In this document: one piece after another, positions 1-64,000 of the stretch | Position numbering within the stretch: position 1 is the stretch's first letter | Layout of the letters: each line of letters opens with the position of its first letter | DNA from: a virus | Lineage: Duplodnaviria > Caudoviricetes | Length of the DNA stretch: 64,000 bases | Virus record (IMG/VR): IMGVR_UViG_3300012979_000043 | Coordinates: 5,615 to 69,614 of that record | Reading direction: 5' to 3' (one strand) | The notes under the pieces: generated by a model | Database searches by the model: none | The model's input: the letters and a program-made list of their open reading frames with translations, nothing else | Told to the model about the DNA's origin: nothing | Made by a program: the position numbers and the translations under genes

Positions 1-687
1 AAAGGTGTTGATAATACTATTGAATTTTCAATTAGAAATCATGACAGAAAAGCAATACAAATTCCAAGCAATGGTAGTGTATTAAAATTTGTTGCAATTA
101 ATCAATCCTTGAAACAAAAACTTGAAAAAGAATTAATTGTTGTAAATGAAAACTTAGGAAGATACAAAGTTATAATATCAAATGAAGATTTAAAAAATTT
201 TGATATTGGAACATTTGTTGGTCATGTGTCTGTTATTTCTGATACAGAAGAATTATTATATTCTGGAACAGATTGGTACCCATATTTTAATGTAGAAATA
301 AAACCAAATAAATTAGAAATTTTAGATGAACCAATCATTTTAAATAACTTTAATAAAGAAGCAATTATTGATAATTTTGATGGAAATGTATACAATATAT
401 ATACATCATCTGTTATTGATTCTATGATTACACCAAATCATACATTTATTTTAAAACTCAATGATTTTAATGGAATAATATACATACAAGGTTCAAATGA
501 AGAAAACCCAGAACATAGAAATGATGATTGGTTCACAATTGAAACCATTGATTATACAAACGAAGAAGAAAGTTATACAGGTAATATAACAGTTTCAACA
601 GAGTTAAAATGTTTATATACACGAGTTCAATATAAAGTTAAAGATGATAATAAATCTATAATTGAAGAAATACAATATAGAAATTAA
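1..687 (+). CDS. putative virion/baseplate-associated protein (5' partial)
   Basis: Frame is open from base 1 (KGVDNTIEFSIRNHDRK...) into the listed ORF 109..687; family assignment is recall only. Confidence 0.55.
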   Translation, partial: KGVDNTIEFSIRNHDRKAIQIPSNGSVLKFVAINQSLKQKLEKELIVVNENLGRYKVIISNEDLKNFDIGTFVGHVSVISDTEELLYSGTDWYPYFNVEIKPNKLEILDEPIILNNFNKEAIIDNFDGNVYNIYTSSVIDSMITPNHTFILKLNDFNGIIYIQGSNEENPEHRNDDWFTIETIDYTNEEESYTGNITVSTELKCLYTRVQYKVKDDNKSIIEEIQYRN

Positions 688-2210
688 CGTCTGTGTTTAT
701 TTAACTTCCAAAAGTTATATCCACCACCAGTATTAAAACCATGTTTGTTTATTGATTTACCTTTACTGGACCAGGTTTCAAAATATCCTTGATTAAATGT
801 CAAAGCATTTAATATTGATTTGTATATTGGTTTTAGTGATTTATATTTAAAAGTTACAAATCCATTCTCTTTATTAAATCTATATTCTTTTAATTTTTTA
901 TCATAGTAGATAGAATATAATGGATATTCATTAGATTTATCTTTACCATCATCCATACTTCCAAGTCTAACAACACCATCAGATAACATTTCTTGTTGTT
1001 TTATTTCAGATATATCATCAGAGTATAATATATCACCTCTTGAATCCTTATTAGTGTTTCTATCATTGATTATTTTTTTGTTTTTTTCTATCTCTGTGTT
1101 AGAAAATGATAATATTGATGATACAACACCAATATCATTTGTGTATACAAAATCTAATTGAGGTGTATATGATTCAATATATATTCTATCATCTTCTTCT
1201 GAATAAACCTCTTTAATAGTATCAAAATAATGAATATTACAGTTGTTAATTGGACTTAATTCACCATTTATACATCTATATATATTATTTAATATATTTA
1301 ATTGTATTGGTTTATCTCTTGTTGTTATATATGTTGTTGGTGTTAATGTTTTATCTACTTCTTCTAATTGAAAACCAGATGCATATAAACTATATTTTTC
1401 AGTTGTTGCTGTTGATTCATAAAATATATCATTTTTTCTATTTAATATATTTAATTGACATCTAAACTGTGAAACAAAATCAAATTTTCCAGTAATATAG
1501 ATTCTATGATATATATTGTCATTTATTGTAATTTTTTCAATATTAGCAGACATATTAGATATCAATGATTTAAATTTATTCAAATGAGATGAATTTTGAT
1601 AATATGATTTATCAACAATCAATGGTTCAATAGTAGTTCTTGGGTTGTTATCATTCAATAAAAATGTTGCATAAATACCAACATTGTAAGTATCACTAAA
1701 TAAAGACAATAAAACATTATTATCAGAACTATTGTTTAGATTTTTTACATAACAACTAAAACACATTGTTTTCATATGTTTATTATAAAATATTTGAGAC
1801 ATACTATGTTCAACTGGACCATTTACTTTTGATTCATTCATTGTTTCTAATAAAAGCATATTTTGATATGTATAAGGTAATTCAAATGTATATTTTGAAT
1901 TTACATTTATATTATTTCTAACCCAATAATATTTTTCATCCTTGGTTGGTGTTTTTGAAAGTTTGTTATAATTTCTTTCTTTTGTTATAATTTCTGAATA
2001 ACATATATGGTTCTTTTTCTTATTATATAATGCTATATAATCACCTTCTTTAAATTGTGATTTATCTAATAAATCAATATTTTTGTTGTAAAATTTATGC
2101 AAAGTATTTTCTAATTTTATCCATTTAGAATTTGCATAAATGTATAAATCTTCATCATTAGATGGTTGAATAAGATTTGATGAATGTATTTTATTTATAG
2201 ATTGACTCAT
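684..2210 (-). CDS. hypothetical protein (possible virion protein)
   Basis: 508 aa ORF, no motif recognised. Confidence 0.6.
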   Translation of the reverse strand: MSQSINKIHSSNLIQPSNDEDLYIYANSKWIKLENTLHKFYNKNIDLLDKSQFKEGDYIALYNKKKNHICYSEIITKERNYNKLSKTPTKDEKYYWVRNNINVNSKYTFELPYTYQNMLLLETMNESKVNGPVEHSMSQIFYNKHMKTMCFSCYVKNLNNSSDNNVLLSLFSDTYNVGIYATFLLNDNNPRTTIEPLIVDKSYYQNSSHLNKFKSLISNMSANIEKITINDNIYHRIYITGKFDFVSQFRCQLNILNRKNDIFYESTATTEKYSLYASGFQLEEVDKTLTPTTYITTRDKPIQLNILNNIYRCINGELSPINNCNIHYFDTIKEVYSEEDDRIYIESYTPQLDFVYTNDIGVVSSILSFSNTEIEKNKKIINDRNTNKDSRGDILYSDDISEIKQQEMLSDGVVRLGSMDDGKDKSNEYPLYSIYYDKKLKEYRFNKENGFVTFKYKSLKPIYKSILNALTFNQGYFETWSSKGKSINKHGFNTGGGYNFWKLNKHRR

Positions 2211-2292
2211 TAGTAATATCCCATTAATATCTTTTATAAAATTATTTATACAATCTTTTTCATAAATAATTGTATAGATATTATATAAGGAA

Positions 2293-2880
2293 TTGATTAT
2301 GGAAAATTATGGTAAAAGTAGATATTTTAAATTTAAAATCACAAATCCTAATAAATCAGCATCTGATAAAAAGGCTGGTTTTATTGATTCTATGCCTTCA
2401 CAAGAATATGTGGATTTTGACCCAGAACTTGGAACATTAGAGGAATATGTTGCAAAAGGTTTGGGATATATTAGATGGTTGAATCTAAGTTTGGCATTAA
2501 GTAATTTTGGTATTTTTAGATTAGAAGTTGATTCATTGGATGGTGCAACATCTATTGAAACTCCTAATTCTATTGAATTCACAATTGGATATGAACAAAC
2601 AGATGCTATGTATTTAAAAATAGGAGATACAGTTTATCATGATATTGATGTATTAAAATATTTAACAGCATATGTTATGTCAAATAATTATTCATCTTTT
2701 GTTCATGTATATGATCCATCTCGTGATGATTTTGGAAAAAATCCAAGTTTAGAACGTGTTGGTATTGTAGATAAATTTTTGACAGCAGAAAAATTATGTG
2801 ATACAATTGATAGTGCTTATCCTTTTATTTCTATTGTTGAAGTAGATGGGTTAGATGGTGATGAAACTATTAAGTTTTAA
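2293..2880 (+). CDS. hypothetical protein
   Basis: 195 aa ORF with AGGA upstream. Confidence 0.6.
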   Translation: MIMENYGKSRYFKFKITNPNKSASDKKAGFIDSMPSQEYVDFDPELGTLEEYVAKGLGYIRWLNLSLALSNFGIFRLEVDSLDGATSIETPNSIEFTIGYEQTDAMYLKIGDTVYHDIDVLKYLTAYVMSNNYSSFVHVYDPSRDDFGKNPSLERVGIVDKFLTAEKLCDTIDSAYPFISIVEVDGLDGDETIKF

Positions 2881-2974
2881 TAATGGTTTATAAAAATATT
2901 ATATGACTATTGGAAAAAATATTGAATTCCAATAGTCATTTTTATATAATCACAAATGAAATGGAGAAACTTAT

Positions 2975-4081
2975 ATGAATATTGCATTTTTAACTTTTTT
3001 CACATCAATTTTATTATCTATTACTTCTGGTTTTTGTACAGTAATTGGAATTGGTAATATTTTTACATCTGCACCAATTACTACAATGGTGATTGCATCC
3101 ACAATTGAATTTGGTAGAGTTGTTTTAATATATGTTTTGCATCATTTTTGGAAAACAATGCCAATGATTAAAAAAATTCCCGGAATTCTAATGTTAATCA
3201 TTGCAATGTCATTATCAGCATTGGGTGTATTTGGGTTTTTTGCTAATGCATATTCAGCAAAAACAAAAGAAGTAATTCCAATTGAATATGAGATAAAAAA
3301 TTTAGAATCAAATATACCAATATATCAATCTGAAATTGATTTAAACAATAAACAAATAGTTGATATACAAAAAATAATGTCATCTTCATCTATGGATAAA
3401 GCAATTGAGAAATATATTGAAAAAGAATATGTTACAAAAGCATTAAATGTAAAAAAAGATTTACAAAAACAAATATCAACACTCACAAATAATAACAAAG
3501 AACTGAATACAAAAATCATTGATATAAAAAAGAAAATAACAGAATTACAAAAAGAGTCAGAGGAAAAAGCACCAAGTATAGCACACTTAAAATATTTTGC
3601 CAAATTGTTAAACACAAATAATGATACTGCTATTATTACATTTATTGTTATGATAATGTTGGTTTTTGATACATTGGCAATGTATTTAATGGTTACATCT
3701 GATTGGATAAAAATGGTATCAAAAGAAACTATTATTGAACCAATACAAGAAACAATTAAACCAAAGAAAACAAGAAAAAAACGTTCAAAGAAAAACATTG
3801 AAACAAATGAACCAACAGAAAAAATTATTGAGGTCATTGAAGATATTGAAAACTTGGAAAAAATTCCAGAAGTAAATGAAATTATTGAAGATAATAAAAA
3901 TAATATTGAAAATCGAGTATCAAAATTGGTAAAATTATTATTAGAGGATGACAGTATTATTGATAATCCTTCATTTATAAAATCACTATCTATAACACCA
4001 ATGATAGTAAATAAATTAGAAAAAGAATTGGGTTCTGATAGTGAAATTATCAAAAAAATTAAACATAAACTGAAAAAATAA
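2975..4081 (+). CDS. membrane protein with coiled-coil region
   Basis: Several N-terminal hydrophobic helices, heptad-rich middle, further TM segment near aa 220-240; GGAG SD. Confidence 0.65.
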   Translation: MNIAFLTFFTSILLSITSGFCTVIGIGNIFTSAPITTMVIASTIEFGRVVLIYVLHHFWKTMPMIKKIPGILMLIIAMSLSALGVFGFFANAYSAKTKEVIPIEYEIKNLESNIPIYQSEIDLNNKQIVDIQKIMSSSSMDKAIEKYIEKEYVTKALNVKKDLQKQISTLTNNNKELNTKIIDIKKKITELQKESEEKAPSIAHLKYFAKLLNTNNDTAIITFIVMIMLVFDTLAMYLMVTSDWIKMVSKETIIEPIQETIKPKKTRKKRSKKNIETNEPTEKIIEVIEDIENLEKIPEVNEIIEDNKNNIENRVSKLVKLLLEDDSIIDNPSFIKSLSITPMIVNKLEKELGSDSEIIKKIKHKLKK

Positions 4082-4099
4082 AAAGGTGGTGATATAATA

Positions 4100-4321
4100 A
4101 TGGCAGTTTATAAAAATAAAAAGAAAACTCTTGGAACAACAGTATATGTTATTGATAATGACATTAATCGTGCAATTTCAATGGTTAGACATATTTGTGC
4201 TCCAATTATTAAAGAGTATAAAGAAAAGCGATATTTTGAAAAACCTTCTGATAAACGCAGAAGAAAAGCAAAAGAAAGTATTCGTAAATTAAAGAGAAAA
4301 TTGCATTTTAGAGAATTTTAA
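4100..4321 (+). CDS. rpsU: ribosomal protein bS21
   Basis: V..NDINRAI...KEYKEKRYFEKPSDKRRRK matches the bS21 signature. Confidence 0.9.
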   Translation: MAVYKNKKKTLGTTVYVIDNDINRAISMVRHICAPIIKEYKEKRYFEKPSDKRRRKAKESIRKLKRKLHFREF

Positions 4322-4329
4322 GGTATAAT
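4301..4329 (+). promoter_or_regulatory. sigma70-type promoter for the SSB gene
   Basis: TTGCAT-17 nt-TATAAT. Confidence 0.6.
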
Positions 4330-4337
4330 CCTTAAAT

Positions 4338-4375
4338 AGTTGGTTGGGAAGAAACAACTTTAAAAATTCTTCCCA
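4338..4375 (+). promoter_or_regulatory. H-type pseudoknot in SSB mRNA leader (T4 gene 32-like operator)
   Basis: AGTTG 4338-42 pairs CAACT 4355-59; TGGGAAGAA 4345-53 pairs TTCTTCCCA 4367-75; A-rich tract follows up to the SD. Confidence 0.65.
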
Positions 4376-4422
4376 TTAGGTCAAAAAAATAATACAAAAC
4401 AATTAATACAAGGAGAAAAACT

Positions 4423-5706
4423 ATGGCATTGAATTTAAAAGAAATGAGAGCAAAAATGGAAAGTAAAAATTCTTCATCACAATTTCAAAATAATACAGGA
4501 AGTTCTGATATTTTCAAATTTGGTGATTTAAAAGTTGGTGATGAAGTTAGAATTAGATTTGTTGAAGATGCTGATACAACTAATTCATTCTTTTGGAGAG
4601 AAAGACATTCACGAACATTAAGATTTGATTCATTATTGTTACCTAATGGTTCAACAATGATGAAAGATACTTATGTTTCTGTTCCTGCTTTTAATCTTAA
4701 ATCTAATGAAACAAGTTTAGATGATTTACCACAAGAATACTTATATAAATCAAATGAAGATGTCATTCAACAAAAAATCAAAGGATTTTGGATTGATGGT
4801 GACAAAACTTCACAAGCATTATATAACAAGTTTGGTAAAAAAGTAACATATTTATTCCAAGGATTTGTTAGAAGTCCAGGTTATGAAACAAAACTTTATA
4901 GATTTGTTGTCAATAAAGAATTGTTTAATTTAATCAAAACATTCATGACAGATTCTGAAATTGAGGATGTACCTTGTGATGTAGTAAATGGTAGAGATTT
5001 CATTTTAAAAGTATCTGAGAAAAATGCTGTTATTAATGGTTCTAATACTAAAGTTAAAGACTATGTAACACAATCTAAATGGTCAAGTAAAGTTACACCA
5101 TTAACAGAAGAAGAAAAAGCATTTTTGGAAACTAATGGTGCATTTGATTTGAAAAAATATTTACCAAAACGTCCAACTGCTGAGCAAGAAACAATTATGT
5201 TAGAAATGTATAATGCTTCTTATGATGGCAACCCATATGATATTAAAAATTGGGCAAGCACATATCGTCCTGATAATATTAGGTTAGACCAAGATGGTAA
5301 TGTCAAGTTGAAAGAAGGTGATGCTACTGTTAATTTGGGGACAGAGATTCCACAATCTCAACCAATGCAACCAGTATATCAACAAATTGTTCAACAACCA
5401 ATGTACAACCCATTGATGGCAGGTGAACAAGTATTTATGGCTCAAATGGCACAATCTGTGCAACAACCTTTAGTTCAACCAGTATATCAACAAGTTGCTC
5501 AACCAATTGTTGAACAACCAAATTGGAATGGTTATAATACACCTGAAAATCGTCAAATGTTGGTTGATAGTCCAGTTCAAGTTCAACAAGAACCTGTAAG
5601 ACAAACTGCATCACAAATTGCAAAACCTGTCACAGATAGTGTTTCTGCAAATAGTGTTCCAGATAGTGTTTCAGAAATTATGAAAAAATTGAATTTGGGT
5701 GCTTAA
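4423..5706 (+). CDS. gp32-like single-stranded DNA-binding protein
   Basis: VRIRFVED..NSFFWRER, FQGFVR, GRDFILK...DY..SKW motifs; next to UvsX/UvsY; Q/P-rich tail. Confidence 0.8.
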   Translation: MALNLKEMRAKMESKNSSSQFQNNTGSSDIFKFGDLKVGDEVRIRFVEDADTTNSFFWRERHSRTLRFDSLLLPNGSTMMKDTYVSVPAFNLKSNETSLDDLPQEYLYKSNEDVIQQKIKGFWIDGDKTSQALYNKFGKKVTYLFQGFVRSPGYETKLYRFVVNKELFNLIKTFMTDSEIEDVPCDVVNGRDFILKVSEKNAVINGSNTKVKDYVTQSKWSSKVTPLTEEEKAFLETNGAFDLKKYLPKRPTAEQETIMLEMYNASYDGNPYDIKNWASTYRPDNIRLDQDGNVKLKEGDATVNLGTEIPQSQPMQPVYQQIVQQPMYNPLMAGEQVFMAQMAQSVQQPLVQPVYQQVAQPIVEQPNWNGYNTPENRQMLVDSPVQVQQEPVRQTASQIAKPVTDSVSANSVPDSVSEIMKKLNLGA

Positions 5707-5716
5707 TTTGATATAA

Positions 5717-5747
5717 TGGGTGGATTGGAAAAATCCTTTCCACCCAT
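5717..5747 (+). terminator. hairpin/terminator after SSB
   Basis: ATGGGTGGA...TCCACCCAT. Confidence 0.5.
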
Positions 5748-5780
5748 ACTTTCAAATAACAATATGAGGAGATTATAAGA

Positions 5781-6860
5781 ATGAAACCAATTGATTTAAG
5801 TAAATTTAAAAAGGGACTTGAAAAAAGTTCTATGTCTATTTCTGTTGGATTTAGAGACCCCAAAACATGGATTCATACAGGAAACTATGGATTAAACTAT
5901 CGTGTTAGTGGTGATTTTAAAAAGGGATTCCCATTAGAAGGGAAAATGACCTTATTAGCAGGAGAAAGTGGAACAGGTAAATCTTATTTAGCATCAGGAA
6001 ACATTGTTAAATGGTGTCAAGATAATGGTGTATTACCTATTATTATTGATACAGAAAATGCATTGGATGAAACATGGATGAAGAATTTTGGTATTGATCC
6101 AGATGGTTATATTATGAAAATTTCTGCTGCAATGCTAGATGATATTGCTAAAATTATGTCAGATTTTATTTCTGAATATAAAAGTAATTATGGTTCAGTA
6201 GATTATGATGAAAGACCTAAAGTATTGTTTGTTGTTGACTCATTGGGTATGGCAATTACACCAACTGAATCAGAACAATTTGATAAAGGTGATATGAAGG
6301 GTGATATGGGTAGAAAACAAAAACAAATTTATTCTATCTGTAGAAACTTTATTGCATCATGTGGTTCAGAACCAATTGGTTTATTGGCAACACAACACAC
6401 ATATGTAAGTCAAGATATGTTTAACCCTGATGCAAAGATTGCAGGTGGTTCTGGGTTAGAATTTACACCATCTGTTATTATTGCAATGACTAAACGTAAA
6501 TTAAAAGAAGATGAAGATGGAAATAAAACATCTGATGTAAAAGGTATTAAAGTATCAGCAATGGTTAGAAAAACCCGTTATGCTCAACCATTCCAACCTG
6601 TTAACTTTAATATCCCTTGGGATACGGGTATGGATGCATATAGTGGACTATTTGAATTATTTACAGAATCTGTTAAAGTCAATGGACAACCATTACTTCA
6701 AAAAGAAGGTAATCAATATGCATACTATTCTTTAAAAACAGGTGAACAAGTATTTAAAAAGTTTAGAAAGAATATTGAAAATACTGATTATGATTTAATT
6801 ATGAATGATTATTCTGAATATCAAAATGAACCTAAATCAGAAATGATTGAAACAGAATAA
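5781..6860 (+). CDS. uvsX: UvsX/RecA-like recombinase
   Basis: Walker A AGESGTGKS, IIDTENA, VVDSLG, GDMGRK. Confidence 0.92.
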   Translation: MKPIDLSKFKKGLEKSSMSISVGFRDPKTWIHTGNYGLNYRVSGDFKKGFPLEGKMTLLAGESGTGKSYLASGNIVKWCQDNGVLPIIIDTENALDETWMKNFGIDPDGYIMKISAAMLDDIAKIMSDFISEYKSNYGSVDYDERPKVLFVVDSLGMAITPTESEQFDKGDMKGDMGRKQKQIYSICRNFIASCGSEPIGLLATQHTYVSQDMFNPDAKIAGGSGLEFTPSVIIAMTKRKLKEDEDGNKTSDVKGIKVSAMVRKTRYAQPFQPVNFNIPWDTGMDAYSGLFELFTESVKVNGQPLLQKEGNQYAYYSLKTGEQVFKKFRKNIENTDYDLIMNDYSEYQNEPKSEMIETE

Positions 6861-6901
6861 TAAATAAGTGGCAGATAATCTTAAAAATGGAGAAATAAAA
6901 A

Positions 6902-7135
6902 ATGACAATAGAACAAGTTTATCACATATTAGTATTGATGTTAGAATACATTAATAATAAAGAAAGAGAGTCTGCCTTATTTGCTTTGTTGGATTTAGTA
7001 TATGAAAATGATGTATGTGATATTGTAGAATTAAAAGAGTATGCTGAATCTGAAGAAAATGATTGGGTTGCTAAAAAAATCAACACATATCTTAAGCAAA
7101 ATGGTTTAGATGAAGAAGATGAGGAAGAATGGTAA
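6902..7135 (+). CDS. hypothetical acidic protein
   Basis: 77 aa ORF with GGAG SD between uvsX and uvsY. Confidence 0.7.
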   Translation: MTIEQVYHILVLMLEYINNKERESALFALLDLVYENDVCDIVELKEYAESEENDWVAKKINTYLKQNGLDEEDEEEW

Positions 7136-7597
7136 ATGACAAATGAATATTTTCAATCAGTAAAGAAAGATGAATCAACATTACCACAGGCATTAGAATA
7201 TTTTAATAATGAATATGAAGAAGCAAGAGAAGAAGTGAAAATCAAGGGGTCTTTGACAGAATGTGTATCTAAAATTTCATCAAGATATGAATATAGAGTA
7301 TCACAATTACAAGAAATTGAGGCAATTTTAAAACATTTTGAAATTAAATTGAGTCAAAGAAAATCAGCATTATATCAGAAGTTTTTAGAAAACTATAATA
7401 GAAGTCTGTCAAGCACTGATATTAAAATTTATATTGAGGGAAACCCAGAAATATGTGCAATTCAACAAATTTTAAATGAAATTGCATTAGTTAGGAATAA
7501 GTATTTGGGTCTAACAAAAGGATTTGAAACAGCAAACTATCAATTATCTAATTTATCAAAATTATATGCTGCTGGTGTTGATGGTGTCCAAATATAA
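7136..7597 (+). CDS. uvsY: UvsY-like recombination mediator
   Basis: LENYNRSLSSTDIKIYIEG...RNKYLGLTKGFE...LSNLSKL..AG; position after uvsX. Confidence 0.75.
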   Translation: MTNEYFQSVKKDESTLPQALEYFNNEYEEAREEVKIKGSLTECVSKISSRYEYRVSQLQEIEAILKHFEIKLSQRKSALYQKFLENYNRSLSSTDIKIYIEGNPEICAIQQILNEIALVRNKYLGLTKGFETANYQLSNLSKLYAAGVDGVQI

Positions 7598-7660
7598 TTA
7601 TTTTAAGTAAAAATTAAATATAAATATTTGTATAAACAAATTTTTTATGGAGAATAAAAT

Positions 7661-9712
7661 ATGGCAGTTAGAATACAATTAAGAAGAGATACACAAGCAA
7701 ATTGGGAATCTCATAATCCTATTTTATCAAGTGGTGAAATGGGTATTGAAACAGATACAAATGAATTTAAATTTGGTAATGGAACAGATGCATGGAATGA
7801 CTTATCATATGTAAAAACAACCATTGAATCAACACCATCAGAACCATCAGAACCAATTGATCAAGAATTAATCAATGATGTGAATGAAATTAAAAAAGTG
7901 TTAACCATTGAATCCAAAGGTGCAACATTTGTAACATTACATGATGGATTTGCAACAGATTATAAAAGTGGTCATCCTACTTTATCACTTGATACAACGT
8001 GGCCGGGTTTTGGGTCAGCAGAATATATATTAAATACAGAAGTTTCTAAAACTGTTGATATTCACACACATTGGTATTCAAGTGATATCAATAGTGTTTT
8101 ATATGCATTTGTTGATGAAGATAACAAGTATATTAAAAAAGTTTTTGTTAAAGATGTAGGTGGTCAAAGTAAGGTTCATTTAGACTATAATGGTGAAAAT
8201 ATTGAGATACCAGAAGGTGCTACAAGACTTTTTATAAACTGTAAAATTTCAAACAATCCAAGTGGATATGAAGAATTTAATGGTGTAATACCAACATGTT
8301 CATCAGAGACTATAACAGAATTAATTGATATTAAAGATTGTTTATCAACAGTATATAAAGCACAATATGTTACAGAAGCAGATGGGTTTTATCACGTTAA
8401 TGGATCAAATATGGTATATTTAAACACAAGTAATCCAATATTTCTTGAAAATTATAAGGGTTATGTTTATGATGTTTCAAATATCCTTAGTGTTGATATA
8501 ACAACCCACTGGAAATCATCAGATAATTCCTGTTATGTTTGGTTTTTTGCAGATGAATTAGGAAATATCATTAAATCATTATCATTAGGTGCTGCTGGTG
8601 CTGTTGCAGGTGAACAATTTACTTATAGTGCTAATGTTCAAGTTCCTGCAGGTTCAAAATATGTTTATATTAACGCACGAAAATCTGGTAATTTGGATTC
8701 ATCATTGGATGGTGTCCCTGCAACTTGTACTTCGGATGAAGTTTTAAAATTATATACTATGAAAGATTTAGATCAAAGAGTTAAAAATTTAGAAGGTAAT
8801 TCTGGAAGTTCAGAAGGAACAACAAGTAATGGTTATTCCAAAAAAATAAAAATCTTATTTATTGGTAACTCAATGACACAAGATTGTACAAGTTATGTTC
8901 CATTAATTTTGAGAAATTTAGCACCAGAATTAGATTTCACAATCTATAATTGGTATCATGCATCATATACATTAGCACAACATTTAGCAGATTGGAAAGC
9001 AGGAATTGGTGCAAATATTTTATCTTTAGCACAAAATACACACACTTGGAGTTCTGTAAACAAATTAATGCCAGATTTATTAAAAGAAAAATTTGATATT
9101 ATTGTTTTACAAGAATACTTTAATCCAAACAGAATGCCAACATATGATGATGCAGCATTTGCAACATATGAAGAAGTTGTAAATTATATTCAAGATAATC
9201 ATACAACACCATTTGAATTGGCAACATTATTCCATCAACCACATAGAACAGATGCATCAAATAATATGGATGAAATCTATAAAACAACTTATGATGGAAT
9301 TATCAGACAATTAAGAGAAACACCTACACTTTCAGTTATTCCATCTGGTATTGCTATGTATTATGCTTGTAAAGATGAAGAATTAAATGCATTGGGTTCA
9401 GCAGGTGGTTTATCACCAGATGGTATTCATGCACAAGAAGGATTGCCTTGTATGATTCAAGCATATGTAACTGCACAATGGATTTTAGAAAAAGTTGCAA
9501 TTGGAAGATCAATTTTAAATGATTCAACAAGAGTAACAGCATCTAATTACCCATCAATTAATGTTCCAGGTGCTAATGGTTCTGTTGTTGAAGGGACTGA
9601 TTCTCAATACAGAAAAGCACAACGTTTAGCAATGAAAGCAATTAAAATTGGTAAACATATGAATAATACTGCATTTTCTGAAATTGAATCAGAAGAAACT
9701 GCATCTGAATAA
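7661..9712 (+). CDS. tail spike: Mtd-N/hyaluronidase-type anchor plus C-terminal SGNH hydrolase
   Basis: N-terminal IQLRRDT.ANW..NPIL..GEMGIETDT..FKFGNG; ILFIGNS, IVLQE and DGIH motifs. Confidence 0.75.
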   Translation: MAVRIQLRRDTQANWESHNPILSSGEMGIETDTNEFKFGNGTDAWNDLSYVKTTIESTPSEPSEPIDQELINDVNEIKKVLTIESKGATFVTLHDGFATDYKSGHPTLSLDTTWPGFGSAEYILNTEVSKTVDIHTHWYSSDINSVLYAFVDEDNKYIKKVFVKDVGGQSKVHLDYNGENIEIPEGATRLFINCKISNNPSGYEEFNGVIPTCSSETITELIDIKDCLSTVYKAQYVTEADGFYHVNGSNMVYLNTSNPIFLENYKGYVYDVSNILSVDITTHWKSSDNSCYVWFFADELGNIIKSLSLGAAGAVAGEQFTYSANVQVPAGSKYVYINARKSGNLDSSLDGVPATCTSDEVLKLYTMKDLDQRVKNLEGNSGSSEGTTSNGYSKKIKILFIGNSMTQDCTSYVPLILRNLAPELDFTIYNWYHASYTLAQHLADWKAGIGANILSLAQNTHTWSSVNKLMPDLLKEKFDIIVLQEYFNPNRMPTYDDAAFATYEEVVNYIQDNHTTPFELATLFHQPHRTDASNNMDEIYKTTYDGIIRQLRETPTLSVIPSGIAMYYACKDEELNALGSAGGLSPDGIHAQEGLPCMIQAYVTAQWILEKVAIGRSILNDSTRVTASNYPSINVPGANGSVVEGTDSQYRKAQRLAMKAIKIGKHMNNTAFSEIESEETASE

Positions 9713-9728
9713 AATAATAAAACAAATA

Positions 9729-9759
9729 AAAAGACTTGGTATTTCTACCAAGTCTTTTT
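9729..9759. terminator. bidirectional intrinsic terminator
   Basis: AAAAGACTTGGT-atttct-ACCAAGTCTTTTT between convergent genes. Confidence 0.8.
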
Positions 9760-9780
9760 TAATATTTAAATTATAAAAAA

Positions 9781-10710
9781 TTATAATTCTTCTTGTTCTG
9801 TTGTTGCAGCATCACCACCATCTAATGTTTCTGTTGGTTCAGTTGCAGCATCACCACCATCTAAACTTGTTACAGCAGGTGTTTCTGATTTTTCAAAATA
9901 ATGATATTGAATTGTTTTACCACCATTTTCAATACCAAATTCTGGTTCTAATGTAGTAGCAGCTCTAACATATTTGTATGTTGATGGAACTTTTACATGA
10001 GCTTCTGTTGTTGTTGATGTTATAATTGCCATTTTTGACAATGATTCATCAATTTCAATTTTATTACTTGTCAATGTATTTAAAGCACCATTGATACCTT
10101 CATACATTTCTAATGGGTTTTGATCTGCATCATAGAATAAGAATGTTGCATAACCACCACCACTAAAATCATATAAGTCAGCATCAAAAATGACACCACC
10201 TTCTTTTAATTCAACTGGTTCTGTGATTACGCGCACAGGAATTGTAGTTGTATTACCTGATTCTAAACTTGTTACAGAACCAGCAGTTGAACCGGCAACA
10301 GATGGTTTACTAGAATCATAAATATATGTGTTGTTACTTAACAAATTACCACGAACAACATTTACTAAATATTTTTTTGTTTCAATACTTCCAATGCTAA
10401 CAGTTTCATCAGCAAATTTGATTTCATTATCTTCTGTTAATTCATATGAATAAATGCCTTTTGATGTAACAAAAATATTTTTTGTAATTTTTAATACTGG
10501 TACATCTTCATCATTAATAGATAGTGATAATTTTACATCATAATCATTTGTATAAGAATCAGATAAACGAACAACATTTCTTCCTTCTTCACCAGAAATC
10601 AAATATTTGTTATAACCAACTTGTTTACCTAAAACAACACTTGAACCATCCTTCTTTGTTGCAGATAAGTTCATTTTTTCTAATGTTTCTTTTCTTAATG
10701 GTCTTCCCAT
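9781..10710 (-). CDS. putative virion protein
   Basis: MGRPL start seen in myovirus structural proteins; C-terminal LDGGDAAT duplicated. Confidence 0.6.
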   Translation of the reverse strand: MGRPLRKETLEKMNLSATKKDGSSVVLGKQVGYNKYLISGEEGRNVVRLSDSYTNDYDVKLSLSINDEDVPVLKITKNIFVTSKGIYSYELTEDNEIKFADETVSIGSIETKKYLVNVVRGNLLSNNTYIYDSSKPSVAGSTAGSVTSLESGNTTTIPVRVITEPVELKEGGVIFDADLYDFSGGGYATFLFYDADQNPLEMYEGINGALNTLTSNKIEIDESLSKMAIITSTTTEAHVKVPSTYKYVRAATTLEPEFGIENGGKTIQYHYFEKSETPAVTSLDGGDAATEPTETLDGGDAATTEQEEL

Positions 10711-10887
10711 AATATTCTCCTTAAATAATTTATACAGATAACAAATTATTTTATTATCTGTATATTATTTATTATATATACATACAATAAATAGAAGATA
10801 AACAATCAATCACCCACAATTATTATTGACATATTATATTTTTAATATTAATATGTTTCATATCTATTATAAAAAGGAGAAAAAATA

Positions 10888-11145
10888 ATGTTTGATAGAA
10901 AAGAAATTTTAAACATTATTACTAAACTAATCGCAGACAATTATTATGGTGTAAATATTGATATTATAGAGGAATCATCAATAATTAATGGAACAAAATG
11001 TGGATTAGATAGTTTGGATTGGATAGAGTTAATAATGTTATTAGAAGAAAAATTTAATGTTCAAATATCAGAATCAGAAATTGAAAATATATCAGATGTA
11101 AAAACACTAATTGATATAATAATTGATAAAATGGAGAAAAAATAA
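10888..11145 (+). CDS. acpP: acyl carrier protein
   Basis: GLDSLDWIELIMLLEEKFNVQI phosphopantetheine site. Confidence 0.9.
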   Translation: MFDRKEILNIITKLIADNYYGVNIDIIEESSIINGTKCGLDSLDWIELIMLLEEKFNVQISESEIENISDVKTLIDIIIDKMEKK

Positions 11146-11645
11146 TGACAGTAAGAGTAGGACAATTTGAAAAAATTAGTTATGAACAATGGCATAAAGA
11201 TTTTGGTGATAATGACCAACATAGTTTTGATGCAGTATTAGATGAAATACCAATGCCAAAACGTGCCACAAAAGGTTCTGCAGGTTATGATATAGCAACA
11301 CCATATGATATTGATTTAAACCCTAATGGAGAGATTTTAGTTCCAACCGGTTTAAAATGTAAAATTGATAATGGTTGGGGATTATTTGCTCTACCAAAAT
11401 CTGGTTTAGGATTTAAATATTATGTAAGATTGGCCAACACAATTGGTTTGATTGATGAAGATTATTACAACAATGAGGGTAATGAAGGACATATATGGGT
11501 AAAAATTCGCAATGAGGGTTCAAAACCATTACACATTGATGCTCATAAAGGTGTTTGTCAAATGGTATTTTTACCTTATGGTATTACATATGATGATGAA
11601 ACAGAGGGTATTAGAGAAGGTGGGTTTGGTTCAACCAATTCATAA
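11145..11645 (+). CDS. dut: trimeric dUTPase
   Basis: PKRAT.GSAGYD, KSG, GLIDEDY, R.GGFGST. Confidence 0.93.
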   Translation: MTVRVGQFEKISYEQWHKDFGDNDQHSFDAVLDEIPMPKRATKGSAGYDIATPYDIDLNPNGEILVPTGLKCKIDNGWGLFALPKSGLGFKYYVRLANTIGLIDEDYYNNEGNEGHIWVKIRNEGSKPLHIDAHKGVCQMVFLPYGITYDDETEGIREGGFGSTNS

Positions 11646-11664
11646 TAAAATATAACTCAAAAGA

Positions 11665-11692
11665 AAAAAGACCACTTGTTAGTGGTCTTTTT
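11665..11692 (+). terminator. intrinsic terminator
   Basis: AAAAAGACCAC-ttgtta-GTGGTCTTTTT. Confidence 0.75.
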
Positions 11693-11756
11693 GATTAAGT
11701 AATTCTATATTGGAATCAATAAATAATCATATATAATATTATATCAAGGAATTATA

Positions 11757-14528
11757 ATGACAAGAAACACAAAAGAGATTTCATTAATTCAAATTCGTTC
11801 AGGTGATTTAGCACAATTACCAAAAGCATTGCATCAAGCAGAATTTGGGTTGGCAAAAGACCAAAATAGATTATTCATTGGTAATGCCATTAACACACAA
11901 TTAGCAAATAGAACTTCTGAATTTCCTTATCAAAACTTAGAAATTTTAACAGAATTTTCTGAGTTAAAAGATTATTTCAAATATTCATATGAAAACAATA
12001 TACAATCTGTTGGTGGGGAAAATAAAAGAAGTGAATATAAAGAATTTTTACCAATTGTAATACAGTGTTTATATGAATCTCCAATTATTGAAACATCAAC
12101 ATCAATTAAAATTAATGGTGTAGAAATAGAATTTAATGTTTCTGATAAACAATTGGAAATGTTAGATATTGTTGATATTATTAACAGTCATTCAGATGAA
12201 ACACATACTTATGCAACTGTATTATCAGGAACAACAACATTAACATTTATTTGTTTTTCATCATCATTTACAATTGAAGATGGTGTAAGTGGTTCTAATG
12301 TTGTTAGTAGTATATTTGGTATGCCATCAATTTATGAATCAAATATATTAATGCCTGTTAGAAAAGTAACAGAAAAAATGGATGATTATTTAAACATAAC
12401 CGATTTTGGTGTATCTGGAGATGGGACCTCTAATTATTCTGATGTAATATTTGGTAGTTTATTAGAAGTATATAAAAATTACAATGATTCACAATTTTTT
12501 AGAAAGGTATTCTTTCCTGCTGGAACATATATAAATGAACCAAAAATACCATTAAATATGACAACCCCAATATCATATCCATTACCATTAGTTTCTAATT
12601 TACATATTGTTGGTGAAGGTATTGATAGAACAATAATCAAAAGAATTGGTGATAGTGCATATCCATTGTTTGATTGTTTAAATGAATCATTAACATTATC
12701 AAGTCATTGGAAAGAAGATGAATCTGTATCAATATCCAATATATTGATTGAGGATTTAACATTTGATTCACCAAATTTATTGGGAACACTAAATGGATTA
12801 AAAGATGTTGTGTTTAATAAAGTAAAATTTACAACACAAGATGTTTCAGATTTATTTAATATAACAAATTGTTCAAATATTATATTTAATGAATGTTTAT
12901 TTGAAAATTCAGATTATGGTATATTAATTAATGGTAATTCGAAAAATATCACATTTAATAATTGTTATTTTAAAGACATTAAGAGACAAGCAATTATATT
13001 TAGTTCAGCATCATGTTGTAATTTAAATTCAAATATATTTAATAATTGTTGTTCAAATACTGAAACAAGTGAAGTATTACTCTTGGATAATGATTCTAAA
13101 TATATTTCTATTCACCAATCACAATTTGATGAAAACATAATAAAACAGGAAAATAATAAACTCCCATTTATTGATAATGGTAACTATAATTTTTGTGACA
13201 CATTAGATATTACAACAGATGAAAGAAAACATTTAAGATTTTATTTTGCACAACCAAAATGGGATTTTATTAAAACATTATATACACCAAATGGTGAACC
13301 AATATTATCAACAGTAGATGATGAGAATGCATCATTACAAATTACAAATGATGGCAATTTAAATTTAATATCAACAGTTGATGGTGATACAACTATTCAA
13401 ACAAAAGCATCATCCAATGTGATAATTGGTAAAAGTTTAGATGATACAGAAGAATCCGGAAAAGTTATATTTAATAAAGATATAGATGTAAATGGTAATA
13501 AAATTATCAATGATGTTGAAAAAACAGAATTGGTTATTAAACCAGCACCAGATATGCCAATAACAATTGAAGAAAATACATTTACAGAAACACCATATAA
13601 TGAATTAATTGTTGGTGATTTAGATGCTGTACCAAATGTTGCATATGTTGAAGAGGCAGCAAATACAACTTTAACATTCAAAATAACATCTGAATCATTA
13701 AAAAATGAACAAACTGGTGAAAATGTATCACAAGCAAATGAATTGGATTTAATTACTTTTGCAAATACTAAATTTGGTGATACTGTATATTTAAAATCAA
13801 TATCAATTAATGTTTTAAAACCTTTTTATAAAGCATATAAAAACAAACAAAAAGCAGTTGATTATTCACCAACATACACATATTATGCAGGAGATGTAGT
13901 AAAAAGTGGTGATTCATATGGTATTGTAAAAAATACTCATATTGCAACTAATTCAGAATTTGATGAAAATGTTGTATTAATGAGTGATAATGATATTTCT
14001 GATATTTCATATATTGATATTATTGCAAGTAATGTTAATAATGGGGCAACTTATTCACTAACAAGCACATTTGAAAATGATATCCATGATGTTTCAAGTG
14101 ATTATTATAAACTAACTGCAAACATTGGTGGAATTAATAATTATGGATTAAATCCTTCTGAATTTGATGAATCAAAAATATATGGTGAAAGAGATAGTTT
14201 AGTTAAACATCAAGATAAAATATTCTGCATATATGAATTAGATACAGAAAAAACATTTACTCCAATTGAATTACATAACACCGATTTGGCATATAAAAAA
14301 TATTCTGATGGATTTAATTATATATATGATATGGATAGAATGATTGTTGATAATTCTAATAATAATTCTGTGCTATTATCATTAAACAATTTTGTAAATT
14401 ATACACTAAAAATTAGATTTGCAGATGAAAATGGTGTATTATTAAATGAAATAAATGATAAAACACAATTAAACCCTGGTGGTGAAATGATAATTAGAAT
14501 TGAATACACTAAGAGAAAACTTATATAA
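11757..14528 (+). CDS. virion/baseplate protein with pectate-lyase-like beta-helix
   Basis: IQIRSG...LP.AL..AEFG.A.D..RLFIGN N-terminus; DFGVSGDG, VFFPAGTY, IVGEGIDRTII. Confidence 0.7.
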   Translation: MTRNTKEISLIQIRSGDLAQLPKALHQAEFGLAKDQNRLFIGNAINTQLANRTSEFPYQNLEILTEFSELKDYFKYSYENNIQSVGGENKRSEYKEFLPIVIQCLYESPIIETSTSIKINGVEIEFNVSDKQLEMLDIVDIINSHSDETHTYATVLSGTTTLTFICFSSSFTIEDGVSGSNVVSSIFGMPSIYESNILMPVRKVTEKMDDYLNITDFGVSGDGTSNYSDVIFGSLLEVYKNYNDSQFFRKVFFPAGTYINEPKIPLNMTTPISYPLPLVSNLHIVGEGIDRTIIKRIGDSAYPLFDCLNESLTLSSHWKEDESVSISNILIEDLTFDSPNLLGTLNGLKDVVFNKVKFTTQDVSDLFNITNCSNIIFNECLFENSDYGILINGNSKNITFNNCYFKDIKRQAIIFSSASCCNLNSNIFNNCCSNTETSEVLLLDNDSKYISIHQSQFDENIIKQENNKLPFIDNGNYNFCDTLDITTDERKHLRFYFAQPKWDFIKTLYTPNGEPILSTVDDENASLQITNDGNLNLISTVDGDTTIQTKASSNVIIGKSLDDTEESGKVIFNKDIDVNGNKIINDVEKTELVIKPAPDMPITIEENTFTETPYNELIVGDLDAVPNVAYVEEAANTTLTFKITSESLKNEQTGENVSQANELDLITFANTKFGDTVYLKSISINVLKPFYKAYKNKQKAVDYSPTYTYYAGDVVKSGDSYGIVKNTHIATNSEFDENVVLMSDNDISDISYIDIIASNVNNGATYSLTSTFENDIHDVSSDYYKLTANIGGINNYGLNPSEFDESKIYGERDSLVKHQDKIFCIYELDTEKTFTPIELHNTDLAYKKYSDGFNYIYDMDRMIVDNSNNNSVLLSLNNFVNYTLKIRFADENGVLLNEINDKTQLNPGGEMIIRIEYTKRKLI

Positions 14529-14539
14529 TGGGATAGATA

Positions 14540-14851
14540 ATGAAGATTAAATCATTTTTAATAGAAAAATTAGTTCAATCAAGTTGGTTAGAAGATATAA
14601 GTTATTATAATCGTCATAATAGAATGTTCCCAGGTGAAGAAGTAATAACCTTTAGAGTCAAGGGAAATCCAAAAACATATATTGTCAGAGGATTAACTAG
14701 ACATGACTATATTGAGTGGATAAAAAGTTCATCAAAAGGAAAAATGTATCATAAATTAAAACATTATTTTGCAAGAGGATGGTATGATACAAACCCATTT
14801 AAAATTATTGATAGAAGCAAAATTAAACCAATAAAAAAAGAGAAGTTATAA
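14540..14851 (+). CDS. KTSC-domain protein
   Basis: VQSSWLEDISY...ITF...Y....Y.EWIKSSSKGKMYH. Confidence 0.7.
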   Translation: MKIKSFLIEKLVQSSWLEDISYYNRHNRMFPGEEVITFRVKGNPKTYIVRGLTRHDYIEWIKSSSKGKMYHKLKHYFARGWYDTNPFKIIDRSKIKPIKKEKL

Positions 14852-14991
14852 CTTCTCTTTTTTCCACATTCATACCAATATTATTTAATATTGAATATAT
14901 AATCACCATATGATATAATTTTCAATGTTATAGAATGAGTATTTTTATATCTAAATTATTAAAATAAAAACTCTTAAATAAGGAGAATAAT

Positions 14992-15222
14992 ATGGCAAAT
15001 ATATTCATATCTGATAAGTTATATAAAACATTAACAAATAAAGAATTAATCAAAAAACAACAAGAACTTGAATTAAAATTATCAAGGGCAAGAACAATGA
15101 CTTGTATTCCAAAAGGGGTGATATATGATATGACCACATTAATTAATATTATTGATGATGAGATTAATAAAAGATTAAATAATGGTGATATGGATGAAGA
15201 TGAATTGGATGAAGATTATTAA
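14992..15222 (+). CDS. hypothetical protein
   Basis: 76 aa ORF, AGGAG SD. Confidence 0.65.
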   Translation: MANIFISDKLYKTLTNKELIKKQQELELKLSRARTMTCIPKGVIYDMTTLINIIDDEINKRLNNGDMDEDELDEDY

Positions 15223-15457
15223 ACCATTTCTATTTCTTCTTATTGGTTTTTATTTTTGTTTTATGTGTTTTATAACATTATTTTTATATTGTTTTGTATT
15301 TTTATTTTTTATAATATGTTATATCATAAAAAATGAAGATAAAATGTGTGAATGTGTTTATACATTAATAGAATTATGGGAACTTCCATTTTATGAAACA
15401 TTAGAGGTATTTGATAAGTTAAGTTATGACAGAAAAAGATTTAATAAATTTGGGTAA
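15209..15457 (+). CDS. small membrane protein
   Basis: MKIIKPFLFLLIG..., hydrophobic, fills the gap between neighbours. Confidence 0.4.
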   Translation: MKIIKPFLFLLIGFYFCFMCFITLFLYCFVFLFFIICYIIKNEDKMCECVYTLIELWELPFYETLEVFDKLSYDRKRFNKFG

Positions 15458-15965
15458 TAGAGTTATAGATAAAAATGGTAATGTTGTTTACTTTAATAAT
15501 TCATTAATTGAATTAATGTACAATGACATTATCCCAAGTGATGTTTTATATCCTGATAATGATTGTGATGTTAAAGCATTTAATAAGTTTAGTTATGAAA
15601 ACTTTGATGATGTTTATTATCAATTACCACATAAGATAAAAACAGTTGAAGAAATAAAAAATAATTGGTTTTATCCAAAAGAATTTGATGAATTACCTTT
15701 GGATATATTCTTTAATGAATTGGTTAAACATAAATCACAAAAGTATAAGGATAGGGTAAAACTTGAATTAAACCTTTATAGAGAAAAAGGTATGGAAAAG
15801 TTTTTACGATTCTGTATATATCTTTCAACCATTATAGCAGAAAATGATTTGGTTGTAGGTGTTGGTCGTGGAAGTTCTGTATCAAGTTTATTATTGTATG
15901 AATTAAAAATTCATTTAATTGACCCAATTAAATATGAGTTGGATATAAGAGAATTTTTAAAATAA
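15426..15965 (+). CDS. stand-alone fragment of DNA polymerase III alpha (DnaE)
   Basis: RVKLEL...VGVGRGSSVSSLLLYELKIHLIDPIKYELDIREFL. Confidence 0.85.
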   Translation: MTEKDLINLGNRVIDKNGNVVYFNNSLIELMYNDIIPSDVLYPDNDCDVKAFNKFSYENFDDVYYQLPHKIKTVEEIKNNWFYPKEFDELPLDIFFNELVKHKSQKYKDRVKLELNLYREKGMEKFLRFCIYLSTIIAENDLVVGVGRGSSVSSLLLYELKIHLIDPIKYELDIREFLK

Positions 15966-15985
15966 AGTTTAATATAAATTTCCTA

Positions 15986-16014
15986 TTGACATCCAAGAAT
16001 AATTATGATATATT
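15986..16014 (+). promoter_or_regulatory. sigma70-type promoter
   Basis: TTGACA-17 nt-TATATT with TG extended -10. Confidence 0.7.
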
Positions 16015-16055
16015 AACTTGTCAATAAGAAACTTAAATGATTGAGGTAAAATACT

Positions 16056-16943
16056 ATGAAATTTAGAATTATGTCAGATTTACATGTTGATGTCAATGAA
16101 AGATTCCCATTAAGATGTATGGAAGATGGTGAAAAAATCTTTACCTTAATTGCTGGTGATATTTCTGGTGATCCAGTTGAGGACTTTAGATGGTTGAGAA
16201 ATAATACAGATATGCATGGAGCATTTGTATCTGGAAATCATATTGTTTATAATTTTGATGATAAAACCATTCAAGAATTACAGGAAGCATTAAAAGTGTT
16301 TTGTCCAAATGAAGATGGTAAAAGATGGAGATATTTAGAAAAAGACCATATTGTATTGGAAGATGAAAAAACAGTAATTGTTGGTTCAACATTATGGACA
16401 GATTATAAGTATGGTGGTCCAGACCAAAATTATAATATGTTGATTGCTACAAAATCATTAAATGATTTTAGATGGGGTAAAATTTCTCATACAGAATCAT
16501 TGACTCCACAATGGTGTTTAGAAGAACATAAGAAATCATTGGAATATATTGATAAAATCTGCAATGAATATAAAGATTATGATATTGTTGTTCTTTCCCA
16601 TCATGCACCAAGTGAAGAATCCATTGCACCAATTTATAAAAATAAACCATCTAATGGTGCATATGTTAGTGATTTAAAAGATTTTATTTTGAATCATTCT
16701 AATATTAAGTTATGGGTTCACGGTCATGTTCATAATTTTTTTGAATATGAGATTGGTGATTGTAAGGTTATTTGTAATCCTAGGGGATATGTATTTAGAG
16801 GTGAAAGTAGATATTGGACACCAAATGTTATATATGATATGAAAACAAAATATCTTACTATAACACCGATTGAAATGAGCAAGGAAGAAAAAGAAGATTT
16901 AGATAAACAAGATATAGCAATAGAGAAATTATTGGGATTTTAA
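16056..16943 (+). CDS. calcineurin-like metallophosphoesterase
   Basis: SDLH, AGDI, SGNH, HHAP, HGHVH, NPRGY. Confidence 0.88.
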   Translation: MKFRIMSDLHVDVNERFPLRCMEDGEKIFTLIAGDISGDPVEDFRWLRNNTDMHGAFVSGNHIVYNFDDKTIQELQEALKVFCPNEDGKRWRYLEKDHIVLEDEKTVIVGSTLWTDYKYGGPDQNYNMLIATKSLNDFRWGKISHTESLTPQWCLEEHKKSLEYIDKICNEYKDYDIVVLSHHAPSEESIAPIYKNKPSNGAYVSDLKDFILNHSNIKLWVHGHVHNFFEYEIGDCKVICNPRGYVFRGESRYWTPNVIYDMKTKYLTITPIEMSKEEKEDLDKQDIAIEKLLGF

Positions 16944-17021
16944 CCAATAATTTCTTTTTAAATAGTAGTTTTTTGTATAATTACTACCATAAATAGAGTT
17001 ATATATTTAAAGGAGTTATAT

Positions 17022-17363
17022 ATGGTTAAAAGTTTCCGTGGCAAAGAAGTTAATATGTTATCATTGATTAAAAAAAATGAACATAAAGTTTGTTTGGGTA
17101 ATTCAAAAACAAATGCTAGAGGTGATATTATTGGAAAGGGTGGCATTATTATTAAAACCCGTGAGGAACAAATCAAAGAATATGAAGAACAGGTTAAACT
17201 ACAATCTGGTTCTGTAAGTATGAAAGGAACCGAATTAACAAACATTGAAGAAAATTTAAAAAAATACACATCAAAACCAGAAAAAATTGTTCCAAAAAAA
17301 CAGAAGAAAAAAGAAGAAACAGAAGAAACTATTGAGGAAGAAATTATTTTTGATGAGGAATAA
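17022..17363 (+). CDS. conserved jumbo-phage hypothetical protein
   Basis: LGN..TNARGDIIG.GG.IIKTREE motif; AGGAG SD. Confidence 0.65.
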   Translation: MVKSFRGKEVNMLSLIKKNEHKVCLGNSKTNARGDIIGKGGIIIKTREEQIKEYEEQVKLQSGSVSMKGTELTNIEENLKKYTSKPEKIVPKKQKKKEETEETIEEEIIFDEE

Positions 17364-17365
17364 AA

Positions 17366-17818
17366 ATGGAAATAACAAGACCAATGATTCAATATTTTAA
17401 TAATAGAACAAAAAAACATATTGAATATGTAAATTATTTTGCCAAAAAAGTTGGTTATTCATTTCCAAACCATGATTCAGATAAGTTTAATAGTGATTTA
17501 ACAAAACCATATATTATTTTATCTTGGTGTTCTTTTAAAAAACAACCACTTCCAACAAAAGAATATGATGAATTAATAAATGCTATGAAATCTCACTATT
17601 CAACAAATAAACATCATCCAGAATATTGGGAAAATATTGATGATATGGATAAAGAAAGTTTGATTGAAATGTGTGCTGATTGGTGTGCTATGAGTAAAGA
17701 ATATAATAATGATCCATTTAATTGGGCAGATAATAATATCAATATAAGATGGTATTTTAATGACAAACAGATTAAATTTATTTATAATACTATGAATATT
17801 ATGTGGAGTGATGAATGA
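17366..17818 (+). CDS. HD-like protein (DUF5662-like)
   Basis: HDSDKF, HY..NKHHPEYW, EM.ADW.AMS. Confidence 0.65.
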   Translation: MEITRPMIQYFNNRTKKHIEYVNYFAKKVGYSFPNHDSDKFNSDLTKPYIILSWCSFKKQPLPTKEYDELINAMKSHYSTNKHHPEYWENIDDMDKESLIEMCADWCAMSKEYNNDPFNWADNNINIRWYFNDKQIKFIYNTMNIMWSDE

Positions 17819-18177
17819 TTGATTATGGTGTATATATTCCAAACTGTTTAGAATGTTTACCTTCAACAATGTATGTTGAAGAAATTGAATATGGAACAAG
17901 AACAACAAAATGGGGATTTGAAATACCACCAGAAAAAATGGATTCAGAGGGAAATTTTATTAGACCTAGATGGGCAAAAGTATTATGGAAAGCAAATAAT
18001 ATTAATAATGTAAATGTTGGTGAATATGTTTTATTAAAACATGGTCATTGGTCATCATCTATACTAATTATAACCAATAATGAAAAGAAAAAGGTATGGT
18101 ATATATCACCAAAATCATATAAAGATGGTGTGATGGCAGTTTCAAAAGAGAAACCAAAAATTTTATATGAATATTAA
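17815..18177 (+). CDS. GroES-like co-chaperonin
   Basis: RTTKWGFEI...IRPRWAKV...V.VGEYVL..HG.WS pattern of phage GroES homologues. Confidence 0.6.
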   Translation: MIDYGVYIPNCLECLPSTMYVEEIEYGTRTTKWGFEIPPEKMDSEGNFIRPRWAKVLWKANNINNVNVGEYVLLKHGHWSSSILIITNNEKKKVWYISPKSYKDGVMAVSKEKPKILYEY

Positions 18178-18204
18178 AAAATCCCCTTATATAAGGGGAT
18201 TTTT
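18177..18204. terminator. bidirectional intrinsic terminator
   Basis: AAAAATCCCCTT-atat-AAGGGGATTTTT. Confidence 0.8.
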
Positions 18205-18220
18205 ATTTATATATTCTCTA

Positions 18221-20956
18221 TTAAACAGACTTATATACAGAGAATTTAGATAAATCATCTGTTGATTTAGTCATTCCTTCAGAAAACATTAAATACTTAT
18301 CATTCCCACCACTTGTAATTGTTAGTGTTAAATCATCAGTTAAACCACCAACATAATTTGGACAAAGCATACCAGTATAAGGTGATTCAGAAACAGTAGC
18401 GGCACGCCATACTTGACCCGATACCTTAACTGATGAACGAGTGATTAAGTAAGTTGTGTTTGGTTCACATGGTATATAATATGTATCTGTCAATGTTGAT
18501 TCTGTAATATTACCACTATTATTTGTTGAAATATAACCTGTTACAAAGTTTATATTTTGTGGGTCAAATAATCCTGTATTAAATAATATAGGAGTGAAAT
18601 TACTTGTTGTATTTTCATTTAAGAAATATTTTTTAGAAACCAAATCATACATACAAGCAACTCTATTTTCATCAAAAACAGGAACTAAATATTGAACAAA
18701 TTTACCATTTGCATCTTTAATCCAAAACTCAGAAATCATCATTGGAGTAATTGAATTCGACTGATTATATTGTGAGCGTCCAAAGAGTAAAAATGGATTA
18801 TTAGTTTCTAAAATCTTATCAACAGATGTTTGTTCATGGTTAGCTTTAAGTTCTCCATTTACCCAATATTCGGTTGGTGTCATCATCATTTCTGTATATT
18901 CGCTTTTTTGCAAATCGGTGACATTTAAATAAGATGGGTCAAAATGGTTCATTGTTGTTCTACACAAAGTATCGCTTGTGGCCAATAAACCAAATTGTAT
19001 AGTTAAACCTGTTCCAGATGTGTGATAAGCTCCATTGTAAGCATAACTAGATGTACCACCTGTTGTTTTCATCTTAATGTAAAGAGATTTATCGTAAAGG
19101 TCTTTTGATAAAAAACCAGTATCAATGTATTGAGTTCCTGTGCTTTCTAAACATTCTAATTGGTTTTGTAATATCCAACCAAATTCACCACTTCCTTTAT
19201 TATAAAAATGTTTACATGATATTAAATCATACATACAAGGTATAAAATTTTTATCCAACACAGGGATTAAATATTGAACTAGCTCATCATTATCCCATAG
19301 TTTAAAATAGTAAATAACAACTGGGTCAGCATAATTTGTATCTACTCCACCAGAACCATTATTTCTCAAAAACAAGAAGTAATTGTTTGTTGCTAAATTT
19401 CCTGTATAATTCAATGAATAAGTTTCTGAATCATTAACTGTAAAACATTGGTTCTTAATATCAAGTAAAATACTTGATTTTACTGTTGATGGGTGTGTTG
19501 TAACAAATGTTGAACTATTAATTCTAGCAGAAAAATAACCACTTGCATCACTCCAAATCTGAAGTCTGTTTTCATAATCACTTGCATTTCTGGTTCCAAC
19601 AAGAGAAACACCTGTATTTACTTCTGATGAATACCCAAAAACTTCCATCTTATGATTTTCTGATGGTATAAACCCAGTATCAATCCATTGATTACCATCG
19701 CTCTTCAAATAACTCACAAGTTGTGAACCATCTTCAAAATAACCTTTGAATGAACCTGTCCCTTGATTACGGAAATACTGTTTGCTCACAAGGTCATACA
19801 TACAAGGCGTTAAGTCTTCATCAAAGACTGGGATTAAATACATTATGTATTTACCACTTTCCCAAATTTTGTAAGAATACATCTTACCTTTATAACCATT
19901 TGTAGTTGCAACAACACCACCATTCATACGATTAAAGATTGCAAGAGGATAAACACAATTAACCTCTCCTAAACCATTAATAGTTGTCATATCATAATCA
20001 ACCGTTACATCATCAGTAACAGTTCTAATCAATTTGTTATGGTTATCAACCGTTAAAACAACTCTTATATGTAAACCTGTGAATGCTTGACCATTATATA
20101 TCAATCCACCCACACCATCCAAACCATAATAACCACTTCTGTTATGAGAATTTATTTGCAAGCAGTAGTTTGATGATGATATAACACAGTGGAATTTATT
20201 TGCGTTTGAATTTTCTAAAGACCCATAAATTACTGTAAACGAAGAACTAGGGTTAGGGAAATAATCCACTTCAACTGCTGTGTTTGAATTTGGATAATAG
20301 TCAGTTAAAAGGTATTGATTACCGTCAGATTCCAAACATTCCAACTGATTAGGTAATCTCCACTTAAACTCACCCTCACCTTGATTATATAAGAATTTAT
20401 GTCTTACTTTATCATACATACAAGGTATAAAATTTTTATCCAAAATAGGGATTAAATCAGCTATCAATTCATTATTTGCATTGTAAAATTTTGCACCAGA
20501 TATTTTACAATGACAAGCTAATGTTGTGCCATAATTAGGAACATTAAATAACCAAAAGTTTAATGGTTGACCTGTAATAGTATTCTGTCTTATTATACTT
20601 TTTCCATCAACTGTTAGTTTGCAACTACCTGAACTTATACTACCGTTGTGAGTAAATTCTACTTCTTGCCATTGATATGCGTTTGAATCAGTAAGAGTAA
20701 TACCACCACCAACTTCAAAAGTTCCACCAGAAGTTTTACCAAAATAAGTGGTGTTATAAGAGCTAAAGCCCATAACTTGACGAGTTTTAACCTCTTCATT
20801 AAAACAAATCCCAATAACTGCTTTGATTGGTTGGAAAGCAACCCCTGTATCAATAAATTGAGTGCCTGTGGATTCCAAATATGCAAGTTTAATATACTCA
20901 TCTGATCCTATTTTTTCAGTTTGCATCAACTTAAAAAGTTTTTTACGCAAATTCAT
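18221..20956 (-). CDS. receptor-binding/tail protein with four LamG/ConA-like repeats
   Basis: Four units from L[EK]S[TD]G[TN]Q[FYW] to P...CMYD...F.N. Confidence 0.7.
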   Translation of the reverse strand: MNLRKKLFKLMQTEKIGSDEYIKLAYLESTGTQFIDTGVAFQPIKAVIGICFNEEVKTRQVMGFSSYNTTYFGKTSGGTFEVGGGITLTDSNAYQWQEVEFTHNGSISSGSCKLTVDGKSIIRQNTITGQPLNFWLFNVPNYGTTLACHCKISGAKFYNANNELIADLIPILDKNFIPCMYDKVRHKFLYNQGEGEFKWRLPNQLECLESDGNQYLLTDYYPNSNTAVEVDYFPNPSSSFTVIYGSLENSNANKFHCVISSSNYCLQINSHNRSGYYGLDGVGGLIYNGQAFTGLHIRVVLTVDNHNKLIRTVTDDVTVDYDMTTINGLGEVNCVYPLAIFNRMNGGVVATTNGYKGKMYSYKIWESGKYIMYLIPVFDEDLTPCMYDLVSKQYFRNQGTGSFKGYFEDGSQLVSYLKSDGNQWIDTGFIPSENHKMEVFGYSSEVNTGVSLVGTRNASDYENRLQIWSDASGYFSARINSSTFVTTHPSTVKSSILLDIKNQCFTVNDSETYSLNYTGNLATNNYFLFLRNNGSGGVDTNYADPVVIYYFKLWDNDELVQYLIPVLDKNFIPCMYDLISCKHFYNKGSGEFGWILQNQLECLESTGTQYIDTGFLSKDLYDKSLYIKMKTTGGTSSYAYNGAYHTSGTGLTIQFGLLATSDTLCRTTMNHFDPSYLNVTDLQKSEYTEMMMTPTEYWVNGELKANHEQTSVDKILETNNPFLLFGRSQYNQSNSITPMMISEFWIKDANGKFVQYLVPVFDENRVACMYDLVSKKYFLNENTTSNFTPILFNTGLFDPQNINFVTGYISTNNSGNITESTLTDTYYIPCEPNTTYLITRSSVKVSGQVWRAATVSESPYTGMLCPNYVGGLTDDLTLTITSGGNDKYLMFSEGMTKSTDDLSKFSVYKSV

Positions 20957-21188
20957 CTTCCATTCCCTCTACATATTTCCATTCATTAATAATTTTTTTT
21001 GTTTTTTTAACATATTTAGGAACAATACAATATCCCTTTTTTTCAGATGGTTTTGTTTTTTCTTCTAATGGTAAATATCCCAATTTAAACAATGTTTCAT
21101 TAGTTGGGTTAGAGTAACTGATACCATTAACTTTTAATGGGTTTCTTACTCTTTTAATATAATCTTCACTAATATATAAGTATAACAT
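20943..21188 (-). CDS. small tail-associated protein
   Basis: SNPT.ETL.KLGYLP; overlaps both neighbours. Confidence 0.6.
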   Translation of the reverse strand: MLYLYISEDYIKRVRNPLKVNGISYSNPTNETLFKLGYLPLEEKTKPSEKKGYCIVPKYVKKTKKIINEWKYVEGMEDEFA

Positions 21189-22330
21189 TATAATTCAACT
21201 CCTTCTGATCTTGCTTTCATAAATACACCATCATACCAAATAAAAATTGAATATCTTTTATTTGAAACAGGAAGTAATGAACCATCAACTATGTCATCCC
21301 CTTTCCATTTGACAGAATCAACCATTGTGAAAGCTGTTGCTGTTTCTCCACTTGTAAAATCAACTTCACAAACAAAATCGGCATCATATGTTGTTGGAAG
21401 CAACAATTCAAGAGTTGCCATTTCATTTCCTCTAAAAATAGTATTATCAACCAATGTTGTTACTTCTGACAATGTTGTTATTGTTGATTTTTCTTCTTTT
21501 AAATTCAAAGCATTTTGAGTTGCAGTTGATATTGGTTTATTTAAATCAGATGTATTATCTACATTTTCAAGACCAAGTTGTGTTTTTGTAACATTATGTG
21601 GATTAGATGTATTTGATGTATGTGTGTCTATTGTGTTTTCATAAGATATATCTGCATAAAGTGTATCTGCAACTGTTTTTGTAGAATAATCAGATGCAGA
21701 TTCAGTGGCCATTGTTCCCAATGATACAACCATATTACTTACAACAGATTTATTATCAATCTTCACATCACTAACTTTACCATTCAAAGCAGTTTGAGTA
21801 GCAGTTGATATTGGTTTATTTAAATCAGATGTATTATCTACATTACCCAATCCAACTTGTTCTTTTGTAACACTATGTGGATTAGATGTATTTGATGTAT
21901 GTGATGTTAAATCACTTGAATTTGCTTTTGATGAAATAGCAGATTCTAACCCATTAATATCACTTTGTTTTAATCCTGTGATTGTATTTTTTGTTGAATC
22001 AATTGTAATACTAGAATTATTATGTGTTAATGTTCCATTTTCAACATAGATAACATCTTTACGAGATATTTCATCCCATGATGTTCCATTCCATGCATAG
22101 TTAATTCCTGTATCTGCAACATCATATGTATCACCAATAGTATTATTTGATTTTGGTAAATTATTTTTTGTTGCAACTTGACCTTTATATGTAAAAACTT
22201 TATCTAATCCCAAGTCACCTAATGTTGTATTTGATGTCAATACAACACCATCAATTGATGGTTTATTTTCAACATCATTATAATCACCTGTTGGTGGTGT
22301 AATGTTTATGTAGAATTCTTTTGTTTCCAT
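21188..22330 (-). CDS. tail fibre-like protein
   Basis: YKGQV...LP...GDTY.V...YAWNG..WD motif; duplicated HTSNTSNPH.VTK.Q.GL.NVDNTSDLNKPISTATQ.AL. Confidence 0.75.
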   Translation of the reverse strand: METKEFYINITPPTGDYNDVENKPSIDGVVLTSNTTLGDLGLDKVFTYKGQVATKNNLPKSNNTIGDTYDVADTGINYAWNGTSWDEISRKDVIYVENGTLTHNNSSITIDSTKNTITGLKQSDINGLESAISSKANSSDLTSHTSNTSNPHSVTKEQVGLGNVDNTSDLNKPISTATQTALNGKVSDVKIDNKSVVSNMVVSLGTMATESASDYSTKTVADTLYADISYENTIDTHTSNTSNPHNVTKTQLGLENVDNTSDLNKPISTATQNALNLKEEKSTITTLSEVTTLVDNTIFRGNEMATLELLLPTTYDADFVCEVDFTSGETATAFTMVDSVKWKGDDIVDGSLLPVSNKRYSIFIWYDGVFMKARSEGVEL

Positions 22331-22332
22331 TA

Positions 22333-22608
22333 TTACACCTCACTAATAACTAAATTAAAACTAACACCTTTAATTAATAATTTTTCACCATCAATTGGTT
22401 TATAATAAATTATTGAACCTTGTGATAATACTGTTCCAAAAAATTCTGGGTTTGTTTCTTTTGATGCTATAAATCTAATTGATGTTGCACCATTATTATA
22501 TATTGAATATTTTTTACCATTTGTTAATGTGCAACCAGCAACATCCACCAATGGTGTCCATTCTTTTAATGGTGTTGTTGAAATATATTCTCCAATTTGT
22601 CCTGCCAT
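22333..22608 (-). CDS. small virion-type protein
   Basis: 91 aa ORF heading the tail operon. Confidence 0.6.
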   Translation of the reverse strand: MAGQIGEYISTTPLKEWTPLVDVAGCTLTNGKKYSIYNNGATSIRFIASKETNPEFFGTVLSQGSIIYYKPIDGEKLLIKGVSFNLVISEV

Positions 22609-22704
22609 TTTTATTTCCTTATTTAAAATGTTTTATGATATACAAACAATTTATATCTATATGATTATTTATTCAATGGCATATTATAGAAAAAGTAATT
22701 AAAC

Positions 22705-23982
22705 CTAAAATATATAATTTTTGGGATATGATATATATGTTTCTAATTCTTTTGCATATTTTAATAATATTTCATCAGAACCAAGTATGTCTTTTTTAAT
22801 ATTATATTCTTCTAATGATACATAATCCAATGTTAATGTCCCGGAAAACTCATTACCATTGAATATAGGAACAATTATTATTGCATCAATTCCTCTTGAT
22901 GTTAAACGTTCAATTAAATTATTATTAAATTTACCAATATCAACAGAAATTATTGTTCCATTCTTTAATAATTCTATTACATCCATTTCTACATTATTTG
23001 GAACATTTTGAATTGTTGATAACATTGGCATTATTCCAGGACTACATACTTCATAAACAGCAGAATGAACATATTCATTATCTGAATTTGTGTAATATTT
23101 CATCAAAGTTGCCCTACTTGCACCAAATTCTGTCATTACACTTGTCAATTTTTCTTTAACAGGATAAACAAATGTTGAATGTGGTGGTTGTAATATATTT
23201 TGTTTCTTTTTACCAATTATATTTCCTTTATATTCAACACCATTTAAATCACCATTTATTATTGCAGTTGTATAAATCATGTTGTTATAACAGTTTGTTA
23301 AATAATTGTTTATTGCAGTAAAAACCAAGTATATACGTGATGTTACATTCAAATTATTAAAAGCACCCTCATTTAAATATCCATCAACAGTTTGATAGAA
23401 TAAATCACTTGAAAATTTTTCATATATGAAAAATTTCTTTAAAAATTCACTTGGTATTTTTTGTTCTATAAGTTCACTATGCTGTTTTATTTCACATTTA
23501 TGTAGATATGTCAACAGTGTAGATCTAACAACATCTAAACTCAAATTTTCAAGTGGGTTTTCTTTCAAGAATAATTCTATATATTCTTTAATTATTTTAA
23601 ATTTTATTATTAATATATCTTTAGCAATATCTTCTTTTGCTTTCATATATTCTGGACTTTCTATATGAACCTTTACCATTGGATATTGATAATTTATGGT
23701 GTTCATTTTTAATGATTTAACACCAACTTCTAACCAAAACTCTAAATCTCTAAAAACTGGATGATTTTTTACATCTAAAATAGTATATTCTTTAACACTA
23801 TTATCAATTCTTTTTGTTATTAATTTTCCAATATATAAAAATATATTATTAATATATGGTTTTAAAAACCACATAATCATCATACCACAAAAAATAAGTA
23901 AAGGAATTCCACCATTTTTTATATCTTCCCATATAACCAACCATCCTGATGTATTAGTAAAATTTTCCATATTGCTATCCAT
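22705..23982 (-). CDS. membrane-anchored protein with C-terminal GAF-like domain (holin/antiholin candidate)
   Basis: N-terminal TM; C-terminal GASRA....SA.YEV..PGI....IIVPIF....GTLTLDY. Confidence 0.55.
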   Translation of the reverse strand: MDSNMENFTNTSGWLVIWEDIKNGGIPLLIFCGMMIMWFLKPYINNIFLYIGKLITKRIDNSVKEYTILDVKNHPVFRDLEFWLEVGVKSLKMNTINYQYPMVKVHIESPEYMKAKEDIAKDILIIKFKIIKEYIELFLKENPLENLSLDVVRSTLLTYLHKCEIKQHSELIEQKIPSEFLKKFFIYEKFSSDLFYQTVDGYLNEGAFNNLNVTSRIYLVFTAINNYLTNCYNNMIYTTAIINGDLNGVEYKGNIIGKKKQNILQPPHSTFVYPVKEKLTSVMTEFGASRATLMKYYTNSDNEYVHSAVYEVCSPGIMPMLSTIQNVPNNVEMDVIELLKNGTIISVDIGKFNNNLIERLTSRGIDAIIIVPIFNGNEFSGTLTLDYVSLEEYNIKKDILGSDEILLKYAKELETYISYPKNYIF

Positions 23983-24023
23983 AGTTTTTATATACTATAT
24001 TTATAGCAATATGGAAATTGAAT

Positions 24024-24491
24024 TTATAATCTTTCTGAGTTTCTTAATGGTGTAATAGATGATAATTGCTTTTGTGCTTTTTCTTGTTTTGTCAGTTTTA
24101 ATTCATCTTTTGAGTAATAATTATTGTTATGATAATTTGATTTATAGTCAAAAAACTCCAATGTTTTATCATTTATGGTTTTTATAACTAAAAGTTTTAA
24201 TTCATATAATAAATTTTCAAAATATGTTTGTTCTAATTCATAATTTATGTGATTATTATTATCTACAATCTGTAACAGCATTATATTACTACAATTATCA
24301 TATGATAAATTATATTCACAATTAATTATATCACTTATTGCTGAATAACAATATGTTTGTAATAAGTTATTCCAATGCTTTGACCATTTTATATCACCCA
24401 ATTTAGTTAATTTAATTACATCATTAATTAATTTTTTTCCATCTTCAGAATAAGAAGATATATATTTGGTTTTGTAATATGTATTTAACAT
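24024..24491 (-). CDS. hypothetical protein
   Basis: 155 aa ORF. Confidence 0.6.
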   Translation of the reverse strand: MLNTYYKTKYISSYSEDGKKLINDVIKLTKLGDIKWSKHWNNLLQTYCYSAISDIINCEYNLSYDNCSNIMLLQIVDNNNHINYELEQTYFENLLYELKLLVIKTINDKTLEFFDYKSNYHNNNYYSKDELKLTKQEKAQKQLSSITPLRNSERL

Positions 24492-24579
24492 TTAATATCC
24501 TTTCTTTTGTGATAAAATGATAATAACATAAAAATTAGCATTTGTCAATCATAAATAAAAATAAAAAAGGTAATATATA

Positions 24580-25104
24580 ATGACAGATAAAGTATTAGAA
24601 TTGTGTGCAAAAGAATTGATGGTATCAGAGGGTGGTTTTACAAATGATCCAAATGATAGGGGTAATTGGACATCTGGTAAAATTGGTGTTGGTGAATTAA
24701 AAGGAACAAAATATGGTATATCTGCAATGGCATATCCATTAGAAGATATTAAAAACATAACACAAGAAAGAGCAATTGAATTGTTTAAAAAAGATTATTG
24801 GGATTTATGTAAATGTGATAAATTACCAGATGCATTGTCAATTGTTGTTTCAGATTGTGCTTATAACTCTGGTTGTACACGTGCAAATAAACTATTACAA
24901 AAATGTCTGAAAGTTTCAGAAGATGGAATTATTGGAAAAATCACATTATCAAAGATTGATGATTTTGATTTAACACATTTAGTAGAAGAATATTCAAAAA
25001 ACAGATTAGATTATCTTCAATCCTTAAAAACATGGAAACGTTATGGAAAAGGATGGAGTAATAGAGTTGAAAAAATAAAAGTTTTAGCATTACAATATGT
25101 GTAA
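24580..25104 (+). CDS. GH108-family lysozyme (endolysin)
   Basis: EGGFTNDPNDRG..T..GTKYGIS, NSG...A.KLLQ, GKGW.NR. Confidence 0.88.
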   Translation: MTDKVLELCAKELMVSEGGFTNDPNDRGNWTSGKIGVGELKGTKYGISAMAYPLEDIKNITQERAIELFKKDYWDLCKCDKLPDALSIVVSDCAYNSGCTRANKLLQKCLKVSEDGIIGKITLSKIDDFDLTHLVEEYSKNRLDYLQSLKTWKRYGKGWSNRVEKIKVLALQYV

Positions 25105-25271
25105 AGATAATAGGGAGTTTTAATTAACTCCCTACCTTTTTTAAGTTTCTTTCTATTATATGCTTTTTTATTTTGCATTACCTTTGGTTTATATAACCCA
25201 TTGGTTAACAAATCAAATGCCATTGGATCTCTTTTCTTAATCTGTTTCTGTTTTTTCATATTCTTCATCAT
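25041..25271 (-). CDS. ArfA-like ribosome rescue peptide
   Basis: KRDPMAFDLLTNGLYKPKVMQNKKAYNRK resembles the ArfA core; hydrophobic tail is encoded beyond an internal hairpin. Confidence 0.5.
   Translation of the reverse strand: MMKNMKKQKQIKKRDPMAFDLLTNGLYKPKVMQNKKAYNRKKLKKGRELIKTPYYLYTYCNAKTFIFSTLLLHPFP
25111..25140. terminator. intrinsic terminator of lysozyme gene, lying inside the ArfA-like ORF
   Basis: TAGGGAGTT-ttaatt-AACTCCCTA then CCTTTTTT on plus strand. Confidence 0.75.
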
Positions 25272-25315
25272 ACTCTCCATTATTTTATAAGGGGATTTTA
25301 TAATCCCCTTATATA

Positions 25316-25531
25316 CTATTTTAATCCAACAACTTTATCCAAATTAATTACTTCCATTGTTTCTGATAATTTGATATTATCTAATTCTTCTTTAGTCATT
25401 TTAGATGCATCAATCAATCCACCCCAAGTTTGTTTTTCAATATTCCAATAACTATCCCAAGGTCTTGTATTATGCTTAATTACAAATTTATCTTGTTTAA
25501 TAAATTCTACACCTGTTGGAAACATACCCAT
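25316..25531 (-). CDS. hypothetical protein
   Basis: 71 aa ORF. Confidence 0.6.
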   Translation of the reverse strand: MGMFPTGVEFIKQDKFVIKHNTRPWDSYWNIEKQTWGGLIDASKMTKEELDNIKLSETMEVINLDKVVGLK

Positions 25532-25534
25532 TTT

Positions 25535-25753
25535 CTATTCTCCTTCTTCTTTAATAGGTTCAACAAATAATTGACTTACTAACTTATTACAAAATTTTTG
25601 TAATAATGCTTTATCTTCCTCAATAATATCATTATAATTTTTATATTTCATCACTGAAATCAATCTTTTGAAACAATGTTCACACATTTCAATATTTTCA
25701 TATGCATATACAGTTTCAACAGATTTATCACACATTTCACATTTTACAGACAT
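25535..25753 (-). CDS. small zinc-finger protein
   Basis: CEMC...CEHC. Confidence 0.6.
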   Translation of the reverse strand: MSVKCEMCDKSVETVYAYENIEMCEHCFKRLISVMKYKNYNDIIEEDKALLQKFCNKLVSQLFVEPIKEEGE

Positions 25754-25816
25754 AATTTAACCCTTTCTTATAATGTTCATATAAATTATTTACCTTATAT
25801 CCATTTTATAAACCAT

Positions 25817-26203
25817 CTAATTTGTATTGTCAATAGATTTTTCATTCTCTAATAAGATTTTTTCTTTTTCTTGTATCTTTAATTCATCCAATGTCCATTC
25901 ATCTGTTAAAATATCATTTTCATTGACTAATATGGATAATTCTGGGACATCAAAATATACCCAATTTTCATTAATTGTTTGAATGGTTTGAACAACACCA
26001 ACAGGTGTCTGTTGAACAATTGGTTTTGTTATAGTTACTGGTGCATCTCTACATTCAATAACAATTGTTCCATCTTCTTCTATTACATATTTTGGTTCTT
26101 TATGTCCATACTTGTAAATATTATCTAACCAATATGGTTCTTTATATGTATTAGGTATAACAACTACCAATTTATTATTTCTTTTTTCAACCTTTATTGT
26201 CAT
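25817..26203 (-). CDS. hypothetical protein
   Basis: 128 aa ORF, ATGA overlap with upstream gene. Confidence 0.6.
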   Translation of the reverse strand: MTIKVEKRNNKLVVVIPNTYKEPYWLDNIYKYGHKEPKYVIEEDGTIVIECRDAPVTITKPIVQQTPVGVVQTIQTINENWVYFDVPELSILVNENDILTDEWTLDELKIQEKEKILLENEKSIDNTN

Positions 26204-26754
26204 TTAATTGCCTCAATATGATTTTTAATTTTTTGTTTTATTTCTTCCAATGTAACTGGTTCAAAATCATTATTATCAACACCAACATCCCAGCAATTTA
26301 TATTTGCTCTTGCTCTTTTAGAAGTTTCTTCTAACAAATGATATGTTCCATGTGTATGACCATATAAGTGATAACTATCATAATAATATCCATTCCATTC
26401 TGAAATTGGAAAGTGAAATAAAACAACTCTATCATCACCATCTTTAACTTCATGATATGTTACAATATCTTGAAAAGATGCTGACTTGTAATAATTATCT
26501 AATCTATCATGATTACCAGCAATAAGTATTTTTTTACCATTTAATTTAGACATTAATTCTTTAATTTGTTTTGAATTAAAACCCCAACAAAAATCACCTA
26601 AAATATATACAGTATCTTCTTCTTTTACTTTATTATTCCATTTATCGATTAACCCTTGTTGCATATCTTCAACTGATGAAAATGGTCTACCTTTTCCAAA
26701 AGTTAAAATGTTTTTATGTCCAAAATGCTGGTCTGATGTATAAAAAATAGTCAT
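26200..26754 (-). CDS. calcineurin-like phosphoesterase
   Basis: SDQHFGH, LGDF, GNHD, HFP, YGHTH, DVGVD. Confidence 0.88.
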   Translation of the reverse strand: MTIFYTSDQHFGHKNILTFGKGRPFSSVEDMQQGLIDKWNNKVKEEDTVYILGDFCWGFNSKQIKELMSKLNGKKILIAGNHDRLDNYYKSASFQDIVTYHEVKDGDDRVVLFHFPISEWNGYYYDSYHLYGHTHGTYHLLEETSKRARANINCWDVGVDNNDFEPVTLEEIKQKIKNHIEAIK

Positions 26755-26824
26755 TTAAATCCTTTCAGTAAAATATAATGTATATTATATAAATGTTATA
26801 TCATATTGTCAATTGAAAAAGAAT

Positions 26825-28147
26825 CTAAATTGATTCTTTTTCAATTTCAATAATATAATTAAAAACTTTATCAGAAATTCCATTGATATGAATAAAACCT
26901 TTTTCATATCCAACACCTTTATTACCATATGGTGCTATATTAATAATATATTTGTTTTTTACAGAACAATCAATTGCACAATCTTGTGTCTGTTCATCTG
27001 TAATCACAATAATTCTATCATATTTACAACTCTTAGTAATATTATCAATAGCATTCCACATATATGTACATCCATGATATTGGGAGTCCCTAATTGATTG
27101 TGCTAGTGCAAATCCACGTCTATTTGGAACTCTGACAACATTATTGGAAAATGTAAAAATATCAATTTCTTCATATAATTCTCTTCCAATCATTGCTAAT
27201 GATTCTGCATAATCAAGTCGTGATGTGAATGCACCATTACTACAACTTGTTTCCATAGATCCAGAAACATCAACTAATATAATTGTTTTTCCATCAATTT
27301 TTGGTTTAATAAATGATTTTAATAATTGATTTTCAATTTCATTTTCATATTTTGGGTTCATTTTTCCACTTCTAATGAAATCAATTGGTAACAATTTATC
27401 ACCATTAATTGTTTTAATTCTATTTTTGATAATATTTACATCAATGCCGACTTTATCCATATTAGAAATATTTTTCAAAAATGCCATATCACCTAATTTA
27501 TTTTTATTCAATAAATTAATCCAAGCATCTTGTTTATTTGATGTTTCTTTGCCAGCAGATGACAATGCAACTTCCCATGTTTCAGCAATTGGTAATGTTC
27601 CATTAATTAATTTATTAATAGCTGTGGTTGATTTTGGATGGCACAAATTTACTACATCTACCAATTTATAATTAGCATCACGATTCCATTTTTGTAATTG
27701 ATATTCATCAAATTTTTCTAATGCCAATGCTATACCTTTTTTCATTTGATTTGGTAGTGGTTTTTTACCATCAATCATATATAATGATATTAACTCACCA
27801 CAATCATCAGGTCTTGTTAAAATTGATGCAATAATATTTTTATTGACAGATTGTCCAGCATTAAATACAGATACAATCATCCACAATGGACAATGCCTTA
27901 ATTTCATATCAAACTTAACTTGTTTGATTAATTCTACAACAGAATCAATTAAATCTTTATCAATACACAGTTTGACAAGTTCCTTGATTCTATCTGTAAT
28001 CTTCTTGCCATTTTCATAAAATTCATCTTCCCACAATAAACAGGACATCACTGACCGTTTTAATTGTTCAAATACATTAATTGTTGATGCTTTACCATTT
28101 TCATATGTTAAGTTTGGTTCTTTTTTTACTGCTTTATTTGTTTTCAT
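26825..28147 (-). CDS. Ro60/TROVE-domain RNA-binding protein (Rsr-like)
   Basis: QLKRSVMSCLLWEDEFYE, LRH.P, RPDD.GE, ETWE..LS, MAFL.N; vWA MIDAS-like DVSGSM and ITDEQ. Confidence 0.92.
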   Translation of the reverse strand: MKTNKAVKKEPNLTYENGKASTINVFEQLKRSVMSCLLWEDEFYENGKKITDRIKELVKLCIDKDLIDSVVELIKQVKFDMKLRHCPLWMIVSVFNAGQSVNKNIIASILTRPDDCGELISLYMIDGKKPLPNQMKKGIALALEKFDEYQLQKWNRDANYKLVDVVNLCHPKSTTAINKLINGTLPIAETWEVALSSAGKETSNKQDAWINLLNKNKLGDMAFLKNISNMDKVGIDVNIIKNRIKTINGDKLLPIDFIRSGKMNPKYENEIENQLLKSFIKPKIDGKTIILVDVSGSMETSCSNGAFTSRLDYAESLAMIGRELYEEIDIFTFSNNVVRVPNRRGFALAQSIRDSQYHGCTYMWNAIDNITKSCKYDRIIVITDEQTQDCAIDCSVKNKYIINIAPYGNKGVGYEKGFIHINGISDKVFNYIIEIEKESI

Positions 28148-28168
28148 ATTCAACACTCCATTATAAGG

Positions 28169-28492
28169 TTAATAACAATCTATCATACCATTAATTTTAA
28201 CAATATCAAAATTAATTGTTACTAAATACAAACCATGACTATAAATTTTATCACAACTTTCTTTAATATCATTTTCTAAATTACTAATGTATTGTAAAAA
28301 GTTATCATATGTAAATGTCTCTGTCTTTGTTTCAAAAATGGTATTCGTTTCATCATTTAATGTGAATCCTCTTTTGTAACAAAATTCTTCAACAGATTTA
28401 TATTCAGAATATGGATTTCTATCCTTAAACCAAATATCATTAATGTCTGGTTTTCTATATACTGCTTTAATGTTAACAACAATACTAATCAT
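28169..28492 (-). CDS. hypothetical protein
   Basis: 107 aa ORF immediately upstream of Ro60. Confidence 0.6.
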   Translation of the reverse strand: MISIVVNIKAVYRKPDINDIWFKDRNPYSEYKSVEEFCYKRGFTLNDETNTIFETKTETFTYDNFLQYISNLENDIKESCDKIYSHGLYLVTINFDIVKINGMIDCY

Positions 28493-28548
28493 AATAACCT
28501 CTCTTTCATAATAGATAATATATCATAATTGGAATGATATGTCAACAA

Positions 28549-28576
28549 AAAACCCCATACTAAAAGTATGGGGTTT
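28549..28576 (-). terminator. intrinsic terminator after the Y RNA
   Basis: AAACCCCATACT-ttt-AGTATGGGGTTTT. Confidence 0.7.
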
Positions 28577-28598
28577 AATATATCTGAGAGGAACACTT

Positions 28599-28706
28599 AA
28601 AAAGATTAATTAACGCACTCTACTGCTGAGTTATCTTATATAATCCAATATAAGAGTTGGAATTGCACCAACGACCACGAGATTACCAATCTATGTAAAT
28701 CTTTTT
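28599..28706 (-). ncRNA. YrlA-like Y RNA (circularly permuted tRNA mimic)
   Basis: Order T arm (GTTGG-TGCAATT-CCAAC), closed acceptor hairpin (TCTTATA/TATAAGA), D arm (ACTC-AGCAGTA-GAGT), closed by AAAAAGATT/AATCTTTTT; about 450 nt upstream of Ro60. Confidence 0.8.
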
Positions 28707-29106
28707 ATCACCATCTCATATAATACTTATTTTATCTGTGGGGAATACTATATTAGACTATTATTATTTTGCAAAACTAAGTAAGTCTAATAATCACCAC
28801 CACAATATCTTTAATATAATTAATAATACTATATAATAATATTATTATCAATATTAAAAATGTTGTTTTTTTATATTTGGAAAACAACAAAAAACCAATT
28901 ATATTACTAACCATTTTAGTAATTTTTGTTGGTTTGGTAATGCCTTCTTATGGTCTTATGCATTTTTTGACCAATTAACTAACTAGAGCGTCCTCTATAT
29001 TAGAACCAACATGTTTATAGTTATGTACACATTATAAACATTTATATCACATAAGGATATATTAAAGAATAATACATCAAGTATATATTCTTATATCCTA
29101 TTTATC

Positions 29107-29178
29107 TGCATCTATTAGTTTCTGGAATCAATCCTTACTTATAATTCTTACCACGTAAAGGTTAGATGCACAAGAATC
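29107..29178 (-). ncRNA. HDV-like (theta-type) ribozyme Rz1
   Basis: P1 GATTCTT/AAGAATT, P2 TGCATCTA/TAGATGCA, P3 ACC/GGT, L3 TTTACGT, J4/2 GAAACTAA. Confidence 0.8.
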
Positions 29179-29377
29179 AAAAGAAACTTAACCTATTTCT
29201 TTAAGAGTGTTGTTCACACAAGGCATAGAGGACTACTATGATTACCCATTATTTGTAGAATATTGAAAGGAAATAAATGTATATTCTACTATTATCAAAG
29301 TATATTTAACTCTATTCACGACTCAATACTATTGCCGACCCAAACAGATATCAGGTTACAAAAAACATTCCTTTATT
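29179..29377 (-). ncRNA. unassigned structured RNA ending at the Rz1 cleavage site
   Basis: Own promoter; ends pair (TAACCT/AGGTTA); internal stems GGCAATAG/CTATGCC and GTAGAATA/TATTCTAC; no ORF. Confidence 0.45.
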
Positions 29378-29383
29378 AATTAT

Positions 29384-29412
29384 ATAATACCATACTATAT
29401 TTACAATGTCAA
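29384..29412 (-). promoter_or_regulatory. sigma70-type promoter
   Basis: TTGACA-17 nt-TATTAT. Confidence 0.7.
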
Positions 29413-29641
29413 TATTTTTTTACTTTTTTACGGATTCATCATCCAACCTAATTCATCATTAGGAAAAGCACTTTAACATCTCACATCACATACGTGTTCG
29501 TAAATTGGTTTTGTTATATGTATTGCTGTTCATATAACCACCTTTTGTATGCTATCAGAAAGGAAGAAACAAATGTAGAGTGTAAGCAATTATTTACTCG
29601 TCAGTTTCTATTCCTAATAGGTGCTGTCCATTACATTTATC

Positions 29642-29670
29642 TTTATATCATATCTTATTTACAATGTCAA
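29642..29670 (-). promoter_or_regulatory. sigma70-type promoter
   Basis: AAAATAGTTC TTGACA-17 nt-TATAAA. Confidence 0.75.
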
Positions 29671-29680
29671 GAACTATTTT

Positions 29681-30043
29681 TTAAATTAAACCACATTTTT
29701 GAAAAGTAGGTTCAAATACTTCATAAAAATATTCATAATCATCCTCATCTGTATCAGATTTAATAAGTTCAATCAATCCATTAATTGCCTTAATTGCATC
29801 ATCAAGTGTTTCAATGGCAAAACGTTCACCCTCATCTTCATAATCATCATAATCATCTTCATATTCTGAATCTCTATATGAATCACGTTGGTCACCTCGT
29901 GGGTCTAATTGTCCTTCTGTGCCAAAAACATCAGATTCTAATAAATCATCAAAAGCATTATTTAATGGTTGAATTACATTATTATCTTTTGTTGCTTTAA
30001 TATATTCAACAACAGCATCTAATTTTGAAATTAATTTTTCCAT
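29681..30043 (-). CDS. hypothetical acidic protein
   Basis: 120 aa; SDVFGTEGQLDPRGDQRD motif. Confidence 0.7.
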   Translation of the reverse strand: MEKLISKLDAVVEYIKATKDNNVIQPLNNAFDDLLESDVFGTEGQLDPRGDQRDSYRDSEYEDDYDDYEDEGERFAIETLDDAIKAINGLIELIKSDTDEDDYEYFYEVFEPTFQKCGLI

Positions 30044-30055
30044 AAAATATCCCCT

Positions 30056-30220
30056 CTACTTATAATTTTCCACTAATTCTTTTAATTCATAAAACTTTTG
30101 AGATAAAGTCCATGCATCATCCCGACTATCTTCAAACACAATATCCAATGTTGGTAATGCCATTTCTACAAAATCTATTGCTGTTTGAACTATTTGCTCT
30201 TTAATTAATTCTTTATCCAT
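30056..30220 (-). CDS. small hypothetical protein (54 aa, below the ORF-track cut-off)
   Basis: MDKELIKEQIVQTAIDFVEMALP...YK*, GGAG SD. Confidence 0.6.
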   Translation of the reverse strand: MDKELIKEQIVQTAIDFVEMALPTLDIVFEDSRDDAWTLSQKFYELKELVENYK

Positions 30221-30286
30221 AATATATCTCCTTCTTTAACAAAAAGTAGTATATAGGAATAATTATAATATGTCAATTGTTATTTT

Positions 30287-30370
30287 TGGTGACCAAGGAG
30301 AGATTTGAACTCTCACACTTTTCAGTAATGGCTTCTAAGACCATCGTGTCTACCATTCCACCACTTGGCC
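30287..30370 (-). tRNA. tRNA-Leu(TAG)
   Basis: Cloverleaf, anticodon loop CT-TAG-AA, long variable arm, CCA. Confidence 0.93.
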
Positions 30371-30385
30371 AATGAATGTTTGAAC

Positions 30386-30640
30386 CTAACAATAAGTTCT
30401 TTGTTCAAACATTTTTAATTTTTTAATTCTAATAGATTCAATAATTTGTCTTTCAATACTTGTTGGTTTTTGAACCAATGCAACATATTCAGGTGTTGGT
30501 GGCAAACTATTTTGAATTTCAAATTTTTTACCTTCAATACATGGTGGTAATGAATTGTCACAATCAAATGTTGGTGGCAATGTGTTTGCAAATACTGTAT
30601 TAATTGATAACATTGCCAATATTAAACTTTCTTTTTTCAT
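30386..30640 (-). CDS. hypothetical protein with signal peptide
   Basis: MKKESLILAMLSINTVFA. Confidence 0.6.
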   Translation of the reverse strand: MKKESLILAMLSINTVFANTLPPTFDCDNSLPPCIEGKKFEIQNSLPPTPEYVALVQKPTSIERQIIESIRIKKLKMFEQRTYC

Positions 30641-30737
30641 ATAAAAAATCCTTCCTTATTTTAAAGTGTGTGAAAACTTATTTATCATATTAGGAAAGAT
30701 ATTATATATTATATTATTTTTAATGTCAATATATTTT

Positions 30738-30830
30738 TGGCGGAAACAGTAGGATTCGAACCTACGGTGGAATTATTATTCCACGACAGATTAGCAATCT
30801 GCTGGTTTAAACCAACTCACCCATGTTTCC
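30738..30830 (-). tRNA. tRNA-Ser(GCT)
   Basis: Loop TT-GCT-AA, long variable arm, CCA. Confidence 0.93.
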
Positions 30831-31005
30831 ATTTAAGTTGGTTGTTTTATAATTATGCCAGGCAAAAACAACAAAAAACCATAAGATGCCCAATGTTAAC
30901 TACTAGTATTATGTCAACCCATATATGTTAATTCATATGACCCGATTTTCACTATAAAGAAGTGGGGTGAGCATATTAAAAAACTATAATTGTTCAATAT
31001 TTTAT

Positions 31006-31081
31006 TGGGGTGAATGGTGGGTGCTGACCCCACGACCCCTGCAGTCACAATGCAGTATTCTACCGCTGAACTACATTCACC
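31006..31081 (-). tRNA. tRNA-His(GTG)
   Basis: Loop TT-GTG-AC, G-1:C73, atypical T loop GTCAGCA, CCA. Confidence 0.88.
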
Positions 31082-31110
31082 ATAAACTTATTTTATTGAT
31101 TTTAATGAAA

Positions 31111-31443
31111 TTAATGTTTTAATTCATCAATTGTATAATTATTTTTTTGAATGAAAAAATACTTAATATCTTTTTCAATATTATTTAATAAATCATTTGG
31201 GTCTTTATAAGATTTCTTTAATCCATTTACAGAATATAATTGAAAATATGTTTCATCTAATCTTGTTTTAACAGTTAATTTAAGTAATGGCATACCATCA
31301 TCTTTATATCCAGAAATATATAATTCAAACATATTATAATAATTATAAATCTTTAATTTAGGAAATTTAAGTTTTACCATAAAATCATATTCATCAAATA
31401 TTTCTTTAATTGTTTCTTTAAGTTTCAATTTATCAATTTTCAT
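31111..31443 (-). CDS. hypothetical protein
   Basis: 110 aa ORF. Confidence 0.6.
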   Translation of the reverse strand: MKIDKLKLKETIKEIFDEYDFMVKLKFPKLKIYNYYNMFELYISGYKDDGMPLLKLTVKTRLDETYFQLYSVNGLKKSYKDPNDLLNNIEKDIKYFFIQKNNYTIDELKH

Positions 31444-31467
31444 TTTTTATATTTCCTATCAAATAAT

Positions 31468-31544
31468 TGGCGGGAGTGATGGAGCTCGAATCCACGACCT
31501 CAACATTGACAGTGTTGCGCTCTAACCAACTGAGCTACACCCCC
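31468..31544 (-). tRNA. tRNA-Asp(GTC)
   Basis: Loop CT-GTC-AA, CCA. Confidence 0.95.
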
Positions 31545-31560
31545 ATATCTTATAAAACTA

Positions 31561-31589
31561 TTTATATCATAATATCATTCTCTTGTCAA
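31561..31589 (-). promoter_or_regulatory. sigma70-type promoter
   Basis: AAAAAGTTC TTGACA-17 nt-TATAAA. Confidence 0.75.
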
Positions 31590-31609
31590 GAACTTTTTCA
31601 TCATTTATC

Positions 31610-31915
31610 TCACCAATTTTTTGAAAGAAAACCCACATAAGTTTTACCGTATTCTCTTACTAAATAAACTTCACAAGCATATTCAAATTCTCTATATCTA
31701 TCACCACCAGCAATTGGAGCATCTGATGGTAATGTTTTAAGTAATTCTATTAACTGTCCAACATTTTGTATTGGTTGCTTTTGAATTAATTGACCTTTTG
31801 GAGAATTTTGCCATTTTTTATTTTCTTCTGGGTCTAAAATAATAGTTTCATCTAATTGAACACCAGCAAGTCCTAATACTTCATTAATTTGATTATCAAT
31901 GTCATTTTTAATCAT
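31610..31915 (-). CDS. hypothetical protein with head-protein-like leader
   Basis: N-terminal INEVLGLAGVQLDE. Confidence 0.6.
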   Translation of the reverse strand: MIKNDIDNQINEVLGLAGVQLDETIILDPEENKKWQNSPKGQLIQKQPIQNVGQLIELLKTLPSDAPIAGGDRYREFEYACEVYLVREYGKTYVGFLSKNW

Positions 31916-31991
31916 ATAATATTTCCCTTTAATACATTCATATTAAATATTTATTATCATCAGATTTATGTAAGGATTGTTTTAAATAATT

Positions 31992-32067
31992 TGGTGGAGA
32001 ATAAGAGATTCGAACTCTTGACCTTCTGAATGCAAATCAGACGCTCTCCCAACTGAGCTAATCCCCC
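31992..32067 (-). tRNA. tRNA-Ala(TGC)
   Basis: Loop TT-TGC-AT, G3:U70, CCA. Confidence 0.95.
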
Positions 32068-32160
32068 TTAATGTTTTTATTTATTATAATATTTCTTTCT
32101 ATATGTATTAATATATAATTATTTGGAACTAATGTCAGTTATTATTTTTTAAAAAATATA

Positions 32161-32236
<76 letters not shown>

Positions 32237-32256
32237 ATAATCATATTTATATTCTT

Positions 32257-32331
32257 TGGCGACCCTAACGGGATTTGAACCCATATTGCCACATTGAAAG
32301 CGTGGTGTCCTAACCATTAGACGATAGGGTC
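32257..32331 (-). tRNA. tRNA-Glu(TTC)
   Basis: Loop CT-TTC-AA, CCA. Confidence 0.93.
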
Positions 32332-32335
32332 TTGT

Positions 32336-32411
32336 TGCAGGAGTTTATTGGAATTGCACCAATTCGGTGTGCACACCTTTTCTATTTACCTGTGGCTAAC
32401 AGTTTATCTCC
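32336..32411 (-). ncRNA. 76-nt tRNA-like element without a normal anticodon arm
   Basis: GGAG/CTCC partial acceptor, CTGT/ACAG stem, T arm ATTGG-TGCAATT-CCAAT, ends GCA. Confidence 0.45.
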
Positions 32412-32418
32412 ATAGGTA

Positions 32419-32491
32419 TTGCAGAGATGGGATTTGCACCCATGACCTCTGGCGTATGAGACCAGCAAGCTACTATCTGCTCTACTCTGCT
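32419..32491 (-). tRNA. tRNA-Met(CAT), initiator-like
   Basis: A1-A72 mismatch, A11:U24, loop CT-CAT-AC; no encoded CCA. Confidence 0.85.
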
Positions 32492-32499
32492 AAAAAAAT

Positions 32500-32768
32500 T
32501 GGCTGGCTAAACAGGACTCGAACCTGTAACCACCTGATTACTTTACCACTATAGTTTTCACTACCTATTTCTAGTTTGTGGTCTGGACTTTGTCTTCATC
32601 TCATTGAGATGGATGGTATAAAGTCTCTACACATAGATTATTTCTAATCCTTGCTCGGCGTTGCCATTTTAAAGGTTTCACCGACTTAGCCATCTTATCA
32701 CTTATAAATCGCTTTATAAGGCTGCTAATATTTTACAGTCAGGGGCTCTACCATTGAGCTATTAGCCA
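32500..32768 (-). tRNA. tRNA-Asn(GTT) with group I intron
   Basis: Exons 32768-32735 and 32540-32500 join to CCTGA-CT-GT|T-AA-TCAGG; CCA. Confidence 0.9.
32541..32734 (-). mobile_element. group I intron (IC3-like, ORF-less, 194 nt) at tRNA position 35/36
   Basis: 5' exon ends in T, intron ends in G; TCGGTGAAACC, AACGCCGAG, GTAGAGACT, AAAGTCC core elements. Confidence 0.9.
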
Positions 32769-32828
32769 ATAAATTTCATATTCACTATGTCTTTATTTAT
32801 TATATCATACTATATATTTTATAATATG

Positions 32829-33356
32829 TCAAGAATTATTTTTATATTTTTTATAATGACTCATAATTGTATTACGATTTATATTCAATTCTTTTGCAAT
32901 TTGATGATATGATTTATTTTCTACATCTTTCATATATACAATTTTTTCATCAACATCTTTACCATACTTATATGTTTTACTATGGGTTTCATACAAACTA
33001 TTTTTCTTATCTAAAAATTCTTTTGCATGTATTTCTCTATGACAATTAGCACAAACACAAATGCATTTATCTAATTCTTCTTGAACTCGTTTCCAACTTC
33101 TTGTACATCCATCTTTACAGATTCCAAATTCTTTTTGTGTTGGGTCTAAATGATGAAAATCTAATGCTTCAATACACTTATTATATCCACAAATTTCACA
33201 TTTACCACCTTTATATTCAACTGCTTTTTCTTTCAAACGATATCTTCTTATTTGTACAAGTTCTAATCTACATTTTTTACATCTCCATCGTTTATCTTGT
33301 TTTTCATAAACAAAGGGTGTTTCACCATGTATCTGACAAGTTCTAATTTCTTCCAT
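32829..33356 (-). CDS. free-standing HNH endonuclease
   Basis: CEICGY....LDFHHLDP..KEF...CICVCANCHREIH; C-terminal HTH. Confidence 0.88.
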   Translation of the reverse strand: MEEIRTCQIHGETPFVYEKQDKRWRCKKCRLELVQIRRYRLKEKAVEYKGGKCEICGYNKCIEALDFHHLDPTQKEFGICKDGCTRSWKRVQEELDKCICVCANCHREIHAKEFLDKKNSLYETHSKTYKYGKDVDEKIVYMKDVENKSYHQIAKELNINRNTIMSHYKKYKNNS

Positions 33357-33427
33357 AATTTATTATCTCCTCTTTAATGAAAGAATATCACATAACAAAA
33401 TCATTGTCAAGAATTATTTTTTAAAAA

Positions 33428-33505
33428 TGGTAGGGAAGGAAGGACTCGAACCTTCAAACCTGAGATTTATAAGATCCCCGTGCCAACCAGTCACACCGCT
33501 TCCCC
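33428..33505 (-). tRNA. tRNA-Ile(TAT)
   Basis: GGGAT-CT-TAT-AA-ATCTC, A73, CCA. Confidence 0.85.
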
Positions 33506-33742
33506 ATAATTAATTACATACACCGTTTATCCAATGTTTATCTCCAACCAAACATGTGCCAACGGTTAGAAGTGCCTATCCAATGATATGGTCTTGAATG
33601 TTTAATGATTACATATTAACTAATTTACAACAACTTTCTTTATGTTATTAATTATATCATAATTTGAAACCATTGTCAATAGAATTTTTTAATTATTTTT
33701 GGAGTAAGTTGTTTGGAATGATAACATAAACTGTATAATAAA

Positions 33743-34056
33743 TGGCGGACGCAGAAGGATTTGAACCTTCGGATGCCTTACAGCATCGCCAGTTTTCCTT
33801 ACCAACTATAGTTTTCACTACATAGTTATATCTAACTACTTTGTGGTCCGGACTTTACCTTCATCTTCAACATTACTTGTTCAGATGCCTACCGTCAAGT
33901 CTCTACACCTTACATATTTCTATGTCTTGGCTCGGTATTGCCATTTTACAGGTTTCACCGAATTTGATAGGTTCTACTCATATATTTCTATATGGCACTC
34001 GTTTTCTGATTCATTAGGAATAAGACTGGTGCAATCAACCACTCTGCCATACGTCC
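33743..34056 (-). tRNA. tRNA-Ser(TGA) with group I intron
   Basis: Exons 34056-34022 and 33797-33743 join to CCAGT-CT-T|GA-AA-ACTGG; long variable arm, G73, CCA. Confidence 0.9.
33798..34021 (-). mobile_element. group I intron (IC3-like, ORF-less, 224 nt) at tRNA position 34/35
   Basis: TTCGGTGAAACC, GCAATACCGAGCC, GTGTAGAGACTTGAC, GGTAAAGTCC, terminal G. Confidence 0.9.
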
Positions 34057-34098
34057 TTAATACTCATACATATTTACTATTTTTAACAACTTTATTTA

Positions 34099-34476
34099 TT
34101 ACCAAACACCTTTTCTTTTCTTTCTATCACTATTTTTATTTTTAGATTTATATGTTGGTAATTGTGCATCACAATTACAACAAACCAATCTTAAATTTTC
34201 TAATCTATTGTCATTTGCTCTACCATTAATATGGTCTAAAACTAATGGGATTAAACTACCCATCCAATTTTCTTCACCACATATTTCACATTTATGACCT
34301 CTTGTTTCAATAATATATTTTTTTATTTGTCTCCAATCACAACCAATCCCATTATTTTCTTCAACTTGTTTCATTTTTTCATTATGATGATATTTTATCA
34401 TACAATCTTTAGAACAAAATTGTGATGTTTTGTGTTTTGGTTTAAATTCTTTTCCACATTGTTTACAAATATACAT
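34099..34476 (-). CDS. free-standing HNH endonuclease
   Basis: CEICG...LVLDHING...DNRLENLRLVCCNCD. Confidence 0.88.
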   Translation of the reverse strand: MYICKQCGKEFKPKHKTSQFCSKDCMIKYHHNEKMKQVEENNGIGCDWRQIKKYIIETRGHKCEICGEENWMGSLIPLVLDHINGRANDNRLENLRLVCCNCDAQLPTYKSKNKNSDRKKRKGVW

Positions 34477-34539
34477 TTTTTACCCATTCTTTTCATAATC
34501 TTAATATATTATATCACTTTTAATTTATATTTTCAATAA

Positions 34540-34851
34540 TTATTTTGTAAAATCTGAATGATATTTTTCATTAATCAAATCAACATCACCACCAACATAC
34601 CATTCATATTTTCTTACTCTGCTTTGTCTATCTGTATATTTAGAGACAATAGTTGGTTTAAAACCATATTTCTTTTCATATGCTTCTACAAAACAAGGTG
34701 CATCAGCATCTTCTTCCAAATAAAGATATTCACCTCTTACATGAGAAAATCCTGTAATAAGTTTTTCTACACCAACTTCTTTTACTTCAGATTCTTTAAC
34801 TTTTAACCAACCATGTGATGGGTCTGAATACATAGTAAATGATTTTCTCAT
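34540..34851 (-). CDS. conserved hypothetical protein
   Basis: SDPSHGWLKV...YLYLEED.DA. Confidence 0.7.
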   Translation of the reverse strand: MRKSFTMYSDPSHGWLKVKESEVKEVGVEKLITGFSHVRGEYLYLEEDADAPCFVEAYEKKYGFKPTIVSKYTDRQSRVRKYEWYVGGDVDLINEKYHSDFTK

Positions 34852-35242
34852 AATGATTTCCTTTCATCTGTTGTTTTCTTGATAGATGTAATATATCATA
34901 ATTAGAAACCATTGTCAAGAGATTATTTTAAATTATTTGGATGAATGTCATACTTTTTTATATACATCTCACTTTTGACCACTCAAATCTATTACTCCTC
35001 ATTCCACAAAGCATTATTGTGTTAGGTAGATAAGCGTCTGACATTGTTTATTGTTTGGCTTTCCACCAAACTTGCTGGGTTTGGAGATAAGGGAGTATCC
35101 CAACTACATTTTACCTATAACCTAAGTTACAGAACCTTACGGATTTGGTTGCCACCAGACTATTAATATATAGGCTTACCAACAAGGGCATTTCTGAACT
35201 TGATTTGTTACCATTCAACACCAACCTATATATCTCAAAAAA

Positions 35243-35317
35243 TGGAGCGACCAGTGGGAATTGAACCCACATCCTCAGCTTGGAAGGCTGTAATAATAAC
35301 CATTATACTATGGTCGC
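35243..35317 (-). tRNA. tRNA-Gly(TCC)
   Basis: Loop CT-TCC-AA, U73, CCA. Confidence 0.92.
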
Positions 35318-35506
35318 ATTTGCTGTTATGTATTACTTTTTACTTGGTCTATGTTTAGCCTTGGGTAGCAATAGGATAACATAGTCTTTGACATATCACA
35401 GCTTATTCAAAGAAAACTCCTATTAGTGCTTTGGGTGATTACCCCTATCATCTGTGTATTAGATTTACATACATAACATTCTCCAACATAGAAAGAGAAA
35501 TTCAAA

Positions 35507-35580
35507 TGGTTACCTCATCTGGACTCGAACCAAAAATAACAAGATCAAAACCTGCTGTGATACCATTTCACCATGAGGTA
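35507..35580 (-). tRNA. tRNA-Gln(TTG)
   Basis: Loop TT-TTG-AT, U1:A72, CCA. Confidence 0.9.
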
Positions 35581-35585
35581 ATAAA

Positions 35586-35659
35586 TGGTAGACCCTGACA
35601 GTGCTGCCCTGCCGACTCAACCGTGTAAAGGTTATGTGATACTGTTTCACCAAGGGTCC
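35586..35659 (-). tRNA. tRNA-Val(TAC)
   Basis: Loop TT-TAC-AC, atypical T loop GGCAGCA, CCA. Confidence 0.85.
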
Positions 35660-35660
35660 A

Positions 35661-36504
35661 TTATTTTTTATGTTTCATACTTGCTCTATATTTTCCAGAA
35701 CAGTACAAGCAACAAAAATGATTTTTATGTTTTAATCGTGATTTCTTATTAGTTTTTATTTCCTTGCCACAATAATCACAGTTTAGTATATATAATGGTT
35801 TATAATCATCATATAATTCATAAAAATTATTTTGTCCCTTATTATATATTTTTTTTATTATATGTATCAGCTACATATTTCATTTCTTTAATTATATTAT
35901 CATAATACAATAATTTATACTCTTTATCACCAATAGACATTTCTTTAATAGAAACATCACCTCTATCATAGCCCTTTATTTCTGTTATAATTCCTTCAAC
36001 AACAAAGTCAGGATGATATGTATGTTTCTCACCATTTAATTCATATTCAAATACTTCATTACATCTCTTAATATCTATATTATGGTCTAAGCAATAAATT
36101 AAATATGCCAATTCATAAGTACTATCACACCATATACCCTTATAATATCCAGAATATGATTTTCTGTGCCCCTTTAATCTATAACCACCACCCATATCAG
36201 AACCTTTTAATTTTCTTGTTTTATATTGGAGTAATTGACAACAATGATTTGAACAGGTTTTCCTCTGACTTTTTCTATATTTTATTCTTTCAACTTCAAA
36301 TTCTTTACCACATATAACACAATTTCTAATTATTTTATCAAAATGTAAATTTCTCATTGTAATGGATAGCTTTTTTCTATCTACAAATGAATGACTATAT
36401 GCTGATGCACATTTTCTACAACAAAAATCACCAGAAGAATATTTGCTATATTTTTCTGTAAAAACTTTACCACATTGTTTGCATATATATTTTTTATGTT
36501 TCAT
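35661..36504 (-). pseudogene. PD-(D/E)XK (TnsA-N-like) endonuclease, apparently frameshifted at an A8 run
   Basis: GIWCDSTYELAY...YHPDF...EIKGY in 35842..36504; shifted frame 35849-35661 continues FYELYDDYKP...CDYCGKE...CCLYC. Confidence 0.65.
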
Positions 36505-36527
36505 ATATTCATTATATCACAATTTAA

Positions 36528-37187
36528 TTAATCATTCAATAATTTTATAATTCTTTTATCATTTTCACAAAAACATTTAACAGATGTTCTAAAACAATTG
36601 TCTTTCAAAGACTCATGTCTTATACATGATATGTGTTCTTCATTATCAAATAATGCACCACAACACCATATTATAACATTCTTATTGTTGGTATCTTCAA
36701 ATATCAATTTACTTCTTCTATCTTTTTGATTACCTTCATACCCCTCAAATCTATGTATAAATTCGGTTTTATGAGATAATTTACCTGTGATTATTTGACT
36801 ACCACCAAGGAAATAACAACTATCTGCTATTGATAATGCTTTATCAACAAACTTTGTTAATTCTGAAAATGGTGGATTTCCTATTATAAAAACATCTTCC
36901 AATGTATTATATTCATAAAAATCTTGTTTAATAACTTTATCATTTAATGGTTTTAAATCAAAAGATTGACATTTAATACCATATTGTTCTATTACTTCTT
37001 GCCATCTACCATCACCAGCACATGGGTCAATCCATAACTTATTTTTCAATTCAGGTTTTATTTTCAATATTGATTGAACAATTTTATGAATAACATCTGT
37101 TGGAGTTTTATATAATTCTCTACCAAAACCTCTTGTATCAGTTTCTCTTTTGAAAAATGTTAAACTCTGTTCATATGTTCTTTTCAT
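36528..37187 (-). CDS. amino-(adenine)-methyltransferase-like protein
   Basis: IDPCAGDG and IIGNPPF motifs; start moved to MKRTYEQ because the listed N-terminus overlaps tRNA-Leu. Confidence 0.75.
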   Translation of the reverse strand: MKRTYEQSLTFFKRETDTRGFGRELYKTPTDVIHKIVQSILKIKPELKNKLWIDPCAGDGRWQEVIEQYGIKCQSFDLKPLNDKVIKQDFYEYNTLEDVFIIGNPPFSELTKFVDKALSIADSCYFLGGSQIITGKLSHKTEFIHRFEGYEGNQKDRRSKLIFEDTNNKNVIIWCCGALFDNEEHISCIRHESLKDNCFRTSVKCFCENDKRIIKLLND

Positions 37188-37211
37188 AATTATATACCCT
37201 TTGAATGTAAA

Positions 37212-37298
37212 TGGTGGGCATACCCAGAGTCGAACTGGGATGGATTTACATCCGACAGATTTTAAGTCTGTTGCGTCTACCAATTCCGCCATACGCCC
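37212..37298 (-). tRNA. tRNA-Leu(TAA)
   Basis: Loop CT-TAA-AA, long variable arm, CCA. Confidence 0.95.
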
Positions 37299-37305
37299 AA
37301 AAATT

Positions 37306-37381
37306 TGGCCTCCTTACCAGGATTTGAACCTAGAATACAAGTTTAGAAGACTCGTGTGATATCCAATTTCACCATAAGGAG
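37306..37381 (-). tRNA. tRNA-Arg(TCT)
   Basis: Loop CT-TCT-AA, CCA. Confidence 0.92.
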
Positions 37382-37385
37382 TATA

Positions 37386-38066
37386 TTATATATTCTTAAA
37401 AGTTTCTTTGAATTTTTTTACATATTCATCAACTTTATCTTTAATTAATTCCTTAAATTTTGAGTGCCAATATGCATGATGTGTTGGACATAAAGGAATT
37501 AAATTATTAGGATTATTATTATAATGATTTTCATCATAATGATGTACTGCTACAATATTTTCTTCACCACAAATACAGCATTTATGAGGATGATGGAGAA
37601 AACAAATTTTTTGATGTATTTTTGATGTAACACCATGTTTTTCTCTATATTCTTTTCTTTTTTTCTTTTCTAATTCTTGCCTATATCTGGCATTTTTTAA
37701 TTTTTCAATATCACCACCATTTAATTCTACATATTTTTTGAACATTCCATTATTTTCACCACTTCTAAAATATGTATTAGAACAAGCATTTGAACAACAA
37801 ACTTGTTTTGATGCTTTCTTTGATGTTTCTGTAAAAAATTCTTTACCACACACTGGACAAACTTTTTTAATATGATACTTATTAAAATAATTTTCTTTAA
37901 TAATGTCCATATCAAGATTTAGTTCTTTAATTTTAGAATTAATAAATCTCATAGAAGAACCATTATTTGGTATATTAAAATATCTTATAATATCAGATTT
38001 ATTTGTTGCCTCATTAAAAACATTTATAAAATCCTTATCTGTAATTCTATCAAATCTATTATCCAT
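37386..38066 (-). CDS. free-standing HNH endonuclease
   Basis: CCICG....VHHYDENH.NN.P.NLIPLCPTHH; start moved to MDNRF. Confidence 0.85.
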   Translation of the reverse strand: MDNRFDRITDKDFINVFNEATNKSDIIRYFNIPNNGSSMRFINSKIKELNLDMDIIKENYFNKYHIKKVCPVCGKEFFTETSKKASKQVCCSNACSNTYFRSGENNGMFKKYVELNGGDIEKLKNARYRQELEKKKRKEYREKHGVTSKIHQKICFLHHPHKCCICGEENIVAVHHYDENHYNNNPNNLIPLCPTHHAYWHSKFKELIKDKVDEYVKKFKETFKNI

Positions 38067-38096
38067 TATAATAACCCTTAATTTATTTATTAAAAT

Positions 38097-38415
38097 TGGT
38101 CGGAGCAAGGTGATTCGAACACCTGACCACCTGTCAATATGTTATCGTAAAGCTTTTTATCTTTACTTCTTATTGTTTCCAATAAGTTCGGCATACATTT
38201 TCATCTATTAAGATGTCCAGCACTCGTGGGAAGATTATATTTATTCACTTCCTATGCTCTACGATGTTCAATGACCTATTCGCAATTCATTGAATTATCT
38301 CGGTATTATCATTTTACAGACTTCACCGATATTGCTGGATTTATACTATCAAACAATGATAGTAGGGCACAATTTTACCCAAAACAGGTGCGCTACCAGA
38401 CTGCGCTATGCTCCG
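38097..38415 (-). tRNA. tRNA-Pro(TGG) with group I intron
   Basis: Exons 38415-38377 and 38134-38097 join to CCTGT-TT-TGG-GT|ACAGG; CCA. Confidence 0.88.
38135..38376 (-). mobile_element. group I intron (ORF-less, 242 nt) at tRNA position 38/39
   Basis: P1 GGGU/GCCC with U.G at the splice site; TCGGTGAAG, AATACCGAG, P7 GCATA/TATGC; terminal G. Confidence 0.82.
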
Positions 38416-38635
38416 ATTAAAAAATCTCTGGTTCAAGTTTCATTAATATTATATAAAAGATACCCTACGATTCTCCTCTGCAGCATAAATCGGTACTCTA
38501 CTGTAATATATAATAGTTTCTTTAATTTTCCAATAGCAGAAACCCAACCAAAAAACATCTACAATCACAATTTCTTATTCTTATTTTTAACCTATAGGTG
38601 GGAGAAACTGTAAACAACCCCAAAAGGATAATATT

Positions 38636-38709
38636 TGGCAGGAGTAGAAGGATTTGAACCCACACTGACGGTTTTGGAGACCGGTATGCTACCATTACAC
38701 CATACTCCT
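38636..38709 (-). tRNA. tRNA-Trp(CCA)
   Basis: Loop CT-CCA-AA, CCA. Confidence 0.93.
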
Positions 38710-38715
38710 ATAAAA

Positions 38716-38791
38716 TGGTTGTCCTGGGTAGAGTTGAACTACCGTTTATGCTTTATCAGAACATCGTCTTAAACCGTTGGACCACAGGACA
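38716..38791 (-). tRNA. tRNA-Ile(GAT)
   Basis: Loop CT-GAT-AA, CCA. Confidence 0.9.
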
Positions 38792-38796
38792 ATATA

Positions 38797-39345
38797 TTAT
38801 TTTTTTAATTTTAAATATCTTTTTTTGACAGCCTGCCATGAAATATTTAATTCTTTTGCTATTGACTGTATACTTTTATTTTCTTTTTCAATTAAACTAA
38901 TTAAATCATATTTACTCCAATCAACCTTTTGTTGTGATTGACAAGCACATGAGTGACAACAATATTTCTTTGTTATTTCTTTTTCAGAACCACATATAGG
39001 ACAGTTATCATAATATTTTTCAACCCTATGCAATGGGTCATACCCATCAACCAATGTTTCATCAAAATATTTCTTTGTCATATCAATTTGAACCAAACCT
39101 TGATGTATTTCTCTATGACAATTAGCACAAACACAGATGCATTTTTTTAATTCTTTATAGATTTCATCCCATTTTAATATTAAATTATTGGATAATGCTT
39201 TTTCCTTTGTATTTGGATCCAAATGATGAAATTCCAATGCTTCATTACATCTATCATAACCACATAGTTGGCATTTAGAACCAAATCCATCCAACATTAA
39301 CTGTTTTCTGTGTTTCCTAAATATTTTTATATCTTTATATGACAT
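38797..39345 (-). CDS. free-standing HNH endonuclease
   Basis: CQLCGY....LEFHHLDP..KE...CICVCANCHREIH; paralogue of 32829..33356. Confidence 0.88.
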   Translation of the reverse strand: MSYKDIKIFRKHRKQLMLDGFGSKCQLCGYDRCNEALEFHHLDPNTKEKALSNNLILKWDEIYKELKKCICVCANCHREIHQGLVQIDMTKKYFDETLVDGYDPLHRVEKYYDNCPICGSEKEITKKYCCHSCACQSQQKVDWSKYDLISLIEKENKSIQSIAKELNISWQAVKKRYLKLKK

Positions 39346-39586
39346 TGTATAACCCTTTTTAATATATTTATCAAAGAATGATAAATAATATAGATTAAGT
39401 TATATATCATTCTATATAAAATCGCCAAGAGTTTTTGTATTAAGTTTTTTAAATGAAAACTTTGGAGAAACTCTGCCACTAAACCATCTTAAACTATATG
39501 CACATCATTGCAATAATGGTTCTTTATAATTAAGGTTAGCTATTCCTTTATAAAGAATATTGTTGAAGTATATATCCCTTAATAGC

Positions 39587-39656
39587 ATGATATGATAGGA
39601 TTCGAACCTATGACCACCAACATTAAGTCGGTGCTCTACCACTGAGCTACATATCC
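39587..39656 (-). pseudogene. degenerate tRNA
   Basis: Canonical D and T arms but shortened anticodon loop (CCGAC-TTAAT-GTTGG), 1:72 mismatch, no CCA. Confidence 0.6.
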
Positions 39657-39728
39657 ACCAATAAGGCATCAACATTTTTTTATAAGATGTAGTCTCTACC
39701 ATCTGAGATATACATCTTATATGGTATA

Positions 39729-39820
39729 TAATCAATTTTAGTTTCGGTTTTTTATGCAATCAATGCTAAACCTACTTACATTCCCAACCACGTGAAGGTA
39801 TTGATTATCTTTATGGGAAC
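39729..39820 (-). ncRNA. HDV-like (theta-type) ribozyme Rz2
   Basis: P1 GTTCCCA/TGGGAAT, P2 TAATCAAT/ATTGATTA, P3 ACC/GGT, L3 TTCACGT, GAAACTAA. Confidence 0.8.
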
Positions 39821-39855
39821 TTTCATATTCACTATTGTCCAACAACTTGGTTATA

Positions 39856-39884
39856 TTTATATCACAAGTTAAAATTAATGTCAA
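39856..39884 (-). promoter_or_regulatory. sigma70-type promoter
   Basis: AAAAAGTTC TTGACA-17 nt-TATAAA. Confidence 0.75.
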
Positions 39885-39901
39885 GAACTTTTTTATAAAA
39901 A

Positions 39902-39977
39902 TGGTGCAAGGGGTTGGTAACGATCCAACTTCTTAGGTTTTTCAGACCCATGTCTTGACCTCAAATACGACCCTTGC
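39902..39977 (-). tRNA. tRNA-Phe(GAA)
   Basis: Loop CT-GAA-AA, atypical T loop ATCGTTA, CCA. Confidence 0.85.
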
Positions 39978-39983
39978 ATTAAT

Positions 39984-40059
39984 TGGTAGCAATGGGTGGA
40001 CTTGCACCACCACTCTTATCCTTATGAGGGATATGCTTTACTATTTAAGCTACATTGCC
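39984..40059 (-). tRNA. tRNA-Met(CAT), elongator or Ile2
   Basis: TATCC-CT-CAT-AA-GGATA, CCA. Confidence 0.88.
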
Positions 40060-40064
40060 ATTCT

Positions 40065-40138
40065 TGGAGGTAGGTGTGAGAGTCGAACTCACCTATGCAG
40101 TTTTGCAGACTGCCATCTAACCGATTGATTAACCTACC
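40065..40138 (-). tRNA. tRNA-Cys(GCA)
   Basis: Loop CT-GCA-AA, U73, CCA. Confidence 0.92.
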
Positions 40139-40346
40139 ATTTGAATAACCATCTTTACGTAATGGTTGTGAATGGTTGTAATAACGGAAATTCTGTTTTG
40201 GATAATTATTTCAAACCCAATGTTTACGTCAGACCAAACATCAAAAAGCCAATGTTTTCATGATAACATTAAACATAAGGGGTTCTTAACTTGACAACCC
40301 CAATAAACGGGAAATTTTTCAACCTATGGCATCTCCTAACCAAACT

Positions 40347-40822
40347 CTTGTAATTGTTAAATACTATTGGCACATAACATATTTACTTTATAACATAATA
40401 AAAATCACTTGTCAAGTATTATTTCAAAAAAGTTTTATGATAATATACCTACTACACAACCGTATTATTATCAATGGCATTTAGTTTATTAGATAGTAGG
40501 CTCTATAAACATAACTTTATAACCATATAATAAGGAAAGAGTTGCGACCTCTAATTACGTTGCACTGATTTGAACAGATTTCTTATCATAAACTGATAAT
40601 GTTTTACATAAACTATCATACAACCTTATAATTGTTTAATACCATTGGCACACAAGTTAATTACTCTTATGGCTTATGATAATGTGATCATCATTATCTC
40701 TATTTGTTAATAAACCTATCAATTTTTTCTCTCCAACAGTTTTCACCTGATTTCAATACTAAAATTGATGTGCTATTGATACATCTACACCATATTAACA
40801 TCAATGGTATTAAATAATTATA
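40347..40822. repeat. 28-bp direct repeat with an inverted third copy
   Basis: 40347-40374 vs 40625-40652 (25/28 identical); 40801-40822 is an inverted copy (20/22). Confidence 0.7.
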
Positions 40823-40828
40823 AAAAAT

Positions 40829-40906
40829 TGGTGAGGGCAGGGGGACTCGAACCCATCCGACCCACAGGTTAAAAGCCTGTTGCTCTACCAACTGAGCTAT
40901 ACCCCC
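40829..40906 (-). tRNA. tRNA-Lys(TTT)
   Basis: Loop CT-TTT-AA; 2 extra nt in the T stem; CCA. Confidence 0.9.
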
Positions 40907-40942
40907 AATCAAAACTTCATTTTGTGACTTAGTTCAATAAAT

Positions 40943-41014
40943 TAGCAAATTAGTTTCATTCATAAATGAATTACTTATACCCAATACCACGTAAAGGTTT
41001 TGCTATTATTGGGC
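40943..41014 (-). ncRNA. HDV-like theta ribozyme Rz3 at the tRNA-Tyr 3' end
   Basis: G1 directly follows discriminator A73; P1 GCCCAAT/ATTGGGT, P2 TAGCAAA/TTTGCTA, L3 TTTACGT, GAAACTAA. Confidence 0.88.
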
Positions 41015-41097
41015 TGGACAGGGATGGATTCGAACCACCGAACTCCGAAGAGGTCAGGTTTACAGCCTGATGCATTTAGCCACTCTGCCACCTGTCC
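41015..41097 (-). tRNA. tRNA-Tyr(GTA)
   Basis: Loop CT-GTA-AA, long variable arm, no encoded CCA. Confidence 0.93.
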
Positions 41098-41106
41098 ATT
41101 TAAAAT

Positions 41107-41170
41107 TGGTTGCGAGTTCTAGGGAGCTACCCTAGAATTTCTTCGTTAATGAAACGAAAAGCTACTCGCA
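41107..41170 (-). ncRNA. D-armless, CCA-ended tRNA-like RNA (64 nt)
   Basis: TGCGAGT/ACTCGCA-A-CCA, TTCGT-TTCATTA-ACGAA arm, TCTAGGG-TAGCT-CCCTAGA arm. Confidence 0.65.
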
Positions 41171-41182
41171 TAAAAATAATTA

Positions 41183-41263
41183 TATAAACTCTTGATGGAG
41201 TTGAACCATAACTGTCGTTCTTTTTCAAGAAAGGATATTACCCAATATCTGCAAGAGTTTATA
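41183..41263 (-). ncRNA. tRNA-like/pseudo-tRNA element
   Basis: 12-bp terminal stem TATAAACTCTTG/CAAGAGTTTATA, GATATT/AATATC arm, ATGG-TTCAACT-CCAT T arm; weak anticodon arm, no CCA. Confidence 0.5.
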
Positions 41264-41373
41264 AAAAATACTTTAATTAAAAAATGACTGACATTCTATA
41301 CTTGAACTATTAGATGTACACAACCCACCCCGATTTTGTCACTTCCACAAAAAGCTTCAATCATTTTTTATTA

Positions 41374-41476
41374 GATGATATTTAGTTTCAGTTACAACAC
41401 TGATCAGCAATTGTTAGAGTTAATAACTCACCTACTCACATTCTCCACCACGTGAAGGTAATCATCATTGGAGAAC
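41374..41476 (-). ncRNA. HDV-like ribozyme Rz4
   Basis: P1 GTTCTCC/GGAGAAT, P2 GATGAT/ATCATC, L3 TTCACGT, GAAACTAA. Confidence 0.78.
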
Positions 41477-41749
41477 TATGGTGGTAAATGTATAGAATAT
41501 CCACTAATGGTTGATTACTTCCTTTAGCAATCATTCTATACCCACACATAATAGAACCTCTCTATCACTCGTTCTACAGAGCGTCCCACTTCCCTATTTA
41601 AGCACAAACTCTGGGCCCGAATCATCATCTATTTGATAAGGCAGGTTATGAATTATCTTAGTGCATTCTGCCAATGTCTTTCCATTAGTCCATAGTCTTT
41701 CCCATTGTATAACAATGACTTCATAGTAATCAACTGTCCATTCATTATT

Positions 41750-41838
41750 TATGACTTTTAGTTTCATCATAAGGATGCATCCTATATGATTACTTACATT
41801 CCTCACCAACGAGAAGGTAGTCATATTATTTGAGGAAC
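41750..41838 (-). ncRNA. HDV-like ribozyme Rz5
   Basis: P1 GTTCCTC/GAGGAAT, P2 TATGACT/AGTCATA, L3 TTCTCGTT, P4 ATCATA/TATGAT, GAAACTAA. Confidence 0.8.
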
Positions 41839-41902
41839 ACTTTATTATACATAGGGTGATGCAAATGTAAGGAAAAATCATCACCCAACATATAAAAAAT
41901 AG

Positions 41903-42040
41903 AAGGACAATGCCACAACACGATTATTATCTCTCAACTATGCCACCCACTATATAATATAGTCATCATAGGTTCTTTTTACGAGTTCCTAAATAACCCT
42001 TACTAAACAAACATTGTGGTGTTTGTTATTCTGTGTCCTT
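41903..42040 (-). ncRNA. unassigned structured RNA between Rz6 and Rz5
   Basis: AAGGACA/TGTCCTT closing stem; hairpin loop CCACAA complementary to distal TTGTGG. Confidence 0.45.
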
Positions 42041-42172
42041 TGTATCAATTAGTTTCCACTGACAACTCTAAACAGAGACCTTCTGCTCTCTCCACTGCAG
42101 ATATGCTTTATTAACACCATCCATCAGGTACTTATGTCTTAAACCAACGTAAAGGTTTGATACATTTAAGAC
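42041..42172 (-). ncRNA. HDV-like ribozyme Rz6 (long P4)
   Basis: P1 GTCTTAA/TTAAGAC, P2 TGTATCAA/TTGATACA, L3 TTTACGTT, GAAACTAA. Confidence 0.78.
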
Positions 42173-42212
42173 TTTCTTATTCACTAAATTCAACAACCGT
42201 TTTGATATATTC

Positions 42213-42241
42213 TTTATATCACTTTTTGAAACCAATGTCAA
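42213..42241 (-). promoter_or_regulatory. sigma70-type promoter of the ribozyme cassette
   Basis: AAAAAAGTTC TTGACA-17 nt-TATAAA. Confidence 0.75.
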
Positions 42242-42272
42242 GAACTTTTTTATTTCTTTTTTGATTTCTTTT

Positions 42273-42360
42273 TTATCAAATGAAACGCAACCAATCTGCA
42301 TGCTCCTACAAGTTTTTAAACTCTGAGTTGGACTCTCACCAACCTCTTTTCATCTGATAA
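42273..42360 (-). ncRNA. second permuted tRNA-like (YrlA-like) RNA
   Basis: TTATCAGATGAA/TTCATTTGATAA closing stem, T arm GTTGG-TGAGAGT-CCAAC, then a hairpin, then D-like TGCA-GATTGGT-TGCG. Confidence 0.5.
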
Positions 42361-42364
42361 TTAA

Positions 42365-42393
42365 TATATACACTATCTAAAATAAAATGTCAA
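42365..42393 (-). promoter_or_regulatory. sigma70-type promoter
   Basis: AAAAAAGTTC TTGACA-17 nt-TATATA; start site falls at the 5' end of 42273..42360. Confidence 0.7.
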
Positions 42394-42596
42394 GAACTTT
42401 TTTATAAAAATTAAATCCCAAACTTTTCAATGGTTTGGGATTTTATATTTCTATTAAATGTTGCTTTACCTTATATTTTTTATAAAACCCCCATACCAAT
42501 ATTATGTGAATAACATAATTCACATTTAATTTGCATAAAAATTGGTCTTATACTTAACATTTAACTTTATCCTTTGTATTATATTTTATATTTATA

Positions 42597-43496
42597 TTAA
42601 AAGTAATTTTTTTTATTATTATCAATTAACAAATCTTTAAAATCCCGTTCATCAATAATTAATTCCCACAAACATGGACTATTACCAGATGTAATTCCTT
42701 TTCTTATTTGAGATGTGATTTCAATAAGTTCATCATCTTTTATATCCAATTTTTCACATTCAAAATAAAAAGGTACTTCATCACCAGTATCATATCCATT
42801 TTCAATTTCTGTTGCTATGAAATCATAAATCTCATCTTCTGTCTCAAAATACCCTTGATCATAATATCCAAAATAATCATATTCAGATTTTCCAGCAGTC
42901 CCATCTGTTGGAATATTTTTCATATAATATGAAGAATATGGTGGTTCAATGGAATATGTGTTACTTAACCAACAACCATCTTTCCAAACACCTGCTTTTT
43001 CATTGATGATGCTAAAATTAAAATCTTTATCAACAAATAATAATTTATTTCCAGAACCAATAACTTTTTCTAAATCAGTTTTGAAAGATTCATCATTAAT
43101 GATACCAATTCCTTCTTTTTCAACATATGGTTTTAAAAAATATTCAACAAAATTCTTTGTATCAGACCATTCTTTATTTAAATTAGCAAACTCATTCATG
43201 ACACCATTATGCATCATACATAGTCCATTTGTAACAATAAATGGGTGTGTATTTGTTAAATTCAAAATACCATGTGTTGCATATCTAAAGTGAATTGCAA
43301 ATTCTTCTTTATCTTTTATAATATTCCAAATTTCTTCTTTATAGTTTTCTGGTTTAACAAACCGTTCAATATTAATTCCATCTTTATCTCTATATACAAT
43401 ACCAACAGCATGAGGATTGTTTGTCAATGCATTTGAAAATCTCTCATATGTCAAATAATTGTTTGCATTTTTTGGTTTTATAAAAATTAAACACAT
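42597..43496 (-). CDS. class II glutamine amidotransferase
   Basis: N-terminal MC, HFRYATHG, THPF, MHNG, SDT. Confidence 0.88.
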   Translation of the reverse strand: MCLIFIKPKNANNYLTYERFSNALTNNPHAVGIVYRDKDGINIERFVKPENYKEEIWNIIKDKEEFAIHFRYATHGILNLTNTHPFIVTNGLCMMHNGVMNEFANLNKEWSDTKNFVEYFLKPYVEKEGIGIINDESFKTDLEKVIGSGNKLLFVDKDFNFSIINEKAGVWKDGCWLSNTYSIEPPYSSYYMKNIPTDGTAGKSEYDYFGYYDQGYFETEDEIYDFIATEIENGYDTGDEVPFYFECEKLDIKDDELIEITSQIRKGITSGNSPCLWELIIDERDFKDLLIDNNKKNYF

Positions 43497-43568
43497 AATT
43501 AGTTACGTCCTTTCATTCCTTAATTTATAAGGTCATTATATATAATAATTATACTATTGTCAAGTGTT

Positions 43569-44111
43569 TTATTTAAAAATATTATAAAAAGAAACAATTG
43601 GAATATTTAAAAATAACCCTGTTCCATCTATTTTACATTCAACCACTGTTTTTTTCAAGTCTTTATTTGGAATAATATCACCAATAATGTATTTTTTATC
43701 ATTTTTTATAGCACTTTTATGTAAATGATAAAACATATCAGATTCATTTAAATGAATTTTATATGAATCAACAAAATCACCAGTATTTAATTTAGAAATT
43801 ATATCCACAATACTTTCTTGTTTTAAATTATCACTTGCTTGTTGAACTGCATTATCATGGATTTCATCTGATACATCCATATTTTCTTGTGATTCTTTAT
43901 TACCTAAAATAATATTCTTTTCATCAATACTCAAAACATTTTTATTATTTAAAACAATATCAGATAATAAATTTACATCTGCATCAATATTAAATTTATT
44001 CTTAATATATGCTAATATTTTTTCAATGTTAAGTTGAGTAACACCAGTAGAATATTTTTGATATATGATTGAATTTATATTATTGGTGATTTGTTGATTC
44101 AATGTATCCAT
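43569..44111 (-). CDS. hypothetical protein
   Basis: 180 aa ORF. Confidence 0.6.
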   Translation of the reverse strand: MDTLNQQITNNINSIIYQKYSTGVTQLNIEKILAYIKNKFNIDADVNLLSDIVLNNKNVLSIDEKNIILGNKESQENMDVSDEIHDNAVQQASDNLKQESIVDIISKLNTGDFVDSYKIHLNESDMFYHLHKSAIKNDKKYIIGDIIPNKDLKKTVVECKIDGTGLFLNIPIVSFYNIFK

Positions 44112-44120
44112 TTATTTACC

Positions 44121-44600
44121 TTATTTTTTCTTACGTGTAATTGTATCTAAGTTGTCTGAAAAATCATCTATTTCACTGCCATCCATTGTTGGTTCTTCAA
44201 TTGAATCATCATCCATATTATCACCAAAATCTTCACCAAAATCTGATTCAAAATCTCCCAAATCTTCTTCACCACCTTCTGATGAACCCATATCATCTTC
44301 CCCATTTAACATGGAAACAGTAACATTGTCAATTTCACCCTTAATTTCTGTCATTGATTGAATTAATTGATCTAATTTACCACCAATGTTTTGATTAAAT
44401 TCATCTGCTTTTGCAATATCATTATCATATTTGATTTTTTTTACCAATACTGCTAAATCTTTTGTTTTAATGTTTGTAATTTTTTCAATCATTGATTGGA
44501 TTGCTTCAGACATACCCTCAACATTTAATGCTAAATCAGTTGTTGAGATTGCTGCCTCTGTTAATTCTTTAATAAAGTTTTTTCTCATTGCTTTCTCCAA
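44121..44600 (-). CDS. conserved jumbo-phage acidic protein (head-related candidate)
   Basis: Helical core with acidic G/D/E tail. Confidence 0.6.
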   Translation of the reverse strand: MEKAMRKNFIKELTEAAISTTDLALNVEGMSEAIQSMIEKITNIKTKDLAVLVKKIKYDNDIAKADEFNQNIGGKLDQLIQSMTEIKGEIDNVTVSMLNGEDDMGSSEGGEEDLGDFESDFGEDFGDNMDDDSIEEPTMDGSEIDDFSDNLDTITRKKK

Positions 44601-44642
44601 ATTATTATTTTTGTATATAGTTATTTATTGTTCATTATATTA

Positions 44643-45089
44643 TTAATCAAAGATACACTTTATAAAATCAACTATATCATCAGGGTATTGTTCATCAAAA
44701 TCTTCTTTTTTTGTATTATCCAGATTTGATAAATCAATAGTTTCATCTGTTTCTTTATCATCAAAGTCATATTCAATTAAAAATTTATATAATTCATCAA
44801 TGTTTCTTAAATGAATTGGTGTACCATCTTTATCCCACATAGCAGGTTTTTCTTTACATTTTTTACCAAATTCTTGTTCATAAATCCACCAAGAAATTGT
44901 TTCAGTTTTATCATTATATGCAATTTGTAACATTTTAATAATAGCATTTTCCAAATCACTTGAAAATTGTGGGACTAAATGACCATCAAACATTTCATTA
45001 AATGTCTTTTGCCATTTTTCTTCTTTTTCATATTGTTTCTTCAATGCTGTAATACCAATTTTTAATAAATCAATTGTTGGTTTTGTCAT
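44643..45089 (-). CDS. hypothetical protein
   Basis: ISWWIYEQEFGKK...LRNIDELYKFL. Confidence 0.7.
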   Translation of the reverse strand: MTKPTIDLLKIGITALKKQYEKEEKWQKTFNEMFDGHLVPQFSSDLENAIIKMLQIAYNDKTETISWWIYEQEFGKKCKEKPAMWDKDGTPIHLRNIDELYKFLIEYDFDDKETDETIDLSNLDNTKKEDFDEQYPDDIVDFIKCIFD

Positions 45090-45152
45090 ATATTTTATCT
45101 CCTTCTAAATTAATGGACAAAGGATACCATAATTGATATCCTTTGTCAAGAA

Positions 45153-45803
45153 CTATTTTTCTAAAATGAATGTTTCATACAAATCATCAAATAAAATTGG
45201 AATCTGTTTATGAAATTCAACCAATACCATTTTCATAATTTCTTGAACTGATGGATGTGCTGCTTTTGCACATCTTAATGAAAATATGTGACGCCACTCT
45301 CTGACATTAGCTTTCAGATTTATATTGCACTTCAAACTATGTGGCAAAAGCATTCTCAATTGGTCTGGTTTACATCCTAATTCTGCCATTTGATTGTATG
45401 TTGTTTCAATATTGTTCATACAATCTAACCATAAATCATATTCTTTTGTTCCTTCTTCAATATTACATGGTTTAATAACAGTAATTTCATTACCAAATTT
45501 ACCCTTGCTATAGTTACAATACCGTGTGCTTTCAACAGCAAATGAACAATGTCTATGTCTTGTTAAATCTTTTAAAACACCTGTATCAGCAGTTAAAATT
45601 ACGTGAATATCAGCAAATTCAATCATTGCTGTGTGACCCATTTCAATTAATTTAGAAATCATTTTTTTAGCAGATTCTGTATCTTCACTAATGTTATCTT
45701 CTGTTTTATAACATGTTCGTGCTGCTCTCTCAATTGTTTTAAGAATTTTATTTCCATCAATTTCTGTAATGATTTCAACACTTGGTTCAACAATTTTTAC
45801 CAT
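45153..45803 (-). CDS. thyX: flavin-dependent thymidylate synthase
   Basis: GHTAMIEF, LTRHRHCSFAVESTRYCNY, NVREWRH. Confidence 0.93.
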   Translation of the reverse strand: MVKIVEPSVEIITEIDGNKILKTIERAARTCYKTEDNISEDTESAKKMISKLIEMGHTAMIEFADIHVILTADTGVLKDLTRHRHCSFAVESTRYCNYSKGKFGNEITVIKPCNIEEGTKEYDLWLDCMNNIETTYNQMAELGCKPDQLRMLLPHSLKCNINLKANVREWRHIFSLRCAKAAHPSVQEIMKMVLVEFHKQIPILFDDLYETFILEK

Positions 45804-46147
45804 TAATTTTCTCCTAATAATTGTTTAATTTCTTTGCTATAATCAAAATGGTTCTTAAATACCCCTACATTTTCTTTCATTAAATGATATAATTTTATTC
45901 TAATATAGTTTAATTCACCATTCTTTACACAAATAATATCAGCATTATTATCATAATATATAACATCAACAATTTCACATCCATCAACAGATTTGCCTTT
46001 TAATCTTTCAAACAATCCTTTACTATTATGTGTTTCACTTGATACATCATTATTGTTATTATGAACACTACCATGCGGAATATATCTACTATAAGCAGGT
46101 GTTGATAACATTGTCAGAATCAAAAACAAACTTAAAATCTTTTTCAT
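45803..46147 (-). CDS. hypothetical secreted protein
   Basis: Signal-peptide-like MKKILSLFLILTMLSTPAYS. Confidence 0.65.
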   Translation of the reverse strand: MKKILSLFLILTMLSTPAYSRYIPHGSVHNNNNDVSSETHNSKGLFERLKGKSVDGCEIVDVIYYDNNADIICVKNGELNYIRIKLYHLMKENVGVFKNHFDYSKEIKQLLGEN

Positions 46148-46202
46148 TACTTTTCTCCTTCAATGCTATCAATATACACCATTTTAATTTAAATGTCAAG
46201 TT

Positions 46203-47486
46203 CTATTTTAACAGTTTTTCAAAAATTGCTTCTAATACCGGAATAACAATACCATTACCGGCAGTTTTATAAAGTTGAGCATCTGAAATGCCATGAATTT
46301 TATCAAATTGTTCATCTTTCCAACCCATAAGTCTATAACATTCTCTTGGTGTCAACTTTCTAATTTTGTAGTTAGAAATGATTTTTTCATTTGATGTTGT
46401 TGCAGTAAGAGTTGGTGATAATCCTTCTTCATCATAACATCTATTTGCTTTTTCATATACACCATCTTTTTCTTCAAATGTCATAATACTTTCATCAAAC
46501 ACTGTTGTTTCAATTTTAAGTAATTCTTTTAATTGATTCCATAATTCAGCATCAGGAATAGCAAAACAATCATCTGTTCTAAACCAATGTTCAACTTTTG
46601 TTAATGGAATTCCTAATGATTCAGCAATTTGATTATTGGTTAATTCACTAAAACAATTTGGTTCATTAACATTGTTTGTAATTTCTGCCTTTTTACCATT
46701 TGGCATATCAAATTCAATAATCTGCTTTGGTTGTTTATAATCTGTTGCAACTAATGCACCCATTGTATTTTCTGTATTATATACAATATCTCTCTGACCA
46801 ATACTTCTACTTTCAGGTGCAGTTGTCCCAATAATTGATTGACCTTGTGGTTTATATTTAAATCTTTGCTGAACCTTTTCAGACAAATAATATTTGGCAT
46901 CAACAATTGGTTCTAGGATATCCTTTAATCTAATATTTAATTGTCTTGGTTCAGGAAATACATATGGTTTATGTTCTCCTAAAATAGATACACAAAAAAC
47001 TCGTTCCCTATTCTGTGGAACCCCAAAATCTTTTGCATTTAGGACTTTATAATAATTAGTATATCCCATATCTTCTAAAACCTTTAACCAACCTTCAAAG
47101 TTATGAATATGCTTTTTAGATAATAGGTTTTTAACATTTTCCATTAAAAGATACTTTGGTTTAACTTTTTTAATTATCTTTTCACATTCCCAAAGTAATG
47201 ATGACCTTGTTCCTGAATCTTTATCACCACCTGCTTGTTGACCAGCAATACTAAAATCTTGACATGGACTTGAATATGTAATCAAATCCCATTGACCTTC
47301 AATCATATGTTCAACATCAACCTTATTAATATCTCCTAAATTGATTGTTTCACCATGTATTTGGTTATAAATGCTTTCAGCATACTTATCAATATCACAT
47401 TGAGTTGATTGATGTTCAATTCCAATGTTTTTAAGTGCTTGTGTTTGACAACCAATTCCACTAAATAATTCTAAAACTTTTAACAT
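46203..47486 (-). CDS. DNA (cytosine-5) methyltransferase
   Basis: LELFSGIG, SPCQ, ENV, PQNRERVF, RKLTPREC, AGNGI. Confidence 0.93.
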   Translation of the reverse strand: MLKVLELFSGIGCQTQALKNIGIEHQSTQCDIDKYAESIYNQIHGETINLGDINKVDVEHMIEGQWDLITYSSPCQDFSIAGQQAGGDKDSGTRSSLLWECEKIIKKVKPKYLLMENVKNLLSKKHIHNFEGWLKVLEDMGYTNYYKVLNAKDFGVPQNRERVFCVSILGEHKPYVFPEPRQLNIRLKDILEPIVDAKYYLSEKVQQRFKYKPQGQSIIGTTAPESRSIGQRDIVYNTENTMGALVATDYKQPKQIIEFDMPNGKKAEITNNVNEPNCFSELTNNQIAESLGIPLTKVEHWFRTDDCFAIPDAELWNQLKELLKIETTVFDESIMTFEEKDGVYEKANRCYDEEGLSPTLTATTSNEKIISNYKIRKLTPRECYRLMGWKDEQFDKIHGISDAQLYKTAGNGIVIPVLEAIFEKLLK

Positions 47487-47692
47487 TATTTTTGTCCTTC
47501 CATTAAACTATAAAATTCTTCTTGTGTTACATTAAATTGTGTTCCATCATACATATTAACTTCAAATATATAATACTGAACCACTTTGCCATCTTCAATA
47601 GTATTAAATGGATATTTTTTAAGCATTCTTATATCTTTATAACGATAATAATATTCAATATCATCAATAGCAAATCTTATATATTCACTCAT
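47486..47692 (-). CDS. hypothetical protein
   Basis: 68 aa ORF overlapping both neighbours. Confidence 0.6.
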   Translation of the reverse strand: MSEYIRFAIDDIEYYYRYKDIRMLKKYPFNTIEDGKVVQYYIFEVNMYDGTQFNVTQEEFYSLMEGQK

Positions 47693-49044
47693 TGCAATCT
47701 TTCCCCATTAGTCATACTTTGTAATTGATTTAATACATTTAATGCACCACTCATATTAGTTTGTTGAATATTTAGTGGATTATCTGCTTTAATTTCTTCC
47801 ATATCTGACATCAATAATGTATCAACATTATATTTTAATTTAATCTTTTTATCTAAACATCCAGCATTTCTTGTTTTAAGGAATTTAAGTTCATATTCCC
47901 CTTTTGTCTTCATTGCTAAGTTAGTTTTAACACTAAAAATCAAATCAGCAGTATCTACTTTACCACGACTTCCAGACAATTGGTTGATTTCATATTCCAT
48001 CTCGGTCATATTATCTTTTGTGATTTGTGATGCTGTTAATACTAATGAATTTTTACCAACACGTGTTCTTTCCCTAACCAATGCTCTCAAATCCTCTGCA
48101 ATTGCTTTGCCACTAAGGTGCATATTGTTTGGGTCAATTCTTCTATCATTTGGTCTCATAATATCAGCATAATCAACAATAATAATATTAATTTGTTTAT
48201 TTGTTGCAATTTCTACTTCTTGTAACATTGCTTCAATGTCTTGTGTAGAACATCCATTTGGCATATTAATAATTCTAAACATTCCTGGTTTAATTGACTT
48301 TCTTTTATAAACCAATGTATCAATTGTTTTTTCTTGCTTTGTGTTAATTTCACGATATGGAATATTTGATGCCATTGACATAATTCTTTTACCAACTAAC
48401 TCTTTATCCAATTCAAGAGTGATATATGCAACATTATATCCCATACAGGACATATTCAACCCCATGTTTGCTAATGCCAATGATTTACCACCACCTGATG
48501 CGGACACAACATAAATTAAATTACCCCATGAAAATCCACCATCTAACATATCATCAAATGTTTTCCAACCAGTTTTTACTGTTCCCATTTCTATTTCAAG
48601 ATGTTTTAACCATTCTTCTTGTTCTTCCCAAAATTCAATACCTAAATCTTTTTTAAGAGATATAAGTTGAGCATCTTTAATAATTTTATCAATGCCAGTA
48701 TTTTGACCTTTATTGACTAAATCTGCTGCTTCTAAAACTGCAATTTCTAATGCTCTTTGTTTGCAAAATGTTTCCACAGAATCCATAACAGATTGTTGGA
48801 CATTCGGATTTAATGAAATACCTTGAATAACCTTATATTCTATTCTTGATTCATTATTTAATTGTTCAAGCGTTGGTAATGCATTATATTTTGAACTAAA
48901 CTCCAACAAATATTTAATTGTTTGTTGGAACTTCTTATCAAAATAATTAGGATCTAAAATAGATTTAACCCTTGTAAACACTTGTGCATCTGAAATCATT
49001 AATTCAATTAATGTTTGTTGGTCTTTTTCGTCTAATGTTGCCAT
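47689..49044 (-). CDS. DnaB/gp41-like replicative helicase
   Basis: SASGGGKS, ITLEL, IVDYAD, TASQ, FLKTRN. Confidence 0.92.
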   Translation of the reverse strand: MATLDEKDQQTLIELMISDAQVFTRVKSILDPNYFDKKFQQTIKYLLEFSSKYNALPTLEQLNNESRIEYKVIQGISLNPNVQQSVMDSVETFCKQRALEIAVLEAADLVNKGQNTGIDKIIKDAQLISLKKDLGIEFWEEQEEWLKHLEIEMGTVKTGWKTFDDMLDGGFSWGNLIYVVSASGGGKSLALANMGLNMSCMGYNVAYITLELDKELVGKRIMSMASNIPYREINTKQEKTIDTLVYKRKSIKPGMFRIINMPNGCSTQDIEAMLQEVEIATNKQINIIIVDYADIMRPNDRRIDPNNMHLSGKAIAEDLRALVRERTRVGKNSLVLTASQITKDNMTEMEYEINQLSGSRGKVDTADLIFSVKTNLAMKTKGEYELKFLKTRNAGCLDKKIKLKYNVDTLLMSDMEEIKADNPLNIQQTNMSGALNVLNQLQSMTNGERLQ

Positions 49045-49071
49045 AAATTCCTCTCTTACTGTTTATAGAGT

Positions 49072-49476
49072 TTAATCTAAATAATCCACAATTTCAATAT
49101 TTACATATTTTAAATCATAATTTTTTATAATATTATTCTCAACACTACCTTTACCAATAATATTTAATCTCCAAGGATAATTATCTAACAAATATAATTC
49201 ATCATCTGTTAAAACATTTTCATCTATTTGAACATCACAAACAATTATTAATTCAGGTATATCTGGGGTTTCATCAACCACAACTTTTGCATTTAGAATT
49301 TGAAATTTTGGAACTATATTCTCTGGATTTGGAATATTACCATTATTATAAATAATACCACCAATAATTTCTGTTTCTATTTTTCTCATAATATCAACAG
49401 ATAATTCTTTTGGATATATTAACCCAGAAACAGTTGGAACATCTAATTCAACTAATATTTTTTCTTTAATTAACAT
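49072..49476 (-). CDS. hypothetical protein
   Basis: 134 aa ORF; GLIYPKE faintly recalls prohead-protease folds. Confidence 0.55.
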   Translation of the reverse strand: MLIKEKILVELDVPTVSGLIYPKELSVDIMRKIETEIIGGIIYNNGNIPNPENIVPKFQILNAKVVVDETPDIPELIIVCDVQIDENVLTDDELYLLDNYPWRLNIIGKGSVENNIIKNYDLKYVNIEIVDYLD

Positions 49477-49509
49477 ATTATATCCTCTTTACATCAATTG
49501 TTGATAATA

Positions 49510-50505
49510 TCATCTTAACCAACTACCCATTTTAATTTTAATTTTATTCTTATCAAATTCTTTATTTTTTATAATATCATAAATTGTATATAATCTTCCA
49601 TATTTTTTAACAGCCTCTTCAACATCTTTAATTCCTCTACTCCAAGTTGGGAATGAAACACTAAATGGTATATTATCATTTATTATTTGATGTATCAATT
49701 TCATACCAGGTTTATCTCTATCTGGGACAACAATTATTTCTGATTCTCCTTTATATTCCATTATTCTCTTTAATTTATCAGGTGTAATTATATTTGATAA
49801 TATTGATATTCCATCTATCGATAGAGCATCTGCTTGACCTTCAACCAAAATCTGATACTTTCTATCTTTGGTTAAATTATCAAAATTATAAACATAACCT
49901 GATGGTATATAATGGATATATTTGTGTTCAGAATTATCATCAATACTTCTTAATGAATATCCAACAATTTTATTAAATTCATAACAAGGAATCAAAAAAT
50001 TATTTCTACCCTCTGCCCACATTAAATCTGTCCATGATAATAATCTTTCATTTCTACTTGATATATATGAATAAACTTTCTTTAATGTTTGTGATGTTTC
50101 ACCATTATATAATGATTCTTTAATTGATTTATACTCACTAGGAATATTTCGTATTATTCTTTGTTTAATCTCCTTTTGTAAGTTGTTTAATTGACCATTT
50201 CCTGTATTATATTCATCAATCATTTTAAATAATATTGTAATTTGTTCATTTGTTGAACCACAATCTTTTAAAAATTGAATGCATTTTTTGGACAAAAATT
50301 TACCTAATGTAAATCCACAACTGAATCTACAATTAAAACAATTATATACAAAACCATCTTCCATAAATTTAACACCTCCACGTTTTTTGGTATCTGGTTT
50401 TTCTGTTCTGTAACAACAAACACCATTGAATGATACCTCACCATTGGATTTTTGTTTTTTATCAATTGGTAACAAATCATATATATATTCTAATATAGGA
50501 TGCAT
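49510..50505 (-). CDS. gp61-like DNA primase
   Basis: N-terminal CC...YNCFNC zinc finger; TOPRIM VEGQADA and VPDRDKPG. Confidence 0.85.
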   Translation of the reverse strand: MHPILEYIYDLLPIDKKQKSNGEVSFNGVCCYRTEKPDTKKRGGVKFMEDGFVYNCFNCRFSCGFTLGKFLSKKCIQFLKDCGSTNEQITILFKMIDEYNTGNGQLNNLQKEIKQRIIRNIPSEYKSIKESLYNGETSQTLKKVYSYISSRNERLLSWTDLMWAEGRNNFLIPCYEFNKIVGYSLRSIDDNSEHKYIHYIPSGYVYNFDNLTKDRKYQILVEGQADALSIDGISILSNIITPDKLKRIMEYKGESEIIVVPDRDKPGMKLIHQIINDNIPFSVSFPTWSRGIKDVEEAVKKYGRLYTIYDIIKNKEFDKNKIKIKMGSWLR

Positions 50506-50580
50506 TTTTTTGATTCCATAACATAAAATTTAAACCCAAACACATTATATGATGGGTTTAAATAAATGTCAATAACTAAA

Positions 50581-50820
50581 TTATCGTTGTAATATTCTTT
50601 GCTTTAATCTAATTTCGTCTAATTTTTTATTTATAGAAGTATGTTCTGATATATGTCTTGGACTGTGAACCATTTCTGTATATCTCATTGGATAAAAAAC
50701 CATTTCAACACCTCTACTCCATTTTTTATTTTCTTCTTCGCAAAATTTTTTATTATCAATAATTCTTTCTAATGTAATTTCATCTTCTTCTTTGGTTCTT
50801 TGTAATTCTTCATTAATCAT
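50581..50820 (-). CDS. hypothetical protein
   Basis: Start moved to MINEEL after GGAG SD. Confidence 0.55.
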   Translation of the reverse strand: MINEELQRTKEEDEITLERIIDNKKFCEEENKKWSRGVEMVFYPMRYTEMVHSPRHISEHTSINKKLDEIRLKQRILQR

Positions 50821-50866
50821 GATATTCTCCATAAAGTATATAACACAAACCACCAATATTTATTAT

Positions 50867-51415
50867 TTAAATATTAGTTATCCACATCTCCCAATTCTTC
50901 ATTTGTTCTGATAATTCTTCTTGTATATCCTTTAAATTATGCAATAATTCTCTATTTGTTGGTATATGTGGTTTAGATAGAAGAACAAATTTTCTACCAT
51001 CTAACTCTTTATGTCCCTTAGCAACATTGCAAGTTTTACAAGCAGTTACAATATTATCCCAATCTGTTTTTCCACCCTTACACCTTGGGTTGACATGATC
51101 AAAAGTTAAATCATGATGAGCAAACTTTTTACCACAATACTGACATGTAAATTTATCTCTTAAATAAACATTATACCTTGAAAACTTTGGTTCTTGTTGT
51201 GTTTTAACATATTTCTTTAAAATAGCAGTTTTTGGTAATTTTATTGTTACACCACTAATATCAATAGTTTCATCATATTCCTCTAAAACAGTTAATTTAT
51301 TTTTAACAACTGCTTTTAAAACTTTTTTCATTGAATTTGTTGATAAAGGATAATATGAGATTGGTCTATAATCTGCATTTAAAATCAACACCTGTTTCCC
51401 TAAAATATTACTCAT
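50867..51415 (-). CDS. HNH endonuclease (McrA-like)
   Basis: VLILNADY.P, RDKFTCQYCG, TFDHV.PR.KGG...W.NIVTAC..CN. Confidence 0.9.
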   Translation of the reverse strand: MSNILGKQVLILNADYRPISYYPLSTNSMKKVLKAVVKNKLTVLEEYDETIDISGVTIKLPKTAILKKYVKTQQEPKFSRYNVYLRDKFTCQYCGKKFAHHDLTFDHVNPRCKGGKTDWDNIVTACKTCNVAKGHKELDGRKFVLLSKPHIPTNRELLHNLKDIQEELSEQMKNWEMWITNI

Positions 51416-51660
51416 TAACTATCTCCTCTAAATGTATGACTCTCAACTGCATCCCAAAAATCATCATATATACCTAATAAAGTCATATAGTTAGATATTA
51501 ATTCTTCTTTTACTTCTGTAATTTTGTGTGCATTTTTATCAATAAGTGTGAAATAATTTTCATTGAATTTTTGATATTTAGAAAGAACTAACCATCTTGT
51601 TCCATCACAATCTTTCCAAACAGAATCTACATGAACTCTATCAAAATATTTTTTATTCAT
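51415..51660 (-). CDS. hypothetical protein
   Basis: 81 aa ORF. Confidence 0.6.
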   Translation of the reverse strand: MNKKYFDRVHVDSVWKDCDGTRWLVLSKYQKFNENYFTLIDKNAHKITEVKEELISNYMTLLGIYDDFWDAVESHTFRGDS

Positions 51661-51744
51661 TATATATTCCTTTCATAAAAAAATCTCACCAATTTCTTGA
51701 TGAGATTACTATAACATATTAGTTTAGAATTGTCAAGTAAAAAA

Positions 51745-53250
51745 TTAATCTTCGCCGGAATAATCCATACCAATAATTTTATTATCAGTTCCTAAAATTT
51801 CATCCATTTCTTCTTTTCTTCTTTTATTCCATACACGGTGCATATTATGTTCTTTTTTAACTCTTGGTTTAACTAAATCTTTTATGTTTTGTCTCATTTG
51901 TTCAGTATCACCTTCTTCATTGATGAATGATTCCTCATTATTTACTGTTCTTCTTAATCTAAATGGTGTTCCCGTCCATTTTTCACGTCTATCTTTTTCT
52001 AATAATACCCACCCTTTTCTTTCTGATATTACTTTTTCATCAATTTGACCAATTATTACACCATTTCTCCCAATTATTTTACCAGTGTTAGAAACTGAAC
52101 CAATATAAGAACCATTTACATATACTTTGTTTTTGTTGATGTTTCCAACAATTTCATCATTATAAATTATTGAACCATCATAATCATTATCTATTATATT
52201 TAAATTTGCATTTGATATTTTTATATCACCAAATTGAATGTTTATGATTGGTTGTGTTTCCTTTTTTACAATTCTTTTATATAATCTTGGAGGCATATAA
52301 TCTGTTCTTAAAAAACATTCACCCTCATTAGAATCTTTTGGAAAATATTCACCATATTTCACTTCTTCACATGTTCCTTCTGCTGGTATACCATCAATAC
52401 CAACTATATTTTCTCTATTTTTTATATGTGTTCCATCTGTAATATAATATTTGCCATTTATATCCAAAAATACATGATGTTCATCATATAATCTGTATGA
52501 TACACCAGATGTTGTCCAACCATTTTCTTCTGTTCCATCTTCCCCTTCTGCTTCTTTAAGTATATCATCAACTTGGTCTTGTAATTTATCATCTTGTGTG
52601 TTCTCTTTATCAAGACCACCACCACCATTTATATCACCAGGATCAACATAAAATCCATCTTCTCCACCAGTAGTATTATTATCATTAAATAAATCTGAAT
52701 ATTCTGGGGAGTTCATTATTGGTTTGCATTTAATTTTCCATAAATGATAGTGCCATTCTGGACCCCAACCATTTTCATCTCTCAATGATTCTGTTACAAC
52801 ATAAAATTTATTTTGTGCTTTATCAGAACCCAAAACATCTAAATCTCTTTGCCAAGTTAATTCTAATACATCACCAACTATAAGTTTTCTACCCAAAACT
52901 GCAACCATTGAATTATAATGTAAACTAAATTCTTTTGTATCTCCATCTAAAATTGATATACCTGCATAACTCCAACTAAAATTGGGTGGATTCATTGTTG
53001 TTGTTGCCCATAAATCATATGTTGTGTGTGAATATTTCCTTTTATTATTTTCATTTAATACAACATCACCAATAATTGATTCATTTGTTGATGTTATATC
53101 AACAATAGACCCATCATTTTTAACAACACCAATTAATGGATATACATTAATTAAACAACCACCCATTTCTATAAATGTTTTAGTAACATTATCTATATAA
53201 TTATAATTATTGTGTCTATATTTTTGAAATAAATGATATTTTGTTGTCAT
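51745..53250 (-). CDS. neck/head-completion protein (gp14-like)
   Basis: YNYID......MGG..INVY..IG, EN..RKY, LHYNSMV..LGRKLIVGDVLEL, WHYHLWKIKCKP...S.EY.DL. Confidence 0.75.
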   Translation of the reverse strand: MTTKYHLFQKYRHNNYNYIDNVTKTFIEMGGCLINVYPLIGVVKNDGSIVDITSTNESIIGDVVLNENNKRKYSHTTYDLWATTTMNPPNFSWSYAGISILDGDTKEFSLHYNSMVAVLGRKLIVGDVLELTWQRDLDVLGSDKAQNKFYVVTESLRDENGWGPEWHYHLWKIKCKPIMNSPEYSDLFNDNNTTGGEDGFYVDPGDINGGGGLDKENTQDDKLQDQVDDILKEAEGEDGTEENGWTTSGVSYRLYDEHHVFLDINGKYYITDGTHIKNRENIVGIDGIPAEGTCEEVKYGEYFPKDSNEGECFLRTDYMPPRLYKRIVKKETQPIINIQFGDIKISNANLNIIDNDYDGSIIYNDEIVGNINKNKVYVNGSYIGSVSNTGKIIGRNGVIIGQIDEKVISERKGWVLLEKDRREKWTGTPFRLRRTVNNEESFINEEGDTEQMRQNIKDLVKPRVKKEHNMHRVWNKRRKEEMDEILGTDNKIIGMDYSGED

Positions 53251-53321
53251 TAAATAGTCCTATTAAAATATTATATAAAAATATTTATTTTAAAAAACCC
53301 ACTAAATAGTGGGTTAAATTA

Positions 53322-53945
53322 TTATGATTTTGATATACTTAAAATATGTTGAAGTTCCTCATTTAATGAACACTCATCAAATTCTTCACCAGTTGTTTTA
53401 GGTTCAGAAATCATCTCTTGTGGAAAATTATTTATTTTTCCACCAAATTGTCTATGAATTTTAATAAGTTCTTCATATCCACTATTATATTCTTTTTCAA
53501 CTTCTTTTGATATATAATCATACAAATCTGATAATGTTAAATCATCCATACCATCATATGAATAATAATAACTTTCTGAATCATCATCATAATATTTATC
53601 GGCATTATTTTCTATAAATTCTTCTATATCTGTAAGTTTAGAAATATAAAATCTTACACCATCATAATAACCGACATTAACAGCAATACATGCATATGGT
53701 GTATATAGACTTGATGAGAAGAAACCATCTCCATCATAAACATAATCTGGAACATTATTTCTACTAAATTGTGGATAGTAATCCTCATCATAATATTCTT
53801 CATTTTCTTCATCATATTCGGGCAAGAAATCTAATGTTGGACCATCTATATATCTGAAATTTCTTGAACCTTCTTTTAGAATTTCTTTACCCTCTGTTAA
53901 TACAAGTATTTCTTTTATAGAATTTCTTATTTCATCAAAATTCAT
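53322..53945 (-). CDS. acidic head-type protein
   Basis: Start MNFDE (TAATG overlap); LTE/LKE motifs; EPKTTGEEFDE. Confidence 0.65.
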   Translation of the reverse strand: MNFDEIRNSIKEILVLTEGKEILKEGSRNFRYIDGPTLDFLPEYDEENEEYYDEDYYPQFSRNNVPDYVYDGDGFFSSSLYTPYACIAVNVGYYDGVRFYISKLTDIEEFIENNADKYYDDDSESYYYSYDGMDDLTLSDLYDYISKEVEKEYNSGYEELIKIHRQFGGKINNFPQEMISEPKTTGEEFDECSLNEELQHILSISKS

Positions 53946-55072
53946 TAAATTACTCCGGCAGCTCTTAAACATTCATTTATTTCATCATCAATGTTTTCTT
54001 CAATTGGTTGTAAATAACCATCTGTTGAATTTGTTCCATCTGGACTAATGTCTTCACCATATTCAGACTCATCATCAACAACTGCTTGTAAATAACCATC
54101 TGTTGAATTTGTTCCATCTGGACTAATTTGTGCCTGTGATGGATTTGCTGTCATCAATGACCCTGCAACTGCTGCACCGGCAACTGCATTTTTTGCAAAT
54201 TTACCCACTTTTTTCAAACCATCTTTGAAACCTTCTTCCAAATCTTCATCTTCTGGTCTCCACATAGATGATTTTGCATATGATACAATATCATCACCTT
54301 TATGTGGATTTCTTGTTATTGGGTCAGTATTTTCGTCTAATTCTTCTTCGCTATCATCTAAGTCTACTTCTGATGGTTCAACTTCTTCCAAGTCACCTTC
54401 TCTTGAATCTAAATATCTCCAATCATGGTTGCATAACCATCCCATATCTTTTTCACATCTCATTTCAGATTCAGAAAATTCTTCTCCACACCACGAACAT
54501 TCATGTGTTTTTTCAAAATCATCATCATAATCTTTTTGTTCATCTTCTGATACAGAATTATCTTCAACAGATTCTTTTACATCTTCTTTCTTTTCTTCTT
54601 TATTTTCTTCAGTTTTTTCTTCTTTATTTTCTTCTGTTTGTGAGGAATATTTTGCTTTAACTAATGTTTCTTTAGATGTTGCCTCAACATCAGTTACTTT
54701 TGGTTCATCTCCTGATAAAGCAGGTGAATCACTTTTTGGATTAGAAACTTTATCATCAAAAGAACCATCCAATGTTTTATCTGGTTCATATTTAAATTCA
54801 CCATATTTTCCACCAAGTGTCATACACTTTTTATCAACACCTGTTTCTTTTGTATTAAAGGATGATTTTTCTAATGTTTTCCAACCTGTTGGTTTAGAAA
54901 TTGTTGGTAATTCTACTGTTTTTTCTAATGCAGGCAATGTTGAACTTTCTTCTAGCATTTCAATATTATTGATTTTATCATTGTGTTGTGTTAAAAAATT
55001 CATAAACTGAGTATCTGATTTAAATTCAACCAAATAATCTTTATTTAAAGCATTAATTTTTACTTTCATCAT
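53945..55072 (-). CDS. acidic head-type protein
   Basis: Start MMKVK after GGAG; CSWC zinc-finger-like motif; LEEG.K..L..AG.A motif; ends LRAAGVI. Confidence 0.7.
   Translation of the reverse strand: MMKVKINALNKDYLVEFKSDTQFMNFLTQHNDKINNIEMLEESSTLPALEKTVELPTISKPTGWKTLEKSSFNTKETGVDKKCMTLGGKYGEFKYEPDKTLDGSFDDKVSNPKSDSPALSGDEPKVTDVEATSKETLVKAKYSSQTEENKEEKTEENKEEKKEDVKESVEDNSVSEDEQKDYDDDFEKTHECSWCGEEFSESEMRCEKDMGWLCNHDWRYLDSREGDLEEVEPSEVDLDDSEEELDENTDPITRNPHKGDDIVSYAKSSMWRPEDEDLEEGFKDGLKKVGKFAKNAVAGAAVAGSLMTANPSQAQISPDGTNSTDGYLQAVVDDESEYGEDISPDGTNSTDGYLQPIEENIDDEINECLRAAGVI
54008..54127. repeat. 42-bp exact direct repeat (ISPDGTNSTDGYLQ twice)
   Basis: 54008-54049 equals 54086-54127, period 78 nt. 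Confidence 0.9.
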
Positions 55073-55175
55073 TATATCTCCAAAAAATATTTCATATATA
55101 ACAATATTTATGATTATTTTTGACAAATATATATTTTTCATTTATAGTATCATTATATATTATATGGAGATAAAA

Positions 55176-55400
55176 ATGATAAATTTAATATCAACAATTA
55201 AAAAACTCAAAGAAACAAAGAGAGAGAATTATTTTTTTATGAGACGAAGAATTGAAAAGGGAAATGGAAAGAAAACACTTGGTTGGATTTTACAAAAAGA
55301 TAATTCAATTACTGTTTTTGAAAATAAAAACTTTGATGTATTAAAATCTATTAAAAATCAATTGGAGAATGAAAGTGCCAAAACCATATCAAATATTTAA
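55176..55400 (+). CDS. hypothetical protein
   Basis: Start moved to MINLIST after GGAG; TTGACA promoter upstream. Confidence 0.55.
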   Translation: MINLISTIKKLKETKRENYFFMRRRIEKGNGKKTLGWILQKDNSITVFENKNFDVLKSIKNQLENESAKTISNI

Positions 55401-55650
55401 ATCTGCTATTTTAGATGTTTCTGATTATGTTCATTATGGGGTTAAAGTTGATGACATAGAACAATTATTAGATAAGTTTATTAAACCAACAAAAAAAAGT
55501 ATATATAGATTGGTAGATGGTTTTATGTCATATGAAATAAGAACACTATATGAAGATGATAATGATGTTATTGACCTATTAGATAGTGTTGTTAAAGAAT
55601 TGGATATTTTATTAGTAAATAGTAGAGAATCAAAAGTTATATTTAATTAG
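55369..55650 (+). CDS. hypothetical protein
   Basis: 93 aa ORF. Confidence 0.55.
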   Translation: MKVPKPYQIFKSAILDVSDYVHYGVKVDDIEQLLDKFIKPTKKSIYRLVDGFMSYEIRTLYEDDNDVIDLLDSVVKELDILLVNSRESKVIFN

Positions 55651-55660
55651 GAGAATTATT

Positions 55661-55954
55661 ATGAGTATTTTTGATGAAAGAGTATTTAAACAAGATGAAA
55701 TGATGTCAATTAAGGTTGTAATTGAGGATGTAATCCAATCATTAAATTCTATAAATGATTTAAATGAACATATGAAAGAAAACATAAAAGGATTATGTGA
55801 CAAACTAAATGAACATGTTGAACATAATGGTCAAAAAATTAAACCATCTGTTATTATGAAAATGGCAAAAACAAAAATGAAAGAAGACATTGATGTTCAA
55901 AAAGATAAACTATCAGAGGTTGAGGTTGGTCTTGAATTAGTTTATGGTAAATAA
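55661..55954 (+). CDS. DsbA/GapR-like dsDNA-binding protein
   Basis: Helical 97 aa with IKPSVI.KMAK..MK pattern. Confidence 0.5.
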   Translation: MSIFDERVFKQDEMMSIKVVIEDVIQSLNSINDLNEHMKENIKGLCDKLNEHVEHNGQKIKPSVIMKMAKTKMKEDIDVQKDKLSEVEVGLELVYGK

Positions 55955-56037
55955 ATTTTAGATAAATATACCATATTTATGATACATTTAAGGGTTATTT
56001 AACCAATAACCCTTAAATTTTTTAATAAGGAATTTAA

Positions 56038-56505
56038 ATGCAAATAGTATTAACAAAAAAATGTTATGATAATATTTTGGATAAATTAAATGTATTAAAA
56101 AACATTGAACAACCAAAAATGAGTAAACATATTGATGAATGTAGAACAATTGGAAGTTTAGATGATAATCCAGAATACTATCAATCTTTAGAAGATATGG
56201 ATAGATTAAATAAAAAAATAGATGAATTAGTATCTGTCCTAAATTCTTGTAAAATTTTTACACCAGACATGATAATTGATGATACAGTTATGTTTGGAAC
56301 CACTGTTAAATTTATAAATTGTGAAACAAATGAAGAAAAACAATATACATTAGTAAGTATATATGATAGTGATGTATCAAGTGGGTTTATATCTATAAAC
56401 TCTCCTTTTGCTAAGGAAATGATTGGTTTACATACAGGAGATATATTTACATTTAATGATATTGATTATGAAATAACTAACATATGTTCTTTTTTCCAAG
56501 AGTAG
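56038..56505 (+). CDS. GreA/GreB-like transcription elongation factor
   Basis: GSLDDNPEY, VMFGTTV, ISINSPFAKEMIG...GD. Confidence 0.85.
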   Translation: MQIVLTKKCYDNILDKLNVLKNIEQPKMSKHIDECRTIGSLDDNPEYYQSLEDMDRLNKKIDELVSVLNSCKIFTPDMIIDDTVMFGTTVKFINCETNEEKQYTLVSIYDSDVSSGFISINSPFAKEMIGLHTGDIFTFNDIDYEITNICSFFQE

Positions 56506-56953
56506 TCAAAAACTCTCTTTTACTTCTATTATAATAATCAAGTGTTAATGTTAATTTAGCTTCTAAACGTGAAATATCTTTAAAGTATGTCATCTGTTGT
56601 TTCATAAAGTTTATTTTATCTTTAAACCTAGAAACATCTTCTTCTAATTTTATTATATTTCTTATTTTTGCATCATTGTGTAAATTATCAATTATATACT
56701 TTGCCATATCTTGATATTTTATTTTAGAATATAATTTTTTACCATCATGTATTCTATAAATTGAATAATAACGTCTTTTATCTTTGATTATTTTATGTTT
56801 TTTATATATAAAATTTACAGTTGTTGATATTCCCTCTGTTATCGCCTTAGATAACATATATTCAACAACATTTGCTGTTGTATCATCTGTTAAAATTTTC
56901 TCTTTTATATATTTGTAATTTTTCATACAAATATTTATATTTGTATTAATCAA
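56477..56953 (-). CDS. hypothetical protein
   Basis: 158 aa ORF; true start may be MKNYK. Confidence 0.55.
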   Translation of the reverse strand: MINTNINICMKNYKYIKEKILTDDTTANVVEYMLSKAITEGISTTVNFIYKKHKIIKDKRRYYSIYRIHDGKKLYSKIKYQDMAKYIIDNLHNDAKIRNIIKLEEDVSRFKDKINFMKQQMTYFKDISRLEAKLTLTLDYYNRSKREFLTTLGKKNIC

Positions 56954-56992
56954 AAAGTGGGAATTTTATTTCCCACTTTATATATTATCTAA

Positions 56993-58312
56993 TTAAAACA
57001 TTTTATAAGTTTCATTAAATTCTTCACCTGTTGTTTCAGGTTCTTCTGATCCAGACATATTATCAACTTCTTTTTTACAAATTTCATATATTTCATATAA
57101 AAAATCTTTAATTTTATTATCAGGAACATGTCGTAATAAATCATAAACAGATTCTTGATATACTGCATCCCATGTTGCATCTGAATTATATGAACGCTCA
57201 TACACATTAAAATCATCACTTTCACGTGCTGCATTAAAAATTTCATCACGTAAACGAGTGTATAAATCATCATAATCTCTTGGAGAATTATAAGAATTAG
57301 TATATTCACCTAACTTATCTAATATATCGTTTTTTGTATCCTCATCCCCATAATCATGTTCTGAACATAATTTCTTAAGAAATTCAATTATTTCTTTTGT
57401 ATCATCATCTATATTCAATTCTTCATTATTCATCTCATCAGACTTTATTTCATTGTTTACACTTATATTAGAATTATAAGATTCATCACCATCCCAAGCT
57501 GGTTCATTAACTTCATCTGATTCTTCGTTTGTTCCAACGTTCTCAATTAAACATTTATACATATCTTCAAAAACATCATTTGCAGAACTATCATAATAAT
57601 ATCTATCCCAAAGATAACCATAAGTATTATCATTAATATTATCCACGGTTGCATCATAATCTATTTCATCTTCATCATAAACATCAAAATCACCATCTTC
57701 TACAGCACAATCCCTAGCAAGACGATCGAATGATTCAATTTCATTTGAATACTCATCATTTACAATATTTGCATCAAAGAAATCATTATCAATAAATTTC
57801 CTCATAATATCATTGACATCATTATTATTATTTTCCAACTCTTTACTAAGAAAATTATAAATTTTTAATTCTATATCATCCTCATCTTGATAATTAGATT
57901 CTTTCAATCTTTTTTTACCATTATAATTTTTCCATGCTTTACCATATAGATATTTTTCATATCCATCACCATATCTATCTTTAAATTTCTTTTTATTTTT
58001 TCTTATCCAGGTTTCTGAATCTTTATCAGGTGGTGCAACCTCTGTTAAATCTGCAGATTTTAATTTTCCATTTCTACCAACAGTTGAATAATATAATTTA
58101 CCTGTTTCTTTTTCTTTCTTTCTTCTTAAAAGTCCCTTAACTACCATAGATGTTGCAACAGTTTGTAAAAATTCAGGCAAATCTTCTTTATATATTTTTT
58201 TACTTTCTTTTGTCTTTTTATAAACTTTCATTTCATCATTGGTTAAATTTCTTAATATACCATTGATTTTCACACATTCAAATGATTCAAATAATATATT
58301 TGATATTTTCAT
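56993..58312 (-). CDS. acidic head-type protein
   Basis: MKISNILFES leader; EVAPP...E.WI..NK.KFK.RYG.GYEKYLY.KAW; EPETTGEEFNE. Confidence 0.7.
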   Translation of the reverse strand: MKISNILFESFECVKINGILRNLTNDEMKVYKKTKESKKIYKEDLPEFLQTVATSMVVKGLLRRKKEKETGKLYYSTVGRNGKLKSADLTEVAPPDKDSETWIRKNKKKFKDRYGDGYEKYLYGKAWKNYNGKKRLKESNYQDEDDIELKIYNFLSKELENNNNDVNDIMRKFIDNDFFDANIVNDEYSNEIESFDRLARDCAVEDGDFDVYDEDEIDYDATVDNINDNTYGYLWDRYYYDSSANDVFEDMYKCLIENVGTNEESDEVNEPAWDGDESYNSNISVNNEIKSDEMNNEELNIDDDTKEIIEFLKKLCSEHDYGDEDTKNDILDKLGEYTNSYNSPRDYDDLYTRLRDEIFNAARESDDFNVYERSYNSDATWDAVYQESVYDLLRHVPDNKIKDFLYEIYEICKKEVDNMSGSEEPETTGEEFNETYKMF

Positions 58313-58327
58313 AATATCCCCTTTTAA

Positions 58328-60589
58328 TTACTTCTCAACTTTTATTGAATTTGGATCAACCAATGTTATTTCATTTGTCATTTTATCTTTAACAAAGTAA
58401 TTACCTGATTGTTCATCTTTATTTACAATCTCTTGGTTGTTAATTATTTCCATTGAATCATCATCAACCACTGATATTTCTTTCTTTGAATTCATTATAT
58501 CTAACAACTCTTTATTTCTTTCTGAATCTTCTAAAGATGTTGGTTCTTTTTGTTCAGAATTTGGTTGGATTTTTGGATTTAATGGATTTGACATAACATC
58601 TTCCATTAATATATCCATCTCATAACATGAATATCCTTCTAATAATTTGTATGAAATATCTTCATCATACAAAATTTCATCAACAGTTTCAATCATAACA
58701 TCTTTGTCAAATGTTTTAACAAGTGCATTATCAACACTTAAATAATACTTTCCTTCATTAAAAAAATATCTTAATTGTTTTCCATTAATTTTAGATGAAC
58801 ATTCCATATCATTTAAAATGCTTTCTTTAAACAATTTGGAATCAAATGTTTCTTTTACTTTTTTCTTATTTCTTTTAATTGTTTTTCCAATTGGTTTAGA
58901 AAACCCACTAACATTAGAAACACAAGTTGCACCAGCAGAACATGTTTCATCTAATTGTTCATTTAATTCATAGTCACTGATAATTTTTTTCATTTCATTA
59001 TCAATAGGATCAACCTTTACATATGTTTCAGTTTTTTTTGTTTCTGGATTATAAACAGAGACATTATAATATTTAACTCCCCTATTAGAGATTACATCAA
59101 TTACTTTCCCTTGTAATTTTTTATCACCCCACATGAATCTAGTAGTGTCTCCTACTTCAAATTCAGGTTCATCATAATCATAATTAACAGATTCATCAAA
59201 TTCTTCGCCAGTTGTTTCAGGTTCTTCATCTTTGTTATCTTCTTCTTGAAAAATATATTTTAAAACCTTTCTTAATTCATCAATATTTTCAATTTCTATA
59301 TCGAATGTTGATGAACTAATACCACCAGATAATTCATCTAAATAATTATAGATATATTCAATAACAAATGTTGATTCAAATAATGCATCTGTAATATCTC
59401 TATCACTAAAATCATCAATTGTATCACCTTCTCCAAGAATAAAACAATCTTTTAATTCATCGATGGTCATGGATATAGTTGTTGAACCTTCTGTTGGTAA
59501 TGAAGGATCATATTCATCATAATCCCACTCAATTGTGTCAATTTCAACATTAACATCAAATTTAAAATTACTATTATTATCAAATGATTCCATTACAGAT
59601 TTTACATTTTTTACAGATACAATTTTTGTTTCTGCTTTTTGTTTTAATTCACTTAATTTATTTGTTTGTTCAATATCTGTTGACAATGTTATTTTTGCAT
59701 CAATACTATCAATTAACCCTTTAAGAATATCTGGGTTTGTTGTATTATTAACAACCTTTTCTGTTGTAGAAATAAATTGTGTTATTTCAGGGTCAGCAGA
59801 TGATTTTTGTATAGGTTCTTTAACTTCTGTTGTGTCATTTTTTACTTCTTCATCTTCTAATACTTCTTTCAATAATTTAAATTCTGAATCTAATGTGTTT
59901 TTATACACTGGATATACTTTATTAGAATATGAATCTTTTATATCATAATACTTACCGTTAACTTTATCTATAACATATGTATTTCCATTTTTCTTATACA
60001 TAAGTTTTTGACCAACCTTATACTCTGATTCATTTGAAGAATTTTCATTAAGAGAATCTTTAACTTCAACTGGATGGTAAATTGTTGTTCCTTCATAATT
60101 ATTTAACCATTTTGCTAATTTTAATGCTTTTTTATATCCTGATATAATTAAAGCATCATTTTTATCACCAACAATGTGTTTTTTATCTTTGGACAAATAT
60201 GCACCATTAGAATCCATTTCAATTCTATATTGTTTATTGTCTTTTTTAAACCAATCTTTGATACCTTCATTTATTTTTACACCATCTTTTGTTCTCTTTG
60301 GATATTTTTGTTTTTTAACTTCATACCAAGAATGGTCATAAACAGTTTCTTCTTTTAATTTTCTTTCAAATGGTTTCTTGGAAATATGTTCTCGTAATTT
60401 TTCATATGAACCATTGTATAAAGATTCTGTTAATTGAAATAAATTATCTCTAATTGTTTGTGGTTCTAATGTTTCATTCAACATTGACATAAAATTGATA
60501 TAATCATTGATTTCTAAATTCAATGATTCAACTAAATTATTTAATTCTTTTTCTGATGCAACATTTAATGCTTTAAAAATATTTTTCAT
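58328..60589 (-). CDS. large mosaic acidic head-type protein
   Basis: Many [LIV]xE motifs; LDET..AGAT..S.V motif; EPETTGEEFDE. Confidence 0.7.
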   Translation of the reverse strand: MKNIFKALNVASEKELNNLVESLNLEINDYINFMSMLNETLEPQTIRDNLFQLTESLYNGSYEKLREHISKKPFERKLKEETVYDHSWYEVKKQKYPKRTKDGVKINEGIKDWFKKDNKQYRIEMDSNGAYLSKDKKHIVGDKNDALIISGYKKALKLAKWLNNYEGTTIYHPVEVKDSLNENSSNESEYKVGQKLMYKKNGNTYVIDKVNGKYYDIKDSYSNKVYPVYKNTLDSEFKLLKEVLEDEEVKNDTTEVKEPIQKSSADPEITQFISTTEKVVNNTTNPDILKGLIDSIDAKITLSTDIEQTNKLSELKQKAETKIVSVKNVKSVMESFDNNSNFKFDVNVEIDTIEWDYDEYDPSLPTEGSTTISMTIDELKDCFILGEGDTIDDFSDRDITDALFESTFVIEYIYNYLDELSGGISSSTFDIEIENIDELRKVLKYIFQEEDNKDEEPETTGEEFDESVNYDYDEPEFEVGDTTRFMWGDKKLQGKVIDVISNRGVKYYNVSVYNPETKKTETYVKVDPIDNEMKKIISDYELNEQLDETCSAGATCVSNVSGFSKPIGKTIKRNKKKVKETFDSKLFKESILNDMECSSKINGKQLRYFFNEGKYYLSVDNALVKTFDKDVMIETVDEILYDEDISYKLLEGYSCYEMDILMEDVMSNPLNPKIQPNSEQKEPTSLEDSERNKELLDIMNSKKEISVVDDDSMEIINNQEIVNKDEQSGNYFVKDKMTNEITLVDPNSIKVEK

Positions 60590-60645
60590 ATCGTGATCCT
60601 ATAATTATAATATATAAATTATTTATTCATTAAAGAATATATAAG

Positions 60646-60673
60646 AAAAGAGAACCTAAAAAAGGTTCTCTTT
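60646..60673 (-). terminator. intrinsic terminator
   Basis: AAAGAGAACCT-ttttt-AGGTTCTCTTTT. Confidence 0.7.
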
Positions 60674-60703
60674 ATTTTTTATTTGAATAAATTATTCTAT
60701 AAA

Positions 60704-61102
60704 TTATTCAGCATCTTCAACTAATGCACCAATTGTTGAATCAACTGTAACTGAACTAAACAATTTTGTTGTTCCATCAACTGCTTTAGCATCACCAAAG
60801 ATTGCTGTAATATCAGCAATTGCATCATCTTCTAATGATTTAGCAGAAACTTGCATATGACCACGAGCACCATAAACCCATGTTTGTTCTAATGTGAAAG
60901 TAACTGTTGAACCAGCAACTTTTGTGATGATTGGTTGAGCACCATTAGAACGTAAGATTTCCAAAACTCTCAATAAGTCTCTTTGACCTTCTTCACCTTC
61001 TAATGAAACACCAGCTGTTAATGTATAAGTTTGAGCAGCACCATTTAAAGCAGTAAATGCTGCTGGAATTGTGAATAATTTATCACTTGCGTAATCTACC
61101 AT
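60704..61102 (-). CDS. probable abundant virion protein
   Basis: 132 aa, AGGAG SD, GCT/CGT-rich high-expression codon use, own terminator. Confidence 0.65.
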   Translation of the reverse strand: MVDYASDKLFTIPAAFTALNGAAQTYTLTAGVSLEGEEGQRDLLRVLEILRSNGAQPIITKVAGSTVTFTLEQTWVYGARGHMQVSAKSLEDDAIADITAIFGDAKAVDGTTKLFSSVTVDSTIGALVEDAE

Positions 61103-61205
61103 AGTTTTTCTCCTTAATTAATGTGATACAAAATATTTTGTATCTAATACTATTTATTATAGTAATATATTTTACTTTACAAAATATTTTGTATCAATAT
61201 TATTT

Positions 61206-62165
61206 TTATTGTTTTTTACTATTAATATATTCAATGATTTTTTCAATTCCTTCATCAAAGGATATCATATCATGTGTATTATATGAATTATAATGTGTAA
61301 AACCAATTTTTTTCAATTCAACTTGTCTACCATTTGAAAGCAAGGCAACTTTTAAATATTTTGTATCACCATATTTTCCATCATTGTGCATTTCATAGAA
61401 TGGATTTTTATATGTTATTATGATTTCTAAATCACCTTTATATATATTGCTAGATGAATCTTCTAATATCCAAATGTTATTCAATATTTTTATTTTTTGT
61501 GGTACAAATTTATTTCTATTGTTTATAAACTTAACCATATCTTCATTATTTTGAATATTTAATAATTTTGATTCAGAATATTTTATTAAACGCTGTGTTA
61601 AATTTGATTTCAAATCATTTATATAATTTATATATGCAATAGTACCATTTTGTGGTTTATATTCCATACCAAACCTTGATTCCTTTCTTCCTTTTTGTTT
61701 TTCTTCTTTTTTATCATCAACCTTAATTATTAAAACATCCCAATTTTTCTTTGCATTTGGATTACTATTTATAAATGATTCGACAGTTTTACTGATTTTG
61801 TTTCTAACAGCAACATCATTATGTGTGTTATATGTTGTAGAACCATTTAATTCTGATTGAACATATGGTAAATCAGCACCAATATCAGACCAATGCAACA
61901 TATAATCCCCACCAGATTGTTTTTTTATCATCAATAATTGTCTTTTATTACTTCTTATAATAATACTATAAATTGATGGGTCTTCTAATAAAACATCTGT
62001 TAGATATTTCCAAGTATGTTTTCTTACATTTGGATCATCACTCTTTAATTTATCAACATAAACTTCAGAATCAGGTGTTATTTTTGTTCGTGAATTGAAT
62101 AAAATAGTATTCAACAAACTTTTATGTATCTTGTTTAAATTTCCATAAGATTCAAATAATTCCAT
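61206..62165 (-). CDS. hypothetical protein
   Basis: 319 aa, MELFES leader. Confidence 0.65.
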   Translation of the reverse strand: MELFESYGNLNKIHKSLLNTILFNSRTKITPDSEVYVDKLKSDDPNVRKHTWKYLTDVLLEDPSIYSIIIRSNKRQLLMIKKQSGGDYMLHWSDIGADLPYVQSELNGSTTYNTHNDVAVRNKISKTVESFINSNPNAKKNWDVLIIKVDDKKEEKQKGRKESRFGMEYKPQNGTIAYINYINDLKSNLTQRLIKYSESKLLNIQNNEDMVKFINNRNKFVPQKIKILNNIWILEDSSSNIYKGDLEIIITYKNPFYEMHNDGKYGDTKYLKVALLSNGRQVELKKIGFTHYNSYNTHDMISFDEGIEKIIEYINSKKQ

Positions 62166-63685
62166 TATAATACTCCTAAAATATATTCTTCAATATCTTC
62201 ACCATATTTTTTCTTTAATTCATCAATAATACTTTGGTCTGGATTATTAATGTATTGAATATTATATGGATTTTTTCTTATCATCATTCTTTGAATTTTT
62301 GTTGGTATGTTTTTAAATCTTCCAATTATATGCAAACTTTTACCATTAACAATTTCTTTAAGCATATTAAATGATACAAGATTTTCATTTTTTAACATCA
62401 ATTCTATCATACTAGGATATGATAACCAATTTGATTTATAAATTGTTTCAAGTTGTTGTGGACTTGTTAATGTTAAATTTTTATAATTTTGACCAATAAT
62501 ATTAGATAAATTATTTCTGATACAAATATCAGTTACAAAAGCATCAAAGATGTTTGGTAAAATACTTCTTATATCATTATTCAAATGTTTATCATTAATT
62601 GCTCTCAATATAATTTCTTTATTTTTTGTTGGTATTTTATTCCATATTGCTTTCAATTCTTCCTGTGATTCTCTACTATAATTTCCAGAAACCAATATAT
62701 CAGTATTATAATCAAATAATTTTGATAATTTTGATGGTGATAATGACACCAATACACTTGGTTTTTTCAATATAATTTGTGTTACATTATCAATATTTTT
62801 CTTATTAATAATCTCAATTGGTGAAGAAAATTTACCAGATACATTTAATTTTCTCAACACTTCTGATTTTTTAAAACCATTGTATTCTTTTTCATCAACC
62901 AATTTACCAATTTTAAGAATTAATTTCCAAAGTTTTTTAATATATGATTTTATTAATGCAGCGTCTGAACCATCATTAATAAAATTTCTTGGACCACGCC
63001 ACTCTATTGTTCCTGCTTCTGGGTGGATTCTCATAATTAAATATTTTTCATTTGTTGATAAATTCAAACTCCAATCATCAAACGACCCATTTACTTTTAA
63101 TTTTTCAAACCAACTATCATTTGCATAAGAACCATAAAATTTAATTGGTTCTCCATCTTCAACTTCCATTTCAGATACTTCTTGTCTTAATTCACTATCA
63201 TTAGCAATACAGAATAATATCCATTTAACATCATTACGGGTTATATCTTTAAATGATATATGTGTATGAAAACCACAACTATCATTTGTTTTAACACCAA
63301 TATCTTTTAAAGATGATAAAAATTTATTAATTCTATTCATATTTGTTGGTGTGAAAGGTATAATTGGTGAACCATATTCAAAAGTCCAAGCATGACCAGT
63401 ACTATTGCAACCACGTGTATCTAATGATCCATCTCTTTCAATTTTTCCATCACCAAGACCCAATGATTTATTTAACATATCTAATAATGCTTTTGAACCA
63501 CCACTTGGTGAATCAGAACTGTGATAACCTGGTAAATAACCTCTATTTTCCAATTCTGGTATATCACTATCACAAACACCCTCCAATTCAAACCCAATTG
63601 AGAATTCTGTTGATAATTTTGCTTCTTCAAGCATTTCTTCTTCTTTTAGTATTTTATATGGATTTAAAATATCTAATACTTTCAT
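62165..63685 (-). CDS. amidoligase-2 (COOH-NH2 ligase) family protein
   Basis: IGFELEG, DGSL, FEY.SP, NDSCGFHTHIS, KY...., TIEWRGP; start moved to MKVLDIL. Confidence 0.82.
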   Translation of the reverse strand: MKVLDILNPYKILKEEEMLEEAKLSTEFSIGFELEGVCDSDIPELENRGYLPGYHSSDSPSGGSKALLDMLNKSLGLGDGKIERDGSLDTRGCNSTGHAWTFEYGSPIIPFTPTNMNRINKFLSSLKDIGVKTNDSCGFHTHISFKDITRNDVKWILFCIANDSELRQEVSEMEVEDGEPIKFYGSYANDSWFEKLKVNGSFDDWSLNLSTNEKYLIMRIHPEAGTIEWRGPRNFINDGSDAALIKSYIKKLWKLILKIGKLVDEKEYNGFKKSEVLRKLNVSGKFSSPIEIINKKNIDNVTQIILKKPSVLVSLSPSKLSKLFDYNTDILVSGNYSRESQEELKAIWNKIPTKNKEIILRAINDKHLNNDIRSILPNIFDAFVTDICIRNNLSNIIGQNYKNLTLTSPQQLETIYKSNWLSYPSMIELMLKNENLVSFNMLKEIVNGKSLHIIGRFKNIPTKIQRMMIRKNPYNIQYINNPDQSIIDELKKKYGEDIEEYILGVL

Positions 63686-63719
63686 TATAAACACCTTTAT
63701 ATAATAATTTACTATAATA

Positions 63720-63998
63720 TTATTTATTATTCCATACCCAAACCTTATTACCACAGTCATAGATTCTATAATAATCTCTGGTGTGCATTATATCTACTTC
63801 TGATTCACCATTAAATCCTTGTTCAAGTAACTTATGTTTCTGACATTGATATCGTGTCAATATATTATTGTGATTACACCACACATAGTTTGGTTCACTA
63901 ATTCCTTGTAAAGTCATTCCCAATGTCTTATATAAATTACCTCTTGTATGAGCAATATTACTATAAGATATGATTGAAACTGGTTTATAATTATTAAT
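63720..63998 (-). CDS. C-terminus of a homing-endonuclease-like protein (5' partial)
   Basis: Open from the window edge: IISYS.....GNLYKTLG....SEPNY.W...RIYDCGNKVW.W. Confidence 0.65.
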   Translation of the reverse strand: MNNYKPVSIISYSNIAHTRGNLYKTLGMTLQGISEPNYVWCNHNNILTRYQCQKHKLLEQGFNGESEVDIMHTRDYYRIYDCGNKVWVWNNK

Positions 63999-64000
63999 AA

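Follow-up and report, generated by a model that had tools for sequence, protein, structure and literature searches.

The window analysed here, a 64,000-nt stretch of a fragment of a Caudoviricetes virus, contains six sequences which, judging from their sequence and predicted fold, are probably self-cleaving ribozymes of the hepatitis delta virus (HDV)-like, or delta, class, a reading to which we assign a probability of about 0.7. They would form part of a P4-bearing subfamily with a core resembling that of the theta ribozymes, a minimal HDV-like form described from Caudoviricetes of the gut (Kienbeck et al. 2024, PMC10879173), and would act as end-makers for an island of tRNAs and non-coding RNAs. 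The core common to the subfamily and to theta consists of P3 ACC/GGU, L3 U-U-Y-N-C-G-U and J4/2 C-U-A-A.

The initial annotation had reported six copies on the minus strand, and exactly six are recovered, both with the strict core pattern ACC-TTYWCGT(N)-GGT-N7-RTRAGTA (six window matches, all on the minus strand; none in 100 shuffles) and with an independent covariance model, trained on 14 relatives from other phage contigs and on no window sequence, which scores them at 34–60 bits (E 1e-8 to 5e-4). Named in order of window position, these minus-strand copies are Rz1 (29107–29178; 72 nt; 51.6 bits), with G1 at 29178 and the putative catalytic C at 29118; Rz2 (39728–39820; 93 nt; 50.6 bits), with G1 at 39820 and the putative C at 39741; Rz3 (40943–41014; 72 nt; 60.2 bits), with the corresponding residues at 41014 and 40953; Rz4 (41374–41476; 103 nt; 55.5 bits), with a P4 of 43 nt and the two residues at 41476 and 41385; Rz5 (41750–41838; 89 nt; 49.5 bits), at 41838 and 41761; and Rz6 (42041–42172; 132 nt; 34.4 bits), at 42172 and 42052. 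Rz6 has a branched P4 of 72 nt, and the covariance model placed only its 5′ domain correctly. The next best window score, 26 bits, falls on a terminator hairpin, and a looser descriptor (any 3-bp P3, L3 T...CG..), which gives two matches in the reversed window, found no seventh copy in the window. Pseudoknot-free folding of the copies yields weak z-scores (−0.5 to −2.3).

The shared nested double pseudoknot and the motifs described for it were all found in the six copies, by reading of the sequence and by a descriptor script, in the order P1-P2-P3-L3-P3′-P1′-J1/4-P4-J4/2-P2′. P1 is a perfect 7-bp helix in every copy and opens with G, paired as G.U in Rz1–Rz5 and as G-C in Rz6, while P2 comprises 6–9 bp and is unlike in sequence from one copy to the next; the claim that both helices vary in sequence yet always pair thus holds. 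P3 is ACC/GGT and L3 TT[TC][AT]CGT(T) in all six, and each contains RTRAGTA followed by a P4 region of 13–72 nt. GAAACTAA sits 0–2 nt ahead of P2′ in each copy, the start of J4/2 reading GAAAC-UAA at this distance in 6/6. As had been proposed for a one-pair P1.1, the base after P1′ pairs with L3 position 3, as T-A in Rz1, Rz3 and Rz6 and as C-G in Rz2, Rz4 and Rz5; P1.1 is accordingly UU/AU or UC/GU, that is, one Watson–Crick pair plus U.U, where the P1.1 of HDV-like ribozymes, between L3 and J1/4, has two pairs.

Comparison with a wider family strengthens this picture. Across 80 distinct relatives, in an alignment that had been fitted to the model's structure, 98.1% of the P1, P3 and P4 cells are paired, as compared with 59% in shuffled and 30–52% in slid alignments, and 414 cells are changed on both sides as against 120 in shuffles, a value reached by none of 500 shuffles. 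The P1.1 pair is kept in 50 of 51 unique pattern-selected sequences (T-A in 39, C-G in 10, G-C in one, with one mismatch), and at its second position U stands opposite U in all 51, with C opposite C in L069:3893. The C of J4/2 is likewise present in 51/51 of these sequences, a set re-anchored on the AAAC motif; GAAAC-NAA directly precedes P2′ in most sequences even when P2′ is located without recourse to that motif.

Searches with HDV-like and theta models, which the initial annotation had suggested as a check, were successful only in part. None of the six copies reached the gathering score of any Rfam HDV-like model, a theta descriptor (see below) gave no match, and Rz1, Rz2, Rz4, Rz5 and Rz6 were undetected by the Rfam HDV-like models. 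Rz3 aligned over its full length, below threshold, to RF02682 (22.7 bits; gathering score 44) and RF01787 (17.5 bits; gathering score 37), its G1 coinciding with or adjoining the position at which the model starts, and its CUAA falling on the models' catalytic C. Since P1, P4 and P1.1 covary, the J4/2 C is kept and Rz3 aligns in register to two Rfam models, the HDV-like topology of the six copies is well supported in silico.

We infer that each copy would fold during transcription and cut directly 5′ of its first G, leaving a 2′,3′-cyclic phosphate on the upstream RNA and a 5′-OH on the ribozyme and the downstream part. All six copies share the orientation of the 21 tRNAs and lie downstream of extended −10 promoters, a class of promoter that is enriched (19 versus 1.4 expected), and what is new here is that the ribozymes recur in three contexts: tRNA 3′ ends (Rz3), the terminal hairpin of a non-coding RNA (Rz1) and promoter-proximal leaders (Rz2 and Rz6). 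Only one of the six adjoins a tRNA, as the initial annotation had it: G1 of Rz3 directly follows the discriminator A at 41015 of tRNA-Tyr(GUA) (41015–41097, minus strand), whose CCA is not encoded, and cleavage would free this CCA-less tRNA at its discriminator base. A cut within 5 nt of a tRNA 3′ end, which defines the tRNA subgroup of theta ribozymes, is predicted for Rz3 alone among the window copies and for 22/80 relatives. Rz2 in turn precedes, by 73 nt, an atypical 70-nt tRNA whose anticodon is UAA.

Ahead of Rz1 lies an ORF-poor structured RNA of ~200 nt (29179–29377, minus strand), preceded by a sigma-70-type extended −10 promoter (29384–29412, minus strand). It has no Rfam match, and a homologous unit occurs in another phage. 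The final 24 nt fold into a hairpin that stops 1 nt short of the predicted cut, and the homologue in L014/L034/L040, in which a 9-bp stem shows a compensatory change, also ends at a ribozyme, there with different P1 and P2. Rz1 would define the 3′ end of this conserved RNA, which terminates in a hairpin and lies upstream of the gene for a Ro60 homologue. More generally, a hairpin ending 0–3 nt from the cut precedes the non-tRNA relatives (mean MFE −5.8 versus −2.5 kcal/mol, p = 7e-7). Rz2 and Rz6 each follow a promoter and leader on the minus strand. At 39821–39884, TTGACA-N14-TGTGATATAA (39884–39857) is followed by a conserved leader of ~29 nt (GTTGTTGGACAATAGTGAATATGAAA) that ends at the predicted Rz2 cut site; at 42173–42241, TTGACA-N14-AGTGATATAA (42241–42214) is followed by one of ~34 nt (GTTGTTGAATTTAGTGAATAAGAAA), with homology in L069, that ends at the predicted Rz6 cut site. 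A conserved leader precedes other relatives as well. Cleavage by Rz2 and Rz6 would remove the ~30-nt leader together with the 5′ triphosphate. Finally, Rz6, Rz5, Rz4 and Rz3 could jointly split a single transcript of ~1.2 kb, yielding pieces of 334, 362 and 462 nt; that they share one transcript is suggested by the lack of a strong terminator between Rz6 and Rz3.

Alternatively, the HDV-like fold may cleave slowly or not at all and serve as a compact structural module, for example as a block to 5′–3′ exonucleases or a protein-binding site at the 5′ ends of phage RNAs. This would fit the variability of the cleavage-site pair, which among the 80 relatives is C-G in 30, G-C in 21, G.U in 18 and A-U in 9, so that the HDV-typical G1.U wobble is not conserved in the family; G1 is found in only 39/80, and C1 is almost confined to non-tRNA contexts (27/51, versus 1/22 at tRNA ends). 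In HDV, mutagenesis has shown a pyrimidine at +1 to be unfavourable for catalysis. All six window copies, however, have G1, with the canonical G.U in five, and the retention of the C of GAAAC-NAA fits a catalytic role. Moreover, Rz3 and 21 relatives are placed exactly where a cut would form the 3′ end of a tRNA, and the core is identical to that of theta ribozymes shown experimentally to cleave (PMC10879173). We regard such a module, whether slow to cleave or inactive, as unlikely.

Cleavage might also serve a different end, if pairs of ribozymes released the pieces 42172–41839 and 41838–41477 and an RtcB-type ligase circularised or rejoined them into stable circular phage RNAs. The tandem, co-oriented copies spaced 334 and 362 nt apart lend themselves to such a scheme, as do the Ro60 homologue in the window and two related jumbo-phage records in which family members occur alongside genes for RtcB, a Ro60 homologue and a CCA-adding-type enzyme. 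This seems quite improbable to us, given that RtcB was not found in the 69.6-kb record, which represents 19% of the genome, that RtcB, Ro60 and the CCA-adding enzyme are all missing from two complete relatives in which family members occur, and that no pairing was seen that would join the ends of the pieces. Still less credible, indeed highly improbable, is that the copies are passengers of selfish DNA, either with a homing nuclease or as a mobile promoter-leader-ribozyme cassette, without function for the phage beyond tolerated insertion. The promoter-leader-ribozyme unit is indeed present at two places in the window and recurs in other phages, and there are HNH genes within the island. Yet every ORF for an HNH or other nuclease is more than 1.6 kb away from each of the six copies, and in L138 the leader is found with no ribozyme. 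The complete divergence of P1 and P2 among copies that all retain the core is indicative of prolonged selection for the fold and speaks against recent copying.

If the copies are the self-cleaving end-makers that we favour, the HDV-like ribozymes of phages would extend beyond the minimal theta form and beyond the suppressor tRNAs of recoded gut phages: jumbo phages with the standard code would employ a separate P4-bearing subfamily, repeatedly within a genome, to form the ends of tRNAs, conserved hairpin-ended non-coding RNAs and promoter-proximal leaders. Should the C1 variants prove active, a rule of HDV-like catalysis would be loosened. The analysis also provides a covariance model and about 80 sequences missed by current descriptors and by Rfam. 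One may go further and speculate, though we hold it to be rather unlikely, that the family serves phages as a general terminator-independent end-maker in a non-coding RNA programme linked with a module for RNA repair and quality control (Ro60, RtcB and a CCA-adding enzyme), freeing hairpin-ended, Ro60/Y-RNA-like cargo, a functional ~30-nt leader RNA with a cyclic phosphate, and pieces circularised by RtcB.

The initial designation of the copies as theta-type ribozymes holds for the core but not for the whole molecule. Like theta, they are phage-borne and have the same order of elements, the theta motifs P3 RCC/GGY, L3 U-NN-NCGY and J4/2 CNAA being represented by ACC/GGU, UUYWCGU(U) and CUAA in 6/6; in both families members are often placed to cut at the 3′ ends of CCA-less tRNAs, and both have a large share of non-coding locations away from tRNAs. 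In the published tables, theta ribozymes have no P4, a linker of about 4–8 nt between P1.1′ and J4/2, and a P1.1 of two pairs (CC/GG, UC/GA or GC/GC) (PMC10879173). In the window copies, by contrast, the matching stretch is RAGUA + P4 + GAAA (22–81 nt), framing a P4 of 13–72 nt, and P1.1 has a single Watson–Crick pair. For these reasons a theta descriptor rebuilt from the layout in Supplementary Data 2 and 4 of that study (PMC10879173) failed, with no matches whether the linker was limited to 8 or to 17 nt; the six copies are also absent from the parts of its tables that were compared. We regard the copies as relatives of the published theta ribozymes that bear a hairpin, and as no new kind of RNA. 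The phage differs too: the fragment, from a jumbo phage, is very AT-rich and has sigma-70-type promoters, and, as had been noted for recoding, it shows neither a sign of recoding nor a suppressor tRNA. The suggestion that the copies serve as general RNA punctuation remains plausible in view of the recurring non-tRNA contexts of the relatives. Its novelty is smaller than had been suggested, since 42% of theta matches were already found to lie away from tRNAs and only 20% are linked to suppressor tRNAs (PMC10879173); if they cleave, the window copies provide concrete cases for the question, raised in that study, of what the non-tRNA ribozymes do.

Among other HDV-like RNAs, drz-Fpra-1 of Faecalibacterium prausnitzii (RF02682) and drz-agam-1 (RF01787) also bear a P4 and have G1, P3/L3 and CUAA in register with Rz3, but differ from the window copies in J1/4 and the base of P4. 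The genomic and antigenomic ribozymes of hepatitis delta virus share with the copies the nested double pseudoknot, the G.U at the base of P1, the C starting J4/2 and a cut (predicted for the copies) 5′ of G1. The copies are much more AT-rich, P2 and P4 are shorter in them and their P1.1 has one pair; residing in a DNA phage, they would cut transcripts into pieces and not a product of rolling-circle replication. The job proposed for them, the freeing of defined RNAs from polycistronic tRNA and non-coding transcripts, is that performed by RNase Z and RNase P in the processing of tRNA arrays. Here, however, the cutter would be an RNA encoded in cis, and it would leave a 2′,3′-cyclic phosphate to be removed before CCA addition.

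The strict core pattern occurs at six sites in the window, all on the minus strand, as compared with none in 100 shuffled sequences. The predicted ribozymes, Rz1 to Rz6, would begin at 29178, 39820, 41014, 41476, 41838 and 42172, with putative catalytic cytosines at 29118, 39741, 40953, 41385, 41761 and 42052, respectively. All the features described in the initial annotation were borne out, both by reading of the sequence and with a descriptor script. Each copy opens with G and has a perfect 7-bp P1 (starting with G.U in five copies and G-C in Rz6), a P2 of 6–9 bp that differs in sequence each time, a P3 made of ACC/GGT, an L3 of the form TT[TC][AT]CGT(T), then RTRAGTA and a variable P4, while GAAACTAA adjoins P2′ on its 5′ side. 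The proposed P1.1 is also found, position 3 of L3 pairing with the base after P1′ as T-A in Rz1, Rz3 and Rz6 and as C-G in Rz2, Rz4 and Rz5. Pseudoknot-free MFE folding was uninformative for these copies: the folds show either P1 or P2 plus P4, and their z-scores lie between −0.5 and −2.3. MAFFT alone misaligned them because P4 varies in length; our own descriptor and a model-based alignment were used in its place. The P4 loop of Rz2 (39775–39755, minus strand) contains ATTGATT, identical to the 7-nt P2′ strand, and P2 could pair with it instead, which may represent a folding trap, a switch or chance.

The core pattern retrieved 108 loci from IMG/VR in one scan, most of them with the complete architecture and with unrelated P1 and P2 sequences. 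GAAAC-NAA lies directly before P2′ in most unique sequences, P2′ being placed solely from complementarity to the P2 strand. A covariance model built from 14 relatives, none of them from the window, and run with filters off, scored the six copies at 34–60 bits (E-values of 5e-4 to 1e-8); over 79 sources (the window and 78 fetched loci), it gave 96 matches, 80 of which are distinct. In the 80-member alignment, which was fitted to the covariance model so that its pairing figures favour the structure, 98.1% of the P1, P3 and P4 cells are paired, as compared with 59% after shuffling and 30–52% when the partner is slid; 414 cells changed on both sides versus 120 in shuffled alignments, none of 500 shuffles reaching 414, and 7/7 pairs of P1 and 3/3 of P4 covary. 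Our own segment-based count found 43 distinct P1 sequences among 51 sequences, with 98% pairing as compared with 48% when partners were swapped, and the one-pair P1.1 is T-A in 39 of these sequences, C-G in 10, G-C in one and mismatched in one. Several relatives (the loci L015, L093, L071, L069 and L008 in other phage contigs) have between three and six copies in each tRNA region, so the multi-copy layout is typical of the family. A looser descriptor revealed no seventh copy in the window (control: two matches on the reversed window), and the candidate at 11657–11727, scoring 26 bits with the covariance model, was rejected as a terminator hairpin. A BLAST search of positions 40900–42300 against GenBank phages matched only the tRNA-Tyr, and the covariance model found no match in the tRNA region of phage T4.

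CheckV estimates the completeness of the 69.6-kb IMG/VR record at 19%, and the window is therefore a fragment of a jumbo phage. Its GC content is 23–34%, and between ~29 and 42 kb it carries 21 tRNA genes on the minus strand, with small ORFs, two of HNH type, in between. Extended −10 promoters of the form TTGACA-N14-TGNTATAA number 19 in the window, almost all of them on the minus strand, as compared with 1.4 expected. Recoding was considered and rejected. ORF coverage does rise, from 76.4% under code 11 to 80.6% when TAG and 79.8% when TGA is read through, but the gains are small and alike for the two codons, as would be expected on removal of any stop codon. Moreover, none of the 21 tRNAs is a suppressor, and long ORFs, including tail-fibre-like genes, are uninterrupted under code 11; for this fragment, the earlier statement that no recoding is visible holds. 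For this window, a ribozyme-plus-HNH cassette was also rejected, since the ORFs within 1.6 kb of each copy include no nuclease.

Two tRNA-like elements, neither of them called by ARAGORN, are located between Rz4 and tRNA-Tyr (41290–41205 and 41170–41107, minus strand); in one, an acceptor-like stem (CTCTTG/CAAGAG) is accompanied by a D-like arm and a T-arm (GGTTCAACTCC), whereas the other is built of a stem (GCGAGT/ACTCGC) and two hairpins of 8 bp, with ACCA encoded at its end. Positions 39587–39656 (minus strand) hold a 70-nt tRNA with Leu anticodon UAA, a class I body without the long variable arm, and U37. A ribozyme precedes this tRNA both in the window (73 nt off) and in L069 (5 nt off; tRNA from ~5097 onward). 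A normal class II tRNA-Leu(UAA) is also present in the window at 37212–37298.

Cleavage 5′ of the ribozyme would set the 3′ end of the upstream RNA. Among the 80 members, 22 occur at tRNA 3′ ends, with the predicted cut placed 3′ of the discriminator, of N73 plus C or of an encoded CCA; Rz3 directly follows discriminator A of a tRNA-Tyr without CCA, the neighbouring tRNAs encoding CCA. Away from tRNA ends, two classes of members recur, characterized by a terminal hairpin or a conserved leader. In the first class, which includes Rz1, a stable hairpin ends 0–3 nt before the predicted cut. Indeed, the 32 nt upstream of members not at tRNA ends have a mean MFE of −5.8 kcal/mol as compared with −2.5 kcal/mol for random windows (p = 7e-7), and 46% versus 16% fold at −5 kcal/mol or below. 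Upstream of Rz1 lies a conserved structured non-coding RNA of ~200 nt (29179–29377, minus strand; predicted promoter at 29412–29384), which contains conserved blocks such as GGTCGGCAATARTRTTGAGTCGT and matches no Rfam family. Its homologue in L014, L034 and L040 (L014:1708–1960, minus strand) likewise terminates at a ribozyme, whose P1 and P2 are different, and in a 9-bp stem of this RNA an A-T pair in one phage is replaced by a compensatory T-A in the other.

The second class is represented by Rz6 and Rz2, which follow a conserved unstructured leader of ~25 nt, GAGTTGTTAGA-N2-3-TAGTGAATATGA (42197–42173 and 39846–39821, respectively, minus strand), and each lie 29–34 nt from where transcription from an extended −10 promoter is predicted to begin (near 42206 and 39849, respectively). 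The promoter–leader–ribozyme unit recurs in L024 (leader at 750–772), L029 and L069, and the leader–ribozyme unit, without an obvious sigma-70 promoter, in L018, L028, L031 and L066; the leader is common to divergent phages and usually ends at the predicted cut site. A scan of viral contigs for the leader motif gave mostly false positives in coding sequences, the informative cases being L024, L118 and L138. In L138 the leader directly precedes a tRNA with no ribozyme, and it therefore belongs to the promoter rather than to the ribozyme. The leader may be an operator or an element of the initial transcript, or else a small RNA that is set free. In this class, the ribozyme would remove the leader and its triphosphate from an RNA that is not open to trimming by RNase P. 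Upstream structure is weak at Rz4 and Rz5. We infer that Rz6, Rz5, Rz4 and Rz3 are carried on one transcript, which they would cut into pieces of 334, 362 and 462 nt.

The pair at the cleavage site is C-G in 30, G-C in 21, G.U in 18 and A-U in nine of the 80 distinct members. C1 is found in 27 of 51 members away from tRNA ends as compared with one of 22 at tRNA ends. A pyrimidine at +1 is unfavourable in HDV mutagenesis, so some members may cleave slowly, under regulation or not at all. This caveat weighs more on the family-wide claim than on the window, where all six copies have G1, five of them as G.U. The C1 members include L055:6447–6518 and L042:9721–9789; many of the C1 members come after a conserved hairpin, NNCACAGCRGTGNN.

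The cut would leave a 2′,3′-cyclic phosphate, which would have to be removed before CCA addition to the tRNA-Tyr. Neither a CCA-adding enzyme nor RtcB was found in the 69.6-kb record, a result that is uninformative because the record covers 19% of the genome. Just downstream of the island and the Rz1 unit is a gene for a Ro60 homologue (26825–28156, minus strand; TROVE 7.9e-11, Ro60 vWA 2e-5), followed by one for a calcineurin-like metallophosphoesterase of 184 aa (26200–26754, minus strand). The latter matches a weak, sub-threshold NCBIfam model and, in the PDB, only an uncharacterised Aquifex protein, its nearest solved relative; that it is a candidate end-healing enzyme removing cyclic phosphates is a guess. 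The contigs of L078 and L020 (related jumbo-phage records G002 and G004), which contain family members, encode a CCA-adding-type nucleotidyltransferase, a Ro60 homologue and RtcB together, a set resembling the bacterial rsr-rtcB operon, whereas the contigs of L069 and L029, complete records also with family members, have none of the three. The link of the ribozymes to an RNA-repair module is accordingly suggestive but not general.

At gathering score, Rfam 15 reported only tRNAs and no HDV-like match in the window. At E-values up to 10, HDV-like models matched Rz3 weakly and none of the other five copies; both alignments, to RF02682 (the F. prausnitzii HDV ribozyme; 22.7 bits) and RF01787 (drz-agam-1; 17.5 bits), are sub-threshold but full-length, with G1 at or beside model base 1 and CUAA over the models' catalytic C. 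The initial annotation had called the copies theta-type, after the minimal HDV-like ribozymes of gut Caudoviricetes described by Kienbeck et al. 2024 (PMC10879173). The published theta layout comprises P1 (6–7 nt), J1/2, P2 (7 nt), RCC, U, a two-base P1.1 strand (CC/UC/GC), NCGY, GGY and P1′, and then a two-base P1.1 partner, a linker of 4–8 nt (up to ~17 nt in the first motif version), CNAA and P2′ (PMC10879173). The window copies share P3, L3 and CUAA with it; in contrast to theta, however, they present U opposite U at the second P1.1 position and have a true P4 hairpin, with RAGUA and GAAA as its frame. Whether linkers were capped at 8 or at 17 nt, a rebuilt theta descriptor found no match in the window, even when no constraint was placed on P1.1; it matched three of the six copies only when the linker could reach 90 nt. 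Among the rows listed in the supplementary tables of the theta paper, no ribozyme has a P1 identical to any of the six P1 strands, the sole match, GATTCTT, lying inside the P1′ strand of an unrelated theta sequence. Given the shared core, the differences in P1.1 and P4 and the failure of the theta descriptor, we file the six copies, on sequence grounds, as putative HDV-like ribozymes that bear P4 and form a sister group to theta, rather than as theta ribozymes as published.

The observation of the initial annotation is thus confirmed and its interpretation supported in part. Use as general RNA punctuation agrees with the recurring non-tRNA contexts in relatives but is not a novelty: in the theta paper, 42% of the theta hits in annotated genomes lie elsewhere than at tRNAs, most of these being in non-coding regions, in sense orientation and of unknown function, and only 20% are next to suppressor tRNAs (PMC10879173). 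Punctuation away from tRNAs was therefore already known, albeit unexplained. Several points are new relative to the literature found: the predicted subfamily carries P4 within a RAGUA...GAAA frame and has a P1.1 of a single pair; jumbo phages with the standard code would use it as many as six times in one RNA island; away from tRNAs it recurs in two contexts; and it includes C1 variants.

Follow-up and report, generated by a model that had tools for sequence, protein, structure and literature searches.

Group I introns of two lineages split three tRNA genes of a jumbo gut phage

The window analysed here, a 64,000-nt stretch of the IMG/VR record IMGVR_UViG_3300012979_000043, belongs to an animal-gut jumbo phage whose size CheckV estimates at ~360 kb. 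The phage has a tRNA array of 24 genes, three of which are split by group I introns that contain no ORF (Table 1). When run in intron mode on the array and on the whole 69.6-kb record, a check proposed in an earlier note on this DNA, ARAGORN (-i) recovers all three as tRNA-Asn(gtt) i(35,194), tRNA-Ser(tga) i(36,224) and tRNA-Pro(tgg) i(40,242), and the spliced sequences all give canonical cloverleaves with an encoded CCA. The three ORF-less introns that this note had placed at 35/36, 34/35 and 38/39 are thus confirmed, with lengths of 194, 224 and 242 nt, and no intron-strand ORF of at least 50 aa was found inside them. It was equally correct in stating that standard scanners are blind to these genes, which are missed both by default ARAGORN and by the Rfam tRNA model, and that they are the sole Asn, Pro and Ser(UGA) tRNAs, since ARAGORN -i detects no second one elsewhere in the record. 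That they are 'essential-type' tRNAs is unproven because phage tRNAs are accessory and normally supplement those of the host. Searches of the window by P7.1 loop and J6/7-P7 words revealed no intron copies beyond the three, and a search for syntenic relatives through an NPPF methyltransferase-like ORF retrieved one locus only, without tRNAs.

Table 1. Split tRNA genes, their exons and introns, and neighbouring features (positions in the window).
Feature	Position	Strand	Basis and remarks
tRNA-Asn(GUU) gene	32500-32768	minus	ARAGORN -i; intron 32541-32734 at canonical 35/36
tRNA-Asn(GUU) 5' exon	32735..32768	minus	ARAGORN -i; ends CUGU (U35)
Asn intron, 194 nt	32541..32734	minus	Compact tRNA-type (IC3-like); RF00028 54.1 bits
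tRNA-Asn 3' exon	32500..32540	minus	UAAUCAGG... through CCA
Sigma-70-like promoter	32804..32832	minus	TTGACA-17-TATGAT; ~35 nt upstream of tRNA-Asn; consensus match only
HNH-like endonuclease gene, free-standing	32829..33356	minus	C-terminal HTH; 60 nt upstream of tRNA-Asn
tRNA-Ser(UGA) gene	33743-34056	minus	ARAGORN -i; intron 33798-34021 at canonical 34/35
tRNA-Ser(UGA) 5' exon	34022..34056	minus	ARAGORN -i; ends CUU (U34)
Ser intron, 224 nt	33798..34021	minus	Asn-intron family; RF00028 53.2 bits
tRNA-Ser 3' exon	33743..33797	minus	Long variable arm and CCA
HNH_3-like gene, free-standing	34099..34476	minus	42 nt upstream of tRNA-Ser; Pfam HNH_3 E=7e-5, below cut-off
HNH_2-like gene, free-standing	37386..38066	minus	30 nt downstream of tRNA-Pro; Pfam HNH_2 E=7e-4, below cut-off
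tRNA-Pro(UGG) gene	38097-38415	minus	ARAGORN -i; intron 38135-38376 at canonical 38/39
tRNA-Pro(UGG) 5' exon	38377..38415	minus	ARAGORN -i; ends UGGGU (U38)
Pro intron, 242 nt	38135..38376	minus	terL-type group I; homology to terL introns and covariation
tRNA-Pro 3' exon	38097..38134	minus	ACAGG... through CCA

All three junctions display a U at position -1 and a G as the last base of the intron. The predicted junctions, CTGT/TAA, CTT/GAA and GGGT/ACAGG as first proposed, agree with ARAGORN -i, with the folds and with intron-less viral tRNAs, in which identical 19-20-nt 5' exon words run on into exactly the predicted 3' exons (2 loci for Asn, 3 for Pro and 19 for Ser). Other registers (GGA at 33/34 or UAA at 35/36 for Ser, and a 'Lys' call for Pro) were rejected because they violate the U(-1)/terminal-G rule, produce loops of incorrect length or do not fit the tRNA body. 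In P1, which has its U.G wobble at the splice site, CUGU pairs with GCAG in Asn, CUU with GAG in Ser and GGGU with GCCC in Pro, and together with P10 the guide pairing amounts to 4+4 bp in Asn (P10 being UAAU/AUUA), 4+4 bp in Pro (ACAG/UUGU) and 3+1 bp in Ser. None of 17 foreign exon contexts equals the own-exon fit of the Asn guide and 2/17 equal that of the Pro guide, whose P10 must compete with the anticodon stem, while the Ser guide is no more specific than chance pairing with other exons. The Leu(UAA) relatives of the Asn and Ser introns (alignment A2) likewise have a short GAG guide and short P1 and P10 (4+3 bp in L006), and across this family the guide sequence varies with the host tRNA. 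Among 24 animal-gut sequencing runs listed, none had more than 0.32 of the words, and the contigs of relatives in the four runs compared with the region show no joint at any intron, an outcome neutral with respect to splicing.

The helices P1-P9, assigned by hand and including the P3/P7 pseudoknot core, pair in each of the three introns, and P7 invariably consists of a G-C pair, a bulged A and a G-C pair (the G-binding site). The Asn and Ser introns have an IC3-type layout, i.e. they are compact, sit in the anticodon loop, possess neither P5abc nor P7.1/P7.2, and have a GNRA-capped P2 and P9. In the Asn intron, there are GNRA loops on P2, P6a, P9a and P9b, while the Ser intron has a hairpin added in the loop of its short P1 and an enlarged P9a. 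The Intron_gpI search that had been suggested was successful for these two introns, both of which score above the 50-bit Rfam cut-off over the full model, but gave no match for Pro. That cmscan did not report Intron_gpI, either for the whole window at gathering thresholds or for 6.2 kb at E<=10, is a filter effect, and a 281-nt query gave the Asn intron the same score as the genome search. In an alignment of 47 Asn/Ser family members, 84.4% of cells are paired (30-43% in slid controls), the two G-C pairs of P7 are invariant in 47/47, and P3, P7 and P9b reach 99-100% pairing and show numerous double changes, values that 0/500 shuffles attain.

The motifs reported as common to the Asn and Ser introns are present, and the 30-nt P4-P5 word is found three times, much more often than by chance (0 expected from 100 shuffles). 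The motifs make up the unvarying core of a large family, however, and the proposal that the two introns are close relatives did not survive comparison: they are 53.6% identical, rank 41st-42nd of 46 with respect to each other, and each has its nearest kin in other phages. Since they are distant family members rather than sisters, direct local transposition, which had been deduced from their different sites, is unsupported. Site switching characterises the family as a whole and is no evidence of a jump inside this genome, and an Asn-to-Ser transposition was rejected on the basis of the tree and identities. Judged by their sequences, the two introns belong to the classical tRNA-intron lineage independently of each other. 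Another contig (L151) has a Ser(UGA) intron at this site that shares 86.9% identity with the Ser intron and retains the P1-loop hairpin and guide, and a related phage population (gut DNA run) has kept both the Ser and the Pro intron. In IMG/VR, the classical compact family comprises at least 118 loci, mostly tRNA-Leu(UAA) in dense phage tRNA arrays, one of which is the tRNA-Leu(UAA) of a published but unannotated 735-kb phage genome. The idea that the contigs with Leu(UAA) introns are cyanobacterial or plastid DNA filed in error was rejected because most are dense arrays, with up to 25 tRNAs and 30-40% GC.

Classical bacterial IC3 tRNA introns occur in cyanobacterial/plastid tRNA-Leu(UAA) at 34/35, in Azoarcus tRNA-Ile and Agrobacterium tRNA-Arg at 36/37, and in tRNA-fMet at 33/34. 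The Asn and Ser introns resemble them in being compact (~200 nt) and inserted in the anticodon loop, with a U at -1 and an end G, and share their P4-P5 and J6/7-P7 words; the 30-nt word is present in 57 bacterial contigs, and in 42/57 it falls within a tRNA gene, most often one for Leu(UAA) or Arg(UCU). They differ in being hosted by a phage tRNA array, in their sites (Asn 35/36 and Ser(UGA) 34/35) and, for Ser, in a shortened guide with a P1-loop hairpin. The known bacterial types have been extended to 21 tRNA/site types in a preprint (Williams 2020, bioRxiv 10.1101/2020.01.27.920355).

The Pro intron does not conform to the IC3 layout, since between P7 and P3' it has a P7.1 hairpin, whose 14-nt loop (UGAAUAAAUAUAAU) is invariant, and P9 and P9.1 follow further on. 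Its P7 (GCAUA/UAUGC with the bulged A) had been described as divergent, which is accurate for the helix, but it is the whole family that differs and this family otherwise resides in phage protein genes (for example terL). The intron shows 74-79% identity over 84-88% of its length to terL introns of cr131_1, cr7_1 and Staphylococcus phage SA2, in an alignment that covers the P3-P9.1 core including the P7.1 loop, and a 3' GAUAACA tail is common to them. RF00028 does not match it at E<=10, nor does it match six of its relatives, three of which are in annotated terL genes, even at E<=1-10. The model therefore appears blind to this family, and the group I identity of the Pro intron rests on anatomy, covariation and homology. 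In an alignment of seven sequences, 83.9% is paired and 0/500 shuffles reach the observed value, with compensatory changes in 5/5 P7.1 pairs, 8/8 P6a pairs, P9 and P9.1. Unlike the terL introns of crAss-like and Staphylococcus phages with which it shares the P7.1 loop and tail, the Pro intron is in a tRNA, at 38/39, and its P1 and P10 are rewritten to the tRNA-Pro anticodon arm, whereas none of the 115 other IMG/VR copies is in a tRNA gene. We read it as a protein-gene-type phage intron that has been redirected to the boundary of loop and stem in a tRNA.

Phage group I introns have been documented in protein genes (reviewed in PMC3984707), including those of crAss-like phages (PMC7886860) and Jug jumbo gut phages (PMC12880540), and according to that review, from 2014, all of them lie in such genes although phages have many tRNA genes (PMC3984707). 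Introns described as 'enigmatic' in the tRNAs of Lak megaphages (Devoto et al. 2019, PMC6784885), and the intronic sequences reported for jumbo-phage tRNAs (PMC13037316), likewise interrupt the anticodon region and are overlooked by bacterial-mode tRNA finders. However, these were left unclassified, some being short or tRNA-like, while the three introns described here are identifiable as group I ribozymes. As far as sequence can tell, group I introns in phage tRNAs, unknown according to reviews, are common in viral metagenome contigs.

The reading that we regard as highly probable is that the three tRNAs carry self-splicing group I introns, of the classical lineage in Asn and Ser and retargeted in Pro, which are likely selfish and HNH-assisted. 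Once transcribed, each intron would fold into a P3-P9 ribozyme core, the internal guide would pair with the end of the 5' exon (P1) and free guanosine would cleave at the U.G wobble. Next, the guide would base-pair with the start of the 3' exon (P10), the last G of the intron would occupy the G site in P7, and the exons would be ligated into normal tRNA-Asn, tRNA-Ser and tRNA-Pro. What the sequences show directly is the anatomy, the family membership, the covariation, the guide complementarity and the exactness of the junctions, while actual self-splicing and mobility are inferred.

Each split tRNA has an HNH-like ORF 30-60 nt away, a collaborative-homing layout, although the domain matches are below Pfam cut-offs. 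On the flanking ORFs, Pfam yielded nothing but sub-threshold HNH and HTH matches, the gene next to tRNA-Asn combining weak matches with blastn similarity to annotated phage HNH endonucleases. Since some 7-8 of the 24 tRNAs neighbour HNH-like genes (our own count), the chance that all three split ones do so is ~0.02-0.03. In a related population, both the HNH-like gene next to tRNA-Asn and tRNA-Asn itself are missing, and the region of the HNH_3-like gene (34098-34506) shows presence/absence polymorphism in relatives. The introns, most likely selfish elements, are probably kept and spread with these adjoining genes in the style of collaborative homing. The proximity of an HNH-like gene to every split tRNA, its low probability by chance and the patchy distribution of HNH genes and of the Asn-tRNA/HNH unit would also fit a scenario in which the introns benefit the phage. 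By destroying the HNH target, they would restrict cutting to the intron-less tRNA genes of competitors or host, the intron/endonuclease cassettes thereby acting in phage-phage exclusion and tRNA-cassette turnover. We consider this unlikely, although worth keeping in mind, because the HNH matches are weak and the association concerns three cases in one genome, where other HNH-like genes of the array adjoin intron-less tRNAs.

It is improbable that removal of the introns is protein-dependent rather than autonomous, with the help of a chaperone or maturase from phage or host, or of an endonuclease together with an RtcB-type ligase. Many group I introns do require protein cofactors in vivo (PMC3984707), and those described here are AT-rich with short P1, P5 and P10, but efficient self-splicing at 37 C is known for the compact tRNA intron of Azoarcus (PMC13168695). 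Moreover, close family relatives reach the Rfam threshold, and a kept catalytic core, U at -1, terminal G and guide would be needless for a purely protein-based route. Finally, that at least one intron, most plausibly Ser with its 3+1-bp guide pairing, is inactive and its gene a pseudogene tolerated because the host supplies that tRNA is improbable: phage tRNAs are accessory, and the absence of the whole Asn-tRNA/HNH cassette from a related population indicates that at least tRNA-Asn is dispensable, but core helices and G site are intact in all three introns, the exons retain perfect cloverleaves with CCA, and the conserved Ser intron of L151 and the short guides of the Leu(UAA) relatives argue against decay.

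With self-splicing of all three introns as the preferred reading, three phage tRNA introns are now identified as group I ribozymes, and their small size makes them directly testable at the bench. The Asn/Ser family represents a natural series of guide retargetings, useful for studying how ribozyme specificity changes, and the Pro intron shows crossover from protein genes to tRNA genes. Because bacterial-mode tRNA finders miss split genes, the tRNA repertoires recorded for phages are systematically incomplete, as are arguments from codon usage and inventories of suppressor tRNAs. More tentatively, and as a possibility that we consider less likely than not, phage tRNA arrays may be a large and essentially undescribed group I reservoir, in which the classical lineage moves from one anticodon loop to another through changes in its guide and the Pro intron is the first protein-gene-type (P7.1-bearing, non-IC3) phage intron captured by a tRNA, at the 38/39 loop/stem boundary, where exon alignment would have to unwind the anticodon stem. 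If this is true, cassettes of introns and HNH genes would drive tRNA gene turnover, both gain and loss, and exclusion between competing jumbo phages.

Default ARAGORN detects 21 tRNAs and the Rfam tRNA model 20, and both miss tRNA-Asn, tRNA-Ser(UGA) and tRNA-Pro, as the earlier note had anticipated for standard tRNA scanners. When introns are permitted, ARAGORN adds exactly these three genes, split by introns of 194, 224 and 242 nt at the positions that note had proposed. The spliced sequences form canonical cloverleaves with an encoded CCA, all three 5′ exons end in U and all three introns in G. The junctions were checked by scanning 19-20-nt 5′ exon words through IMG/VR for intron-less tRNAs. 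The intron-less viral tRNAs found in this way (2 Asn, 3 Pro and 19 Ser) run on exactly into the predicted 3′ exon starts (TAATCAGG for Asn, ACAGG for Pro and GAAAACTGG for Ser), which fixes all three splice junctions independently and agrees with the proposed CTGT|TAA, CTT|GAA and GGGT|ACAGG. The Ser intron also sits at the identical site in a database contig, L151. As features the three intron-split tRNAs are real and well supported, their splicing being predicted.

Features of the tRNA array and its surroundings (window coordinates)
Feature	Position	Strand	Detail
tRNA-Asn(gtt) intron	32541-32734	minus	35/36; ARAGORN i(35,194)
tRNA-Ser(tga) intron	33798-34021	minus	34/35; ARAGORN i(36,224)
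tRNA-Pro(tgg) intron	38135-38376	minus	38/39; ARAGORN i(40,242)
HNH-like ORF			60 nt upstream of tRNA-Asn
HNH-like ORF			42 nt upstream of tRNA-Ser
HNH-like ORF			30 nt downstream of tRNA-Pro
Asn cassette	32493-33427		intron-bearing tRNA-Asn and HNH
Ser-side segment	34098-34506		HNH upstream of tRNA-Ser
Extended promoter-like motif	32804-32832, 33382-33410, 33651-33679, 34508-34536, 34890-34918	minus	AATTCTTGACAATG..., then TATAAT-like
ORF-free inter-tRNA stretches	33506-33650, 34940-35240, 35320-35505, 35585-35660, 38420-38630	minus
tRNA-Leu(UAA)	37212-37298		normal
tRNA-Leu(UAA)-like call	39587-39656	minus	70 nt; anticodon at position 32

The 69.6-kb virus record, of which the window is bases 5615-69614, has a CheckV completeness of 19%, which would put the whole phage at roughly 360 kb. 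That the source is a phage is confirmed by PHROGs matches to tail-fibre-like, virion structural, DnaB-helicase and Ro60-like proteins; sequencing runs from bovine, sheep and pig gut contain relatives of the sequence. All 24 tRNA genes that intron-permitting ARAGORN finds in the whole record lie in a single minus-strand array. Beside the normal tRNA-Leu(UAA) there is a second UAA-anticodon call, shorter than a class II Leu tRNA can be, and the ORF-free stretches between tRNA genes gave no Rfam match at E≤10.

Against the full Rfam group I model (RF00028), the Asn and Ser introns score 54.1 and 53.2 bits (cut-off 50), although long-stretch searches overlook both because of search filters. The Rfam check suggested in the earlier note was thus positive for these two and gave no match for the Pro intron (331-nt query, E≤10). 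By hand assignment, P1-P9 of the Asn and Ser introns consist of standard pairs throughout, P7 reads G-C, then a bulged A, then G-C, and GNRA loops cap P2, P6a, P9a and P9b. In a 47-sequence alignment of their family the hand-assigned structure is 84.4% paired, with P3, P7 and P9b at 99-100% and rich in double changes; the observed values were reached in 0/500 shuffles, and slid controls attained only 30-43%. The segment preceding P2 varies with the host tRNA: the guide is UUU-GAG in Leu introns (exons CUU|AAA), UAC-GAG in Thr introns (CUU|GUA) and UAG-GAG in Arg introns (CUU|CUA). The guide of the window's Asn intron, AUUA-GCAG (exons CUGU|UAAU), forms 4+4 bp of P1+P10, equalled by 0/17 foreign exon contexts. 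That of the Ser intron, C-GAG, forms just 3+1 bp and is unspecific; where its P1 loop begins, this intron has a lineage-specific hairpin in common with L151.

The two introns had been taken for close relatives whose differing sites imply transposition. This kinship does not hold: they share 53.6% identity in the family alignment, each stands 41st-42nd of 46 in the other's ranking, and the motifs quoted in its favour belong to the invariant family core. The Ser intron clusters with the Ser34 intron of L151 (86.9% identity, support 0.996), and the Asn intron with Lys35 and Asn36 introns from other contigs (support 0.996). Tree and identities therefore lend no support to a jump between the window's tRNA-Asn and tRNA-Ser genes, whereas site switching at the level of the family is real.

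A degenerate 30-nt P4-P5 word, present in 3 copies in the window versus 0 expected, was found at no fewer than 118 loci in IMG/VR, with 83/119 copies inside tRNA genes among the matches listed. Once U(-1) and a terminal G were required, tRNA-Leu(UAA) at 34/35 was the host of most of these matches; the others lie at 34/35 in Thr, Arg, Gln and Lys tRNAs, at 35/36 in Lys, at 33/34 in Met and Asn and at 36/37 in Asn. The arrays around most of the tRNA introns listed are dense and low in GC, with as many as 25 tRNAs, and mark these carriers as phage, not cyanobacterial. A published 735-kb phage genome that bears no annotation, LR756501, has a 205-nt intron of this family splitting Leu(UAA) at 34/35 (~190.2-190.5 kb). 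Among bacteria, only 57 contigs in a set of 185,579 species genomes carry the word, 42 of them in tRNA genes, mainly single genes for Leu(UAA) or Arg(UCU), so that the intron lineage is common to phages and bacteria. Some Leu(UAA) introns of the family, at IMG/VR loci such as L007, L031, L036, L042, L050 and L073, are 684-709 nt long, room enough for an endonuclease ORF. In Pelagibacter phage HTVC120P (19.4-20.6 kb) and KT997847, a related group I core occupies the gap between two CDS annotated as 'capsid protein', which is probably an unannotated intron.

Our literature search turned up no paper describing group I introns in the tRNA genes of phages. The phage group I introns known in 2014 are stated to lie without exception in protein genes (Hausner et al. 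2014, PMC3984707), unclassified tRNA introns were reported in Lak phages (Devoto et al. 2019, PMC6784885), a later study raised the number of tRNA group I intron types in bacteria from 4, all of them IC3, to 21 but did not treat phages (Williams 2020, 10.1101/2020.01.27.920355), and the paper on Jug jumbo phages counts 2513 group I introns with no mention of tRNA (PMC12880540). In two IMG/VR contigs, L125 (452 kb; 310-430) and L128 (31 kb), a tRNA-Asn(GUU) whose anticodon arm matches that of the window's tRNA-Asn has a 43-nt hairpin-forming insert at the exact CTGT|TAATC site. This insert is much shorter than a group I intron could be, and may be among the 'enigmatic' megaphage tRNA introns.

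The three HNH-like ORFs neighbouring the split genes have weak Pfam matches, and one resembles annotated phage HNH genes. Contigs of related gut phage populations lack the whole Asn cassette, with 9 letters in its place, and likewise the Ser-side segment, while the Ser and Pro introns are kept; such presence or absence of whole cassettes fits mobile endonuclease cassettes. Upstream of tRNA-Asn and of the HNH genes are strong promoter-like sites, and the recurring extended motif stands before tRNA and HNH units.

The Pro intron belongs elsewhere. It matches 94 phage records by blastn, six spanning at least 80% of the query, and among the matches that span nearly its whole length (74-79% identity over 84-88%) are introns ending annotated terL ORFs in the crAss-like phages cr131_1 and cr7_1 and in Staphylococcus phage SA2. 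These relatives are likewise unmatched by RF00028, which suggests that this family escapes the model. A fully paired hand-drawn fold comprises P1 (GGGU/GCCC), P10 (ACAG/UUGU), P2, P3, P4, P5, P6, P6a, P8, P9 (GAAA loop), P9.1, a terminal G, and P7 (GCAUA/UAUGC) with a bulged A, followed by a P7.1 hairpin before P3′. In a 7-sequence alignment the family fold is 83.9% paired, values attained in 0/500 shuffles; compensatory changes affect all P7.1 and P6a pairs, two P7 pairs, P9 and P9.1, and the P7.1 loop keeps the same 14 nt throughout. We infer that a hairpin in this position characterises IA-type phage introns and is lacking from the tRNA-type (Asn/Ser) family; the expected subgroups are an IA-type for the Pro intron and IC3 for the Asn and Ser introns. 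The guide matches its own exons over 8 bp of P1+P10, and 0/115 additional IMG/VR copies of the P7.1 word lie inside a tRNA. Together with the terL-type kinship, this argues that the Pro intron is a protein-gene-type intron that would have been retargeted to a tRNA, its guide rewritten to match.

Follow-up and report, generated by a model that had tools for sequence, protein, structure and literature searches.

A predicted theta-like ribozyme directly behind a CCA-less phage tRNA-Tyr and its likely role in forming the tRNA 3' end

The stretch of DNA analysed here, in the following called the window (64,000 nucleotides), belongs to an IMG/VR virus record of 69.6 kb with an estimated completeness of 19%. 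Where at least a quarter of the words sampled from the stretch recur in a sequencing run, that run is in most cases a metagenome of animal gut or feces, from several different studies; a single one comes from an anaerobic digester. ARAGORN lists 21 tRNAs in the window, of which 18 encode the terminal CCA. As stated in a preliminary description of this DNA, the tRNA-Tyr and a Met-type tRNA (32418–32492, minus strand) do not, and a 70-nt tRNA (39587–39656, minus strand) has to be added as a third exception. The tRNA-Tyr gene (41015–41097, minus strand; 83 nt plus flanks) is called Tyr gta by ARAGORN and forms an intact cloverleaf of the bacterial class II type, in which the acceptor stem has 7 bp and the D stem 3 bp, with a GTA anticodon, a long variable arm and the discriminator A73 at position 41015. 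Its score with the Rfam tRNA model (60.3 bits) lies within the range of the neighbouring tRNAs. Directly 3' of A73 follow G, C and C and thus CCA is not encoded. The Met-type tRNA has a mismatch at the top of its acceptor stem, and the 86-nt spacer between it and tRNA-Glu contains hairpins and a T-arm-like segment; neither an HDV-like ribozyme nor any Rfam match was found in this spacer. The 70-nt tRNA is called Leu(TAA) by ARAGORN, yet has no long variable arm, and it shows no homology to suppressor-like tRNAs on other ribozyme-bearing contigs. A near-match to the ribozyme core described below (35620–35640, minus strand) lies just upstream of tRNA-Gln. The surrounding segment looks like the D-arm part of this tRNA, and the near-match is probably the remnant of a duplicated tRNA rather than a ribozyme.

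The 72 nt that follow tRNA-Tyr (40943–41014, minus strand) are predicted to fold into an HDV-like, more precisely theta-like, ribozyme, as judged from a full-length match to a covariance model, from a parse of the helices and from a weak match to the Rfam family RF02682. P1 consists of 7 bp between the 5' strand GCCCAAT (41008–41014) and ATTGGGT (40979–40985), the first pair being a G1·U wobble, and is followed by a J1/2 of two bases. P2 is a perfect 7-bp helix between its 5' strand at 40999–41005 and 40943–40949 and forms a pseudoknot across P1. P3 (ACC/GGT, 40986–40998), the core of which is invariant in the family, encloses a 7-nt L3 (UUUACGU). P1.1 contains a single Watson-Crick pair, U 40993 with A 40978, and U stands opposite U in the second position. 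Between P1.1 and J4/2 lie 23 nt that include P4, a hairpin of 5 bp with a 4-nt loop (40958–40971), which is flanked by the conserved motifs AAGUA (40972–40976) and GAAA (40954–40957). J4/2 (CUAA, 40950–40953) begins with C 40953, the positional counterpart of the catalytic cytosine, the role of which is known from the HDV ribozyme and from theta ribozymes (PMC10879173). All helices of the Tyr-linked ribozyme are perfect (P1 7/7, P2 7/7, P3 3/3, P4 5/5) and all conserved core bases are intact, including the core ACC-U-NN-ACGU-GGU and the CUAA-type J4/2 of the theta descriptor. HDV-type ribozymes cleave 5' of the first base of P1. Since P1 cannot be extended upstream, where A 41015 would face A 40978, the scissile bond is predicted to lie between 41015 and 41014. 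The tRNA ends at 41015 and the match to the covariance model starts at 41014, so that G1 indeed directly follows A73, as had been claimed, at a distance of 0 nt and within the 5-nt limit of the theta descriptor. The previously given coordinates and description of the tRNA-ribozyme unit (40943–41097) were confirmed by Infernal with Rfam models, by ARAGORN and by the end-to-end covariance match. A tRNA-Lys starts 36 nt downstream of the ribozyme.

Several lines of evidence indicate that this fold is not fortuitous. A 27-nt core pattern shared by the ribozymes occurs four times in the window, always on the minus strand, as compared to 0.00 occurrences expected from 100 shuffles. IMG/VR was scanned with the ribozyme core and a covariance model, R1, was built from four unrelated phage matches, excluding the window sequence. 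R1 matches 40943–41014 from end to end with 74.3 bits and an E value of 2.2e-11, the highest score of any ribozyme copy in the window. At the gathering thresholds of Rfam, only tRNAs and no HDV model were matched in the window. When matches up to an E value of 10 were admitted, a single sub-threshold match appeared, HDV-F-prausnitzii (RF02682), with 22.7 bits as compared to a gathering score of 44 and an E value of 1.3, starting exactly at 41014. The minimum-energy fold of the 90 nt after tRNA-Tyr is no better than that of shuffled sequences (z -1.06) and lends no support, as is to be expected for a pseudoknot, which is invisible to this method. A loose HDV descriptor consisting of helices only gave hundreds of matches in the window, the DNA of which is AT-rich, and was replaced by the conserved core and the covariance model. 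In the assembled contigs of four RNA or possible-RNA runs, the pieces found were mostly tRNA-like matches from other organisms, without starts or ends, and they speak neither for nor against cleavage or expression.

Pairing was analysed in a model-guided alignment (A3) of 53 matches from other phages, 37 of them distinct; a MAFFT alignment (A1) had P1 and P2 out of register and was not used for this purpose. Among the 37 distinct relatives standard pairs occupy 98.6% of the pair cells, as compared to 34–49% when the 3' partners are slid by 1–3 columns and 64% in shuffles, the slid-partner control being the fairer yardstick because A3 was fitted to the structure. Twelve of the 14 pairs, the P1.1 pair included, change on both sides. 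All seven pairs of P1 show compensatory changes, with 98.4% of the cells paired, P3 is paired to 100%, and in P4 (97.2% paired) all three modelled pairs change on both sides. R1 lost the register of P2, and in a separate parse 23 distinct P2 helices were found in the family, each fully complementary. The cytosine of J4/2 is invariant, being present in every row of A1 and A3. In the layout of L3 and P1.1 the second base of L3 pairs with the first base after the 3' strand of P1, and the other position is U opposite U. The pair is U-A in 32, C-G in four and G-C in one of the 37 relatives and is unpaired in none. Judged from these sequences, P1.1 is real yet reduced to one pair. That a one-pair P1.1 is the norm of the subfamily and that U-A covaries with C-G points to selection.

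R1 finds five further copies in the window, all on the same strand as the Tyr-linked ribozyme. One of them (42041–42172; R1 match 42112–42172 and helix parse) has a long P4 and another one (39728–39820; R1 match 39730–39820) scores 41.5 bits; both lie behind a promoter and a conserved leader. The copy at 29107–29178 (47.5 bits) belongs to the size class of the Tyr-linked ribozyme, the one at 41750–41838 reaches 35.9 bits, and the weakest match (41374–41476; R1 match 41374–41475; 27.2 bits, E 0.009) has a P2 of 6 bp. Since five of the six ribozymes of the window do not stand beside a tRNA, formation of tRNA ends is not the sole use of the family in this phage. The two copies at 42041–42172 and 39728–39820 are located about 45 nt behind near-identical modules consisting of TTGACA, 17 nt, TATAAA and a conserved leader that ends in GAAA just before G1; through cleavage the RNA would lose the leader and start with the ribozyme as a cap bearing a 5'-OH. 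In the region 41015–42172 (minus strand) four ribozymes are arranged in series on one strand, with spacers of 200–360 nt that look mostly non-coding, and serial self-cleavage in this region would yield discrete RNAs with 5'-OH and cyclic-phosphate ends.

By protein identity the closest relatives of the window phage are G001 (helicase 49%, Ro60 61%) and G002 (Ro60 61%). In both genomes the ribozyme most similar to the Tyr-linked copy is found directly 3' of a CCA-less tRNA-Met. In G001 this Met-linked ribozyme has nearly the same P2 and P4 as the Tyr-linked copy and a wholly different P1. As in the window, most tRNAs of the G001 tRNA island end in CCA: ARAGORN flags 14 of 17, and a fifteenth, a tRNA-Ala, has ACCA just past the ARAGORN boundary. 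In the more distant 281-kb phage G003, ribozymes of the same family follow a tRNA-Glu with full CCA, a tRNA-Gly with CC and a tRNA-His with CCA plus one base, and the tRNA-Tyr of this phage encodes CCA and has no ribozyme. An orthologous tRNA-Tyr-ribozyme junction was not found in the relatives, and there is no DNA match to the tRNA-Tyr of the window in G001, G002 and G004. Across IMG/VR phage contigs, the same core adjoins 18 other sense-tRNA anticodon species for 15 amino acids, and a scan of IMG/VR for a T-loop followed by the core retrieved tRNAs for Thr, His, Glu, Ser, Pro, Leu, Ala, Met, Lys, Asn, Arg, Trp, Cys and Gln. In this small and pattern-biased sample the tRNA-Tyr of the window is the only Tyr. 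Ribozyme modules seem to move between tRNAs, and theta ribozymes have likewise been found with several tRNA isotypes (PMC10879173). On L008 (6573–6721, plus strand) the discriminator of a tRNA-Lys is followed by CCACCAA and then by the first base of the ribozyme, and cleavage would leave a CCACCA-like tail on this tRNA. On L005, L006, L011, L016, L026, L048 and other contigs, ribozymes of the same family are located 3–4 nt after a short GC-rich hairpin and not after a tRNA, which suggests a further role of the family in forming the 3' ends, protected by a hairpin, of other RNAs.

The preliminary description had proposed that at tRNA-Tyr a ribozyme takes the place of an encoded CCA. The Tyr gene itself agrees with this proposal; as a rule it holds as a tendency only, since G003 ribozymes follow CCA-encoding tRNAs and the two other CCA-less tRNAs of the window, the Met-type and the 70-nt tRNA, adjoin no ribozyme of this family according to the R1 matches. 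It had also regarded a sense tRNA as a departure from the theta arrangement, and this view cannot be upheld. Theta ribozymes were described as minimal HDV-like ribozymes of gut Caudoviricetes with a cleavage site abutting phage tRNAs (Kienbeck et al., Nat Commun 2024; PMC10879173). They occur beside tRNAs of all amino acids, only about 20% of the associated tRNAs are suppressors, and CCA is encoded in only 4.5% and missing from 95.5% of them (PMC10879173). In annotated phage databases the cleavage site of 77% of the tRNA-associated theta ribozymes lies at most 1 nt from the tRNA end, and the tables combining annotated and metagenomic hits comprise 13,257 tRNA-associated hits (PMC10879173). Four tRNA/theta pairs, Leu and Val included, self-cleaved in vitro and a C-to-U change abolished cleavage; moreover, a CCA-adding enzyme is 250-fold enriched in phages carrying theta ribozymes (PMC10879173). 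As published theta ribozymes mostly adjoin CCA-less sense tRNAs, the sense tRNA-Tyr is no departure, and a CCA-less sense tRNA followed by a theta-type ribozyme is the typical case published in 2024 and already known.

With theta ribozymes the Tyr-linked element shares a cleavage site, predicted in its case, that abuts the 3' end of a CCA-less phage tRNA, P3 (ACC/GGT), L3 of the form U-NN-ACGU, a J4/2 CUAA with the catalytic C, and P1 and P2 of 7 bp each. The animal gut is probably the habitat of both, as judged for the window DNA from metagenome runs, and a CCA-adding enzyme, encoded by relatives of the window phage, is a further point in common. It differs from them in P1.1, which is UU/AU with one Watson-Crick pair in the window copy and CC/GG in every listed theta ribozyme, and in its 5-bp P4 flanked by AAGUA and GAAA in place of the 6–7-nt L4 of the listed sequences. 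In the part of the 2024 supplementary tables that was covered, TT and TC variants of the core are represented by 0 entries, as compared to 1439 for the CC core, and the exact core of the present subfamily is not among them; CC/GG in P1.1 and a short L4 are theta traits as judged from the listed sequences. A further difference from theta ribozymes concerns the phage, as in the window the standard code gives long open frames, ARAGORN finds no suppressor tRNA and there is no sign of recoding. With HDV-like ribozymes in general (Rfam HDV_ribozyme clan, RF02682, drz family) the element has in common the nested double pseudoknot and a predicted cut 5' of the first P1 nucleotide, and with members of the Rfam clan and drz ribozymes also the G1·U wobble, the cytosine that starts J4/2 and the presence of P4. 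Unlike members of the Rfam clan, it stays below the Rfam threshold (22.7 vs 44 bits) and has only one pair in P1.1. Two aspects are modestly new: the subfamily itself, which combines a P1.1 of one pair with a P4 between conserved AAGUA and GAAA, and the connection with a CCA repair enzyme of the HD-domain type that the closest relatives encode.

How could tRNA-Tyr acquire its 3' end? The sequence makes it very likely that the element is a functional ribozyme setting this end, and we hold it to be highly probable that the entire explanation applies, that is, that the 72 nt behind tRNA-Tyr function as a theta-type HDV-like ribozyme which forms the tRNA 3' end, followed by healing and CCA addition. 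Sequence anatomy, exact juxtaposition, family-wide covariation and recurrence of the layout are observations, from which catalysis, end chemistry and the identity of the healing agent have to be kept apart as what we infer. The ribozyme would fold into its double pseudoknot while the precursor is being transcribed, and, with C 40953 as the catalyst, the 2'-OH of A73 (41015) would attack the bond that links A73 to G1 (41014). HDV-type cleavage gives an upstream product with a 2',3'-cyclic phosphate and a ribozyme with a 5'-OH. The tRNA-Tyr would thus be set free with exactly its discriminator as the last nucleotide, carrying the 2',3'-cyclic phosphate, and the ribozyme with its new 5'-OH would stay attached to the RNA downstream, in which tRNA-Lys follows after 36 nt. 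For CCA-less tRNAs the ribozyme cut would in this way do the job of RNase Z. As in the pathway of RNase Z and CCA-adding enzyme, the cut falls right after the discriminator and CCA addition follows, but RNase Z leaves a 3'-OH ready for CCA and the ribozyme, to judge from HDV chemistry, a 2',3'-cyclic phosphate, so that an extra healing step would be needed. The cyclic phosphate would have to be opened and removed before CCA is added, a point that the preliminary description had also made and that is sound as a deduction from the established chemistry of HDV ribozymes; a text search of the 2024 main text found no mention of the 2',3'-cyclic phosphate end or its healing (PMC10879173). With one U-A pair and U opposite U in P1.1 instead of the two G-C pairs of the listed theta ribozymes, activity could be slow.

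For the healing and CCA steps one has to turn to relatives and to the host, since the 69.6-kb record contains no match to the Pfam families of CCA-adding enzymes (PolyA_pol) and RNA ligases (RNA_ligase). As the record represents about 19% of the genome and some 80% is missing, absence of a CCA-adding enzyme is uninformative. Pfam scans of 30 ORFs of the window detected no kinase, ligase or RNA repair enzyme of the 2H or RtcB type and a single metallophosphoesterase. G001 and G002, in turn, each encode a protein of 417–421 residues with a PolyA_pol head, RNA-binding domains and a weak HD match, which remains below the Pfam threshold (16.7–18.2 vs 22 bits). The best NCBIfam match of this protein is NF008137, 'multifunctional CCA addition/repair protein' of the E. 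coli type, with 416–430 bits, just below the equivalog cut-off of 451 bits, and covers model positions 1–361 of 409. The HD domain of the E. coli CCA enzyme is described as removing 2',3'-cyclic phosphate from tRNA ends (PMC6961547, citing Yakunin et al., 2004). By analogy, a CCA addition/repair enzyme with a phosphohydrolase (HD) domain, as found in the closest relatives, is the preferred candidate and would be the likeliest healing agent. Other options would be a host enzyme or the calcineurin-like metallophosphoesterase encoded at 26200–26754 (minus strand; Pfam Metallophos 33.5 bits, cut-off 21.5; PHROG 547 'phosphoesterase', E 6e-50), a candidate for cyclic-phosphate removal whose nearest solved structure is the uncharacterised Aquifex protein 1xm7. 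Its homologue was found only in G001 and is absent from G003, G004 and G005, which carry ribozymes of the family, and hence there is no signal of co-occurrence between phosphoesterase and ribozyme. The metallophosphoesterase gene follows a Ro60-like TROVE/vWA gene (26825–28156, minus strand), for which G001 and G002 contain the homologues with 61% identity mentioned above.

Other readings of the locus have to be weighed against tRNA end formation by the ribozyme. The ribozymes could serve as general RNA punctuation, mainly providing a downstream RNA with a structured 5' end that bears a 5'-OH, or separating transcription units, in which case the position behind tRNA-Tyr would be incidental and the tRNA end could be made by host RNase Z. 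The five copies away from tRNAs, two of them behind promoter and leader, the many copies 3–4 nt after hairpins in other phages, and the offsets from the discriminator, which vary in the relatives (0, 1–2 nt, CC, CCA, CCA+1), would all fit such a role. However, of the tRNAs listed by ARAGORN only three lack CCA, and it is precisely at the discriminator of one of them that the cut would fall; this zero offset recurs with Pro, Ala and Leu tRNAs in other phages and is the commonest arrangement in the published set, with 77% at 1 nt or less (PMC10879173). Moreover, the RNA downstream of the Tyr-linked copy is the precursor of tRNA-Lys, whose 5' end would be set by RNase P regardless, and punctuation as the main function at this site is therefore considered distinctly improbable. 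Even less probable, indeed very much so, is a decayed or very slow relic with tRNA-Tyr being matured by host RNase Z and CCA-adding enzyme. The weak P1.1 with its one A-U pair and the lack of a match above the Rfam threshold could be taken as signs of decay, but all helices are perfect, the conserved core bases are intact, the copy is the best-scoring one of the window (74.3 bits), and a one-pair P1.1 in which U-A covaries with C-G is the norm of the subfamily. That tRNA-Tyr might be a CCA-less pseudogene and the junction without a translational role is hardly credible: the missing CCA is unusual in an array in which 18 of 21 tRNAs encode it, yet the cloverleaf is intact at 60.3 bits with GTA anticodon, long variable arm and A73, and 95.5% of the published theta-associated tRNAs also lack an encoded CCA (PMC10879173).

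A more far-reaching interpretation, which we regard as speculative and rather unlikely, is that the P4-bearing ribozymes with one-pair P1.1 constitute a separate, so far undescribed HDV-like lineage acting as general RNA punctuation in large gut phages, and that maturation of tRNA-Tyr is gated by an end-healing activity of the phage, either an HD-domain CCA repair enzyme of the kind encoded by G001 and G002 or the phosphoesterase (26200–26754). If true, this would put the supply of tRNA-Tyr under the control of the phage rather than of the host. The preferred reading, tRNA end formation by a theta-type ribozyme, contributes a well-supported case, that of a tRNA-Tyr, to the published view that in gut phages tRNA 3' trailers are cut by small HDV-like ribozymes and not by a protein nuclease. 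Furthermore, since the P4-bearing subfamily with one-pair P1.1 falls outside the listed theta ribozymes and yet abuts many sense tRNAs on large phage contigs, motif searches fixed on CC/GG would undercount such elements. The CCA addition/repair enzyme of the closest relatives offers a concrete and testable answer to the question of how CCA can be added to a tRNA that a ribozyme has cut. Elsewhere in the window (45153–47486, minus strand), a ThyX-type thymidylate synthase gene adjoins a gene for a C-5 cytosine DNA methylase, upstream of a DnaB-like helicase.

Follow-up and report, generated by a model that had tools for sequence, protein, structure and literature searches.

The minus strand of the analyzed DNA carries four complete HDV-like ribozyme folds in series (42172-40942; order Rz6, Rz5, Rz4, Rz3), with covariation in their helices and with both the array and its cargo conserved in relatives. 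Positions refer to the window, the whole 64-kb stretch of DNA that was analyzed. We consider it likely, with a probability of roughly 0.6, that these ribozymes punctuate an early transcript of an RNA island, cutting it into defined linear pieces. The phage is a jumbo phage with a genome of roughly 365 kb, and its host probably belongs to the Bacillota. A sequence-only reading had proposed four serial ribozymes releasing pieces of 334, 362, and 462 nt. The ribozyme series and the predicted piece sizes are both supported; the G1 positions read from the sequence (Table 1) match these sizes exactly.

Ribozyme fold and family statistics

Across the 64-kb window the minus strand has six exact copies of the core motif ACCTTnnCGT(n)GGT and the plus strand none, against a chance expectation of 0, and no further copies were found in the window with up to three mismatches. 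Each cassette ribozyme has a 7-bp P1, a P2 pseudoknot, P3 of ACC/GGT, a P4 hairpin, and J4/2 of GAAACTAA. The same nested double pseudoknot (order P1-P2-P3-L3-P3'-P1'-J1/4-P4-J4/2-P2') is formed by the four cassette copies and by both other copies in the window. P4 is found in every window copy, measuring 3 bp in Rz1, 5 bp in Rz3, and ~85 nt in Rz6. In genomic HDV, the catalytic cytosine opens J4/2 (CUAA); here, J4/2 was GAAACTAA in six of six window copies and the catalytic C was invariant in 69 of 69 relatives. The P1 closing pair is G-C in Rz6 and G.U in Rz5, Rz4, Rz3, Rz2, and Rz1, and of the 69 family sequences, 38 have G and 21 have C at position 1.

Helix statistics were computed by script; MAFFT lost the P1 register across variable J1/2 lengths. 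A perfect 7-bp P1 occurred in 91% of 69 distinct family members compared with 2.7% of shuffles, with 47 different P1 sequences represented, and every family copy had a P2 of 5-8 bp. P1.1 (L3 position 3 with J1/4 position 1) was U-A in 54 members and C-G in 15, without exception, and the second potential P1.1 pair was an invariant U.U, an arrangement with a single Watson-Crick pair that could lower ribozyme activity.

At gathering thresholds Rfam returned tRNAs only, with no match to an HDV-type ribozyme. Permissive scans yielded sub-threshold HDV matches for Rz3 and Rz4, and matches within the cargo were noise; the Rfam HDV-type models derive from other subfamilies. The sequences define a P4-carrying ribozyme subfamily that is missed by both the published theta descriptor and the Rfam models.

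Architecture of the cassette

The promoter that had been placed upstream of the cassette is supported by a predicted UP element, -35, and extended -10, and the island's minus strand carries a family of ~10 nearly identical promoters to which it belongs. No intrinsic-terminator-like sites were found on the minus strand from this promoter to tRNA-Lys. Against a single start, transcription might also begin near the Rz5 G1, from a -35/-10-like site at 41871-41844. The start of the promoter leader was placed from the position of the -10. The same leader lies upstream of Rz2 and of ribozymes in L018, L019, L085, L088, and L090 (L and G numbers are our handles), and it also precedes some non-ribozyme RNAs. 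Predicted cut sites lie 1-4 nt past a terminal helix at Rz3, Rz4, and Rz1. Ro60 was found in the same island as the cassette, as the sequence-only reading had stated.

Table 1. Features of the ribozyme cassette, listed in the direction of predicted transcription.
Feature	Position	Strand	Description
Sigma-70-type promoter (predicted)	42213..42250	-	A-rich UP element and -35 (TTGACA) at 42250-42236; 17-nt spacer; extended -10 (TGnTATAAA) ending at 42213
Promoter leader, ~34 nt	42173..42206	-	Ends in conserved motif AGTGAATAAGAAA (42185-42173); abuts the Rz6 cleavage site
Rz6	42041..42172	-	HDV-like; G1 42172 (G-C closing pair); P2 TGTATCAA/TTGATACA; P4 domain 85 nt; catalytic C 42052
Cargo A, 202-nt structured non-coding RNA	41839..42040	-	Closing helix begins at first base past Rz6; fold z = -2.1
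Rz5	41750..41838	-	HDV-like; G1 41838 (G.U); P2 TATGACT/AGTCATA; P4 hairpin; catalytic C 41761
ORF58, candidate 58-aa small protein	41594..41770	-	Start codon in P4 3' strand of Rz5; codons 2-7 overlap J4/2 and P2' of Rz5
Cargo B, 273-nt conserved RNA	41477..41749	-	Long terminal hairpin 4 nt before the Rz4 cut; with Rz5 forms a conserved 361-362-nt piece
Rz4	41374..41476	-	HDV-like; G1 41476 (G.U); P2 GATGAT/ATCATC; catalytic C 41385
Cargo C, three structured modules	41099..41373	-	Long hairpin domain; tRNA-like cloverleaf (41262-41183); Y-shaped element ending ACCA (~41170-41107); fold z = -4.4
tRNA-Tyr(GTA)	41015..41098	-	No encoded CCA; discriminator A at 41015
Rz3	40942..41014	-	HDV-like, theta position; G1 41014 directly after discriminator; catalytic C 40953

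Conservation in related phages

No close relatives were present in INPHARED, and single-protein searches of IMG/VR for related loci (Ro60; anchor protein) returned nothing, while a search with an alignment of anchor homologs recovered short fragments only. Related phages had been suggested as the place to look for the same cassette architecture, and related phage contigs do retain the ribozyme array. Among orthologous copies, compensatory changes preserve the pairing of P1, P1.1, P2, and P4, a pattern that requires selection on the fold. In Rz5 the upper P4 stem covaries in L089 and P1.1 changes from C-G to U-A in L085, and Rz4 has compensatory changes in P1 and P2 in L089, L090, and L085.

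The cargo was expected to be structured, which holds for cargo A and cargo C, both with compensatory changes, while cargo B is conserved. In the comparison of cargo A with L175 and L090, the helix AAGGACA/TGTCCTT is replaced by AAGAAGTA/TACTTCTT and the helix AACAAACA/TGTTTGTT by ACAGATA/TATCTGT, both compensatory; this covariation was read by eye because MAFFT misplaced the L175 deletion. The acceptor-like and T-like stems of the cargo C cloverleaf covary in L085. Rz5 and the 273-nt cargo B together constitute a conservation island, with nucleotide identities of 91% and 95% compared with 67-74% for neighboring genes. Cargo B is 92-96% identical to its counterparts in L085, L175, L089, and L090 with no net change in length (L089 has one compensated indel), beside identities of 67-75% for the neighboring genes and 57% for tRNA-Tyr, and the excised piece B measures 361-362 nt in six lineages. 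A degenerate coding-pattern search for diverged cargo B found nothing.

Proposed processing of the transcript

Under the punctuation reading, the host-type promoter (42250-42213) would start the RNA, and the four HDV-like ribozymes would fold during transcription, each cutting at its own 5' edge. Rz6 would strip the conserved ~34-nt leader, and the Rz5 cut would define the 3' end of structured RNA A. For the strongly conserved RNA B, the 3' end would be defined by the Rz4 cut, which falls 4 nt past the terminal hairpin. The Rz3 cut would set the 3' end of tRNA-Tyr at the discriminator, replacing an encoded CCA. Every ribozyme would stay attached to the piece that follows it, as a folded 5' cap bearing a 5'-OH, and the upstream piece would end in a 2',3'-cyclic phosphate; ends of this kind should be protected from 5'-end-dependent RNases and from 3' tailing. 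Linear products are expected, and tRNA-Tyr would still require RNase P, cyclic phosphate removal, and CCA addition. With tRNA-Tyr inside it, the 462-nt piece would undergo a further cut, by RNase P.

Cleavage activity of the four ribozymes and a single shared transcript, produced by read-through from one promoter, are both predictions from sequence. The 5'-OH and 2',3'-cyclic phosphate ends would follow from HDV-type catalysis by analogy, and stabilization of the pieces by such ends is presumed. Precedents are at hand, with in vitro self-cleavage of four theta ribozymes (PMC10879173) and in vitro cutting of polycistronic RNA by tandem hammerheads from prophages (PMC3088659).

A small open reading frame in cargo B

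Alternatively, the Rz5-cargo B-Rz4 unit could be a ribozyme-insulated mini-mRNA for a 58-aa protein, with Rz5 freeing the unit from upstream RNA and Rz4 and the 3' hairpin protecting its 3' end; since P4 contains both the start codon and the Shine-Dalgarno-like AGGA, Rz5 would then gate translation. Six lineages keep ORF58 intact, and independent gene finders predict it in all relatives. Furthermore, AGGA, AGGG, or GAGG is found 9-12 nt upstream of the ATG, as in other genes of the phage, and the same ribozyme type occurs ~25 nt upstream of ATG codons in other phages (L006, L007). Ribozymes that flank genes or enable translation have precedents (PMC3088659; PMC13725137). The substitution pattern argues against a protein, however, with ~15 ORF58 substitutions spread 4/6/5 over the codon positions, ~12 of them non-synonymous against 2-3 synonymous, and with third positions conserved like the 3' UTR while neighboring genes diverged to 67-74%. 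No ORF58 homolog below 89% identity was found among 5.8 billion proteins, Atlas search matches were at noise level, and the AF2 model had a low-confidence pLDDT of 57.6. By our own estimate, an ORF of this length arises about once by chance in 1.2 kb of this AT-rich strand; one 77-codon ORF, which runs across the promoter, is clearly spurious. ORF58 is without a coding signature, and we regard the mini-mRNA as a doubtful, although possible, explanation of the unit.

Gain and loss of ribozymes

The array is not uniform among relatives. Rz6 is retained in L077-L084, L090, L175, and L089, and both Rz6 and cargo A are absent from L085; the length of piece A ranges from 227 to 358 nt with that of cargo A. 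L078-L084 carry Rz3; L077 and L081 lack it. In L077, L175, and L085, tRNA-Tyr ends in an encoded CCA and a T-run without a ribozyme, so that near-identical phages exhibit a natural swap in which tRNA-Tyr has either CCA plus T-run or Rz3. L085 and L175 carry a replacement P4 in Rz4, and in L175 the L3 of Rz4 has changed from CG to TG at a position that is otherwise invariant. Elsewhere the ribozyme type alternates with tRNAs (tRNA-Rz-tRNA-Rz-tRNA in L009) and follows promoter leaders in several lineages.

Such differences between close relatives, together with the presence of only 1-2 copies in relatives at 55-60% protein identity, would be expected if recombination had spread the ribozymes as modular RNA-island inserts that are readily acquired and readily lost, with no function in their serial arrangement, the copies being dispensable and some already inactive. 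This is unlikely given that pairing of P1, P1.1, P2, and P4 is maintained in orthologs through compensatory changes, that the cuts are placed precisely at RNA ends (the discriminator base; 2-4 nt past hairpins), and that the Rz5-cargo B unit has a fixed length and 91-95% identity.

Circularization and RtcB

The sequence-only reading saw in the cassette a system for making discrete or circular RNAs, in which pieces A and B could circularize. Joined head to tail by a phage or host RtcB-type ligase, the two pieces would yield circles of 334 and 362 nt, and nature would have an equivalent of the circular RNAs expressed with engineered ribozymes and RtcB. The back-joined junction predicted under this model is …ACCACCAUA-GUUCCUC… (the hyphen marks the join). 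RtcB joins 5'-OH and 2',3'-cyclic phosphate ends, as left by HDV-type cleavage, and the strictly conserved length of piece B would suit a circle. The search for RtcB that had been recommended located it in the phage clade, encoded by six of six family-level relatives tested (E about 1e-63). Of five relatives tested, four have a Ro60 at 60-61% identity; a structural protein is shared at 54% identity, again by four of five tested. Within the 69.6-kb contig no RtcB, DRB0094-type RNA ligase domain, or CCA-adding enzyme was detected, which is uninformative as the contig covers just 19% of the genome and RtcB could be encoded elsewhere. A metallophosphoesterase next to Ro60 was considered as a cyclic-phosphate healing enzyme and rejected, as it is not syntenic with Ro60 in relatives.

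Circularization as the purpose of the cassette is not supported. No helix joins the ends of piece A or B (duplex z -0.6 to +0.7; MFE fold). The permuted junction is absent from JGI metagenome contigs, and 14 of 14 module-carrying contigs are collinear with the DNA, both weak tests as these are DNA assemblies. The RtcB-encoding relatives contain 1-2 ribozymes, 5 kb apart, and no tandem cassette, while RtcB is absent from 27 other phage records with this ribozyme (16 of the 27 at least 90% complete), including G010 and G013, which have ribozyme pairs ~170 nt apart. Phage RtcB has an ordinary role in tRNA repair. Ligation into a circle would also restore the cleavage site of Rz5 or Rz6, so that the circle would be cut once more. 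Given these observations, joining of pieces A and B by a phage or host ligase is very unlikely. The narrower proposal, that Rz5 and cargo B (361-362 nt) are excised by two ribozymes and closed by the RtcB of the Ro60/RtcB-encoding jumbo-phage clade, is about as improbable, although if true it would represent a DNA-encoded circular RNA in a bacteriophage, with circular piece B possibly a stable regulatory RNA or mini-message.

Comparison with known systems

Theta ribozymes are minimal HDV-like ribozymes of gut Caudoviricetes (Kienbeck et al. 2024, PMC10879173). The cassette ribozymes share with them the core P3 ACC/GGT, L3 U-NN-ACGU, J4/2 CUAA, and P2 pseudoknot as well as their occurrence in phages, and Rz3 has its G1 0 nt after the discriminator of a CCA-less tRNA. 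The cassette type differs in having a P4 hairpin (3 to >30 bp) with conserved RAGUA...GAAA on its flanks, whereas theta ribozymes have only a short L4, of GTAACG type in the published descriptor (supplement; PMC10879173). Furthermore, P1.1 here is one covarying pair plus U.U, in contrast to CC/GG-type pairs in the theta descriptor (PMC10879173). Only Rz3 lies within 5 nt of a tRNA 3' end (Rz4, Rz5, and Rz6 do not), and two window ribozymes follow promoter leaders. About 40% (42%) of theta hits are not adjacent to tRNAs and have an unknown function; these non-tRNA matches are also counted as theta ribozymes by the authors, and tandem arrays around non-tRNA RNAs are not described in that paper ('tandem': 0 occurrences) (PMC10879173). 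The punctuation reading offers a testable job for theta-type ribozymes as general end-makers for non-tRNA structured RNAs, not just tRNA 3' trimmers, with removal of a conserved promoter leader as a further proposed job. Cargo B, a 273-nt RNA far better conserved than the surrounding genes in a Ro60 and RtcB clade, is a good target for phage RNA biology.

Among Rfam families, Rz3 aligns to the full model (1-74 of 74) of RF02682 (HDV-F-prausnitzii, Faecalibacterium prausnitzii), with P1, P3, L3, P4, and CUAA matching, but scores 22.7 bits compared with a gathering score of 44; Rz4 scores 14.9 bits, and Rz5 and Rz6 have no match.

A review (PMC7761336) covers RNA circles formed by ribozymes and RtcB, both in engineered Tornado-type systems and as retrozyme and viroid-like circles. 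In the cassette, the self-cleaving ribozymes on either side would produce the same 5'-OH and 2',3'-cyclic phosphate ends; however, the known RNAs unite their ends in a stem or rod, while the cassette pieces have no end-pairing, and the upstream HDV-type ribozyme stays inside the cassette piece and could re-cut the circle.

Clustered hammerheads in prophages flank genes (Perreault et al. 2011, PMC3088659), and the authors proposed unit-length RNA processing and considered spliced or circular products, of which none were detected (PMC3088659). As in the cassette, where four co-oriented ribozymes occupy 1.2 kb with one promoter upstream, no terminator-like site between, and a probable shared transcript, several self-cleaving ribozymes in series on one phage transcript enclose short blocks. 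Those ribozymes are of the hammerhead class and enclose protein-coding genes; in the RNA island of this jumbo phage, by contrast, structured non-coding RNA, tRNA, and tRNA mimics make up most of the cargo. With theta ribozymes and clustered prophage hammerheads as close precedents, calling the cassette an undescribed system, as the sequence-only reading did, was an overstatement; its probable role in RNA processing looks like a known phage habit in a new form.

Ribozyme identification

The core motif ACCTTnnCGT(n)GGT was matched six times in the window, always on the minus strand, with zero matches expected, and no further copies appeared in the window when three mismatches were allowed. Four of these HDV-like copies (Rz6, Rz5, Rz4 and Rz3, of Rz1 to Rz6) fall inside the 1.2-kb cassette. 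By reading of the sequence, each cassette copy starts with a 7-bp P1 led by G1, whose closing pair is G.U in Rz5, Rz4 and Rz3 and G-C in Rz6, followed by the 5' P2 strand and by P3 (ACC/GGT) around L3. The 3' P1 strand, R-U-RAGUA and a P4 hairpin of differing size come next, and GAAACUAA and the 3' P2 strand close each copy; the CUAA inside GAAACUAA is the J4/2 of genomic HDV.

A pattern scan of IMG/VR yielded 76 loci, and parsing of these and later loci gave 69 distinct ribozymes of the cassette type. A perfect 7-bp P1 was present in 91% of them compared to 2.7% of shuffled controls, with 47 distinct P1 sequences represented, and all 69 have a P2 of 5-8 bp. The P1.1 pair (L3 position 3 with J1/4 position 1) is U-A in 54 and C-G in 15 without exception, and the catalytic C is unchanged throughout. 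Compensatory changes were observed in orthologs of related contigs for P1 and P2 of Rz4 and for P4 of Rz5, while in one related locus (L085) the P1.1 pair has changed from C-G to U-A. Rfam support was sub-threshold only: RF02682 (HDV-F-prausnitzii), whose gathering score is 44, aligned over its full length to Rz3 but reached 22.7 bits. The cassette copies were placed in a P4-bearing subfamily of HDV-like ribozymes near theta and HDV-F-prausnitzii, and are predicted to self-cleave.

Genomic setting and promoters

CheckV completeness of the 69.6-kb IMG/VR record, of which the window is 64 kb, was 19%, implying a full genome of ~365 kb. Strong Shine-Dalgarno sites at most genes, together with extended -10 boxes and low G+C, suggest a host within the Bacillota. 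The minus strand of the RNA island carries ~10 near-identical host-type promoters that share an A-rich UP element, TTGACA and an extended -10. A simple scan of the minus strand detected no terminator-like site ahead of tRNA-Lys, and flagged a weak -35/-10-like site closely upstream of Rz5.

Features of the RNA island and its surroundings (window positions)
Feature	Position	Strand	Remarks
Metallophosphoesterase gene	26200-26754	minus	184 aa, calcineurin-like (Pfam PF00149; phrog_547); directly downstream of Ro60
Ro60/TROVE gene	26825-28156		
tRNA genes (n=21)	30.2-41.1 kb	minus	
Further leader copy	~32786		others in loci L018, L019, L032, L085, L088, L090
tRNA, UAA anticodon	39587-39656	minus	70 nt, type I; ARAGORN call Leu
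Leader copy	39822-39852	minus	ahead of Rz2
Repeated motif, two copies	40340-40400; 40620-40680	minus	gene-free stretch between tRNA-Lys and tRNA-Cys
Rz3 G1	41014	minus	
tRNA-Tyr	41015-41098	minus	no CCA
Rz4 G1	41476	minus	
Rz5 G1	41838	minus	
Rz6 G1	42172	minus	
Leader copy	42173-42206	minus	ahead of Rz6
Cassette promoter	42250-42213	minus	from sequence
Putative ~89-nt RNA	42270-42402 region	minus	
Second promoter	42402-42364	minus	same family as cassette promoter
Cytosine-5 DNA methylase gene	46203-47486		427 aa, no intein

Several other features were observed in this region. The second promoter would drive the putative ~89-nt RNA, whose ends pair as a 10-bp stem around three hairpins (z = -1.7), with no terminator between it and the cassette promoter; it is possibly a small RNA of Y-RNA-like outline. 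The repeat TGTGCCAATrGTATTwAACAATTAyAAG, one copy of which sits right behind a promoter, may mark another repeated small-RNA family. The metallophosphoesterase was considered as a healer of cyclic-phosphate ends and rejected, given that in relatives it is not adjacent to Ro60. The methylase gene lies beside replication genes, and in relatives L086 (971-4261) and L087 (771-4061) it is split by an intein, the product being 1096 aa with Hint and intein-splicing domains.

Proposed processing model

The simplest reading of the cassette is that the ribozymes are cis-acting punctuation of a transcript, with cleavage predicted from their sequence. Each ribozyme would create the 3' end of whatever RNA precedes it and would stay attached to the following piece, capping its 5' end in folded form. 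The products would be linear, bearing 5'-OH and 2',3'-cyclic phosphate ends. The predicted cuts of Rz4, Rz1 and Rz3 lie 1-4 nt beyond a terminal helix, namely the long hairpin at the end of cargo B (4 nt ahead of the Rz4 cut), the hairpin preceding Rz1 and the acceptor stem of tRNA-Tyr.

A conserved leader, AGTTGTTrrAcAT-AGTGAATAWGAAA, separates host-type promoters from the start of the RNA product. Where a ribozyme follows, the leader ends exactly at the predicted cleavage site, and ribozymes in this position (Rz6, Rz2) would release it. The leader stands ahead of ribozymes in other lineages too, and ahead of a tRNA and other non-ribozyme RNAs in several phage lineages; it may be set free as a small RNA, bind a protein or act as a second promoter.

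Conservation of the cassette and its cargo

Relatives were located using the 299-aa gene upstream of the cassette as an anchor. Rz6, Rz5 and Rz4 are retained in L077-L084, where the anchor is identical, and in L090, L175 and L089, among which cargo A differs so that piece A ranges from 227 to 358 nt. In L085 (anchor 70% identical) Rz6 and cargo A are absent, a promoter and an unrelated ~100-nt leader stand ahead of Rz5, and a new promoter directly follows Rz4. Across six lineages piece B measures 361-362 nt. Nucleotide identity is 92-96% for cargo B and 91% for Rz5 (to L085), compared to 67-75% for neighbouring genes, 59% for Rz4 and 57% for tRNA-Tyr. Since Rz5 and cargo B keep a syntenic position, their conservation is attributed to constraint or recent exchange and not to transposition.

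The closing helix of cargo A begins at the first base past Rz6 (fold z = -2.1), and two of its helices show compensatory changes in L175 and L090. Cargo C has a strong fold (z = -4.4); it includes a cloverleaf resembling a tRNA, with stems that covary in L085, and an element terminating in ACCA immediately ahead of tRNA-Tyr. Cargo B holds a 58-codon ORF, with its start codon within P4 of Rz5, that was called in all relatives; Atlas search and AF2 were uninformative for it. All homologs are at least 89% identical, the ~15 substitutions number 4/6/5 at first, second and third codon positions, most of them being non-synonymous, and third positions have changed no more freely than the 3' UTR. By our own estimate, ~1 chance ORF of such length is expected in the AT-rich cassette stretch. 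These points count against the ORF, and of the two readings of cargo B, a constrained RNA is rated likelier than a plain mRNA.

tRNA-linked ribozymes

The 3' end of tRNA-Tyr is polymorphic between near-identical phages. Both the window and L078-L084 have a tRNA without CCA, with Rz3 starting right past the discriminator, whereas in L077 (8399-8490), L175 (9151-9240) and L085 (5984-6072) an encoded CCA and a T-run are present without a ribozyme. This is a natural exchange of two routes to a 3' end, one of them by predicted cleavage. In L009, cassette-type ribozymes alternate with tRNAs (tRNA-Rz-tRNA-Rz-tRNA). Separately, the 70-nt UAA tRNA, which has no long variable arm, lies downstream of a promoter, leader, Rz2 and hairpin, an order kept in relatives.

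Possible fate of the predicted pieces

The sequence-only reading proposed pieces with ends of the kind that RtcB-type ligases join, so that the first two could become circles. RtcB was detected in all six family-level relatives tested (G001-G005 and G028, the IMG/VR 3300045988 records behind L014, L017, L040, L053, L058 and L072; E ~1e-63), whose records span 203-287 kb, the jumbo-phage clade being given as ~365 kb. Four of five RtcB-bearing relatives tested share Ro60 (60-61% identical), and four of five a structural protein (54%), so the absent 81% of the window phage genome may well encode RtcB; the RtcB and Ro60 genes are widely separated, standing at 113 kb and 252 kb in G001. However, the RtcB-bearing relatives carry only 1-2 ribozymes, 5 kb apart. 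RtcB was missing from 27 other phage records with a cassette-type ribozyme, of which 16 have a completeness of 90% or more, and two RtcB-less lineages carry ribozyme pairs ~170 nt apart. Front/tail pairing of pieces A and B was no better than chance, and piece B in its MFE fold leaves its ends unjoined. The predicted back-joined junction was not found in JGI contigs and all module-bearing contigs were collinear with DNA, both weak tests as these are DNA assemblies. Closure would also recreate each circle's own cleavage site, RNase P would recut the 462-nt piece at its tRNA-Tyr, and tRNA repair is the ordinary explanation for phage RtcB. Circularisation is rated very improbable.

The earlier observation agrees with the sequence at all of its coordinates, and its interpretation is partly supported. 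Its four ribozymes in series and pieces of 334, 362 and 462 nt (A, B and C, each a 5' ribozyme plus cargo) were exact, the promoter and Ro60 gene it named are present, and its structured cargo and cassette architecture recur in relatives; ribozyme punctuation with conserved structured cargo is retained, the ligation or circle system is not.

Comparison with known systems

The notable leads are a P4-bearing HDV-like subfamily missed by current descriptors, the unit of promoter, leader and ribozyme, and cargo B as an RNA of unusual conservation. Two close precedents exist for the cassette read as cis-acting punctuation. One is the tandem hammerheads that flank prophage genes, for which the authors proposed processing and looked for circles without finding any (PMC3088659). 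The other precedent is the theta ribozymes, HDV-like ribozymes of phages (PMC10879173), whose descriptor core, ACC/U/NN/ACGU/GGU ... CUAA (PMC10879173 supplement), matches the cassette copies. Unlike that descriptor, the cassette copies have a true P4, and their P1.1 consists of a single Watson-Crick pair plus an invariant U.U.
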